From: Phallusia mammillata
Lineage: Eukaryota
Direction: 5' to 3'
DNA length: 64,000 bases
NCBI GenBank assembly: GCA_965637545.1
Contig: OZ281497.1
Span: 18,910,001 to 18,974,000, forward strand
The notes beneath the pieces are model-generated. The model was given only the letters and a program-made list of their open reading frames with translations, did no database searches and had not been told where the DNA came from. The stretch's first letter is position 1; the number at the start of each line of letters is the position of its first letter. The translations under genes were made by a program, and so were the position numbers. Shown here in pieces: positions 1-64,000 of this stretch.

Positions 1-723
1 GTTTTATCCACAACCAAAACACCGTTTTGTCATTTCCGAAACATATTGATCGAGCCAATCACATCGCAGCCACTAAAGCGTAGTAGGCTACATTGAATAT
101 TAAACAAAATTATGCAGATACATTTCAATCCGTACAAGACAGCGATTGTCACATGTATAAACCGTGAAGAAAATATTTCCGTTTTCAATCGCCAAAATAG
201 GTCATTTTGTAATTTCTTTTGTTAGTGGCTGCAGAAGTCTTGCATTATAGACTTCGCCAGTTTTTATTCAAAAAACTATTTTTCTACTGAGAATCCGTTA
301 TTTTTTAGTTCATATCTTCCATCCGAAATTAATCTATACTTACACAACTCCTGATGTTGTTGTGAAAGAACTAGTTTTACACTCTACATAAAATGCTAGC
401 TATATAGCTTTAACATTTAATCCAGCTTATGGAACATAATGCACAAAGTACAACTCGAAGAACAGATTACATTACAAAAAAACCAACAGGAATGCACAGA
501 TTTTTTATCAGAAATTATACTTGTTCTGTGTTAACTTGAAAATTGGGTTTGAGAATTGTTCTATTGCACTTGGATTATTCACTTCAAATCTGGAAACTTT
601 AAACCCTTAGCATTGGTCAGGAGTAAGGACGCCATCACCTTGAGGTGATAGGCCTTAATACCGATGATTACCGGCAGTTTTTTAAATACATGCAATGAAC
701 AAGAACGACAACAAATAATAGTT

Positions 724-3700
724 TTATACAACAGTTTCTTTGTCCTTAGCCTTTCCACCGTTGTGTGTAAGAGGATGTTGTTCTGCGTTCAGAGACTTCT
801 CTTCCTTGTTTTCTTTGTCAGCCTTTGCACTGCGACAGACTACCCGATATAGATACAACATGATGCAGGTCGATATAAACTTAACAGAGATTAGAATTCC
901 ACTGTAACTTCTGCGGTACAAGTCGTTGTCGAAAAGCTGAAAGCATAATAGAATTCATAGTATTTAATTCAAGCAGGTACGAACGATTTCTGCTGACTAT
1001 GATAGTTTTAGTCAGAATCTGAACATATACCCTTGCTTTTTACAACTTTTTTTAAACCATAGGCTGTGTAGCCTACGCCCAGGAAACGATATACGTCGTG
1101 AAGTATACAGTTTGTATTTACCCTGCAATACGACCGACCACTGCAATCCGCCTTCGTCCAAAACAAACAAGCTTCGTCAATTGCGTAACCAACCAGGATT
1201 GGGGCAGGAATCCAACCCACCAATCGACCAACAAAATAAGCGATTCCGATGCCAAAAGCCTTATCAGCTGGTGTTAATGTTCTGTTGATGGCCGGGTAGG
1301 CAATAAAGCGTAAAAAATAATCTATGGTTTGATTATTGCGTTTGCAAGGAAATATTTTACGGTTTAATTTTTGTCCTAGTTGTTAGGAAATTTAAAGTTG
1401 TTTTCTGACATTTTTTTAAATAAGAAAAGCGAAGTAGCCTATATTGTTCATTTTAAACAAAGACCTAAATGAGAATGCAAATCGTTACTATTACCTCATA
1501 AGAAGCACAAACAGCGGAGTGGCCGCAGTACCAGCTATAAAGTTCATGAACGTTTTTATTCCAATAACAACCTCCGCCAAGCCCTCACACTTGCTTGTGT
1601 AACAGCGACCAATTGAAACCACCTGTTCTTCAGGGGAATTGGAAACACACGAACACAAAGTGTAGTTCTGAAAACAAATTATTGGTGTTGAAATGTATCC
1701 ACGATATGCATTTAACGGGAATTCCATTTTGTGTAACATTTAACTTGATACGCTTCACGTGGGCCTGTTGCTTTTAATTCTAAAAAGAATCGTAATAGTT
1801 CTTGCAAATACAAAGTGTTAAAGTATGGTGGTTTGTCGCATAAACTAACAGTTATGCTGCCTCCCTTCTCGATCGAGTCAGTACATCCGGCAAAACAGGG
1901 GGACACGTAGGAAATCTGCCCTGGTCCACATACGGGCGTGTAAACGTTTTCATCACACTCGCATGCAGCGTTGCACTCACTCACAGGCGTGTTCTCGAGC
2001 TTTCCTGCATCTCTGCGTTGTAACAATATTGCAAAGCAAAGATTTAAATTTTCCACAAGCTACTACACAATTATACCTGGTCGGGTATGAGACAGTCAAA
2101 CCAGCCATATCAATCGATTCACAGCCGACAAAGAGAAATGCAAAGAAGACTACTATGGTGCTGATGTATACTGTTAAAAGCAACCTTATTATTCCCACCT
2201 TCCCCAGTTTCCAGCGCTTAACAATAAAACTTCCCAAAACAGTTCCAAGAATCAAAAAAGGAAAGTTAATAACACCTGTGGAAAAGACGTAGGTCATGTA
2301 ACAGTAGCCTAACCCGGTCTCAAACCATTGCCCGTCTTTAGTCATTTTTAATTCTAATTTATTAAAGAACAAAACGGCAACAATTTACTGGGTGACACTA
2401 AAACGCTGAATTAGGGTGAGGTTTTTATGATAGAAATCATTGTCCCGCCGAAACGCGGGAAACATTTCATATAGCCTACTACTATAAAACCTCACCCGAA
2501 CCTTAATAGCAGTAACCGTCAGCAATTTAACCCGATATTCGGTTTCCGCGACGTCCAGCCATCTCTCGCGATTTAGCGTTTTAGGGTCACCCCGATTTGC
2601 TTGAGAACAGACAGTAAAATTTATTTAAGATGAAACTATAACTTACCGATAAGAAAACTGCTCGTCGCCGCCGATTTACCAAATCCCACTTCCAGGTATT
2701 TAACAATAAATGTTGATACAGAAGAGATTTTAAACATTTCGCAAGTAAATGAGGATACAACCAGCACAAACTCTATGTTACGCACAAGTTTTTTGATTGC
2801 CAGCCATATTCCACTGTAAAAAATACGTTCTAGTCAGGCAATTGTTTGTGATTTTATTAAAATTAGGTGTGACTCGGTAAAGTAAAGTCACCTTAGTTCC
2901 TTTGTAATAGCGTTTTGTTTAAAAGCTGGTTTAACGTCCAAGTCTTTTTTGTTTTCAGGAAGTGGTGGTAATTCGACATCCTTGTCCTAAACACAAAATA
3001 AAAAATAAAATGGATAAAGGTTTTGATAATAATTTTCTACGTTACAATTGGGACCAATGACGAGTAATTCACTTGAAAATATACTTGTAGGCCTGCAGTT
3101 CTATATAGCAGCGGCATCGTATACCAGGAGCATGTTTGTGCTTGTAATCACGCGTTCAAAGCGTGTTAAACACCAACTTAATGTCAGTTTGGGTGATATA
3201 ACACATGCAACACTGCACAACATACGTTTGAAAACCACATTTTGGTTTGGACAACTTGTTCAGTGGCAAGCAAATATGTAATATTTTTTACACGGCGACG
3301 CAAATCCGTTAAGATATGGCCAATGTGCTGACGAAGATGCAAAGGGTTCATGACGCGTTGTTTTTGTATAGATTTTCCCTATTGATGGAAAAGTATTCGT
3401 TGTTCGTCTGTTAAAATTTTGGGCCAGCTTTGACATTGGCTAAAGTCACTTAAAAGATGTTGGATTTAGTTGAAGTCATTTGCTGCAGAGAATTTGAGTG
3501 TTTGTAAGCTTGTATCCCTATTTCGGCACATTGTCGTTCGCTTCTAAAATGTGACGCATTTTTAGTCTTAACATATTAGTTCCAAGCCTGTACACAAACT
3601 AAAAAGCAGTTAACATTCACATAAACAACATGGGTACAAGCCTTGTGAGCACCTTACCTTGTCATCATCTTTTTCCTTTTCTATTTCCTTTGGATAGAAC

Positions 3701-5439
3701 CAAACAGGCAAACTAGAACTGATCATTAACAAAGCTGCAATCACAAACCCAAGCCACCAAGCTCCAACCCATGCAGTATGACGGGGCTCAATTGTAATAG
3801 TGTCTAACAGTAAAGACACCGATGAGTATCAAAGAAAGGATCCCATTATAAGCAAGTTGCTGTACCTGTGTCCACCCAGCCCACATCGACCCAAACTTTT
3901 AGAAACCCGGCACCAGAAACATAGCCAACCAGGGGACCAATCAGCGCAATAGACTTCATTATTCCTAAAAAACGGAATAAAATGTCAAAATCAGTTATAT
4001 ATACAAACGTTAACGAACGTGCACTTTTTCATACCTATGTACAAGGCCGAATTGTGTTCTGTTGCATGATCATCGACATAAGAATAGCCAAGCGGTTGTA
4101 TACCGGAACCACCTATACCGTTTATTATGATCCCAACTACAATCAGTATAAAGATATTTGAGGACGCTTTGGATTCCGAGACAACCCCACAATCCACTGT
4201 GGTATTTCGACCGCTGTCATGTCATACAATATTATTAAGGAGGTTAGGCTAATATCCCGTTTCCATGGACTTTTTAAAAGTTTATGTAATTCAACATATC
4301 GTTCTGGAGAAGTATAATGGTAACACAAGATTAATTGTGTCTTTAATGTAACGCTGTAGATCAAGATATGGCGTTTTACTTAATTTTGCCCGCGCTTGGC
4401 ATGTGGCCCAGGGTAACGATGTGGGGACTAAGGGGAGCCCTAGAGTATTAAGGTATGTATTTGCATAGGCCTTGGTTGGTGCTTAAAATATCGTGTTTTC
4501 AAAAAAATGTATTGGACATTTCGTAACTTCTACTAATTGCAACAATTTTTTGTTTTTTGGAATAAAAAGCAACGGCTATTTGCTATTAATGAGATTAGTT
4601 TAAATGGCATATATCAGCGACTTTGTCTTACCACTAAACGATATTTACACAGCGCACCTTGTGCTGCAAACCACTGCGTTATTGCCATCTTCGGTGGTAA
4701 TGTTAACGGAAATGTCATCAAAGTGATATCGGTCTCCTATAAACTGAGGCAATGCTGATAGTAAATAGCCCATTGTCATCAACAGACAACCAAGGGCAAT
4801 AATTTTCGGCCTAAAATCAAAACAAAACGTAATTATATTTTCTGTAGCAGTGTTTTGGGCAAATGGGGATGCAACAATTTAAAATATTTATTGGCCAAAA
4901 AATTAACAGTGCAATTATTTGATTAAACATGTCTAACTTTGACCGGATCATGTAACCTGTTGTAGCGTTGCCCGAAGTAGCTCACAAACAACATCACGGT
5001 CAAATTGCCAATCTGTGCTCCAGTTGCAATAACAGCGGAAATTGTACTGGAAAGTTGATATCTTCGTTCAATGGTTGTGAGCACACTTTTGGTATAAGCG
5101 CCGCAGTAAATCTGTAATCGTTAAACCAATACATGCATATGCATATTATTTAGTTTTATAGGCCTAAACATACTGTTTATAAAACCATGTTTTTCTTTAT
5201 TTTGCATCCTGTTGTTTCTTACTTTCTTTGTGTGTGTTTTTTGAAAAAATATTTGTTATTAAATTACAATTTACAACACTATCTTAAGAGATTCAATCTC
5301 CACCAAATATCCGAATGTATACCTATAGGCTACATGCAATTCGTCTAACAAAGATTATTCAACCCACCTGAGTGAAACCGATTAACCCGATCCAAATAGC
5401 GAACGTTCTTGGGGAGAAAAAGCACTTATTGCAACCCAT
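724..5439 (-). CDS. Organic anion transporting polypeptide (OATP/SLCO family), ~13 coding exons
   Basis: Spliced minus-strand segments carry OATP hallmarks. MGCNKCFFSPRTFAIWIGLIGFTQ (5439-5368) joins in phase 0 to IYCGAYTKSVLTTIERRYQLSS (from 5111). Further segments: PKIIALGCLLM; GIGGSGIQPLGYSYVDD; AWVGAWWLGF; Kazal-like CNAACECDENVYTPVCG...YVSPCFAGC; GRLVGWIPAPILVGYAIDEAC; last exon LFDNDLYRRSY...ETVV* (stop 724-726). Subfamily not assignable by eye, and an extra upstream exon is possible. Confidence 0.93.
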
Positions 5440-5836
5440 GGTTAGGCTACACCTCACTTGACAAATGCTTCTTTTGTAATGTGGAATTATAGGCACAACA
5501 AATTGAAATCCTGGAAACTTGTTTGAACAACCAATAGCCTTTGAAAGTAGCTGATCTTGTCCATCTGCTTTTATACGCCTTGAACTTGGTGAGTTAAAAA
5601 TTAATTTGCTCGCATGGCCAAATGTGTGTCTTAACTAGTGGTGCATAGAAGTTTTGGTTGGAACATTTTGGCGAACTGTGCCGTTTAGGCGATATGATCT
5701 AAATCTATAGTTTTACAATCAATCCATAGCAGCGTAACAAAAAAGGAATTTTCGTCTTCACAAACATGGGCCACATTGCCGTACTATTTTTTATTGTGAA
5801 GCTTTATAGGCCTACTAAAAAAGTGTGTTGAACCGT

Positions 5837-6223
5837 TGTAACGGACAGTAACGCTCCCCAATAGCAAAAACTTTTCCCGCCGTTGTAACCCGTGACCTAT
5901 ACGTTCATTGTGACGACATAACTGCCAACTTTATGTGCGTCCTGCTTTCTCGGTTTCTTGTCTCTGCACGTGTAGCCCAGTCATTGTTTCAGCAGTATCT
6001 AAGTCTGTGGTGTTGTATTAAACTTTGCTGAGGTGGATAATTTTATGTTATATAAGGTAAATTGTTTGGACTGTTTGTAATTGTGACGTTTTGATTCTTT
6101 TTGAATAAGGTGGTAAAAAATCCGTTTTAAATCACTGAAAATAAAGTGCATCTGAAACCGGCTATCTTATTTTGCCAGTCATGAGATTGTAAGGTAGAAT
6201 TAGTATAAGGCTTGAATTCTACA
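5837..6223 (+). repeat. 5' LTR of BEL/Pao element
   Basis: Direct repeat of 10366-10752 with 4 substitutions by manual comparison. Contains TATATAA and AATAAA. Confidence 0.96.
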
Positions 6224-6269
6224 TCATTTAAAACGGTTTTGCTTTGCTGGGGCAATAGTCCTCAGAGAA

Positions 6270-9200
6270 ATGTCTGATGAAAGAGAAAATGTTCCTTCTA
6301 CATCGCAGGAACTGTTTGACGTGATTGATGTTGTCAGGCAAGAACCAGCTAATGAAGGCGTCCAATCTGTTAAAGCAGGGGTCACCAAACTACGGCCCAT
6401 TTCATCCGGCCCGCGACCACATTTTATGGTTTCCAAATCATATTGATGACTTTGTGACATTCAAAAATTGAACTACTTCACACGAAAGTTTTCCTGTCGC
6501 GATATGTAGAATAATATTACCTAGTTTCGTGGAATTACAACTCCCAGGATTGATCCAAAGTCAGCAGTTTGTTACGTCACAGACAAGATTACATGTGTCA
6601 TTTGTGCGCAAACAATTGCCTTTTTTGTTACTTGTGACGTAATATACAAGCATTGCTCGTAAGAGACGACCTTTGTAGTTTATAGGTCGCATCACCAGAT
6701 TTTAAATGGGTTTGTAGAAAGACCATATCTTGGCGCACCTAGAAAAATCGCCTCGCGGATTAAGTTTGGAAAGGCGGCGCCAGGGCATGTAATCTATGCG
6801 GCCCGCGCGAATTACTTTTAAACTTATCCGGCCCGCAGTGAAAAAAGTTTGGTGACCCCTGTGTTAAAGGTTCTGTGCGAAGTGTCAAGAGCACTGCCAG
6901 TGCGCGTGTTCGCCGTGAAGCCGAAGCTGCAGCATTGAGGCTGGAACAACTTAAACGGCGAAGTGCTCTTAGGTCCAAGCGGTGGACATGGAACTGGAAC
7001 TGAAAGCCAGAAAACAAAATCTGGACATGGAACTGGAAGCCAGAAAACAAAATTTGGAAACGGAGTTGGAGCTAGACAAAGCCCAAGAAGAATTCGAGTT
7101 GGCCGAGTTTGCTGCTGATACAGTAAGCGAGTTTGACTCATGTGAGTCTTCACATGGATGGGATCATACCCCGATCAAAAAGCCTAACCCTGTAGTGCTA
7201 GTGGAACACGCAAAGGTTTCTGCAAAGGCACAGGACTACAATCAGGAAGTAACGCCTAACATTTATAAGCATACAAAGGCGTTAACACGTGCCCAAAATG
7301 AACAACCATCGAAAGCTATTTCAGAACGAACAACGAATGTGAACTCGACAGACAAACCACTTGCGCCAGCCAAGTCACAGGTTTCTGTCGGGCCTTCTCG
7401 AGTCCTCCCAGCGAAGGCAGAGGGATTTGGTCCTGTGGTTGCCACCTGCGCAGAAGCCACTGGGGCCGGCACATTTCAAAAGGAGCATAAATATGCAACA
7501 ATAAAACCTTGCCCTCATGGTCCACCGGCGACCACTGAGAATTGGTATGTAATTGCAGAAGCTATAAAACAAGGTTTCAATTTACCGAAACTGCCATGAA
7601 GTACGACGGCGACCCGGTGAACTATCACAAGTTTATGAACGACTTCGATCGGCAGATAAACAAGGCGTATTTATCTGATGCTGAGAAGCTGGGATATCTC
7701 TGTGAATTTTGCACTGAAAATGCTCTGACCAACATTTTGGAATGCAAAAGCATGCCTCCCGAATTAGGATACAGGGAGGCATTGGATATACTCCACAGGA
7801 GACATGGGAGATTAGACCTTGTAGTAAGAGCGCATATGGACAGATTGACGCAACGCCCACAATTAAAGGATAGCGACTTCCAGGGCTTGCAACAGTTTCG
7901 TGCACAAGCTGCAGAAAGTTACAAGTTATTCAGTCAATGGGACTGTAAATACACGCTCGATCTGCCTCAAAATGTTGAGGCCGTTGTGCAGCGCTTGCCG
8001 CAGAGGGCAATTAGACGGTTCATCACTAAATCATCTGAACTTCGTTTGCGAAATCAACCAGTGACCTTTCAAGCGTTGTTAGATCTTTTGGAATTGTTGG
8101 TAGAGGACACTCTATCGCCAATGATGAGGTTTATTTCCGACGAGGAATGCAAGTCGCAAGGACAAGTTACCCACAAGGGCAAGTTCCCGGATCGAGTTAC
8201 AACTACATACTCGCTAGTGTCAGATGAAGAGTCATTTGTGGATTACGACGCACCAGGACGGACGCCTACATGCCCCGAATGCGGGTCGTCACATTTTTTG
8301 TGGAAATGTGAGGCTTTTAGGAGCCGACCAGTAAAGGAACGTTATGAGCTAGTGCATCCTAACAAACTGTGCTTCAATTGTTTTCGTCCCGAGCATTGTG
8401 CGGACAAATGTTTGTCCAAATATGTATGCCGTGTAGACTCCTGCGGGAAAAGGCATCACACGCTATTGCATTGGGCGCACCCTTCGCGCTTATCTGTACA
8501 ATCTTCTAGCGATCCAGCGGAAGTTGACGGGGCCGGTTTGCCAGGAATATCCGCTGCGACACTGCAGACTCATTCTGTACGACTTAAGGTCGTGCCAGTT
8601 ACTGTTTTGGATAAGAATTGTAAACCCCATTTCACACATGCCTTTCTTGACGACGGATCAGACACGTCATTGTGCTCTGCAGCATTGGCCAAGAAACTAG
8701 GGCTAAGCGGTGTGGAAGACAACTTGACAATTACTACCGTAAACGCAGTCGCAAAGTTTCGCTGTCCGTACAAGGCCTGAACGATGGCGCTTGTTTTATG
8801 TTGAAAAGTTTAAGGGTCGTCCCCAAGTTACCCAACCTACAAGGCAGCATTCCTACTGTTGATGATATTAAGCGGTATCCACATATTCGAAATCTCAAAT
8901 TATCTTTAATAAACTGTCCAGATGTGGACTTGCTCATAGCAGCCGATGTTTACGAGGCTCACGAGCAACACGAGGCTGTACGTGGCTCTCGTGGCGACCC
9001 TGTTGCTATTCGCACTGGTTTGGGCTGGTGTTTGTTCGGCCCCGAAAGAAAATATGACATCAGACACACGAGTGTAAATTACATACACGCTAACACAAAA
9101 CTACCTGATCAGTTATACAGTATTGACTTTCAAGATAGAGGTTCAAGTGACCTTGGACTTTCACTTAAACACAAACGAGTTCTTTCAAATACAGAATACA

Positions 9201-10285
9201 GTGTCACTAGAGTGAACGGACATTACCAGATTTTGCCTTGGAAATTGCCCTTACCGGTTCTGTCCTATGACAGAAGCTTGGCAAAACGACGCCTGTCACA
9301 CTTAAAGCGTCGTTTCCACAAGTATACCGAACCGCTTGGAAAATACTGGGAAAAGATACAGGATTACTTGAGACAGGGATTTGCTCCGGGAATCCTTTCA
9401 GGTAGTTTGAAATGTACAAAACAAACACGGAATATACCACACCACGCGACGGGTGGCAAATTTCGAATTCTTTTCGATTGTTCCGCTTCCTACGATGGAA
9501 CATTATTAAATGACAAGTTGCTACAAGGGTCTTACCGTACCAAAGGACTTGTCGTAGTGTTTTCGATGATTAGTAAGGTCTCCGACCCGCTTGGATTTAT
9601 CCAGCCATTTCTGCTTTCTATAAAACAGCTAATGCATAGTCTGTGCAACCAGCAACTGGATTGGGACAACCCACTTTCCGAAAGTGCGATCGAGCATTGG
9701 AATCTTTTGATACTGCGTTGTTACAAACCTCCCAACGTAGTCTTCGTATCAACACAGCTGCTCTGTTTTTGCAATGCTTGCAAGACCGGGTTAGGTGCGG
9801 TGTGTTATCTTTGCTTTGTTGATTCAATCAGGTATATTCACTGTTCATTGATGTTTGGAAAATCTGGTGAGGCCCATGCAAGGCCTGTCGCATTGCCGCA
9901 TCTGGAAGGCGCTGCGGTAACTGCTGTTAAGATAAGGAGAATGCTTGTTCCAGAACTGGACCGTTTCCTTACCCCAGACAAGTTCGCCACTGCTGACGAC
10001 TACCGGGGAACGCTGCGTACGGTTGGGTGGCTGCCAGATACGTTTGGAAGAGGTGACTTCGCGACTACCAGCCAATTTTATGGGTACGACCAACGAAGAG
10101 CTTTGGGGCCGTGACCTGGTTTTGGTCGCGTACAAGATGAACCCCCCCCAGCTGCCTGACCAAAAGGCATTGTGGTGGTGGTGTGCCCTGATAGCGAAGG
10201 AGCTGTCAGAAGTGTTCGCGTTCGCACCGCGAGAGCTGTATATACGCGCGATATTCGCAAGCTGTGCTTACTTGAGGCAGCGTAA
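6270..10285 (+). pseudogene. Disrupted gag-pol of BEL/Pao element
   Basis: ATG 6270 (MSDERENVPST...SVK) is interrupted by a MITE at 6376-6861 and resumes in frame (GSVRSVKSTASARVRREAEAAAL). Frameshifts lie near 6975, 7595 and 8760. Knuckles: CPECGSSHFLWKC, CFNCFRPEHCADKC, CRVDSCGKRHHTLLH. The RT N-terminal RILFDCSA..G..LNDKLLQG runs straight into Pao SMISKVSDPLGFIQPF with no YxDD, and no integrase core is seen. Final stop 10283-10285. Confidence 0.9.
6376..6861. mobile_element. hAT (Buster/Charlie-like) MITE nested in BEL gag
   Basis: Perfect 15-bp TIR CAGGGGTCACCAAAC / GTTTGGTGACCCCTG, 8-bp TSD TGTTAAAG on both sides, GGCCCGC subterminal motifs, no coding capacity. Confidence 0.95.
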
Positions 10286-10365
10286 CTTTGTTGTGTTTCG
10301 TTTCTGTCCTCCTGTTGTTGTGTGTAAATAACTTTGTCTCCACGTTCGTTATTTAGGGGCCGGTA

Positions 10366-10752
10366 TGTAACGGACAGTAACGCTCCCCAATAGCAAAAAC
10401 TTTTCCCGCCGTTGTAACCCGTGACCTATACGTTCATTGTGACGACATAACTGCCAACTTTATGTGCGTCCTGCTTTCTCGGTTTCTTGTCTCTGCACGT
10501 GTAGCCCAGTCATTGTTTCAGCAGTATCTAAGTCTGTGGTGTTGTATTAAACTTTGCTGAGGTGGATAATTTTATGTTATATAAGGTAAATTGTTTGGAC
10601 TGTTTGTAATTGTGACGTTTTGATTCTATTTGAATAAGGTGGTAAAAAATCCGTTTTAAATCACTGAAAATAAAGTGCATCTGAAACCGGCTATCTTATT
10701 TTGCCAGTCATGAGACTGTAAGGTAGAATTAGCATGAGGCTTGAATTCTACA
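10366..10752 (+). repeat. 3' LTR of BEL/Pao element
   Basis: Direct repeat of 5837-6223, followed by TSD ACCGT. Confidence 0.96.
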
Positions 10753-11229
10753 ACCGTCATAAAGTTTTTTTGTTTATTATGGCAGTACAAATGTAAAGAC
10801 AAAATGCTGTTTTTAAAAAATTGGCGTTTTGCTTGTTTTTGTAAATATCCAGTTTATTGATTGATATTAATTGATAGCGATGTCGGGGACACTTTTTTCC
10901 AGATCAGTGTCGGGGAGTCATCTGTGTTTATATTTCTATGGCGATGGTAAGCAAAGAGATTTGCACAAAGTAATTAAAAATTTTTGGGCAATTTTATTAA
11001 AAATATACTTTACAAATAAAATTATAATTTTGTGTTGGATTTAAAATTAAGTTTTTTGAGACATTTATGTTAAAGAACATTAAGTTCGATCCAATGTCGT
11101 TTTAAATTTGATTTGTGAGAAAACTATGTTTTATTTTGATTGAAATAAATCTGTTTAACTATCACAAGTAAATATATTAACTTTTATTGCGTAGTTCCTG
11201 TAACGTTACTATTTTTTTTAAAAACCACG

Positions 11230-11310
11230 CCTGTTCCCCAGTATCCATAACAAAGAACGTCACGCATCAGGTGAACCGGAAACTAATGACGTTGTTACGT
11301 CATAAATTGA
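11230..11310 (+). promoter_or_regulatory. Candidate CSNK1A1 core promoter
   Basis: ETS-like CCGGAAA and two inverted CRE half-sites (TGACGT...ACGTCA) in a locally CpG-richer patch upstream of the CK1 CDS. TSS not determinable from sequence. Confidence 0.35.
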
Positions 11311-13981
11311 GGTCTTGTCCAACAGTTTTTTGTTCAACGGCTCCAGTCTCTTGGTGAAAGACTCTTTGTCAAACTGGAAGGACAGGTTGGTAGATTTGTT
11401 AATTAGCGACTTTGTTCATGTTTTTGTTAAGGCTGTTATCGAAACAAGGAAGCGTTTTCGCACCCTTAGGTTTTTGTGGAAATATGAAAAGGCGTTTCTT
11501 TGACTAGTCTCGTATCCAATAAGATGTGATGTAATTTTATTATGTATTAGACTTTAATTTTATTATGCCAAGTATTTTGTGCGGTTTGTATTTGCTGAAG
11601 TTAGTTTACCTTGTTAAAAGTTGTTGTAAGCCCCCTGTGGCATTTATGAGAACAGAACACTGTTCCAAAATTTCCTCTTGTTCATGATGTATTGAGAGCA
11701 AAAAATGCGAGTGTTTTGGCTTAGGTACCATGTATTCCCCCGTATTTAACATGTGACTTTATTTCAAAAAAGATAAAACCCATAAGGGTCCACATACAAA
11801 TTTTGTCACCATTTTCGGTTTTGTAACACATTGAGCCATTGACTTTGTAAGTTTATAGTTAAAGCTTATAGATTGTACACGTTTTGTTTTAACAATTCTG
11901 TTAAAGTCTTAGCACAGCACATGTCCCTTTATATTTATTTATTTTTTCTGGTCAAGGTTGTGGTTGTTCTAACAAAGACTGTAATTGTATCTCAACATGC
12001 ATTAAATTGTTTTTTGTCAGTAACATGGCTGTTAACTGTTTAAGATAACAATTTGATAAAGACAAAGGTGTATTTACTGTATATTTGTCAGTTCATTCAG
12101 ATTTTGATCATGTTATAATCTTAACATATTGTGAAATCCAAAAAATTTGTTGGTAATATTTTCCAACTATTTTCCAACTATTTTGAATGCTGCAAAGCCA
12201 CAAATTTACATTCAAGACATACCAATGTTTTATTCACCGAAACAGTACACCACAATACCACCTTTTGGTAATATTTTGGTTTTGTATAAAACAGAATCAG
12301 TTAACTATTCATTGTCTTCATAAAATGCTTACCATTACTTGCATTTCATTGTGTAAGTGACAGACAGTTCATCTTATAGGGCGTGTATCTTAGCCTAGTC
12401 CAGTTTTGTCTGGAAATTCAGTTTCTGCCCAAACCTTGTGTGTCTGGTTTGGTGCATATCTAAACTATATTTATCTCATATATACTTGTTGCAAAGTCAA
12501 AGTTTAAATGAATTCATGAGCTTTAAGGGTTAAGCTGATTTTTTTTAATGTGTTGTATTTTACCAAAGGGTGACTTTTTTTACTTGCAATTGCCTAATAG
12601 ACTAACCATATAATTGTTAAATAATAATAACCCATACTTGTTTCAAATCTGGACTTCTATCTAAAAAGTGACTCAGATGAGAGTGTACTGTAACCGTTTT
12701 TAATTTGTCTGCCCTTATTAGGCAATAACTGACCTTATGACATTAGTAACCTCTCTGTGCTGTATTTTACTGATGACATTACCAAGTAAAATGCATAAAT
12801 TTTGCTTTGCCAAGTTGTGTTTTTTGGCACAATTTATAGAGGTAATATTTTACAGGAAATTTGGTATTTTTTCTGACTTGCAGACTTTAAGTACACTAAT
12901 TGTATTAAACCATGTTTATTATGAAATTGTCAGCTATGTTAATGCCGCCTGAATATCTTTATGTTCAAACTGATGACCTTTAAAAATGAATATGGGCATA
13001 TGGTAAACCATTGTTATTCACTGATTTTGTGACATGCCATGACACCTAGCCATCCATTAGAGTCACATAAACATTGGATGGTCAATCATTTACTAATTTT
13101 TGGCATATTTGTCTTCACGGTGCAACTCAATAAACACTAGATAAAGCTTCTGCCCTTCTTTCAACAGTAAAAAATATGATTAATACATCATAGTTATAAT
13201 GGCTTTATACATGAAAAATTTGGGACGAACATAGCAAATTGGCTTCTAGGGGCAAAACAAGACAAGTAAAAGTGCAACAAGAACCTGGATGTATTTGAGG
13301 ACTGCTTAGGTGCATATGACATCATTACAATGCCCCCAAAGGAGAATTAACAATGGTCTTTTTAAATTATACATGAGCTTTTGTTCTGTTCAGCAAAATC
13401 AAGCTGTCAAAAGCCTAACAACCCAATACAAAACTAAATTGTATTGTTTTAAGTGTTACATCTTTAACTGAGTAAAATGTTTGGGGTAAATTTAATCCCT
13501 AATACATAAATGTATGGCTCAAATGTGAAAGTCATGTAACACAGTTTTTTATGAGGTACTGTGTTGTTGTAACAGCCTGATAAAACTTTTACATCTAGTT
13601 CAATACCGCTTTTTAGTTGTACCTTATAAAGTGTGATTCAAGCAGCTTTTTTGAATATCAACTAAAACTATTTTTTGTGCTGTTAAACACTTTTTGATAA
13701 TGTAAGAAACTGTACTGGTGCCTGAACTGTATGAAAATTGCTTACTTGTTTTGGTCGTCAAAATTAAACCTTAAAATAGCACCAAAACTAGACCATGTAA
13801 AACCTTGATCTGTCACTCCCTTTACTGGTTGTTGTTTTCAAATTAATTGCTGGTGGTAGAGGCGTATGAAGTCAGTACTTGCATGTTTTGTTGGATATAA
13901 ATACTAAAGGTGTTTTTTAAGGTGCCAGCAAGTAGAACCACAATTAACTAATCCTAGGCAAAACTTGATCTGGTACCAAAC

Positions 13982-15740
13982 ATGGCTAGTTCCAGCAGTT
14001 CAAAAAGTGAATTTATCGTCGGAGGGAAATACCGCCTTGTGCGAAAAATTGGAAGTGGATCATTTGGTGATATTTACTTGGGAATAAATATTGCCAATGG
14101 AGAAGAAGTTGCTGTTAAGTTGGAATCACAGAAAGCTAGGCACCCACAACTTCTCTATGAAAGCAAAGTGTACAAAATCTTACAGGCTGGAGTTGGCATT
14201 CCTCACATTAGATGGTATGGCCAAGAGCGTGATTACAACGTCCTTGTCATGGACCTCCTTGGTCCAAGCTTGGAAGATTTGTTCAACTTTTGCTCCAGAA
14301 GATTCACGATGAAAACAGTTCTGATGCTGGCCGATCAGATGATAAGCAGAATTGAATATGTCCACAACAAGAATTTTATCCATAGAGACATTAAGCCTGA
14401 CAACTTCCTCATGGGAATTGGTCGTCACTGCAACAAGCTCTTTCTCATTGACTTTGGCCTGGCTAAAAAATATAGAGACAGTCGCACACGCCAGCATATT
14501 CCTTATCGGGAGGATAAAAATCTCACTGGCACAGCTAGATATGCTTCTATCAATGCTCATCTTGGAATTGAGCAAAGTCGCCGTGACGACATGGAATCCC
14601 TTGGATATGTCTTGATGTATTTTAACCGCACCTCATTGCCATGGCAAGGTCTGAAGGCTGCCACCAAGAAACAAAAGTATGAAAGAATCAGCGAAAAGAA
14701 AATGTCTACACCAGTTGAGGTAAGCATGCACACACAACTGCTAGTCCATGCACAATTTAGGCGTGTACAAAACATAGTAAAATCGCTATGCATTAAAGGT
14801 AGGCCAGTTTAAATAGGCAACTGTGGTATGTGTTTGTGATGCTCGCATTATATTTGCACTGATATAATGTAGTGTTATAAGATAATGGCAACAATGGTAT
14901 ACTTTAACTTCTAACATTAACATAAATGGTTACTTTTGTATAAAATAGTCAGTTTGTCATTTTTTTCAGCTTTTACATTAAGTCCAAGTAACCATTGCTA
15001 CATTCCATGTGTTTAAACAGGTTTTTGTAGTTTTTAGTACAATTGTGTGGATTTTTAACTTGCATAGCAGAATAATCTAGTGCCCCACAAGCTGTGCTTG
15101 TCTTACTTTTCAATCAATATATCAATCAAGGTTTAACAATGGTAGCAGCTGTTCCACAACATAGTAGGCTTTGGAAAATTTTACTAAATTTATAACACCT
15201 TTACAAATAAACAAGGAAAAAAATCTAAAGGAGAAAATGAAAATCAGTTGATTTACTTTTTATAAATAGAATAACATTTCTTGGTAGCCATATGAACTAG
15301 TGATTGATGCTTTGAAATATTTAGACATTATCCTTTTTAGGTGTTGTGCAAAGGATTTCCTGCAGAGTTTGCCATGTATCTGAACTACTGCCGTGGACTG
15401 CGCTTTGAAGAGGCTCCAGATTACATGTACTTGAGACAGGTGGGCATTTGTGCTGTATTGTCATCTATGACCTGTGCCCCTGGGCAATGGTGATGATGTG
15501 TTTACATGCTTGACCTTAAATTTTTTCTCCGTATTCTCACAGCTTTTCCGCATCCTTTTCCGGACCCTAAACCACCAGTATGACTACATCTTTGACTGGA
15601 CCATGCTAAAGCAGAAAGCAGCCGCTGCCGCCACTTCATCCACTGTGACACCCACCGGCCCTACCAAGCACAATGCCCAGCACACATCACATCATCACCA
15701 TGTTTCCACCCAGGACAAGTCGCGGCCAAAGGCCTACTAG
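13982..15740 (+). CDS. CSNK1A1: Casein kinase I alpha
   Basis: Exons 13982-14719, 15341-15439 and 15543-15740, all joined in phase 0 with GT-AG. The protein is near-identical to chordate CK1alpha: [55 protein letters not shown]; C-terminus [10 protein letters not shown]. Confidence 0.97.
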
Positions 15741-16379
15741 AAGTATTGTAACTTTCTTTCAGGTTATTTTTTGGGTATGGTAGTGTAAAGTCATTCTACT
15801 GACTCCAATCTTTTTGAAACAATGGTTTGCATTTACTTAATTTCTGTTAATCCACACTGTTGCATGTTTGTATTTATCGTTCATAACAAGTTAATAAATG
15901 TGCTACTTGAATGTTGTTTGGGTCAAATGCTAATTTCAATTGGTCATGGTAAGAGTTGAGGCGACACTTTCCTTCTTTCTTTGTGTTTTATGTACATTGT
16001 CATTTGTTAAACTGTACCTGTAAGTAACCTTGTAACGTTAGGTTTTTATTCATTTATTTGTGGTCAGTTCTGGCTGATGTTACTTGTTTCAGTTTTTTCT
16101 AGTCTTCGATTCGGCAAACTGTTCTATAGCATAAAAGTTTTTAAGAGTGTGACAAGGCCTATGGATAACATTTGACTTGCAGGTTTTGTTTATCCTTTGT
16201 ACAGAAGTGATTGGGTCAAATGGATATTGCCTGTAGTGTTGATTGGAAATTGACACATCTGTTGTTAAGTTTGGGCGAACAAAAACGGACGATTAAGCGA
16301 TGTTTTATGTCCTTGTTGGTTTATGCTTGGTGGCATTTTAATTTGTTAACACACGACCTTGTAATTGTGTGGGTTGATT

Positions 16380-17780
16380 AAGCTAATCCCATTCACTGAG
16401 GAACGAATTTTCATTAAACAACGTCCGGCAAGTGGCACTAATGTGATACTGGTTTTAAGCCCGACTTAATTCGACAAAACTACAGGGCCGTTATGGTCAT
16501 GTCGCCTTTGCATTAAGTGCCTGCCACAAGAACCACTGACAACACAGTTTTTACGACTCTGCAAGAACCGACAACGTTTTGTGTGATGTTTTACGATGCT
16601 GTCGCCAATACAAAACCAAGTGACAACGAAATGACCATTTTTGGTAGCGCACCGGCCAGTATTGTTTTGAAAAGATTGTCCATTGTTCAGTCGTTGCGCT
16701 GTAGGCCTCCGTCCAATAAGTTCGGTTGACTTGTCTCCAGGAGGGTTGGTGCGCCTTTTGTTTGACCGTGCGCAGTTCGGTGCCAATCGATAAGCAAATT
16801 ATTAAGTGCCAGCGGTACCCGGGAGACACGTATTGTGTGACGTCACTATCCACCCACACACCCACAATTACGCGTTGAATTATTTCGGCCTTTGGTGGAA
16901 AATTGCAGTTCCAGTCGAAACAGCCCACTCTGTGCGGGAAGATTTGTTGTTTGCTGTCAGCACTTCACCACACGGACCGGCCTACGTGCCAGTCACAAGA
17001 CAACAAGGTGTTTATTTGCGTGGGTTAAACTCGACTTGCAGATCAAAGCTTATCAGTCACTTGTCAATGTGCAACTTGTTGAAAGCCGGTATTCTGTTGC
17101 AATTAACCAGTCTATTCAATGAATGATGCAATTTTATCAGCCTTTGTCCGTTGAATACCTACTGAAAGCATAGCGCTTTGTTGCTCGTGCTTCAGTTAGG
17201 TGGGCAGGGGCCAGCGAAAATCGACGTCCAAGGCAGAACAAACGCTTGCGGTCTCGAGAGACCAAGCGTTCCTCCACGCCTAAATGACTTTCACGGAGGG
17301 AGGTCACTTGACACGACTGAAAATTTCCTACGACGCCCTGAGATGCCTGGCGTGTTTAGTGGCCGGTGTCAGTTACAGGATTTTTAAAGATCCGCCTGGC
17401 ACATACACAATGGACGGCATGAAAAATGTTTGTTCGCCGCCCAGCACTAGCGCTTGTGAACATCGAGCTACAGCCAGGCACTAATGCGTCGCCATCGCTA
17501 CGTGTTTATTGTAGTCACGCGATGTCTGATGACAAACAGCTGACGTACAGGACTGGCTGGCATTGTGTAACAGCAGTAAGCGTTGTGCATACATATTCCA
17601 ATTACTCGATGAACTGGCAATTCGTCTGTGGCGGTTTGTCGTCCCGAGGCAGTTTTTTTAAAAGCGCCAACAAAGGCGTGATGACGCATTGCTATGACAC
17701 CGGCGGCAGCAAGTGCGCTTCAAGTTGGTTCGCGACGCTTGTTAAGAGCTGTCGGGAGAATACGATTTGGTAATTGTCTG
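16380..17780. promoter_or_regulatory. Putative cis-regulatory module cluster (non-coding, GC/CpG-elevated)
   Basis: No recognisable protein in any frame. About seven YAAGTG (NK2-type) sites, plus GATA, TCF/LEF-like AGATCAAAG, Fox-like TGTTTATT, TAATCC, TGACGTCA and GC-rich Smad-like GGCG motifs. Confidence 0.4.
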
Positions 17781-19749
17781 TTGAATCCTATTTTTCTACC
17801 AGAACAAAATATAACCTCACAGCGCGTCACATCTATATAATTAACCTTTTCAACCGCAACAATGTGTTTTTGAAAAACCTGTTAAGCAACAATCGATTCC
17901 TAATCGGGTACCGCCATTTTCAAATTTGTAAATTTTTTTCAAAGTATATTTTAAGTTTCTAAAAATCACGTTTTTAATGTCTATTTGGGAATGAGTTAAA
18001 CTTCGTTCAATGCGGTGCAATATCTACAAGTAAGAATTTCGATGTAACTGAATCGCGTCACATTTCGTTGAAAGGCGACACTCCCAGCATTCGCCGCCCC
18101 TGGGGCTATAAACCGACGAGTCGTCGACACAATACCCTTGAAAGCCTAATTATCAACAGACGTGTGGAAGTAATCACGACCTACGACAGTCGCTTGAGAC
18201 CTGGAGGCTTTTGTGTCTGGTTTATAATTTGCCTGACGTATAAGTCGAAGAGATCTTCGGTTTAAGAAATCAAACCTATTTATACACTACACATATGACA
18301 ATACGAACGAATCCACACCAATACTTTGTGGACTCTATAAGCCGCAGACCTCTTTATCCTGTGACACCACATTTTAAAGAAGTTGGCGACAGTTATAACA
18401 GTTTATTGTTTGCCCCTTTCTTCGAAATAAAAGCCACGGTCGGAAGGAATGAAGTGTTTCTCGCAATAGGCTATACAATACAAAAGCATTACATAACTTA
18501 CTGAAGGGTGTCCTTGGGGAATATTTTATCTCAGCCTAAAACATTCAAATTTGTTTTCTTTGGTTTATCTGTAAACCAATCACTTCTCGCTGGTCCAAAT
18601 GACTCATCTTGTTTGACTGGAAATGGTCCCTGCAGACGTGTTGCTGTTTAGACGACCAGAAAGATAGCGGTTTACTCAATTAAATTTTGGGGGATCGAAG
18701 CGTTGCTGTTTCCAGTTTTCAAAGATTTACGTGGTCCAGAAAATAATAAAAGGTCGCGTACAAACTAACCGCTAAGTATTACAAAGCACCTTTACAAGTG
18801 TGTCAATTAAGTTATCAGTAAATTCCATCTTTAGTTCGTTCGACTACGGCAATTTATGATCTAACATATTCGGGTGATTGGCCGCAATCGGCTAACTGGC
18901 TCCAGCCCCAGCCCGGTTATTCAGTCTGCGGCGAGTACATATATCTATTTTAATGATATTCCGGTCGGTTCCGAATGTGTTTTGTGGGAACAGGGGACTC
19001 GCATGGCAAAGGAATGGCAGAAAGAAGGCTCGGCCGAAGACCAAGCTTCGAAACGCCATGTTTGGCTAAGATACGAATGCTGGGTATGACGTCACTAAAT
19101 TAGGTTAACTGTTACATATCATGATCGTAATAGGTCTGTAAACATTCTCAGGTGCTCTGTTTTGTAAGCCAGTGTTGTCCATTTAACAGATCAACTAAAC
19201 TGCTACAACTTGAGGTCAAGATTACAATAGCGATTATTAGTCTTACCAGGACCAATGAACGTCCAGATATAATCATCTCGTTGCAAAATTGATGTGGATC
19301 GATTGCTTGGTTTTTATGATTAGGGATAAAGAAAATATGGACATTTACATACATCCCAAAATGCTTGACATCATGTTAGTGTGAGACGGGCCTAAAGATT
19401 CTGCCTCACGAAAAATGACGCCAAAACAACTTTGCCCTAACACGTGTTCAACCTTTTTATGCACTGTCTTGTTAGTATTTGGAAGGTTTTAAATGGAAAC
19501 AAATGTCAGGTATTTGAAAACCCTACTGGCAGCAAACACTTCACATAATACAACAACGCTTATCCGAAAACACTGATCACATATTTTTAACGTCGGTCAC
19601 TAGATGTCGGTGCAAATACATCAGCTGTTCTGACGTCACTGTTACGCTCGACTGGTTAAATGCTCGCATGAACAGCGATGGTTTTGTACTGTTATGCAAC
19701 TAGGTCATACCTGTTATCTTCATTTGAGCGATTATAGAACGGTGACTAT

Positions 19750-20776
19750 ATGTTTACAGGTAAACAAATAATAAAGCGCTTTTCATGTGACACGTAGTAA
19801 ACGAAAGTCGAGTGGTTAGACTGCAAATTAGAAAGGATTTCGTCAAACATTAATGGTAATATCTTCTACAGAATCTAAAGGTGATATGCATAAATCTCAT
19901 AAAATAGTGTGTAAATGCTGGGCAGTTTTGTTGCATACAAAACCACATGGATCTGATTGCTTTACAAAAAGTCTGCAAGCTCTTAGCAAAAGACAATTGT
20001 ATGGAGTATCTTTAAAAAGAACTGAAATATTAATATTTGGTAGTGAAAAAACTGCAAGATGGTTTTCATCAGCTGTAGAGTCCAAAAACTACTACGATGT
20101 GTTGGGTATTAGAAAGGAATCAACCCTAAAAGAAATAAAATCTGCGTTTTATGAAAAATCTAAGCTACTTCATCCAGATACAAATGTTGATGCAGGAGAT
20201 GCTCACATTCAAGCTTTTATTGAACTTAAATCAGCCTATGAAATTCTCAGTTGCAATCCCACTCGTGCTGAATATGACAATTATTTAACCTCATTAGAAA
20301 AATCGAAGTTAAGTTTTGATGAATGGAAGTTGACTTACAAAACAGATCATCGGAGCACTGTAGGTAAACAGTACAAATCAGAACATGATTCACAATGGCA
20401 TGAAGGAAGCGATATGCAGTGGAAAGATTTTACCATTTGGGACTTGTGTTTGGTTTTGATTCTCATCGGGATGGTGGTCTTCGTTATTCGAACCGAAGAT
20501 AAACTTAAACATATTCGCCACTTTCGAACTAAAATGCATGAATCAAAATATGATCAAAGAGCAATTAATCATTTGGTTTTGCCTGCGCATATTCGAAAAG
20601 GTGCTGAGCATAAAGAGTCACTGAAAACAAGTGAGCCCACTGAAGAAAAGGTTTTTGATGAAATTCGACGCACTGGTCAGGTTTCAGATGATGCAATACA
20701 AGCTTTAAAAGATACCAAAGACAATTGTAGTGACAAGAATGGTGCAACAAAGATAAATCTTCAAACCTGGTCATAA
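19750..20776 (+). CDS. DnaJ/Hsp40 type C protein, probably mitochondrial with one TM helix (DNAJC4/DNAJC30-like)
   Basis: J domain NYYDVLGI...KEIKSAFYEKSKLLHPD...AYEILS...RAEYD, a presequence-like N-terminus ending ARWFSS, and TM WDLCLVLILIGMVVFVI. A likely 10-nt first coding exon (ATG 19750, donor 19760) splices in frame to 19872. The ORF-track start 19853 lies in that intron, and ATG 19886 is an alternative start. Confidence 0.85.
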
Positions 20777-21023
20777 CTAATGTTTTATGTTGTGTTTTCA
20801 AATGTCACTGTGACTCTATGTTGTTGGTTGATAAGCTTTTACTCTTTGCAATGTGTTCTCTGTTCTAAGCAACTGAATAAAGAATTGTTTCGAACCCTAT
20901 GTCTACAAGTAGAAAACACATGAATTGCATGAAATGTTTATTGGACTATTTAGTTTTTGAACCAACACATACTTGCAAAAATCCAACTGTTAGAACATAA
21001 ATACCGGAAAAACTGTCCATCTT

Positions 21024-22165
21024 CTATTTTAAATGATTAAATAAAGTTTTGGCAACCTAAATAAAGAAAGAAAAATCAAGATTACACAACTCATGACAGT
21101 CCTATTTTAAGTTTACTTACACAATGGTCCGAACAGTGAAGAAAATCAAAAAATTCCTGAGTGCAATGTTCTTCAGTTTGACTTCGACTAGAAACTCTTT
21201 CTGTACATGCACTTAATTCATCTTTGTATCCCTTGCATGAGTCAGAATTACTGCACTTTTCTTTCAAAGTATCATGTGGATCCTGAATGCCAAACACATA
21301 TTTGAGATTTCATACTACAAGTTACTGGTAAGAATGTAAATTAAATGCAAGCTATTTTGGTTGGGGTGATGGTTTAAATTACACAACAATCTGGTATTAT
21401 TTAATCTTGTTGGCGCTAATATCTTCCATATAGTGACGTAATAAAGCATTTGTTTTGTGTTGTAATGGTTATAATGGAACACAAAGTAAATTTAAACTGA
21501 ATGGTTTGACTGTGTTTTTTTTGCTTGTACATATTTTCATTTTGTTATTGCTGACAAACATTTACTTTTTAATACTTATCAAAAGGCCTTCGACCCCCAG
21601 TAAAATGGCAAATACCCCCAAGAGGGTCAAGACCCAATGGTTTAGTTTAGTACCATCGGTCAAAATGCAGGATAATATGAGATTTATAACCCCCTTTTAT
21701 GTTGCTGATTACTGTCAACAAAAGTGCACACAAAAAATAATGCCACCAAACAACCTTTTACATTACGAATAAAAGGAGTTTAAAAAAATGCCATGATCAG
21801 TACCACAAGGTCTTCCTCGTCTTCTTCGTCCTCATCATCATCATCTTCATTTTCTTCCTCTTCCTAAGGAATATGTATACTAATTGTCTATTGTTAGACC
21901 TCAAATTAAAAAAAAACACAGATGTAATATGGTCCTCAGAGGTAGCATGTTGACGTAGTCATTATAAACCAGTTCTTTCAAACAAGTAACAAATACAATA
22001 CAATCGACAAAAACGAATTAACATGTTCATTGATATTTTTTTAAAGTGGGGATTGTCGCATTTCAGGCATTTAAACCATGACAGATATTGCCTTTTCTTT
22101 GTAGTTTTATCACGACTTACTTCTGGATCTTCGCCCAACATTGCGTTTCTTTCTTCCAAGGTCAT
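21024..22165 (-). CDS. UQCRH: Cytochrome b-c1 complex subunit 6 (hinge protein)
   Basis: Four exons read as MTLEERNAMLGEDPE | EEEENEDDDDEDEEDEEDLV | DPHDTLKEKC...CTERVSSRSQTEEHCTQEFFDFLHCSDHC | VAKTLFNHLK* (last exon 21056-21024). This matches the human layout MGLEDEQKML...[39 protein letters not shown]. Confidence 0.96.
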
Positions 22166-22696
22166 CTTTGGCCAATCGTTGCGTTAGTTACGAACATAAA
22201 CCACTTTCACGACCAACAAGGTGTATTTCGAAAATAAGATTTTTCAAGGTGGTTGCATGAGACACTTTTACCAAACCAGTATAGAACTTATTTTTCATTA
22301 TTTGTGTTTTCCAGGCATGTTTTCTTTACTGTAAATAAACACAAGTAAAAAAATATTTTAGTTATGTATTTGCAAACGCTTTTAGCAGATTGTACTGAAA
22401 TTAACAAATACAAAGAAGACAATCGTTTTCCCCAGTTTCGGTTATGATCTCTATCGAAGTCGTACTACCAACGTTGGTCATGCGTATCACCGAACTTCAC
22501 CGCCAAGAAAATGAATGTGGATGAGTGAACTTTTTGCATGAAAGTTGCGGTTTATACTAAGGGATTTTCACTGTGTTTCAGGTACAAAAGTTTGGCGTTA
22601 CCAACGCCGACTTTTTTAGTTTTGGATGGTGCTGGTATAAACGTAACATACTGACCTAAATGCATAAATAGTTAGGTTGTTGTTGACGTACATAAG
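22166..22696. promoter_or_regulatory. Bidirectional promoter region UQCRH / ICE1
   Basis: The two start codons diverge with only ~530 bp between them, so both promoters must lie within or overlap this interval. Confidence 0.65.
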
Positions 22697-25600
22697 ATGG
22701 AGGAGCTTGAGTCAAATGAGCTTCTGGAATCAAATATGGCTCATTCCAGTACATCAGCAGCTGCTGATTCTGTAGTAAATATTCAATCACATCAGTGGTG
22801 CAACAACTGCAAACGAGTAAGTTTAAAACTTTCCATTTAAACCTATGTTTTTGGAGTTAGGTCTTGACATGAATTTGTCATGACCATGCACCCTTAACTA
22901 TTTTTATTCCGTATTGATTGTTTGGTAGGTGGCTGAGGTGAAATACAAACGAAGCATGGAAATGCTGAAAAAGAAAATTTTGTTTACTGAGTGAGTAAAA
23001 TACTAAAACAATTTGCAAGCTGCCGAGTGCCGAAACTGATTGTTGTTTTAAAAAAATATTTGTTCATATATTTCAGCAATTTGATTACAATGTTTACACA
23101 AATGAAATCTCAAAATGAAGAATTTCGGCAGCAAGTCTCATCCTTGGAACAAAAGTGCAAAGAGAAGGATGTTGAAAACAAACTCATTCAAAAGCAGATA
23201 AAGGTTTGTACTCCAGTCTGCAGAGTATGGCAGTTGCACCCGCGATTTTTTTAAAGAAAGTTTTGCACGCCATTTTTTGGGGTTGCAAGCGAAATTTTGG
23301 TACCAAAGGCATTCAATGGTCCTGCCTTGACCTATATTGCTTGCTTTGTGCCTGCTGAAATTGGTCTTGTCGGTCCTGCATGCCAAAGATCACGTTGGGA
23401 ACTGCCATTTTCTTCAGACTGGTCTATATTCATGATAACAAACATAACTTTACACTGTATTGGCTACATTTTTTTATTATGTGTCATGTAACTTTAAGGT
23501 TTTAATGTTTTTCTTGCAATGTTTTGCAGTCTTTGCTGTCGAATAAGCATCCAAGCGAATTGGAACAACAAAAAGATAAAGTTATTGAATTAGAAAAAGT
23601 GGTTGATAATCTTAATGACCAGATCAGAAGCATGGATGTAAGTGTAAAATATTATATGCTTATTCCAAACATGCCATTATAGGCTGTATATTAAATGTGC
23701 GCATTTCTTTTCTAATGGAGGCATACACCATTTTTTGCTTTTCGACATGGTTTTGTTACCACCTATTGGTCAAGAAAAATTGCCCACATTTTTTTAATCA
23801 GCACACATTTCATAGGTAACCTCACAGACTCTTGAATGCGAGCCTACAAAAACATATATATTCAACAAACACAATTTTAATTTTTTTATGTTGATAGCGA
23901 ATGCATTTTTTTGTGATTGGGGGTTGTTGACAAGGTTATAACCATATTGGTATTTTTGAGGCAGTGTATTAGGTGATTAAATTCAAGCTACATTTGTGTG
24001 GCAGTTACGTATCTCGGTATGTCCTTAAATTACACTTCTACAGGTACAAGTAGTTTCACTCAATTGTTGTATTATTAGCTTGCTGCTCCTCTTCCGCATA
24101 TAGAAGTTTTGTCCTATGTAGATATGTTTCGGTTTATTCTCAATTTTGTAAATCCATGTGTTTTCTGGTTTTGCTCATTGCTCCACACAATGCCAGTTTA
24201 ACAGAAACTATTACCTGGTTATATTGTGTTTTACTGGGATTTTATCTGGAACACCATGGTAGTTTATTCAACTAAGGCAATTTGTTTGTGTAAATACTTT
24301 TGACAAGTGTTTTTCCCTTCAATTTTGTCTTGTCAGTCAGTTTGTTGAAAGCATCACATTATATGTAAAATGGCCATTTTGTAAAATGTCTAATAGTGTG
24401 GTACGTTTTGAGAGCTTGCCTTTTATTTCTAGATGACTTGTAAAATGTATGAGGACAAAATCCAAGAAATGAGAGAAGCTGATGTGACCAGGGAGTCAGA
24501 AAGAAAGAACTACCACAACGAAAGAGAGCAGTATGCATAAACTATTATTACATGTGATATTGTATTGAAATTTACCCTTATAATTTTGTATATTTCAACA
24601 ACTGGTCTTTGTGAAAACTTTAACCTTTTGTTTGTGATCTTTAAAGGGTGTCCAAGGAAATTAAAGCCCTCAACAAAACCATAAAAAACCTTGAACGTGA
24701 AAACATGAGCCTGAAGAAAAAGAATGAGGTTGTTCGTGAGCGCCTTCGCCGTAGAAGATCAAGTAGAAGTAAGGAACTTTTTTAATGATGATAATAGGGA
24801 AACAATGTCTGCAAATTAAGTTCAGTAGCCAAAGAACTGGAATAGGTTCACCCTTTACATGTTTAAGCATCACATTTTGCACTAATGATCACAGCATTTT
24901 TTGTTATATTTAAGCCATGTACAATTTGATTCTCGTTCAGGTTCCCAAGCAACAGATTCTGAAGCGAACATGTCATTCCTCTCAGAAGATGCCACCAAGA
25001 CTGAGGGTGAAGAAGTAATTGATACTCAAAATTCCTCTTTCAAATCACCTCTTCCGGACAAAAAGAAACGGCTGCAGAAGAAGCACCGGAAATCTGATGC
25101 TTTTGAGCGGAGTGACGATGACCATGGTAAAGCTTTTGCAGCTACTGTTACTGTGTTATATCTTTTACTCATACTTAATTAAGCTTCTGTAAAATCCGAC
25201 ACGGTGCAGGGGTGGCCAAACTGCGGCTCTCGGGCCGCATGCAGCTCGTTGAGCCTTTGATTGCGGCTCTTTAATGTTGCACATGCATTTCCCCATCTTG
25301 CTGAGTTGTTTAACCTGATGATAAAACAATGTACTCTATCACGTATCAACAATAGACTGACTATTTGCAATAACCAATGTACATTCCGAAAACCGAAAAG
25401 AACATTATTGTACAGAAGTGTGCTAGCTTGTGCATTGTAGTCAAAAATATTGTCGGATTGAAGCTGTAAGTCAGGGCTGACATTAAACACATTTTACATT
25501 TGTATTGCGGCTTATCCTAGCAATAACTGCAAAGTTTAGCCATAAAATTGTCGTTTATAAATAATTAAATAAACAAAAGGAAAGATAAACAGGAAAATAT

Positions 25601-28600
25601 AGCTTTTAAAACAGAATAGGAGGAGGAGTTTGCATTTATTGATAATGGAAGTAAACCTGTGTGTCCTATTTGTCAAACTTCGCTTAATCATTGCAAAACC
25701 AGTAACTTGAAATGTCATTATGCATTTAAGCACAAAAACTTTCCCATCATATCAGCGTAATTCCAAACATCTTGCAGCCCAGGTGGAGACTCATGGTATC
25801 ACCACACAACAATAATCAATATTTGATAGCTTACACTTTATTGTCGGGGACTAAATTCGTTTTGTTTTTGTTGCGGCTCTTTTAAAACTTAGTTTTATGA
25901 TATGCGGCTCGGGTATGAAGCAGGCCTGGCCACCCCTGCTCTAGTGTATCAGGAAACCCAAACAATTATCAAATGTTATGCACATACACTGGCCTTAACT
26001 GTGGATGAAAAAACAATGTGAAATCAGGCATGATTAGGCTGGTTTATGGAATGTGAATAAAAATGTGTTTATACTTTTGTGCAGATGTTCCAGTCGCCCA
26101 TATAAGCAGGGCTGATTCTGTGGAGATAATCACCAATTCCAAGGATGAAACAGAACCGGTGGAAAATGAAGCAATAACAATTGTAATGCATAGTACCTTG
26201 AATAAGGATATTCCGATTTTCACTCTGATTGCCTTGTTTTTACAGCCTGAAAAGCTTGCTGCGCCAGTTCACATTGGGGAGTCTGATGTCAATCATAAAG
26301 CATTCAGTCCGACTGTGAAAGCAGAAAGACTTGTGTTGTCTTCTACAATGAAAGACCGCATGAAAGAAATGAAGGCAAAGGTAAAAAAACTATCAAAGAG
26401 GCTAGGCTTCTTTGTTAATGTTAGGCCATGTTTGCAGTCCAGAACATTGTTATGTAAGTGATGTTAATCCTTGAGCATGTTTTATAGTGATTGTACATGT
26501 TATTGCCTAGCTATCTTTATGCCTTGTTTTTTTGGAAAGTTTTATGATGCAATCATCATTTTCAGAGGGCATACCGGATTTTTGCACACCGACCCACAAA
26601 CAGCCAGCTTAAGGAAATGAAGTCGATTGTACAAAGGCTTGACAGTGATGCAGTATCGGCTGAAGATGAAATTAAATCATTTTGTGTTAAACACACCTTG
26701 GTTGGTCACGAAACTCATGTTGCCAAGAAAATTCTCAAACACATACAGGTTTGCTTGATTTAATTTTTACTAAATTTTGTTTTGCGGTGATATGTTTTAT
26801 CCAAATTTGGCAATGGGGCCATTTTAAGCTCTGGGTGCAAATTTTTGGAGTTTCTAAGTGTTTTGGTAAATTTAAATACATCGTAAACATAGCTGTTTTG
26901 TGGGAGTTTTAAACAAAAATTTGACGACATCAACCTTTATCTTTGTATGATTTTGACAAGACATTTCAACATTATTGACACCTTTTGGAGATCCCTAGAA
27001 TTGCTTAACGTATATCTTTACACAAACGTTTCTTGTATTTAAGGAACAAATAAACATGAAAGTGTCAGAGAAATTGCAACAAATCGTGGATAAAAAGGCA
27101 ATATCTTCTTCCAGTGAAACTGACGCTGAGAACAGCCTGGATCGTGAAATCCCAAAACATGATAATTTTGCCCATCCTGAAAATGCTCTTCAAAAAAACA
27201 CTGCCCCTGACAATTTACTTTTAACCAAACAAAGTTTGGAGCGGGCTATAGAGGACAATACAAATCAACAGCACAAAACCTCACAGGCAAATGTTACTGA
27301 AATACCCTGTAATGATAAAAATGAAGAAGCCCCAGAACAAACAGACACACAAAGTCAATCTCTGCATTTAAACAGCAAAGCTGAAGATATTTTGAAGACA
27401 ACTTTGTTGACACAGGAAATTAAAGAAGTTGATATAATGGAAAAATCCTCCGGAATGTTTTCATCAGATGATGAAAATATTTGTGAAAAGTCACCCCCCA
27501 GGGACACTATGGCACCAAAATTACCCCAGAAAAACTCGCCTTCAAAAGTCGATGCCCCAAGAAGAGCAAGGACACGGTCTATAAGCAAATCATTAAGTGA
27601 AGGATCAGACAGCAGTTTTTCTCTTGACAAGTTTATGTTCAATCCTTTGGAAGTGCTTTCACCTTTTCGAGATGAGCCAATTGGATTGTCAAGCCCAAAT
27701 AGGAAGAGTGATGATGCAAAAGTTCAAGCTAAAAAGAAAACAGACTTACCCAAAAAATTAGCAAAGAAAAGAGCGAAATCCAGTAGCAAAGCTGATGCAC
27801 CAATGATGAAGGAAACTGCTGCTGGTTCATTAGTCCAAAGTTCCATTGACTCTGAAATAAGTATAAAGAGTAAAAAACATGTCAATGACCATCAGTTAGA
27901 AATTGATGATCATAATCTCAAACATTTCTCAAATGAGCAAAGTAAACTTTTACCTGGACAAGACAAACCAAAAAAGGAAAAGAAAAAACAAGATAAGGAT
28001 GTGCAGCAAAACAACACTGGAAATGATCAGGTTCAAATAAAGCCTCGACTTCAAAAAAGGACAAAGCGCAAAATAGAGTCACCCATAGATAATTCGATAA
28101 AGAAAAAGCAAATAAAGCTGGACAAACATTTTGCAATCATCAAATCAAACAACAACAACATAGACACAACCACCCTAGATTCACCAGCAGTTGATCCTAA
28201 AGACACACCAGCAACAAAACTTCAAAAGCAAGTTACCAAGAAGCCTTTAGTCAAATTGCATCCAACCTTAAGATCAATGCAATCACTCCCTTTCAAAGTT
28301 GGTTCCGAAAGCCCGTTAACTGTGTCACCAAAACCTACTGATTTCAACTTTCTGCCAGTGGTGGATAACCAGGGCATGGACTCTGGCAGTGAGAGTGATG
28401 AAAGCATTTCTGTATTGGATAGTTCTTTGACTGCCAACCAAATTGATCAAATATTAACTGATATCACTGGCATCACTAAAATAATGGCGATGCCCCTGTC
28501 ACCATTGCAAGATGACACACCAAGTTCCTCCATGATCACAGCCCCAAGTCATGTCTCGAGTCCTATTCAAGTAAGTGATGTGGATGAAGATATGGAAGAC

Positions 28601-31600
28601 GACAATCGACCTTCAATCTCACCCAGTGCCAACTTATGCACAGCTATAAGTTTTAATAAGGAGCATAAGGCTTTGCTCAACAAATCACCTGTTCTTGTTA
28701 CACCTAAAAAGAAGAAGTCTATCTCACAGCACATAGCAAGCTTACGAGATACACCAAGGCGCTTTAGTTGTGAAGCTCCAATTCGTGCTCTACCTGTACC
28801 TACAGTAAAACCAGTTGCCAAGACCAAGTCATGTGATCCTTCATTGCTTATGGGGACAGAAAAGGACTCTGTCAGCTTGGTTGTAAAGGAGAATGAGCCA
28901 AGCACATCATCTGTCCAAGAAGCAAAAGATAACACTCAGACATTGTCTCATGTTTCATCTGGACCCTTCAAGGTAGTGCCACAAACTAATGTGCTGGAAT
29001 CTCAAGATTGTAACAGAAGTAAGAAGACCCTGGAAGAAATCACACCAGGCACTTCTGCTACCACAATAACTGAAAGCATAAAGTCCAATCATCAACACAG
29101 TGATGCAGAACTCAAGAAAATACAAACGGTAACCTGCACACCAAAAAGATTTGTCTTTGAACCTTTGATAGTTCATTTATCTTCGACTAAAAAAATATCA
29201 CAGGAAATTTTAAATAAAACCACCCAAGAGAAAAAAACCAATGATGATGACAAGTTGTCTGTTGCTGAAGTTCTGGACAAAATTGAAAAAGCAGAAAAAC
29301 AACCCACAACTAAAAAATCTGGACGAAAACGAGGAATTGGTAGCAACACTATGGGAAGAATTCCGGAAATATCCAACTATTTTGGCAATTACTTTGACAT
29401 GAAGCATTTGGACACTTTTGATTCTTTGCTAAATTCCATCCAGGAAGTTGGAATAGCTGATGAAACATCCGGATATTTCCCTCCTGTCATTCCCAACAAG
29501 GTGTGGCTTTGATTTTGATTTTTTTTAGTAAATGTGGTAAATTATAATAACATTAAAATTATGTTAGAAATTTGGTCCTTTTACGTGTGGATACCAATTA
29601 TTTTCTAAGATGTCTGTGCTTATCAATAGCATACTTGCATGGCAAATCCTTGTAAGTCGGGTTTATAAGAGGCAGACTACTGATTTGGATTGGGTCCTTT
29701 AAAACTTTTTTTTCAGAACATAGAGTTATTTTTTTGTTTTTACCAACATAGAAGCTTTTCACTTATAACCACCCTTTTTTACTAATGGCAACAGCAGCAG
29801 TTGTGTGAAAGTTTGCAGTAAATTGCATTTACAATTAACAAGCTTCTTAACGATTTTGTTTTTTGTTTTGTTTGAATTTTTAAACACTTGCTATTTTAGG
29901 TCATATCATGGATCAGACAGGTTCTGACTCATACTAGAGGTCACAATACAAGTGAAACTGTAGAAAAACTTTTGCAATCTGGATTTCAACCTCAAGATCC
30001 TGAACTAGATGAAATTCTTCAGGCCAACGAGTTGATATTTGTCAAACTGTTGGCCACAGTTGATAAAGTTCGATCAAAAACTGACCCGGGGTTATTGAAA
30101 ACCACTGTAATTCCGACAATACTAAAAACACTTTGCAGGTTTGTCTTTCTTTACTAACACAGTAAAATTTGTGTGTAGTAGCTGGTTTTTATTTAGAAAC
30201 GTTTCTATGGATGTTAAATACAGTTTTGTGGAATGTGGAATGATTAAGAAACCTGCTTGATTTATTGTCTCACCATTAAAAAACCAAGCAAGCTACGATT
30301 TTTATTTAAGTGTGCTTAACGCTGTAGCAAAGCCAAGTAATGAATAAATGATCACATTAAGTTTGTACATGGTAAAATCTTAAACCATTCACATTGTGAG
30401 TTTTTGGACCACCTAAAAAAGAAGTTAAACACTCTCAGATATGGACATGGAATCGGTTCAATGCAAGAAACAGTTGAGGAAAGTTCAAGCTTCTTCATGA
30501 TGTCGTCCATATTTCAAGGTGGCAGTTTCACACACTATGATACAGCATCACTAACACGCATCTTCACTGCTTTGTGTCGGTACTGTGGTGATGCCAGAGC
30601 AATGATGGACTTGTGCAAGTGGGCATGCACCAACAAATACAAGGATGCATGTGCTTTGGTGATCTTGGACATGGTTCCTTGCTGGCCTTCAGCTTTCACA
30701 CATTGCTACCCCCTGACTGGGAGAATATGTAAGTCATTGTGAAAGAATCATGATCATCCAGTTCAGCCTCTCTAAACTTATCAGCCTAGCTTAAAAGTTC
30801 GTAGTTAAAACCTATATGCTAAGTCAAGCATTCCAAATAATTATTGACGACAAACAAAAAGTGGTTTTTCAAGGCAGTGTTTTTATTTGTAATAAGAAAA
30901 CAGTATAGCAGGGTGGCCCAAATAGCTGTGTCGAAAGTCCTGATACAAAATAGTACAAATTACTGGGGTGTGAACAGTCCTGTCAGAATCAGAAATGCAA
31001 CTAAACCAAATTTACTGTTTGCGAAAGTGTTGGTTTAATACAAAATATACAAGAATGAAGCAATGATAAAAATTTTTGGCAAATTTCTTCATGCAAATGC
31101 AACTTCTGAAAAGTCTAATTTTAAAATAGTAAAGATTTGTATAAGAATTGTTGTTTTGTTCAAATGTGTCATTTCTAAATTACTTTTAAGCTGGTTTAGT
31201 CACCATGCATACTGATCAAACACAATAATTACATTTTTCAAGCTGTTCCTACAAAATAGCAAAGCGATCTCATAATGGGATTTTTACTTTGCAGTGATGC
31301 AGATGTCGAACATGAAACTCAGATCTCGAACAAAGCTCAACAACCCCGTAAGTTGTTTTTGTAGGAGGTTTTTAAAATGTGAGGATAAAAAATCCCAATA
31401 AAAATTCAGTGTTGACTAGGTTGTTGTAAAAATATTTTTTGGGTTGATTTCACCCCAAACAAATTTTAACATAAATTTTGTAGAAATGAAAAAAAAACTG
31501 CATATAATTCTTCATGCAAAAAAATGGTGGTTTAAATCCAAACTGTTTGGTGTGTTGACTTTCAAACAAGCATTGTAATTGTTTAGGAGCCATTGGATGT

Positions 31601-33315
31601 GTATTTTATAAAAGTCCTATTCCCCCAAAAGAAAATTTGATGCTAGTTGTTTGTGTCTGTTTGATTTTTCATGGTTTCAGATAAAACTTACAGTTGGAAG
31701 GTGTAGCAATTGAGTTGTTAAAAATATATTGTCCAATTGCCATGTGTGGCCTTGAACAAAATAATTTTGCTGCTCCAGCTAAACTTGCCATTACAGGTGA
31801 AAAGATCAACATTATTCCTCCAATGCTGACAGTTAACTACTTTGTTTTCTCCAGTTGCAAAACCTAGCAAAGATCTGTAAATGGGAAATCGAACCAAATA
31901 TGTTTACCTGGCGTCCAAAAAAAATTCCACCAGTAAAATGGACTTCATTTGCCATGATGCGATGCCTTAAAAGATTGCGAGAGGCTGAAATGGTTCAAAG
32001 CTCGGACGATACAGATTCCGTGCTAAGACTAGCTGTGGAAGATCATGATGATGTTTTCAACTGTTTAGAAATGTACTGTTTTATGGAAGGCATGAACATT
32101 GTAGCTGGTGAGGTGGGTGTACTGATTGAGGATTTGGGATTCTATAGGCTTTATAATGCAAAAATTAAGATCTAAAAACAGTTTTGCTATTAAAGTCACA
32201 CAGCCCTGTTATTAAACATCTTATGTCATTCGCACCTTTTCATGTTATTTCTGTTTGTTTGTATAGCTAATTGACAAGGAGTTTTGGGCTTTACTGAACG
32301 AATGGTCTACGTACATTACCTTATCACGCAAAATCAAGGTCAAAGACAAAAAAGGTCAGTACTAGTGATGCATTTCTTGAATTTACAGCTGAATATCTCC
32401 CAATTAATGCCTGATATAGTTTCAGATGGGTGTGTAGTTGCTGTGTTAAAAGCACTTAGCACATGCCTTTTGGCTTTGCTTGCCAAACAGAAAAGAAACC
32501 ACCCTACACAGGATATCCACATTCAGGCCATCAACTATTTTGATACTATCTGTTCTATGGTGCAGTGCTTCACAAAGAATCCAACAGGTATGTGAAAACT
32601 TTTGTTCCACAAAAAGAACAATAAAAATCAAATGTAAAAATATTTGTTGTTTTTAGCCATAAGTTAGTTTCAACTCATGAAGTTAAATTTAAACATCGGT
32701 GAAAACCTAGTAATGCAATAAATACAAATTGTTATTTCTATAAAGGCAAAAAATTAGAATAATAAAAGCAATATTTGAATATTATAACAGTTGATTCAGA
32801 CTTGTTTTCTGGCCAATTACTTTTATGATTTTTGTATTGTTTTCTTAGTTTTTGCAACTATTTTATAAAGTTGTGAAAAAAATGTATTACTCCCAGTTTT
32901 AAATAACACAGTAATACAAACACAAAAATTGTAAAAAATAAACAATATCTATGTAGTGAAAGTGGTCTTTTGAATACAATCCAAATTTTTGCACTTGTTT
33001 TCAGCTCCTATCGTTGTTCAGTGTGCAGCTGTAGCAACAGTGCTCAACTTAGCCCCGTGCAAGCCAGATGTGGCTCATTCCACTGTTCAATCATGGTTGA
33101 TCGCAACATCCGACATTGAACAAAGAACAGCTGAAGCAAAGACTTGCAAGGCCACAGCAAAGACTGACAAAGCCGTACACAAACATGAGAAACAAATCTC
33201 TGCTCTACTTTGTGGTAACAATCTGAGGAAATCAGTTTCATGGATAGAGAAGCAAAACAAAAAACGAAACGAATATCGGTCTGGAAAGAGCATCACCCTA
33301 CTCCTGTGGGGATAA
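22697..33315 (+). CDS. ICE1: Little elongation complex subunit 1 (ICE1/KIAA0947)-like, multi-exon
   Basis: N-terminus WCNNCKR|VAEVKYKRSMEMLKKKILFTD|NLITMF followed by coiled coil resembles human ICE1 CQGCASL...LITLKQKIINTDNLLTEY as recalled. A ~2.45-kb low-complexity exon (~27045-29500) follows, then helical C-terminal exons. The last exon APIVVQCAAVATVLNLAPCKP resembles human VPWGVQLAAVYALCDLSPSNP. Stop 33313-33315. Confidence 0.8.
25207..25938 (+). mobile_element. hAT (Charlie/Buster-like) internal-deletion derivative with transposase remnants, in ICE1 intron
   Basis: TIR CAGGGGTGGCCA / TGGCCACCCCTG and GCGGCTC/GGCCGC subterminal motifs. Internal ~25575-25740 translates ENIAFKTE*EEEFAFIDNGSKPVCPICQTSLNHCKTSNLKCHYAFKH (BED-finger-like). 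Flanks ACACGGTG and CTCTAGTG do not match as a TSD. Confidence 0.85.
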
Positions 33316-34478
33316 ACATCCATAAAAGTTTCATTTTCAGTCCTTGTTGACTTGCCGATTTCGAAGAGTTTTTTGTGGATCGTATTCGTTGACTGCACCT
33401 TCATTTATTTTTTACTTTGCCTTTTGGTTCTGTGCACTGTGAGATTAGTCAAGTTCGGCGCAACGCACTGCCCGTTGTGCGCTAATACGTTTCCCAATTA
33501 AATTCTTTCGAAATTCTGGTCTTGGTAAATATAAGTAGGAGCAGGTTGTATGGCGGTATACAAGTTATTATTAGTCACTGTATGTTTACCGGAGCCAAAT
33601 GTTTAAACTATAAATCAGATTTTTTTTGAGGTAATGTCGTTCTGACAAATTGAAAATCCTGAATTTAAGTGTGTAATGCCATTTACGATCTTGTAAATTA
33701 AATCACATTTTTAATATGATATAGAGAAAAAAGATACATCGTTATTGCTAGGTTTTTTTAATTTTAGTACTGCAAGGTGATTGATTTGCTTTTCCTATTT
33801 CAAAACAGACTCACAAATCGTAACACTATACAGGCCTACGATTAAAGTCGTGTCTTTGATCTAAGTCAATAACACTGTCTGTTTAAACTTTACGATCAAC
33901 TGTTGCTAAATTACTGCATGATTTATAATCTCATTTGGTTCACTCCAGACTTTTTTCTTCAACATAACGACTCGCGTTACCAACGACTTAAAAAAATGAA
34001 ACAAAAAAGATCTGAGTATGCCTAGGGGTGGTCGTAGACTTGAGAATAAGAAATACTAGTCTAGGCTCGTCAGTTGCGTTACGTAAGAACCGCGGTCAGA
34101 ATGAATGACATAACAGCTGCTTATTCTTACACGCTAAGTTACCACACATGGATATTCGTGTCATCTCTTGAAATAATACACAATATCAACATCTGTAAAA
34201 GTGTAGAAGAACGCATGAAAACCACGGCGAGCTTATACAAGCACCTACCTTCAAACAGGTTGTCACGGAAAACATACCAACGAAGGGCAGAACCAAACAA
34301 ATTCATTGCGAATAGATTTTTACAGCAAAACGTTGCAGGGGACACAGAGTGTTTAAGAACATGATTGTTCAAAATGTGTTTCTGACACTCAGAAAAACAC
34401 AAATTAAAAGAATGTAAAACTCGGCAATGGGGAATTAAATATTGCATGTAAACCAATGTCACTTCGCCGCAAGAAAAT

Positions 34479-37400
34479 TCACGCATCAGTCTCGTCTTTC
34501 GAAGCCGGGACTTCGTCTTTCGAGGCCGTGACTACATCCGATGTGGTGCTGACGTCATCAGTCTCCTGCTTTGCACTGACGTCGGGTGGGTCCGCAGGTT
34601 TACTTTTGGTTAAGCAACTTAAATAAGAGTCTGAAAAGACAGGGGCACTAACACTGCTTGCTGGCGGTTGGTCATGGGCGGTCGACGCAGTGTCGTCTAT
34701 TGGCACAGGAGGTTCTGAATCATCTTTCGCAGGGGACGTTTTTGGAACCGGGTCTTTCTGTTGCGGAGATTGGGGCTCATCAACAGTTGCGTCCAGTTTT
34801 GGCTCTGCTGATGATTTGTCCTCATCTCCTTCAGCTGTTGTAGCTTCTTCATTGGATTGGTTGGAGACTGGGCTGGCTGCTTGGTCAAGAGATTGGTTGT
34901 AGACTGGACTAGGTGGTTGGTCAAGATTTTTATCGGGACTTTTTACCTCTGTTTTGCATTCTTCATTAACAACATTCTGATCCGTTTCCATTTCTTCTTG
35001 TGTATTTTTAGATTCTGTTGTAGGAGTTTCCTTTTCGTCTGTTTCTACATAATCCATGTTTTCAATTTCTGATCTAGGACTTTTGTCTATTGATGAATCA
35101 TCGTCCACGTTATCAACAGTTTTAGTCATTTGGGCAGGACTATCCGGTGTGGGGGAAACGGTTGGTTCAATTAATTCTGTATTGATGCTACTGCTCTCTT
35201 TTTTCTCTTCGTCAGATGGCTTTGGTGACCCGCTTTCCACTTTAACTGATTCTTCACTTTTCTGTTTTGCTTTTAGCAATCTATCTCCAATGGCACTGAT
35301 CGCATCTCCCGAGTGTTGAATTTTTAGGGTTTCCTTAGGTTGAGCTTCACAAGGGATATCCTTGACAGGCAAGCCATCCTTAGGGGAACCAGCGATAATT
35401 TTTGCTGGACTTTCATCTGCAGATGACTCAACTGCAGCAGGTTTGTCTTCATTTACATCGTTTTCTTTTTCCAGAACCTTCGAAAAAATGTCGTCCAGCA
35501 GCTTTGATGGAACAACAGTGGTGCTCGTCCCGCTGTTCGTGTTTGAAGAAGTGCCAGCAGGTGTCCTTAGAGGGAGAGGCATTGGCTTGATCTCATTAGC
35601 AAGGGTGGAAACTATGCTCAAAGGAGTCGCTGGCTTCTCTTCAATTGGTTTTACTGGATTTGGGGAACGGTTTTTATCATCTGTTTCAACACTTTGACCA
35701 GTGGATTCTTTTGCAGAAGTCATACTAGGTTGGTCTAGAGGTTTTTCATCCGCTGCATCTGGTTTCTTTTCATTACATACATCTTTTGGTGTCTCAGCTA
35801 CTGCATTGGTTGGCTCTTCAACATCTTGCGATATTGTAGAATCCATTTGTTCCACTGGTTTGGGTGTTTCTTCTTGCTTGGGAGACTGTATTTTCTCCTC
35901 AGGTTCCTCATCGTCCTTGTGCAGGCTCTCATCAATCACCATCATCTCAGTATCACTTTCATCTTCCTCTTCATCCACATCTACAGATTCCTTCACCTCC
36001 TCAACTACAGGCTTTGATATGTCCTTGGGTTGAATTGGATCCTCAAATGGAGACGTTGGAGTATCAGCAGGCATCTCGGGCTCAGTTTCCATTTCCTTTA
36101 CTTTTGCTTGGGGAGTGCCGCCATCTTGGCCACCTGCTGTGCTTGTATTCCCAGCATTAGCATCCCGGGCTTGTGAGCAAGTGGCCATGTGCTTGGGCCA
36201 GTGAAGCTGCTGACATGGGTAGTCACAGTAGCTGGTGTTCCAGCAGCAGTAAAATATTGCCTCTTTTCCGCAGTTTGCACACCACTGTTTTTGCTTGGTC
36301 TCTTCTATAGCTTGCAACTTTGCTGCTTCCGACTTGCGCTTGGCTTCTTCCAATAAATGCAGTTTCTCGTTTTCCAGGCTTTGCCTGATTTCCGCAATAG
36401 TCAGATCTGTAAATTGTTTTACAAACATGTTTTTTGTGGTACAGGTGGACAATTATTGGTTTGTTCCAAATCTGAGTAATTATAATGAATAAAGTGCCCA
36501 ACAGGTGCTAAAATCACAAGACATCAAATTAAACAAAAACATGCAGTAACTAGAAGAGTGGCTTTCTGATATACTTCCATTTTATATATTCTATACGATA
36601 TTTACCAATTTACTATACACATCATTTGATCTACACATATGATTGTTTTTGTAAACAAAAAGTAATGGGTCCCCACACGCGTGTTTGTGCGGATTTACGG
36701 TAAACAAATGTTGCGGTGACTTTTAGATTTTTAAGCAGTGTTTCATAACGGAACGGAACGAAACTAAATAACGTTATTCGTTCTGAGCAAATTATTTATT
36801 TCGTTATTTCGTTCCAGACCGATATTTTCATTTCGTTCCGGTCTGACCGAAATATATTTGTAACGGTATTTTTCGGTATTTCGGTCTTGACAAAAGAACA
36901 TTTCTTTATGTTCTTTCCAACTATTAAGCGAATAAAGAAAGAAAGTTGCAACACACAAGAATTATTGTCGGTAGTTGTTACGTCACATAACATTTGACAA
37001 TGATGGTCAACAAGATGTAAATTGTAGCATCTTCAATTTTTATTATAGCCTAGCTTAGTCTAACGGCGCAAAATTTTTAGCAATTGTTACATGTCAAATG
37101 TCCAGAACGAAATACCGTAATAAAAAATAACGGTATTTCGTTCCGTTCCGGTATTTTGAATATTTTTTATTTCGGTATTTCGTTCCGGTATTTGAGGCAA
37201 AAATTATTTATTTCGTTCCGGTATAACGTTCCGTTCCGTTCCGGTATGAAACACTGTTTTTAAGGACAAATTTTTAGAAGGCATTAACCCAACAATAAAA
37301 ATTTTTTGTTCGTATTCTTTTTGCACTATTATTGTCATATAATTACAAAAACATTAAAAAAGAACGAAACAAATACTTTAATATAATCTCTTGCTTTGAC

Positions 37401-40400
37401 CCAGATATTGACGTCCAAGGTCGGGGTTTAAACAATTTTTTTTTCTAGAAAGCTGTAACAGTTGTGTTACAGACACTTTAAATTAAAAAGCAATTTGCTA
37501 CAAGTGTACACATAACAAATTGTTTTTCATTTAACTTTGTTTCGCAAAACCATTGACCTGTAGTAACCTCTCAGGGTGCACACGCCAACGACTGTTTGAC
37601 CTATTGACACCGTTTTCAATAACACGCCGTCCTTACTGTTCAACAACACCGTTTAACCTAATTTATACATGCCTTGAGTGTTGATTCCTAAATTTATTGC
37701 AAAAAAACGCTACGTTATGACGAAAGAAAGTTCTGAACTGTGTTAGTAATACCTACTAGTTGACCTTAGGTAACCCGTGGTCATGCGGCGGCCGACCTGA
37801 CAACGAGCATTTAAAAAAAAACATTTATCTTGTAAAAACGTCAAGTTTATTTTTTCAACTTTATTTTGATTAACAAGTTTTGCTTGACATATACGAAACC
37901 GAAGCACGCTTATTAGGTTTAAATCACGTCATAGGTGTGAAACCTTTGCCAAAACTGAAAATGTGAGTGATAACTTAATAAAACAAAATAGCATTGCTGT
38001 GCAAAACAGCTGATTTCTGATCACCGAAACGACGTCTCGTAAAACGTCTGTCCGACGTCAAGCTGAGCCCTCCGGCTATCGTAAACCAGTGAGTTACTCT
38101 CTTGGGACTTCTGCCTACAGCAGGGGTTTCAAACTCAAACTGGTTTGGGGGCCAAAAACAAACTTTTAAGTCAGTCGGGGGCCGCACTATCGACACATTT
38201 GTTACGGTGTAACATGACAAGAAAAGACATTGCGTGATTAAAAAGTGAAATGTGCATTAATGCCACTAACTACATTAAAAAACAAAATTGTAATAAATAG
38301 GAAACAGATATACAGTGTAGCAAAGTGAAAGAGGCAACTGTGCTATATTGCTTTGTGTGGAAACAATGGCCTACAATGATGCAACAATGTACAAAATATG
38401 ACGCAACAATCGCAATTGCTGATTTTAAAAATGATCTCGCTCATTTAAACGCTGCATATACCACCAATAGAGAACGATTGTACCATGTAAATTCACCGGT
38501 CTAACAGGATATTCCGCCTAAGTAAAACACATAACTTCTAAAGATTACTTCGCGGGCCGCACAAAAACCCTTGGAGGGCCGCATGCGGCCCGCGGGCCGC
38601 GTGTTTGAGACCCCTGGCCTACAGTGTCTTTCTTGACCAAACGAGCGTTAGACACATTTACGTTTCGGGGGCCTGTGGGTGAACCGCTGGGTAATTCGGG
38701 GACAAACTTCTGGAGAATCAAGTTTGGATTAATAACTAACATTGTCCAAATTTGAATAAATTTGAAGCACTCTTTCTTTACCAAACGAGCGTTACAAACC
38801 AGCGTTAAAATTTTACGTTTCGGGGGCCTGTGGGTGAACCCCTGGGTCATTCAGGGTCAAACTTCAGGAGGATCAAATTTAGATTAATAAATAACATCTG
38901 TCCAAATTTGAATAAATTTGAAGCACTTTTTCTTGACCAAATGCATATAACAAACCATGTTTTAAATTTTTTGCATTTTGGGGGCCTGTGGGTGAACCGC
39001 TGGATAATTCGGGGTCAAACTTCAGGAGGATCAAATTTAGATTAATAACTAACATCTGTCCAAATTTGAATAAATTTGAAGCACTCTTTCTTGACCAAAT
39101 GCGTTTAAGAACCAGCGTTAGACATAAAAAAGAGGTCATAAGACAATGTTACCATGATTGTGTTGTAGTTCAGCAATCTCCTGCTGATGCATCCATTTTA
39201 ATCGATCAAGTTCAAGTTGGAGCTGGTTAACTTGGTGACTGACATCTGAGTCTTTTCCAGATGAATCTTTTGATGGTTGCGAGTCCATCTCAGTCATCAT
39301 GTCTTCGTACATTTCAACAAGCACTTGTCGAACACCAATCATTACCCTGTGAAACGGTTACCATATTTTGACATTGTCAGTAAAATCTTGCAATTCCATT
39401 GTGTGAATGCGTAAAAAATGTTCTACTTTTATTGACAAAATTGATTTTTGAAAGAATAGCTCAAATGCAAGCATCTTACTTCTCATTGTATTTCTCTATT
39501 TTCTGGATTGGAAAGTTTCCATTGGCAGTTGCAGAAGTGCTTTTGCCGTCATGTGAAGCTTCTATACTGGTTCTGGTTGTCATTGTGCTTGTTCTGACCG
39601 GTTCTATAAAATACACAAGTCAAAACATGGGGTCATCCGATAACTGAAACCTTTTTTAAACAATCTTACCTTCTGTTGGTCTTACAGCAGTAGGCTTGTG
39701 TTTAGGAATAGTGAATGAAGACAAACGTTTACCAGAGTCACCAAATGACGATTTGCTTTTATCCTGAAACTGAAAATTGTTGAATGAGTTTTGGCTGAGA
39801 AGCATTAAAATCAATAAGGAATTACATTCTGCTTGTCCAAAGTTTTTTGCTTCTCTGAAGGATGACTCGTGTGTTTGCGACTCATCACTTTTTGTGATAA
39901 GATTTTGGCTGCAGACTTCAGGTTTGTACGGTCTGTCAAAAACAGTTGGTCCAAAATTATTTTGAAACAAAACACATACAACAAAATTCAGGATTAAGAA
40001 TACGCACCTTCAGGTGGTTTTGTTTTTGGAATCTCTGTCATCATAATCTTCTTTCGCACAATTCCCTACAAAAGAAAAGTTGTGTTTTGCAACATATAAT
40101 GAACAGATTGAAACATCAAGTTTCGTATTTCTTGTAACAAGCTGATGTTTTTGTCAGACTCTTAGTTTAATAACTTTGCAATGCATTTTTGTGTCTGTTT
40201 TGTGTGAGTAATTCTACTAAAAACTGGACTGAATATGCAGTTTGCCGAATTTATTTGGCCGCATCGGCCATTTTTACAAAGTTTCGGCCGAGTAATTTGT
40301 TGCAATTCGGTCAAAACCGAATCTTTCACAAACACAAATTTAAACCATAAAACATGTCTTTTCAGCGTTATAAGGTACCACACAATCTTTCAAACTATGC

Positions 40401-43400
40401 CATAACTAAAATCATGTCAAGTAGTTAGATTTTAATGTATTGTTTTTCACACTCCGGACAACAATTAATAATTCATTGGCAGGCTAGCCATCATGCCTGA
40501 GGCAATGTTAAACCACACAGAACTAAAATTATGACGAAACGAACTGTTTGTCTGGTAGAAAAACTTGTTTTCATATAAAAGATGTAGCATACTACTCTAT
40601 GTGACGTCATAAATGATACGGTTGATATGGTTTCGGCCGAACCGAAAACTAGCCGAAGCGGTACATCTCTACTAAAAACACAGTCTTAATACATCAAAGT
40701 GCTAAAGAACTGACATACAACTGGCAAAGTTTTAACATTTTTTTCTAAAATAGATAACTTACTTCAGGATTGGTTTTCTTTGCTGTTACACCAGATCCAT
40801 CTTTCCTCACCTTTGATGATGTTTCAGGATATTTCTTTGCTTTGTCACTGCAAGAAACCAAGCTAGTTGGTAATTCACCATTTTGTCAAAAGAAACTAAG
40901 GAATATGTAACAGAAGTTACCTGGGGTGCTTTCCCTGGTCACTAGGCAACTTTTTCTTCTCCTTTCCCATGATTTTTCCATCTTTAACACCTGAAGCATC
41001 AGATGGTTTTGTCATACCATCAACTTTGCGAGCCTTGAGGATTCCACCACCAGAGGAGCTCTCTTCACCCATTTTACGTTTTATGCTTCCACTGCCTACA
41101 GCGGGCCTAGCTGGTGCTTCTGTGATTTTTCCTGGGTCTTTGTTGAGGAGAATCGATTTCGGCTTCAAGGATTTGTCACTTTCACCCTTTTTCTTAACCT
41201 TAATAATGCTTTTCTGCAGATTTCCTTTTTCATCCTGCACAAAATAAATATGCAGATTTAAGTATGTAGTAAAACAAAATGATTAAAAAAATGCGAGACT
41301 TACTCTTTTCTTTGCTTCTTCATCTTCCGGAATATCAATTACAAGTTCAGAGTCTGATTCATCGCTGTTTTGGCCCACTAAAATACAAAATTTGTTTAGT
41401 ACCTAATACAGCATATGTTGTAAAATGAATATGTTTTGAACCTTAATACACAACATCATGTTATCACATTGTAGTCTACCTTTGTTTGTTGGTTTAGGGG
41501 CAGATTTTTCAGTGGTTCCATCTGCATTAGTTTTGTCATCAGCACCTGCAAACAAAATTTAAAACTGATAAACGACATTCACAACAATTGTACATAAATA
41601 TAGCATTGATGAAAAGGAAAGGCAGCTCTAAACATATACTCATAAAGTTTGTTTGAGGCAAACCTTTTTCAACAGAGTTGGTAGTGGATTTGGTGGCTGC
41701 AATCTCATCATTACTTTCATCCGAAGATGTGTCAGACTCATCTGAACTTGAATCGTCGTCACTATTCTGTTATTTAAAATAATTTAAAAATGTAGGCCCA
41801 AATAATCAACTTGCAAGGGTAAATATAACTAACTGTGAATGAGTCTCGAAGCGATGCTTTACAGGATTCAATAGTTTTCTCAAGCAAAGACGCTTGTTTC
41901 TTATGAGCAAAAGACCGATTGCCTTTCTGTCCTCCACCAGGATGTGCTCCACTGGTTGTTACTATTTTAGATTTTTTCTTGGGCGGAGTAGCACTGGGTG
42001 AACTTCCTTCCAGCGATTCTTTCAAGTCTGAGGCACATGGATGTTATTAAGTGTGAAAACAGCTTGGCAGGATTGCAAAACATTCTTACCAGAACCAGCT
42101 AGTTTTAGATTAAGGACACTTGATCCCAAAAGTGCAGGTGATTTTGATTCCTCTTCAATTGCTTCTTTCTTAACCACAACCTGTAAAAAATAGCATTATT
42201 TTTATTAAACCCATAAAAAATTGCCAACAATACTTCATAAAAAGCCAAACATTAAACTCACAGCAGACAGAAAACAAAATTTGTCGGTCAATTAAACGTT
42301 TTTAAACAACTGTTCATCATTTCAAACAACTGAGCTCTACAAACTTGAACTTCTCATCATATTTATCAGCAATAGCTAATCCTAACAAGGGTATTGTCAA
42401 CACTTATTACAGACATTGGTGTTCCCAATATCAATAAAGTAAATACATGAGGTTTGTTTACGCTGTCTGTTGGATTATTTGAAGTTGGAATGCCAGTGGA
42501 TCTTCTGTACAGGTCCATGTGTGTGAGGGGAGTTCTCAATGGGGAATAGTCAAATGAACCAGTTTTTCGAATCACATTGTCAATGTAATTTTGTGTTTCA
42601 AGCATGGCATTGTCCAAACCCCCTACAGAAAAGTACAACCTCAAATGTTAACAAACTGTTGTTTCCAAAATATGCACGTAAACACTAACAAACCTTTTGC
42701 TCCTGGCCCTCTGCCCTTTTTCTTGTTCTTTACTGGAAATGGCATTTCTTTTGACATCAAGTAACAACCAGACAAGGGAATCCAGGCACGGTCATGCTGC
42801 CCAAAGAATCTTGCATCCACCATTCCTTTATCAATGCGCAGTGCCTACATGATAGTATGCCATTTCAAAAGCCACAACACATCAAGATCAAATATCTTAA
42901 TAAATTTCTAGTGATATCAAAGAACCTTACAAATCCTTAAAAAAGCAATTTTGGTATCAAATCTGTTATTTATCTGATATTAGTAATACTTATGGACAAA
43001 CACTACCATCTATTTTTTGTTAATGATGTATTTACATGTGTCATTTGAGCCTAGCATGAATATGTATTCAATTTAATTGTCTCTATATTTAACTTTGCAT
43101 TTGAATTTATTCATGTGTCACTGAGGAAATAAATTGTGAACCTTTGCAGGCCAGTGAGGAAATCCTTGCAGCTTTGCCCACACCAGTATGTGAGGTTCTT
43201 TACATGGCTCGCAAAACCAGTTTTCCCTTTTGCGACAGGAGTTCAAGTAACACTCAGGACATACCTCAATTTCACTCATCTATAAACAATACAAAATTGG
43301 TAATTACAAACAATAACACTTACTGGTATTACCAATCACTAATGGCTTTTCAGTGTGTTACTCTCAACAAACTGGTGGGCCATAATGTAGCAACACTAGC

Positions 43401-45068
43401 CAATATGGCTAATGTCTTGTCACCTCCTGCAGAATTGAGGCCTTATAGGTCAAAGCTATGTGCAAAGTGCAGTTTACTTAATAGCTCAATACTTTGGTAT
43501 TGATACTTTCTATTGCCTTAATAATGTGAGACAAAAAGCATCAAACACAAACCTCATGCTGGCAAATCTTTACAATGGATTTTGCGATTTGTGTGAGTTT
43601 GGTTTGTAGTCCATTATAAATTACGCAGTTGTGGACAATCCACTTTACATCAGAGAGAAAGGCCTAAAAAATACAACACAAATTATTGTATTGTTGTGGG
43701 CTCCAAACCGAAAGTTGTTTAAGCTGTTTACAAGTTTTACCTCGGTACATCCATATTTGCGTTTTTTTACATTCTTTTCGAGGGTGCTTAAATCCATGGG
43801 ATGAAACACATAATCCAGGTAGTCACTGAACTTTTTTGTATCGACTGGTTCCAGGAAAGGCTCACACTAAAATGAAAAATTTAAACTTAACTGGTTTAAA
43901 AATTTATACTCAAAATCCATTTATAAAATCCAACTGACATTTAAATATGAAAGCATGACAAAAAGCTATGACAGAAAATAAAAAATAGGAAATTCTTACT
44001 CCAGTGGTTTTCATGCGTTGCAGTGCATATCTTAGATGCAAAGCAAGCTGATCAATGCTCATCTGTGACATGGCTCGCGATTGTGTTTCTTTGCATTCAG
44101 CATCCATCACCTTTTGACACTCTGGGCAGTACCAATCTCCTTCTGGTTCCTTGGGTAAAACAAATGCAAGTTCAGAGTATTGGTTAACAACCATAATGTT
44201 TTAGGCTTTAAATTACATTAACTGGCATATATAATTTTCACAAAAACCAATTAACGAATGTTACTTTTTGCATGTGAAGGCATTTTGCATGGAACACCCT
44301 GGGGCATAATTCACAACACAACACTTCCCCTTCGCGGTGGCAAATCCAGCAATAGAAGTCGTTTCTACCATCATGCTGAAAACAAAACCAAGTTTTACAA
44401 ACCATGTTAGTTGTGTAACCATAAGTTAAACACACTACCTGTGTGTCATCTTTAATCGGAGGTGGAGGTCTTGTCTTTCTTGGTCTACCCTGTGAGCCGG
44501 GACTGGCCACATTGCCAGGTGAGTGAGCTTTTGGAGATTTTGAAGAGAGGGATGATTTTCTAGATCTCGATCCTGATGACAATGAACTTGGTGATATTGA
44601 CTTTATAGAGCCTTCAGATGGTGTTTTGGGCATAATCATTTCAATTCTGTCATCTTTTGTCAATGACATCACTTCAGGGGTTATTGCTCGTTGCTGTGGA
44701 ATGACTTCATCTTCTTCCATTGATTTGCCAACAACTGGTGTGTTTGCAGTTGACACAGTGGAAGTCTGTTCTGTGTCCATAGCAGCATGTTGTACACCAA
44801 CAGGCTGACTGCTGGCTCCACTTGGCAATGTGTCACATGTTGTTTTTGAAGTTGATTCTTCTGGTGGTGCTGAGAACTCCATTGGAAGTTGTGCAACGGT
44901 GCCAGAAAGATCAGTTACCACAGGAGTAGTTTCAGCAGATTGGGCACTAGCAGGGAAAGCATGCATTGGAGCTGTACCACTGGTTTGCATTTCCATAGGA
45001 GGGTCCTGAGCCAGCACTGAAGCTACATCACTTTGGCCTGTACTACCTTCTGGAGGTTCAGTCTCCAT
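34479..45068 (-). CDS. ZMYND8: Zinc finger MYND-type containing 8 (PRKCBP1/RACK7): PHD-bromo-PWWP...MYND
   Basis: [35 protein letters not shown]...GDWYCPEC; bromodomain EPFLEPVD...HPMDL...[11 protein letters not shown]; [22 protein letters not shown]; [13 protein letters not shown]; [42 protein letters not shown]. Last exon 36406-34479. A probable non-coding first exon lies near 46350-46600. Confidence 0.95.
36736..37256. mobile_element. hAT (Ac-like) MITE in ZMYND8 intron
   Basis: TIR CAGTGTTTCATA(A/C)CGGAACGGAACG at both ends, 8-bp TSD TTTTTAAG, many internal TTCGTTCCG/CGGTATTTCG subterminal repeats. Confidence 0.92.
38121..38616. mobile_element. hAT (Buster/Charlie-like) MITE in ZMYND8 intron
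   Basis: TIR CAGGGGTTTCAAAC / GTTTGAGACCCCTG (1 mismatch), perfect 8-bp TSD GCCTACAG, GCGGGCCGC subterminal motifs. Confidence 0.94.
38627..39122. repeat. Tandem repeat (minisatellite), ~3.3 units of 144-158 bp
   Basis: Units start at ~38627, 38771, 38927 and 39085 (partial). Shared cores are GGGGCCTGTGGGTGAACC and GTCCAAATTTGAATAAATTTGAAGCAC. Confidence 0.92.
40225..40671. mobile_element. Degenerate hAT (Ac-like) MITE in ZMYND8 intron
   Basis: Right end CGGTACATCTCTA (TAGAGATG-type TIR), flanking 8-bp direct repeat CTAAAAAC (40217-40224, 40672-40679), TTCGG/CCGAA subterminal repeats near both ends. The left TIR is eroded. Confidence 0.6.
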
Positions 45069-46720
45069 TCTCTTATTTTCAAAAGGTATATTGTCTATCC
45101 AGTAAGCTCTGCATTAATGAAAAACTTTAATAAGTTGAAAAAAGTATTGTAGTAGTTACCTCTTTGTGTGTGTGTGTGGTGTATGACTTTTAGGAATGTT
45201 GCTATATTACAAGTTGTTATAAACAGGCCACTAAGAAGAAAAAAGGATAGTTGACTGTAAAAATGATAACTGTTTTCACTAAAGCTGTTAGATACGTCGC
45301 AAGGGTGGTGAAAAATAAAGTCCTGTTCACTTTTTTTAATATTTGTTTCGCACAATGTCCTCATTTAACAAAAAAATTGTCCACACCAAAGTAAATAGTG
45401 AAAACGTTGCTGTTAAACCTCACCCTAAAAAAAAAACTGTGAAAATATGTATGTGTCAACAAGTAAAAGTAAATGTGTTTTGGCCCACTTGAAACAAGAA
45501 TGATTATATTTGCAGTTTTGAAATATTACCCGCATATTCGCGTGCATGACCCTTAAGTCCACAAGCAAAACCTACTTCGCCAGGCGCAAAGCAAGCGATA
45601 GGAGTCAATACAAGCCAATTAAATGCCTTCAGTGCAAAATTTTCGTCTGCAACCCCAAAGATTGGCAAAAATTTTTTAAACAAATAATCGCCCGTGCAGC
45701 TGCCATACTCTGCAGACTGGTTTATTGGGACCAAAGTTTCTATTGTATTTTATGTTTTACTGAAGTGTGAAAATGTGATTTTGCTAAATCTAGTGTTTTT
45801 GAAAGGATAAATAAGTGAATTGTGTGTATGTCTACTATAAAAAGTATGGACATAAAGCATTGGCTTTATATAAATGGGAAGAGCTTGTAATGGGACAATT
45901 GTTGTTGTATTTGGGTTTTTTAACTTTTTGGCATTTATAACATTTTTGCATGCTTGGTAAATATTTAGGCATACTTCTTAAAAAAAAAATTAAAATGCGA
46001 GGATTGAAATTTTTCTCACAGTACAGATTTTTCAAACATTTTAACCATTTTACACATTTTAGTTTGTTATGTTATTGGCTACTAAATGTATCTTTTTTAG
46101 TTCAAGCACATACAAATTGCAATTGTAAATCTTTAAGCATCAATCTTTGTTCCCCCGGCCTGCCAGTATCATGTAGGTTAAATAAAAAAAATCAACTAAA
46201 CATGGTAAAGTCAGTTTTCTTAATTCCGAGGCTCTAATCTATGTTTTATCGGTAAAAATCGATTCTAAACGTGCTTTGTTGGTTCAAAAATAAAACGCAA
46301 GTCGTCAAGATATGTTTTAGGTTTTTCGCCGTTTGGATTTTGTCAATTTACCACCAGTTTTACGACGAATACAAATCGGACTCAAGTTTATCTTGAAAAA
46401 AAGTAGCTTTTCACTTTTTATGAAACATCTTGGTTACGCTTCAATGATTTTTCATCGATAAATTTATGATTTCCATGATTTGCACATGCGACCTCAATAC
46501 ATGTAAATAAAAACCTACTTATTCTTTCAACTTGTAGAGAAAATTGCATGAAGTTTTTACAAGTTGTATATCGTGGAATTGGTTTACCGGTGTTTTCTTT
46601 ATGCTGGACGTGAACGGTATGAATGTGTGGCGTGTGCGTTACTGCGTTACCATAGTCCATAAGCAGCAATGTGAAATGAGAGTAATAGTTGTAATTTTAA
46701 GTTCTATTCCTACATGACAG

Positions 46721-49403
46721 ATGTTTAATAAACCGTTTCGTGTCAAATCTAATGTTGCTCTGCGGAGTTCAGAACGAAAACGTATACTTAATCAAGTAAA
46801 GCAGCTTTACTCGACCGAGGAAAATGAAGAGCAACTATCCGGTTGTTTTTCAAGTAAAGAAGAAACTAACGTCGTAAAAATCCAAACCCACAAGTGAGTG
46901 CGAGCTACAACATATATTATATAAACAATATAAATTGGTAAAACAGTATTTTTACAGGGGTAAGTCGGTCACAATTTATACTGCCCAAAAGGATGCTTTA
47001 TTTTTTGAACTGGACAATCGCCTTTTCCCAACACTGCCTGCCATCTGGAGATTCAACATTAGATTGCCTGCCTTGACAACACACTTACCTGTGATACCAA
47101 AACTTGCAAATGGTGCAGGTAAAAATATGTCAACAGAGTTATTTAGCTACTTGTGCTTTTTTACTTTTTTGAGGACGATTTGTTATATATCTTTTCAGAT
47201 CTTATGCTACCAGGAGTAGTTTTACCACAATTAATAGAGCAATGGATCTCATTTGCAAAGGGTGCTATAGTGGGTATCAACACAGAGGAAAATATCACTT
47301 GCCTTTCTCTTGGAATAACCTTGATGTCATCTGAAGATATGCTGCACAACACAGGTAATATAATCTGTAATATATATTTCATAAAACATTAACAAAAGGA
47401 GAGGTGTACAAAACCACCATAATATTTTTTTAGATAGGCACGGTAAAGCTGTACAAATTGTACACAACTTTGGGGATCATCTCTGGGCATTTGGAGAAAA
47501 GGTTCAACCACCAATTGTCAAACCAACTATGGAAGAAAACATTATGGCTTTGGAGCAAAATTCTAAAAAGCCAGCTGGTTTCGAAACTGTTGAAGCAGCT
47601 GAACAAATCTCTATATTGCCTGAGAACACACAAACCACTGAAGATACAACACCCACAATAAATGAATGTGAAGAGGAAGAAATCAATTCAAAATTGCAAA
47701 AAGTGGAAATCAATTCAAATATTGATGGAAGAGATGTGCATGAATCTCAAAATGCAATTTACTCAGAAACAGTTGATGCAAAGCCAGAACCAGAGTTAAT
47801 GGATGATCTGCTGGAGTTCTGTTTCCTAAATGGGCTAAAAGGAAGGTTAAAAGACAAAGACCTTCCAATTTTAGCAAGCACTTTTTTCAGGCAAGGTTAA
47901 AATTTTGGTTTGTTGAATGCATCATATCCAGTGTCAGATAAACCAAAATTTATATTTTAGAAACCATGTGTTACCAAGTTGTCCAGCTGACAAAACTCTG
48001 GAAATAAAAAAGACAACATTTAAAAAATTTGGCAAATACCTCAAACATGTTGCTGAGATCAAGCTTGTTGAAGTAAAAGAACTGTCCAAGGGCAATGATA
48101 GTATTGTTGCTGTCAATAGGGGCCATGATTTGTAAGTTTGACCATTCAACACCTAATAGGTCGACCTATTGACCTATAAACGTCATCATTACTTCTATAG
48201 GTACCGTGCATTTAAACTTGTTACCACCAAGACTCATAATGATGAGGGCTCTACTTCAAACACCGAGAGTTATTGTGGAGTTATTACTCAAAAAACTTAC
48301 GAACCCCCTGAAGTATCAGTTGTATATGGTGTCAATCATGCTACCAAAGACTTTTTTGCATTGGCTGGTGTAAAAAAGGTAATAAATTTCGCACGATATT
48401 AAAAACAAAAATAATTGGGATAATTGTTTTCTGTACCAGGGTGCAGTTTTTGCTTCTGGTGATATTAGGCAATTAGTAACAACTTATATAAAAGAAAATG
48501 ATCTTGGCAAGGGAAGAATGGTGACCCTTGACCCTATACTTCATAATGTTGTCTGTGGCAAGGGGCAGGAAGACACAACAGAAGTTCCATGGGACCATTT
48601 ATTTAGAACGTAAGCAACTTTGAAAAATTTTAGTTATCAACCACTTTAAATATGTTTTTTTTTCTGATCAGATTATTGTCAAAAATGCAGTTGAGTCACA
48701 AAATAACTTTCAAAGGGACTGACCCAATCATAAAGAAAGGGGAACCCCCCACAGTGAACATTGCCACACAAGTTAGGACTGGCAATAAAAAGGTAATTTA
48801 ACAAATTTGTCGTTCAACTGGTGTAATGCTAAAACAAAACGACAAATTTGTTAAATATGCAACCTGGTGGACGAAACGCATTCAGTATTTTCAATAAAAA
48901 GGTAAACTTTTTGTGTTTAATTTTACAAATAAGGTAAATGTATAGTTAACACATTGATGTATTTTAATGTGCCATGTCCTGATGCTATATAAACACAGGT
49001 AACCTTGGTGAAAAATCTGGAAGCTTTCTACATTGATCCACAACAGTTTGCAGACATTGTCCGAAAGCAAGCACAAGCCAGCACTTCTCTTTCCACTGTT
49101 CCTGGATCAAACCCAAAAAGTCCGATGCAACAGGTATAAATATACATACATGAACGCAAAAACTTTTATTGTTGTACATATTATTTGGCTACAAAATGCA
49201 TTTTTTGTCGACAGTACGGTTTAAAAACAAGCTGGACAATAAATCGGGAACCTAACCCCTTGCATGTTGTGCAGGTTCTGATCCAAGGAAACCAAGTAAG
49301 CTGCGTGGAATCAATTTTAACCGGAGATCGCTACAAACTTGCGTCCAAGTTTTTAATGGGTCTGGAAAATGCCCCGAAAAAGAAAGGAAAGGGCAAGCGA
49401 TAA
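46721..49403 (+). CDS. EIF2D: Eukaryotic translation initiation factor 2D (ligatin), multi-exon
   Basis: MFNKPFRVKSNVALRSSERKRI..., LFPTLPAIWRF...KLANGA|DLMLPGVV (PUA), LPILASTFFRQ, EIKKTTFKKFGKYLK, a SWIB-like VTLDPIL segment and SUI1-like C-terminal VQVLIQGNQ...GLENAPKKKGKGKR*. Matches the human EIF2D order. Confidence 0.95.
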
Positions 49404-49752
49404 TCAAGAAACACTTGCGAATTGATGGTTCATGGCTTTCTATCAAGCTATATACGACTTGGCTCTACATGTCAAGCAGATGTACTCTGTTCCATGTGGT
49501 GTTTGTTGACAAGGAGTGTGGTATTTTTGAAGTACCGCAGCCGCGGAGATTAATTTTATTTATATTTAAGAGTATTAGGCTATGTTCTCCACAGAATTTA
49601 CCGAAAATTAAAAAGTTACTTCCAAACGTGTCTGATAACATAATACCAATGTGCTAACATACATGTGGGATAATACTGACAAATCGCATACGTCGCTGAT
49701 TGGTGGGTCACAAATAGTTCATGTACAATGCTAAACAAAAGCAGTCTATTAT

Positions 49753-50808
49753 CTACACACTTGACGTCTGTGAAACTGCAGTGGAGCTTCGAGATCGCAG
49801 GGAAAAGTCAGACATACAGCTTTCCGAACAGATACAAAGGCGTTTCCAAGGCCACAAAATATCCCTCCAATTGTGAAACGAAATGACCAAACACAGTGAA
49901 TTGAGCAGAACGTTGAATCCCGTGAGGGCGAAGTGAAATAAAGGCGAAAGGATCGGTTCTTCGGATTCCAGCCGAACGATAGTAACTGCCATTGAGATCA
50001 CATCAGTCAGAAAGCAAACACTACCTGTGGTAATTGTTCGCCATATTAATGCGCGCATATTCGACGCGGAATGCGAAACACGTCCGTTTTGATTCGACAT
50101 CATTTTCTTTCTTTCTTGGTTCAGGCGGTACACCGGGTATATAAATAAAAATACCAGAAGGCTTTGAATGAAGGTACAGCTCGTGAGCCACGAAGCTGGC
50201 TCGAAAACGGGGTGCCATCGGTGCCAGAAAAAGGCAAGTGCCAACTGACTGAGTGCCACTGACACAACAGCCAAGATAGACAAGTTACTCATTACAATAA
50301 GTGGAGTCTTTCGTGTGTGCAAGTTCCGCAAAGGCGAGTCGCTAAAGTAGAACAAGCGCTGGCGGATCCACATGAAAACATAGGTAAGAATGATCAAGCT
50401 TCCGTATATTAATCGATTTGCCAGCATCGGACCTCCTTTGTACATTCCGGAGTGCACAATAAACTGTTGAATAGCGAGGTACACCACGGAGCCAACTGCG
50501 GCACCAGCACAGACAGCCATCATTAATGCTTTATACAAGCGACCTTGTTCCGTAATTCGACTTTCTGTTGTGTTGTTGTTCTGTCTGCTGCCCACATAGC
50601 ATGAAACGAGATAACAAAAAATTGCACAACACAGATAGATCGTTCCAATAAAAATAATGTTTAGTATGACGTACAATGACCAATCATCAAACTCGAAATC
50701 CTGAACTTCAAGCGTTGAATTACTGAAATGATTTCTGCTCGAGTTTATTGAGATGCCAAACGTTTCTTTCATGGTGTGGGTTTGTTTAGATAACATAGCT
50801 ATAGGCAA
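49753..50808 (-). CDS. Orphan seven-transmembrane (GPCR-like) protein, paralogue A, intronless
   Basis: 351-aa ORF with seven hydrophobic segments, N-terminal NxS sequons, WIRQRLFY after TM3, LFIYP in TM5, SFHNWRDILWPW after TM7 and a Ser/Thr-rich tail. Start codon uncertain (several Met). Confidence 0.82.
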   Translation of the reverse strand: MPIAMLSKQTHTMKETFGISINSSRNHFSNSTLEVQDFEFDDWSLYVILNIIFIGTIYLCCAIFCYLVSCYVGSRQNNNTTESRITEQGRLYKALMMAVCAGAAVGSVVYLAIQQFIVHSGMYKGGPMLANRLIYGSLIILTYVFMWIRQRLFYFSDSPLRNLHTRKTPLIVMSNLSILAVVSVALSQLALAFFWHRWHPVFEPASWLTSCTFIQSLLVFLFIYPVYRLNQERKKMMSNQNGRVSHSASNMRALIWRTITTGSVCFLTDVISMAVTIVRLESEEPILSPLFHFALTGFNVLLNSLCLVISFHNWRDILWPWKRLCICSESCMSDFSLRSRSSTAVSQTSSV

Positions 50809-51666
50809 CAGTGCAACTAAAGATCATTGCTTTCTGTGCAAGAATTCTACGCTGCAATGGTAGTGTTTGAAGATTCGTAGATCTTTCAAAGAATTTCTGC
50901 CTCATTCCTTAAAGAGCATCGTACTGAAGCAGGGGTGTTTCTCATTAACCCACCTTTTTGCATTCTGGAACTTGCAGCATGCATCCGGCATGAGCAGCAA
51001 AACGTCTATGATATGACTCGGCAAAATATAGTTCCGTTTTTGAGATCGCTGTTGTTGGGAAATGTCACGATTCGGATTTATATAGAGTCGTAATATAAAC
51101 TAAATCGTCTGGCATTTTTGGCGTAGTGAAATTTTTTGAACGAATTTCTAGTGCTATTCTAATTTTTGCAGGTGCACTTAAAACAAAATGCACCAAAGGC
51201 AGAGTTGGCTTTTCGTCGTATTTGTAACGTAACTTTTTTTGGTAAATCAAACTTATTTTATCCCAATTTTATGTCCAAAAGGGTTTTTGACGGGTTTACC
51301 TATTTTCAGGTACAAGTTTAAAGGGCTGATTTTTACTCGCCTTTCATCAACATTTTCTTTCCAATTCTTGTCTTGTGTTTCATTAAAAAAATTTACGTGT
51401 GGTCACTTTAATTAAGGCTCATAGAAATCAAATCCTGTCACGTGTTTGCTCGACTTGGGATACCCAAAAAATATTTGCTATGTTTTAGTGTAATTATTTG
51501 TTAAGTGCATTTTTTCTTCACCTTCACCTTTCAGTGATTTAAATGCTGCATTTAAAGAGTTCGGTTTCAGAAAAGACAACCCTATTTCTGACGCTTTGTG
51601 AATTGCGTGTTTGTAACTTTTAGTGTAGGCATACCGTTAGATGTCATGCAAGAGATATCACTCAAT

Positions 51667-51871
51667 GGTAGAGCTACTAACACTGAGCTTCACCTTTGCC
51701 CCGACCTGAGAACTTCTGGTAGGTGGCGCAATAGAGCATAGACTCAGCAATTATTCTTACCATAAACCCAAATTGCTGTAACAGCACCATAAACGCCTAT
51801 GCTCTGTTGCGCCACCTACCAGAAGTTCTCAGGTCGGACCAAAGGTGAAGCTCGGTGTTAGTAGCTCTACC
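51667..51871. mobile_element. Mutator-like (MULE) foldback MITE
   Basis: ~75-bp TIRs beginning GGTAGAGCTACTAACAC with ~4 mismatches, perfect 9-bp TSD TCACTCAAT (51658-51666, 51872-51880), ~55-bp spacer. Confidence 0.9.
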
Positions 51872-52346
51872 TCACTCAATGCATATAATCTTAATGCCGT
51901 CTTCACACGTTTCCTCTGTTTTAGCCCGAGAAACAAGTGGAAACTTTTTTTGCCTTGCTACTTGCGTTGATTCATCACACTTACTTTTGGTCTCAGAAAA
52001 AACTGATTCCCGCATATATGTTCATCTCGGTGTTGCGCATTGGTGACCTCACAAACGTCAAACGAAATTTCCAAAACCAGGATTATGAAAAGGGCGTGTA
52101 GGGGGCGTGATTAAAAGTTAGCAAACCTTTGCTTTCGGACACTGTAACATGGATCACAGGTACAAATTAGCCTGTACTAAATGCATGTGTTTTTTTACGT
52201 AAAAAACACGACTGGATTGTAGCACAACCAGGATAATAATTTTCAAGACAGCATAATAATTTGGAACACCGTCGTTTACTTTAGTTTATCACAGTTGACG
52301 CACACAAACGAAAAACCAAAAATAAAAACGAATGTAACTTCATAAA

Positions 52347-53402
52347 TTACATTGGAACGGCTACGGGCGATGCGTTTTCGTGATTCCTGTCGCAGAGGGC
52401 TTTCCAAGGAAATATCATCATTTGCCAATTGCTGAAAGACCCAACAAGTCCTGCTGTGTTACACAAACAGTTTAGGTCGGTGAATAGCATGACACCGAAC
52501 GCTAATTGAGTATTGGCGACATCATTGTTCACGATCCGTAAAATGACGTTTAAGAAGTCTGTAAAAAAGTGACCTACAGCCAGAAATAAGCATCTTCGAA
52601 GAAGTGCCTGTATTCCGTCAGATGCGATTGACATTCTTCCTTCAGAGTCTTTCCCAAAGAAACGCTTCCTTTGCTTGTTGAGTACGAATAAAGGATACAG
52701 GAACAGTATGAGCAGAGTGCTTTGCACTAGTGTGCAGCCAATTAGCCACGAAATAGCTTCGTATATCTCGTCGAATTTCACGTGCCAAAACCACACCAGA
52801 ACCATTTGTGTAGTGGCGTTCAGTATAACAAACACCAAGGACAGCGAGCTGCAGACCCTGAGGAATCGGTTTTTGTGCAGATGGCGAATCGGAGATGCAT
52901 CGTTATAAAATAGTCTTTGTCGAATCCAGAAGAACGCATACCCGAGGACGATAAGTCCACCGTAGACATACCTATCAGCGAGCTGAAGGGCATAGACATC
53001 GTCGATGGTAAACAAAATGGCCTGCTCCAAGGCAAAATGGACCAAGCACAAAAAGGCTGTGCACACGCATATTACCAACATGCCGAGCCTGTACAAAGCT
53101 GCCCCTTTGTCCACACTTCGTGTGGTGGCCTTCCTTGTGCTGAATCCATTAAATTTGTGATTTCCATTGCTACTCGATTCGACGTGGCTGTTTGCAGAGT
53201 CGTGTAGAGGACCGTTGTGCTTCCGATGCATTTCATTTCGGTGGTCAATGCTGCCCCGGGCAAAGACATAGCACACCAAGGCGCCAAATACGTAAACTGC
53301 CAATACAAACTGGATAACGATAATTCCGTAGATAATCCAGTCACCAGTTGTAAAATCGTTTGGTATCGGAAAACCATTATTTGTCGTGTTATTAACGTCC
53401 AT
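52347..53402 (-). CDS. Orphan seven-transmembrane (GPCR-like) protein, paralogue B, intronless
   Basis: 351-aa ORF colinear with 49753-50808: WIIYGII...ALVCY, ADRYVYGGLIVLGYAFFWIRQRLFYNDASPIRHLH, LFLYP, FFTD, GSFSNWQMMIFPW. N-terminal sequons NNT/NTT. Confidence 0.85.
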   Translation of the reverse strand: MDVNNTTNNGFPIPNDFTTGDWIIYGIIVIQFVLAVYVFGALVCYVFARGSIDHRNEMHRKHNGPLHDSANSHVESSSNGNHKFNGFSTRKATTRSVDKGAALYRLGMLVICVCTAFLCLVHFALEQAILFTIDDVYALQLADRYVYGGLIVLGYAFFWIRQRLFYNDASPIRHLHKNRFLRVCSSLSLVFVILNATTQMVLVWFWHVKFDEIYEAISWLIGCTLVQSTLLILFLYPLFVLNKQRKRFFGKDSEGRMSIASDGIQALLRRCLFLAVGHFFTDFLNVILRIVNNDVANTQLAFGVMLFTDLNCLCNTAGLVGSFSNWQMMIFPWKALCDRNHENASPVAVPM

Positions 53403-54470
53403 TTTGATGTGAACTTATTTTAGTGAATATAATACTGTACCGTTCTAAAAAACATTGTTCTGTAAAATAAAAATTGAACTATTATAGACTACCCTTCTAC
53501 AGCAAACAAACCCCTCCCCACACTATGACTCAAGACCAAATGCTGAGCTGTATCGAGCAAAGTTGAACCCAATTGACAAAGACACTATGACCTACTGCGC
53601 TAATGGATGCTAATTATATAGGCTCTGTGCAATGGACAAGTTTGTTTAAAACAATTACTTGCAACCATTTAACGATGAAAACGTGGTAGCCTAATGGTAT
53701 TGTTTACCGATATCTAACAACCTGACAGTGACTTTCAAGTAGCTTACAGTCGATTTAACAAGCTTACAATCACGTTGAACCGCTGCGGCTCCTAAAACAA
53801 TAATTTTTTAATAAATTCCATTTACGGAATAATTCTTCTTACCTCGATTTGCCCTCGCCTACGTTAGAACTCGGCCTCACAAAATATACACAGGCCAAAC
53901 CCCTGGGTTATTCGCAGGCCTAATTGTGCAGACCGCGAGATAATTGCGAACATCCACAATAGCCGGCGCAGATTGTTCCTGTAGTGCGACACCAAAACGA
54001 CACCGCAATTACTGTGGCTTACAAATACAAACATCGACAGTCAGCGTTGTCGCTGTTTGTTTGTCTGCCAAACAGTAAATCGCCTGTTCCATCTTTTGCT
54101 TTCATTGATGCTGTCACAAGACTGACAGACAGCAGCGCCGTGATCACTGCTTCTTATTTCCCCCCGAGCAAGTCACGACCTAAGCAAGCAGCACTACGTC
54201 ACAACTCAGCATTACTTCATAGTGATGACAAAGCGACAAAGTTTAGCGGAATCCGACAGAAGATTTTATTTGCAAAAATGCGATTCAAAACCATCACTTA
54301 ATGTGTGTAAGTGTCAAGTGACACCAGGTGACACGTGTCACGTCTTTTTTGTAGCACCGAAGTGACCAGAGGGTGATTTACATAACGAAAGTTTTTTGTC
54401 ACAAAAACATACACTGACAGAAGTTGAACTAGACACAATTGAGAACGGTAAACTTGACAGTTGTGGAAGG

Positions 54471-57400
54471 TCATTCTTGGCCTGTGCAGCGATCCCATGC
54501 TTGCTTAAAGCGGTTGGCGATCTCAGGGTACTTGAATCGAACCGTGAATTTTTCAATCGTGGTTGTACCCTCTGTATTATCAAAACACTTTTCGGATAAA
54601 CACCTTCACCAAGTACACAAACAAAGGCAAAAAATAGCCTCTCGGGTATTTTTGCTCAAGGTCACGAACATGGACAATGTTAGGACTAGCACACGTTTAT
54701 CAATCACGTTTACACCTTACTACCACGTTCTTACCGGCGTTATCTTGTGCGACATACATCCACGACTTTTCTGTGCTTGATATCAATCTCATACCTGGCT
54801 TGATGAGATGGTTGGCGCAAACTTTTAAAACCTGCATCACAAAAGTTTGTTTTGGGGATCGCTTTGTTTACTTACTGTGAAAAGCAAATTTTGAGCCAAC
54901 TTTTGCCAAAGAATTTTTGGGGAAAATGTGTAAACAAATATTTGCGTCAGTAAAACCGACATCTGTAAGTGGCAATTACAGTCGATTTCCACTTATACCG
55001 ATTTAATTTGAGATTAAAATCATGTCTCATGTGCCGAAATAATTAAATCATATGGCTTACCTATTACAGGTAAATTTAAGTCAGGACAAGGGCTTTTACG
55101 CCGAATAGGAATTCAGCACCGAAAGAGGCGGGTGTTTGTGTAGGTAGAAAAATCTTTATTTACCTGTTCTCGTCGCATAACAACCCTGTAGCTGTTGTGT
55201 ATGGGATGATGCAAAATTTTGATGTCTCCTAAACCGCGTTCTTTCCACGCGTCCCCAGCCTGATCGAAGCGATACAACTTACATCGTTCCTGGAAAATTA
55301 CCTGCAGAAGAAAAACACGTTGTACAATAAAACACGTTGTACTCCTTTAGGTAAAGTAGCCAACTTGTTAACAGCGAACTTGCAACACGAAATATGTTTT
55401 AATCGATAAAATCATTTTATCTTAACATAGGGTCACGAAATTTTTAAGCCAGGTTTGGGAGTTTTCATAAGAAGTGAAATTTAGATGGTGTATGGCAGGT
55501 GCGCCAGCTTTAACGCGAATTTGAATGCCCAAATTGTACGAAACTTTTGGGTTCTAACATTTGGCCAATCAAATTCGCGTTAAAGCATTTCAGTTTGTAA
55601 AAATAAGACAATTTATGTGTTTTTCCCTTTACCTGCTGTATTATTTTGGAAACAAAATGGCGTAGATGAGGCCTTATCACGTAACAAAAGGTTGAACAAC
55701 TTTTTGTTTGAAAATCAAAACGACATAACACAACATATTCGCTGCTGTATGATTTCGCTAAAGCTTGATTTTTTTCGCTACTTGGTCCATGTTTTCAAGG
55801 ACAGCTGGATCAAGTCGTATTTTGGAGATATGTGTTTTTTCAGAAAAATAAAAGTGAGAATGGGTTTTATAAAACGAAACCACGAAACCTCAAAACCAAA
55901 AGAGTTTTAAATAACATGCTTTTTTGTTGAAATGACATTGGGTGTGTTTCATTAAACATGATGTACCCAGTATATTAAGTGCCAGTTACAAGTTGCAAAA
56001 CAGAATATATCATCTTCACAAACTGATTTCTTCCTACTCTACAACAAATTGGGCTCAAAACAGGTTGGAAATTAGTGTTCACACGACATGTTCCAAAAAA
56101 TAATAATGTGTTTGTAACTGTAGCGTACTTTATTATACCCGCTACATTTGCGTACGTATGTAAGGAGTACTGACCTTAACCTAAATTGCTAAGTGTCTCG
56201 TGAAATTTTACCACATACATGCAAATGTGTTGGGCCTTCCTACCAGGAATATCAGTAAAAACTAAGCATCACCATAGAGTCATCACACGTCGGTGAACAT
56301 ATTTACAGTTTTCGGAAACCGAGTCAACGATTCTATAAAAAAAACTGCTGCACATGACTGATTGACTTGGTAATTCGCCGTGTAACGTGGCTGTCTAGTA
56401 GTCACAACAGTTTTTTATATGGAAGCCGAGGCTATTGGGTCAAATGTTACGCCACACTTTTAGGCACAATCAAATACGAACGACCTCTTAAACATCTAAA
56501 AATAGAATCAGTGTTAAATTATTATTTATTATTTTGAGACGTCATATGTATGTGACGTCACAGTGGCGAATACAGATTACGACAAGAATCAAACATTCGA
56601 TGTGTAATATGATTATACTTAAGTAAATGTACGCCAATATAGCTTTCTGAACCTGTACACTGTGGAAAAGACAATTGTTTTAAAAAGAACCAATTTGCGT
56701 TGTTGTAAATTGAACGTGGAATCTTTTTTAAGGCCTGTAACTGACCTCTTCGTCTTCTTCCCCGGTTTTCACCTCAATCTTGGGCGGAGGTTCAGCCATT
56801 GCTGGTTTGTATTCTGGATCATAAGCTTCAGGGTCTTGCTCTTTTTCGACGTTGCTGAACAACACCTTATCCGCGGCAGAAACGTTGAACTAAATAAAAA
56901 AGCGGCAAACAATCAGAAATATATAAACTCAATCTCCGATTAAAGGTTTGGAACTGAACACATTTGGGAGGTTTGTGATTGATAGGTAACAGACGTTTTT
57001 TACAAATACAAAACAGTACTTACAAAAGTTGTACATCACGTATGACTGGCCTAACTGACAGGACGAAGTTACCTAACAATCACACTTACCGCTGCATCTT
57101 TTCTGCTACCGAACGACTGGTTGTTGGTAGCACTTGAAGCCATAGCTGCAAACGTGAACGTTGAGGAGGTAAAGTTTCCGAACAGGTTTCCTCCTTCCGA
57201 AACAGACTGCACAGGTTCCGCCGGGTTCTCGGTCTGTTCAGGTGGTTCTTCTTCAATTTCCACTTCAACCCTCTGTGGTTCGGATTTTGACTCCTCTGCA
57301 ACTAAGGAAACGTTATAGCAGCATTGGAAAACAAATCCCCCAATAAACTATCCCGCAACTTGGCTTTCGCGACCATGTTGTGAGTATGCTGTTAAGCTTA

Positions 57401-60400
57401 CCTTCAGGTGGGGGTGTCTCGGGGGCTGTGTAGTCACCGGTTGTTTCACGTGACTGATCGGGAGCATATGATTGGTTTTCCTCCGCGACGTCTTCTTCGG
57501 GATTGTCTCTTTGCCTGATGTAGTCAAATATTCGGTCCTCCTCATCGCTATCAAGGTCTATTAATAAAGAAACGTTTTTTTACATTAAGGATGAATGACT
57601 TAAGAAATATGGGCAAGAACTAAAAAAACAATGGGTCCTCCTGTAAAACGCTTCGGCAATCTTAAATTGAACTGACAAAGGTATGCAAGAGCAGTGACAA
57701 TGTGGACAAATGGTTTGGAACACTCAAAGACATATGTGAAGACAATTTGGATTACAATATAAACGGCTACTGGAGTTACAAAGGGACACAAATACACAAG
57801 CAGTGGTGGAAATAAATACATCCAGTTTTTCAGGTATTTTGGTAACGGTTTCACACTCAACGAACCTTCCAGGCCAGTTTCGTCCTCGTACAAAAAGAAG
57901 GTGGGAGGGAGACGAAGCTGAATGGCTCGCTGTCGCTGATCTTCTGTGGGCGTGGCCTCCCACACGAATATCACGTCTTGGGAGGGATCATCGCTAGGAA
58001 CGGGGCGTGTGCCTACGAAGCCACAAAAGATTGTGCAATGTGATGCAACAAGACGCATGGTCACAGTTTAGAGTTTTATGATGAATTCAACGATCCAGAA
58101 GATTGTAAACAAGTGGTTCCATAACTGGGTTTCAAGAACCCTAATGGTCGGTGAATGCCAAGAAAAGTTTAACTCCAAGATTTAAACAAAGCAGTTTTAA
58201 AGGATTACACCATAGAAAATACTGCACATATAACTCCTGCTCATAAGTATAAAAATACGATTTCTGATTTTTTTTTCTTCCAATCATATCACACCTCATT
58301 TTTTATTTCGAATATATTTAAACAAAATAGCTGCCGGGAAATTTCGGATGGGTGACCCAAATTATTGAAAGAGTTGGTTACCAGAAAAAAGTTGGGACCA
58401 CTATTATAAATGGATAAAACAGCACCAAACTCATGGCATATAGGTGGGTAAATACAGTCAAGCATTTCATCGATCGATCAGAACATACTTTTGTCTTGTG
58501 CATTAGCGCCGGCATTGGTGTTGTTATAGTTTGTGGACGAAAACTTAAAGGGTGCCACAGCTGTCTTTGGTTTTGCAAATACGTCGGTAAAAGGTTGTGG
58601 AGCGCTTGACGAGGCACCAACAGCGGAAGGTGGGTCATGACCGAACAATGATTTGATCACAGCTGGCTTTTCCACCTGTTATGGAGAAATGGAAAAGGAT
58701 TTTAATTTCTTAACGAACTGGGTGCTTACGCGGACAATTTTTTTCGCATAAGATTTAACACAGAATATTTTTCGGTCGTTTAATAAAATGTACGTTTTAT
58801 GTTTTGAAAATAGCTGTGTCATTTCGAACGATTTTTTAAACTATACAGAACTGGTTAGTGTGACTTCAAAGTACTTTAGCAAGCAGAATGTTCACAAATT
58901 TGAACACCGACCTGACTTGCTGGAGGTTTATCGGGTTGAGTGCTGACTGGTGCTGGTGTGCTCGTACTTCCAAAGTTAAAAGAAATTGAACTAAAGTTGA
59001 AATTGGATGAATCGGCTGCCGGTTTCGGACCTTTAGCTTCAAACAAAAATGGCATTGCGACAAAACAAATTGACACACACAAAAGAGTTTATAAACAAAT
59101 TCGATTTATTTTTTTTGCAAAGTATAACCGCAGAAAGCATTTTCATTAGAATCTTACTGAAAAGGTTTTCGCCGAATTTAAAGCCTTTCCCGAAATCCTT
59201 TTGGAGCGGACTTTCAACATTGGCGAAGGAAAACAAAGGAGCGGCGGCGATGGGCTTCACAGGAGATCTCTGCGATGATTTTGACGTGTCCCCACCACCA
59301 GAAACAATCGACTCGTCCTCCGGTGCAGTTGTGTCTGTTTATAAATTCACAACTGCATTGAAACGCATGGAATTATATCTTGATGCACCCAAACATGGTA
59401 TGTACACTTGAATATGTCCATAAGAATTACCAAAGTTTATTTTATTAAACTGTTAAATGGAAAAAAGCATTAGTTGTTAAGGTACAGACAAAAAACAACA
59501 AAATTACCAATTTAGGCATGTCTGGCTAAAAACACTGATTTTGACACAGGACGTCAACTACGAACCCTGTTACATTGAATGATTGATCTGATGTCAAACA
59601 GACGACTTCCTTACAAGGATAACATTGTTCTCTTGTTATATAACAAGTGTTTAAATAGAAACAAAATGATGTGACGCTGGTGACTGCACTTGCATGAATA
59701 AACTTTAGTCATGAGGACTATACGTAACGAATTGTTTTTGTAATTTGGCGAGCCACATGGACTGAAGAGTTGCATATATAAGTTATTTGTGGTCACTATT
59801 CAAAAAATTGCCTTTTTGACTGCTTTTACTGTTTTTACGCGCTACTTGATTTTAGATTTATTCATTTGGGAATGACACAAGTTGATGTCGAAACGTCATG
59901 CTTTATACAAATATATTGGCTTGTTTGTTTCTGGTCAAAAAACATTTCTTTTGGTTGTGAAAGTTTGTTTTTGCCTTCTCATGGTTTATTTATGCTGTAT
60001 GCAAAACAGTAAACACACAAAGCGTAGGTCGAATTTGACAAAGTGGAAAAGTGTGAAAGACAGGAAAACTTACAAGATTGTTCCACACTTCCATGATAAG
60101 AGTCCATAAGTTTTCCGTCTGTTGCCGCTTGTTTGGCTTCGTCCACAGCTTCCAGGAAGGTAGATGCGATTTCGGGAGTCTTAAACTTGATTGCAAATTG
60201 CAGAAGCTGAACAGAAAAGTCACGGTGGCATTATGAATGACCAAGGCACCTTTTTTCATTAATGGTCGATGTTGTTAACAATAGTATGACCCAAATGTAT
60301 TGCTGATATTTGTACACGTTGTCAAAACCAGGTTTCCACAATATGTAAGTATACAATTCTCTTCTGGTATCAAGAGTGACCAATAAGTTATTTGTCTAGA

Positions 60401-63400
60401 TAAAAATCACCTTGCCACTGTTTAAACAAAATTTTACATCAACTTTGCGGTATTTTGAATATGTTCATGGGTGTGTCTGGTAATCTAAACTTAACCAACC
60501 TCTCCGTTCGGTTTGTCTGAGTCCGAAAAGTCGGTGGCAGTCCACATCAAACATTTCGGGTCTTTGTTAGTGAAGGCCATGTCCATTGTCACGTGGTGAT
60601 TCAGACAAACTTTTAAAACCTTAAAAACAAAAAGTTTTGTAGGACATAGTGGAGTTGGCTGGTACAGAGTATGTTTTTAAAGTAGATTGTTTACTTGTTC
60701 TCTTCTCATGACGAGGCGGATTTTGAATGACTCGGTATTTTGCAGCAGTTTGATTTCGCCCAAACCGCGTTCCTTCCATTCCTTGGTGTCCCGATGAAAC
60801 ACGTACAACTTTGATCTGCTCCCAAACAGAACCTAAACAAGAATACAAGTGTGCTTAAGATCGTGCTGTTTAGCCGATGGCATTTACGCCTTTTTCTAGT
60901 ATATGAACTACATAAAACTGACCAAAACAAAGACAATTCGGATTTCGTCAACAAAAACGGTGTTATTTACTTAAAATTTATAGGAAAGAAGTGCCAGATT
61001 GTTGGTGCTTTTTTAGAAAATATTTCGCAATATTGTGTTTTCCGATTATTTTTGCAGTGCATTAGGTATCAACAGACACAAATGAAATTGTGAAACAATG
61101 AATACAGTCTTGTGTTGAAAATAATTTTCATGTGTCGTAAGTGAGCGCAAACTCACGAAAACCGGTCAAGACCTGAATTATGTCCGTGCTACTTGAATAG
61201 TTTGTCGCGATTTGACACTTTAAGGTGATGTCATATACAAGACATTGCAATGTCTTTAAATGAACCTATATTTGTATAGGTCCACTACATTTAGCCCTTA
61301 TTTCCGAAAGCAATTAACAAGTCACGATTTGACTTGTTATACACTTCCCAGTCTTAAACAAACTCTTTAGGCAAGTTCAATGCGTCATCTAGCATGCTAT
61401 GATCGAATGCGATGTCATGTTTTAAACTTGGCCCAAAAAGTCCCAAAGACGAAGCACTTCCGTATTTTAGCATTACTCAGCACGAGCCACGTATTTGTGA
61501 ATTTCATTTTCTGTCTGATGCTATAAATAAACGAATAGGAACTATTTACACGCTGGGTTACGCCCACTACAAGTCAATAAAAGCGAGTCATTAAGCAATG
61601 GAAAATTTTGCCCGGTCACGTTTGGAATATAACCCCAAACAATGATGTCAGCATAGCTTCTTGCGTGGAAATTAGTAAAAAAAATGTTTGTTTCATTCGG
61701 CTATATAGCAACAGAGATTTTATGTGTTTAGTTTTGGGGGCATCGTATTGAGTGCCGAACATCACTGCAACGGTCAGTTCCTAAAAGTTGGGGACAAAGG
61801 ACGGTAAACAAAGAGATTCACGAATCAGAATAGCTTTTAACTTTGCTTATAATACAACGCTATGTTCAGTAAACATTTGTCACATGATTACTGGCACCAT
61901 GTAACTCGAGTATTCAACACTGACCATATGAAATCACACAGGAACATACGGTTAATTGCTTGCTTGTGATAAAACCACTTAAAGTCGGTGATTATGGTGG
62001 ACAAAGAAAAAAAGATTTAAAGCCGAAACATATGGTTTTGTTTGCTATGTTTTTCAACCAGTCCATCAGCTATTGACCTTAATTGCAATCAAGCCGTTCC
62101 ACAAATGCTTAGCTGAGTACATTATGTAAATACATAACAGGATGACAGAATTTTTGACAAAATCATGTTAACATTTAAAACATTCTTTTACATAAAAGGC
62201 CAACGTAATAAGACAGGTAGCCATTGCATGATAAGTAAGATGCAGACAGTGTACATCGTTACTTCCTATAAGATCCCATCTATGTAGCTGGCGACACAAC
62301 AGTGACGGTACAAATATATGAGCTATTGCTGCCAGGCAAGTTTATAGAGCTCTTCTGGCAAATGTATTTTTATTCCGACGTCCTATACAGGTCGCCTTCA
62401 TCAGGGTAAATAACACTGAATGTGCGTCGTACAGTTGACGGTATAAGCTAGAGTTGTCACTATAGGGCACTCCAGTTAGTTGGGAGTAACATACTGAAAG
62501 TCATGCCTCACAAAATCTGTAGGATGCCACAATGAGACACAACCACAGATAGATAGATACACAATAAACAATAAACTGCCTAGAAACCAAACCGAAGTGT
62601 CTCAATCTAAAAAAAACACTATCTAATACGCTGATGATACCTTATAGGTCGAAACAATGTTTACTGTCCGCAGCTCACATAGATGTACCTTGATAGAAAA
62701 CAGCCAAATCATACTTAACTAATGGGTTTAACTTTTTTTTTGGTAAAGTAGTTACATAACATCGGTGCGGAAGATAAACAGAATCTTCTAAACCTAACCT
62801 GTTCCTCTTCTTCTCCCGTCACAAGATCCACTTTGTCTGGGAGCGGAATTTTCGGTTCAAAGTAAACGTCGGCTGTGTAGGAATCCTCACTGTAAAGATG
62901 TTGTACTAAGTTACTTATATGTTTTGGGGTTCGGTGTTTTGCTTACAATAATACGTTACCTCGTGGCTGAGCAAACGCTGATGCCTCGTTGTTTAGGTTT
63001 GTCGGGACTGACATCTGGTTTCATCTTAAATTGGAACTTATCTAAACCAATGGAGGTTGGAATTTTCGGTGCACTGTCAGCTGTAAAACAATGTTACATT
63101 TGGTACACAATTCACGGTTTATATACCAAACCCGAAACAAACAAACAAACAAACAAACAAACAAACAAACAAACAAACCTACCAGTGTATTTGTGTAAAA
63201 CATAACGTTTCAGCGGCAACTTGTGTCATTCTCCAATAAATTTTGTTGCCATCGCAACGTTACGATTTACACAAATATACTGGCTTGTTTGTTACCGGTT
63301 AAAATTTTACATTAGTGTGCAGAAGTATGTTTTATAAAGATTATTTTTTTCACAGGATTGCCATTAGAGAACGTAAAAAAGTACCAAAACGGAAAAAAAT

Positions 63401-64000
63401 GGTTTATCTGCTCTAGTTAAGGATTCGCAAAACAGGAGCTAATTCAGGCAAGCCCGTAGACTCGGAGTTAAAAGATCTTTGTCTCAGTAATAAAAGCCCG
63501 TCTCTTCTAGCGGATTACACGAAATCCGGGCAATCGTTTAATGGTACATGAGTGATCCCGTGATAAAACAGGCGACATGGGTTTTGCGGTTTAACTAACC
63601 TTCCTGCTTTCGGTTGTCACTTTCCACTTTTTCAACAGGTGGTTTGAAACTAGAAAGAAAAAACATCACGGTGAAAAACAACGAAATATTTGTTAGCATC
63701 AAGGGTACACAGTTAAGTTGTTGGTGATAAAACCCACCCTTTGGCTGCTTCGTTCTTTTCCTTAATATGACGTTGAACCAACGGCGTCAACGCAAGCTTG
63801 GTGGGGTCAAACTTCGACGAATCGGTGGGAACCAACCCTGTTACGCATAATTAAATATACTTACGCAAAAAATCAGTAATCTACAGCCTTGTATTAATTA
63901 CCATCAAGCTGAAAAGTCAACATTCTTAAAATATAGAAAAATGGAAGAATAGGGTTATGAGATGAGCGTTTACCTTCTGTGATGGTATTCTCCAGGTCAA
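54471..64000 (-). CDS. RANBP2: RANBP2/Nup358, 3' part (two Ran-binding domains, IR1-M motif, FG-like linkers); 5' end outside window
   Basis: Spliced in-phase exons give ...FQFKMKPDVSPDKPK...|EDSYTADVYFEPKIPLPDKVDLVTGEEEEQ|VLFGSRSKLY...WKERGLGEIKLL...MRREQ|VLKVCLNH...|FAIKFKTPE (RanBD). FxF-rich exons follow at 58480-59340, then DVIFVWEATPTEDQRQRAIQLRLPPTFFLY (IR1-M, ~57870-58015), then KIEVKTGEEDEE|VIFQERCKLYRFD...WKERGLGDIKIL...MRREQ|VLKVCANH...|KFTVRFKYPEIANRFKQAWDRCTGQE* (stop 54471-54473). Confidence 0.9.
63135..63178. repeat. (AAAC)11 microsatellite in RANBP2 intron
   Basis: Perfect tetranucleotide run read directly. Confidence 0.97.

What the first reader, a model, noticed from the sequence alone, without database searches (positions are those of the whole stretch)
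49753..53402. Tandem intronless orphan 7TM receptors with a WIRQRLFY signature and no class-A motifs: candidate lineage-specific chemoreceptor family
Seen: two colinear ~351-aa 7TM ORFs, strongly diverged except for (N/D)RxxYGxLIxLxYxFxWIRQRLFY..SP(L/I)RxLH, LFxYP, F(L/F)TD and SFxNW...(W/F)PW. RQR stands where DRY would be, there is no NPxxY, no Cys at the top of TM3, and ECL2 is only ~10 aa, so the canonical disulfide is absent. N-termini are glycosylatable and extracellular-facing parts vary most. Established: intronless, tandemly duplicated, fast-diverging 7TM genes typify chemoreceptor families, and Ciona lacks vertebrate-type odorant receptors. Inference: these may belong to an uncharacterised sensory receptor family. 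GPCR function itself is unproven.
Basis: partly seen in the sequence, partly recalled or inferred. Interest (0 to 1): 0.72.

Follow-up and report, generated by a model that had tools for sequence, protein, structure and literature searches.

The report
Sea-squirt orphan seven-helix receptor pair
Two neighbouring intron-free genes encode members of a large sea-squirt-only family of seven-helix, GPCR-shaped membrane proteins; a 2020 Ciona paper briefly proposed this family as a stand-in for the smell receptors tunicates lack, and what the proteins bind is still unknown.

Summary
Two uninterrupted minus-strand ORFs (52347-53402 and 49753-50808) encode 32%-identical proteins. Each has seven helices, an outside N-terminus and the shared WIRQRLFY motif.

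They belong to a large family: 1,104 cluster representatives, and at least 118 matches (roughly 100 loci) in this genome, mostly intronless and often in tandem arrays. Every named member is an ascidian protein (Ciona, Clavelina, Styela). There is no Pfam or PDB sequence match. The AlphaFold model (pLDDT 84.6) matches GPCRs best, with bitter-taste receptor TAS2R14 on top (Z 18.0), but microbial rhodopsins score nearly as high.

The family is not new. Johnson, Razy-Krajka and Stolfi (2020) described it around Ciona KH.C3.516 and suggested a chemosensory role. Their supplement lists KH.C8.90, the Ciona counterpart of this pair, and shows it enriched in papilla axial columnar cells. This scan also met the family at two other places in this genome.

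The pair is a conserved, low-copy subfamily that sits just downstream of RanBP2, as in Ciona. It alone has lost the family's TM3-ECL2 cysteine pair and has a very short ECL2.

GPCR signalling and chemoreception remain unproven. Expression in this species could not be tested.

The parts
52347..53402 (-). ORF B. Intronless 351-aa 7TM gene (ATG start, stop included). It is the positional ortholog of Ciona intestinalis LOC144745809 / C. robusta KH.C8.90.
49753..50808 (-). ORF A. Intronless tandem paralog of ORF B. The open frame runs from the TTG at 50808; the first ATG at 50796 gives 347 aa. It has a long branch in the tree but keeps all family-invariant residues.
52905..52928 (-). WIRQRLFY motif of ORF B, at the cytoplasmic end of TM3 and start of ICL2. 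It holds the family-invariant W159 and near-invariant R161 and Q162.
50347..50370 (-). WIRQRLFY motif of ORF A.
54486..60832 (-). 3' exons of RanBP2 (Ran-binding and IR1-M parts). This is the syntenic anchor: its last matched coding exon ends about 1.1 kb upstream of ORF B on the same strand, as in Ciona.

Best explanation
What they are: ORF A and ORF B are two intact, intronless paralogous genes. Each encodes a seven-helix membrane protein with its N-terminus outside and a GPCR-like fold. They belong to the tunicate-restricted 7TM family first noted around Ciona KH.C3.516. Within it they form the RanBP2-linked KH.C8.90 subfamily.

Shown here: homology, family size, topology, fold class, synteny, and loss of the Cys pair in this subfamily.

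Inferred mechanism: they act as cell-surface receptors. The outside loops are only 2-4 residues in the model, and the TM4-TM5 link is 9-10 aa against a family median of 24. Any ligand pocket must therefore lie inside the outer half of the helix bundle, which is also the more variable half. The conserved inner face would contact one shared transducer. It consists of W-x-R-Q..FY at the TM3/ICL2 junction, K/R-R at the base of TM6, Asn-x3-Asn in TM7 and F-x2-W-x5-P in helix 8. The most likely transducer is a heterotrimeric G protein. In Ciona the ortholog's transcripts are enriched in papilla axial columnar cells, which also express PLC-beta and the IP3 receptor, so a Gq-PLC-IP3-calcium route is the leading guess. 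The ligand is unknown, and so is whether it is external or internal.
For: - Intact paired ORFs, 32% identical, E 2e-52.
- Family: 1,104 representatives at E<=1e-3 and 140 at E<=1e-30. At least 118 matches in this genome, most of them uninterrupted 300-375-aa frames, with arrays on C3, C1, C4 and C7.
- All named members are ascidian 'uncharacterized' proteins.
- The subfamily clade has 100/99 support.
- The Ciona ortholog is a single-exon gene directly after RanBP2. RanBP2 exons lie at 54486-60832(-) in the window.
- Model pLDDT 84.6, pTM 0.84.
- Best fold matches are TAS2R14 at Z 18.0 and 17.2, then TAS2R46 and GPR35 at 16.4 and many class A receptors at 15-16.
- Inner-half conservation 0.45 against 0.30 for the outer half, p 2e-7; K/R count 20 inside against 0 outside.
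- The spacing from the TM3-top Cys to the invariant Arg is 25 residues in 96 of 97 members. Own-genome class A receptors show the same C3.25-R3.50 spacing.
- Johnson et al. 2020 list KH.C8.90 as a family member and show it enriched in the ACC cluster: logFC 1.46, adjusted p 8.7e-4, 58% against 2.2% of cells.
Against: - No sequence link to any GPCR class: no Pfam hit for any of 111 members, and only an out-of-register rhodopsin match in PDB.
- Profile-profile comparison with class A is weak and unstable: probability 42% with 6 sequences, 8% with 21.
- Microbial rhodopsins (Z 16.1-16.2) and TMEM87A (Z 15.5) score almost as well as GPCRs, and Foldseek gives no E<=1e-3. The fold evidence therefore says 'seven-helix bundle of GPCR type' rather than proving a GPCR.
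- The D/E of DRY, the Pro and Tyr of NPxxY, and CWxP are all absent.
- No coupling, ligand or localisation data exist for this subfamily.
- The ACC enrichment comes from one supplementary table for another species.
Confidence: 0.6

Rival explanations
1. The pair are chemoreceptors for external cues such as settlement or food chemicals. They would be part of a tunicate replacement for the missing odorant receptors.'s suggestion.
For: - The family is large, mostly intronless, tandemly arrayed and lineage-restricted.
- The outer half of the bundle varies more than the inner half.
- The best structural match is a bitter-taste receptor.
- KH.C3.516::GFP sits at the exposed apical tips of papilla cells, and KH.C8.90 is enriched in the same cells.
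- Tunicates lack OR, V1R, V2R and TAS2R families.
Against: - This subfamily is low-copy, with orthologs in several ascidians and conserved synteny. That fits one conserved ligand rather than a diversifying repertoire.
- Axial columnar cells are contractile myoepithelial cells, not neurons.
- No ligand or response has been shown for any family member.
- The extracellular surface is minimal.
Confidence: 0.3
2. They are receptors for an endogenous signal, such as a transmitter, lipid or peptide released by neighbouring cells. That would make them ordinary signalling GPCRs of a divergent tunicate class rather than sensory receptors.
For: - The subfamily has orthologs across ascidian orders, and RanBP2 linkage is shared with Ciona.
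- Several other subfamilies also show orthologs across species.
- Johnson et al. raise this alternative for KH.C3.516.
Against: - A family of about 100 genes with tandem arrays in one genome is more than known endogenous ligand systems usually need.
- There is no similarity to any known transmitter or peptide receptor family.
Confidence: 0.25
3. They are seven-helix proteins that do not signal through G proteins. Candidates are a transporter, a channel, a Golgi/GOST-type protein like TMEM87A, or a rhodopsin-like protein.
For: - Microbial rhodopsins (Z 16.1-16.2) and TMEM87A (Z 15.5) score close to GPCRs.
- No GPCR sequence family is matched.
Against: - Neither ORF has a Lys in TM7 to bind retinal (read directly from the sequences).
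- There is no GOLD or other luminal domain.
- The family keeps a TM3-ECL2 Cys pair and an Arg at the class-A spacing, followed by a helix 8.
- GPCRs fill most of the top ranks in four fold searches.
Confidence: 0.1
4. One or both ORFs are non-functional relics or chance open frames.
For: - ORF A has a long branch (1.69 against 0.77 for ORF B).
- No expression data exist for this species.
Against: - Both frames are uninterrupted for 351 codons in 38-42% GC DNA.
- Both keep every family-invariant residue.
- Homologs are intact in other ascidians, and the Ciona one is transcribed.
Confidence: 0.03

Closest known systems
Tunicate-specific 7TM family around Ciona robusta KH.C3.516 (Johnson, Razy-Krajka & Stolfi 2020, EvoDevo 11:15, PMC7397655)
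   Same: - The same protein family: their supplement lists KH.C8.90, which matches P0002, the Ciona ortholog of this pair, almost residue for residue.
- All listed members carry W-x-RQ-x-x-(F/L)Y.
- The genes occur in tandem arrays and have no BLAST hits outside tunicates.
- KH.C8.90 is enriched in the same papilla cells as KH.C3.516.
   Different: - The pair's subfamily lacks the two extracellular Cys that KH.C3.516 and about 95% of the family keep.
- Its ECL2 is much shorter.
- It is a RanBP2-linked low-copy lineage rather than part of a large array.
- The paper gave no fold analysis, motif definition or family census.
Vertebrate bitter-taste receptors, class T GPCRs (TAS2R14, TAS2R46)
   Same: - They are the best structural matches (Z 18.0, rmsd 3.5 A, 255 residues aligned).
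- Both groups are intronless, about 300-350 aa, with a short N-terminus and tandem clusters.
- From my own knowledge of TAS2Rs, not tested here: they also lack DRY, NPxxY and the TM3-ECL2 disulfide, as this pair does.
   Different: - There is no detectable sequence similarity: no PF05296 hit in 111 members and no TAS2R chain among PDB sequence hits at E<=10.
- Most of the tunicate family does have the TM3-ECL2 Cys pair.
- The lead over other seven-helix folds is only about 1.6 Z units.
Class A (rhodopsin-like) GPCRs, Pfam 7tm_1
   Same: - The fold matches (Z 15-16.4).
- The N-terminus is outside.
- The wider family has a Cys at the top of TM3 and one in ECL2, an Arg exactly 25 residues after the TM3 Cys, two Asn in TM7 at the N7.45/N7.49 spacing, and a helix 8 with an aromatic residue.
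   Different: - No PF00001 match.
- I-R-Q stands in place of D/E-R-Y.
- There is no Pro or Tyr of NPxxY, no CWxP, no Asn in TM1 and no Asp in TM2.
- ICL1 is long and disordered (about 35-45 aa).
- Profile-profile support is weak.

Membership tests
Tunicate-specific 7TM family (KH.C3.516 family, Johnson et al. 2020) | Sequence homology to listed members | tested here: met
   P0002 (36% identical to ORF B, E 2.9e-53) matches the KH.C8.90 sequence printed in their Additional file 1 almost residue for residue. This was compared by eye between and 72/76. KH.C3.516 itself carries LWVRQRSFY.
Tunicate-specific 7TM family (KH.C3.516 family, Johnson et al. 2020) | Seven transmembrane helices | tested here: met
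   Hydropathy and AlphaFold models.
Tunicate-specific 7TM family (KH.C3.516 family, Johnson et al. 2020) | Expanded in tunicates with no hits outside them | tested here: inconclusive
   All 20 representatives looked up that carry a name are from Ciona, Clavelina or Styela. Only the top 150 of 1,104 hits could be seen, and most have no organism label, so the tail is untested.
Class A GPCR (Pfam PF00001, 7tm_1) | Match to the 7tm_1 profile | tested here: not met
   No hit for ORF A or ORF B at E<=10. No hit for any of 111 family members at E<=0.01.
Class A GPCR (Pfam PF00001, 7tm_1) | E/DRY at the end of TM3, and NPxxY in TM7 | tested here: not met
   I-R-Q stands at the DRY position, so only the Arg is kept. 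TM7 has N-x3-N without Pro or Tyr.
Class A GPCR (Pfam PF00001, 7tm_1) | C3.25-ECL2 disulfide | tested here: not met
   Both Cys are absent in ORF A and ORF B. They are present in 94-95% of the wider family.
Class A GPCR (Pfam PF00001, 7tm_1) | GPCR fold | tested here: met
   Z 15-16.4 to many class A receptors over about 230-255 residues. Microbial rhodopsins score similarly.
Class A GPCR (Pfam PF00001, 7tm_1) | Remote profile-profile homology | tested here: inconclusive
   hhalign against own-genome class A alignments gave probability 42%, E 2.7e-4, in register (6 sequences), and probability 8%, E 0.004 (21 sequences). Reversed controls gave E 0.07-0.16.
Class A GPCR (Pfam PF00001, 7tm_1) | G-protein coupling | not testable with these tools
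   Needs a cell-based assay.
Class T GPCR (TAS2R, Pfam PF05296) | Sequence match to TAS2R | tested here: not met
   No PF05296 hit in 111 members. No TAS2R chain among PDB sequence hits at E<=10.
Class T GPCR (TAS2R, Pfam PF05296) | TAS2R-like fold | tested here: met
TAS2R14 is the top hit (Z 18.0 and 17.2) and TAS2R46 scores 16.4. The margin over other folds is small.
Insect OR/GR-type 7TM ion channels | Inverted topology (N-terminus inside) and OR/GR fold | tested here: not met
   K/R distribution of 20 inside against 0 outside, plus N-terminal sequons, place the N-terminus outside. No OR/GR/Orco structure appears among the top 50 fold hits.
Microbial (type I) rhodopsins | Retinal-binding Lys in helix 7 | tested here: not met
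   There is no Lys in TM7 of either ORF (sequences). The fold similarity is Z 16.1-16.2.

The most novel reading that the evidence does not exclude
The tunicate 7TM family may be the sister of vertebrate bitter-taste (class T) receptors. TAS2R-type chemoreceptors would then date to the common ancestor of tunicates and vertebrates. The RanBP2-linked subfamily, which like TAS2Rs has no TM3-ECL2 disulfide, would be a conserved papilla receptor for a settlement cue.
Probability: 0.08. Interest if true: 0.8.

Novelty: new member of a known kind. Interest (0 to 1): 0.5.

Why it matters
Tunicates are the closest living relatives of vertebrates. They respond to chemicals and choose settlement sites, yet they lack every known vertebrate, insect and nematode chemoreceptor family. 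What they sense with is an open question.

This family is the main published candidate, and it has no Pfam model, no defined signature and no known ligand. The present work adds:
- a family signature;
- a census for one genome (about 100 loci);
- evidence for a GPCR-type fold with traces of class-A-like spacing;
- a conserved, syntenic, experimentally tractable subfamily (KH.C8.90 in Ciona) whose transcripts are already seen in papilla cells.

It does not show function.

Tried and rejected
- Pfam on the pair, on paralogs and on 111 family members: nothing.
- PDB sequence search with 5- and 111-sequence profiles: nothing, or an out-of-register rhodopsin match pairing the query's TM1-TM2 with rhodopsin's TM5-TM6.
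- Word-based protein search with the 111-sequence alignment: only four hits, uninformative.
- Foldseek against PDB with both models: GPCRs on top but no E<=1e-3.
- ESM Atlas by shape and by features: fungal DUFs and class A clusters at TM about 0.55, or unnamed chordate clusters. No named family was convincing.
- hhalign against class A receptors of the same genome: suggestive with 6 sequences, weaker with 21, so not used as proof.
- PF00001 scan of the own genome: none of the listed hits overlaps a family locus.
- Literature searches for the LOC and XP identifiers and for KH.C8.90 in main texts: nothing.
- dN/dS for the pair was not attempted, because at 32% identity synonymous sites are saturated.
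- One mistyped Pfam call failed.
Full report
**Observation.** The ORF listing finds two uninterrupted minus-strand frames of 351 codons at exactly the stated coordinates: 49753-50808 (ORF A) and 52347-53402 (ORF B). ORF A's listed start is a TTG; its first ATG at 50796 gives 347 aa. The proteins are 32% identical over 337 residues, E 2e-52. Hydropathy gives seven segments in each protein. In ORF B the predicted inside loops and tail hold 20 Lys/Arg and the outside loops none, and both N-termini carry N-x-S/T sequons. The topology is therefore N-out, C-in.

**No known sequence family.** Pfam gives nothing for the pair, for four distant paralogs and three orthologs, or for any of 111 family members. 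Profiles of 5 and 111 sequences find no meaningful PDB chain. The only hit, rhodopsin at E 0.005, pairs the query's TM1-TM2 with rhodopsin's TM5-TM6 and is out of register.

**A large family.**
- An own-genome search with ORF B found six more intronless frames sharing W-x-RQ and NW..FP(W/F).
- A 9-sequence profile scored 1,104 cluster representatives at E<=1e-3, 809 at E<=1e-10 and 140 at E<=1e-30.
- The same profile gave at least 118 matches in this 240-Mb genome, with only 118 of 213 candidates scored. These collapse to roughly 100 loci.
- Most loci are uninterrupted frames of 300-375 aa. Dense arrays lie on C3 (24.24-24.31, 26.77-26.79, 8.50-8.67 and 25.68 Mb), C1 (4.46-4.55 Mb), C4 (12.675-12.683 Mb) and C7 (20.21-20.22 Mb).
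- Every representative that carries a name is an 'uncharacterized protein' of Ciona intestinalis, Clavelina lepadiformis or Styela clava. A few are tagged by UniRef as having a GPCR family 1 profile domain.

**Family signature (111-sequence alignment, ORF B numbering).**
- The invariant or near-invariant positions are: Y37 (TM1); Cys at 136 (top of TM3); L158-W159-x-R161-Q162 and Y166 (TM3 end and ICL2); S185 (TM4); a Cys in ECL2; Q227, L233, F234 and P237 (inner TM5); D282 (TM6); N311 and N315 (TM7); F323, W326 and P332 (helix 8).
- Conservation is higher in the inner halves of the helices (0.45) than in the outer halves (0.30), p 2e-7. ICL2 is the best-conserved loop.
- The TM3 Cys lies exactly 25 residues before the invariant Arg in 96 of 97 members. 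Class A receptors of the same genome with DRY, DRW or ERY also have a Cys at -25, the C3.25-R3.50 spacing.
- The family therefore has I/L-R-Q where class A has D/E-R-Y.

**What is special about this pair.**
- The sequences lacking the TM3 Cys are exactly ORF A, ORF B and their closest relatives (P0001, P0002, P0003, P0005, P0006). Almost the same set lacks the ECL2 Cys.
- Their TM4-TM5 link is 9-10 aa against a family median of 24.
- In a maximum-likelihood tree this subfamily is a clade with 100/99 support. It includes Ciona P0002 and a Clavelina tandem pair that duplicated independently. ORF A has a long branch (1.69) compared with ORF B (0.77), and the order of A, B, P0001 and P0002 is unresolved.
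- Other subfamilies also show orthologs across species.

**Synteny.** In Ciona intestinalis, P0002 is a single-exon gene that starts about 0.7 kb after the end of RanBP2 on the same strand. Translated pieces of that Ciona RanBP2 region match the window's minus strand from 60832 down to 54486, so RanBP2 ends about 1.1 kb upstream of ORF B. ORF B is thus the positional ortholog and ORF A is an extra downstream copy. In Clavelina the neighbours differ.

**Fold.**
- With the 9-sequence alignment the model had pLDDT 76.6. With 111 sequences it reached pLDDT 84.6 and pTM 0.84.
- The better model has seven long helices, a helix-8-like element, a disordered ICL1 (about residues 63-98) and outside loops of only 2-4 residues.
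- Exhaustive structural alignment of the better model ranks TAS2R14 first (Z 18.0, rmsd 3.5 A, 255 residues aligned; a second entry at 17.2). Next come TAS2R46 and GPR35 (16.4) and many class A receptors (15-16).
- Microbial rhodopsins reach 16.1-16.2 and TMEM87A reaches 15.5.
- Foldseek lists almost only GPCRs, but at E>=0.02.
- The fold is therefore a GPCR-type seven-helix bundle. The class is not resolved, and the class T lead is small.
- hhalign against class A receptors from this genome was in register (TM3 Cys, ECL2 Cys, two TM7 Asn, helix-8 aromatic) at probability 42% with six sequences. It fell to 8% with 21 sequences. Reversed controls were worse. I treat this as suggestive only.

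**Literature.**
I traced it through Poncelet & Shimeld 2020 (PMC7776563) to Johnson, Razy-Krajka & Stolfi 2020 (PMC7397655).
- They found KH.C3.516, an orphan 7TM gene specific to the axial columnar cells of the Ciona papillae. A GFP fusion was enriched at the exposed apical tips.
- Their Additional file 1 lists KH.C8.90, whose printed sequence matches P0002 almost residue for residue. It carries FMWLRQRLFY and NNWKSIMFPW (compared).
- Their Additional file 2 shows KH.C8.90 enriched in the axial-columnar-cell cluster: logFC 1.46, adjusted p 8.7e-4, detected in 58% against 2.2% of cells.
- No paper discusses KH.C8.90 in its main text.
- Kamesh et al. 2008 (PMC2396169) reported no chemosensory GPCR families in Ciona.

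**Interpretation.** The pair are real, probably functional genes of a known but barely studied tunicate family. The most likely mechanism is a surface receptor with a pocket inside the outer helix bundle and a conserved inner face for one shared transducer, probably a G protein. This is inferred, not shown. The chemoreceptor idea remains plausible for the family. For this pair it is weakened by its low copy number, conserved orthology and synteny, and it is somewhat strengthened by the papilla enrichment of the Ciona ortholog.

**Limits.** The organism is probably an ascidian other than Ciona: the Ciona ortholog is 36% identical, RanBP2 exons are 50-65% identical, and the assembly has eight large scaffolds. 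This is inference only.

Noticed in passing
window 51667-51871: A 205-bp palindromic, MITE-like element lies between the two 7TM genes. It has 75-nt arms that are 95% complementary, with a 55-nt spacer. It is a dispersed repeat: at least 40 other copies at 87-91% identity on all large scaffolds, from 425 first-look candidates.
   Followed up: partly
window 6982-10114 (+): Three overlapping ORFs carry DUF1759 and Pao retrotransposon peptidase (Peptidase_A17) domains. This looks like a fragment of a BEL/Pao LTR retrotransposon.
   Followed up: no
window 13982-14812 (+): An intronless 276-aa ORF with a complete protein kinase domain (Pkinase, E 1e-27).
   Followed up: no
window 19853-20776 (+): An intronless 307-aa ORF with a DnaJ domain (E 2e-16).
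   Followed up: no
window 27056-29512 (+): An 818-aa uninterrupted ORF with no Pfam match at E<=0.001.
   Followed up: no
window 34479-45068 (-): Large exons of a ZMYND8/ZMYND11-like gene lie downstream of the 7TM pair on the same strand. MYND and coiled-coil parts are at 34479-36452, and a weak PHD match is at 44238-45068. In Ciona the gene after the 7TM ortholog is instead a PDCD2-like gene on the opposite strand.
   Followed up: no
L040:583-1608 (Clavelina lepadiformis OX392443.1): Clavelina has its own tandem pair of this subfamily, 341 and 336 aa and 8.4 kb apart. The two are sisters in the tree, so the duplication there was independent of the one in this window.
   Followed up: partly
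G000 C1:5.33-5.73 Mb, C1:9.59-9.75 Mb and C7:0.65-0.69 Mb: The PF00001 scan shows large tandem arrays of class A GPCR genes with single long open frames in this genome. These are separate from the orphan 7TM family.
   Followed up: no
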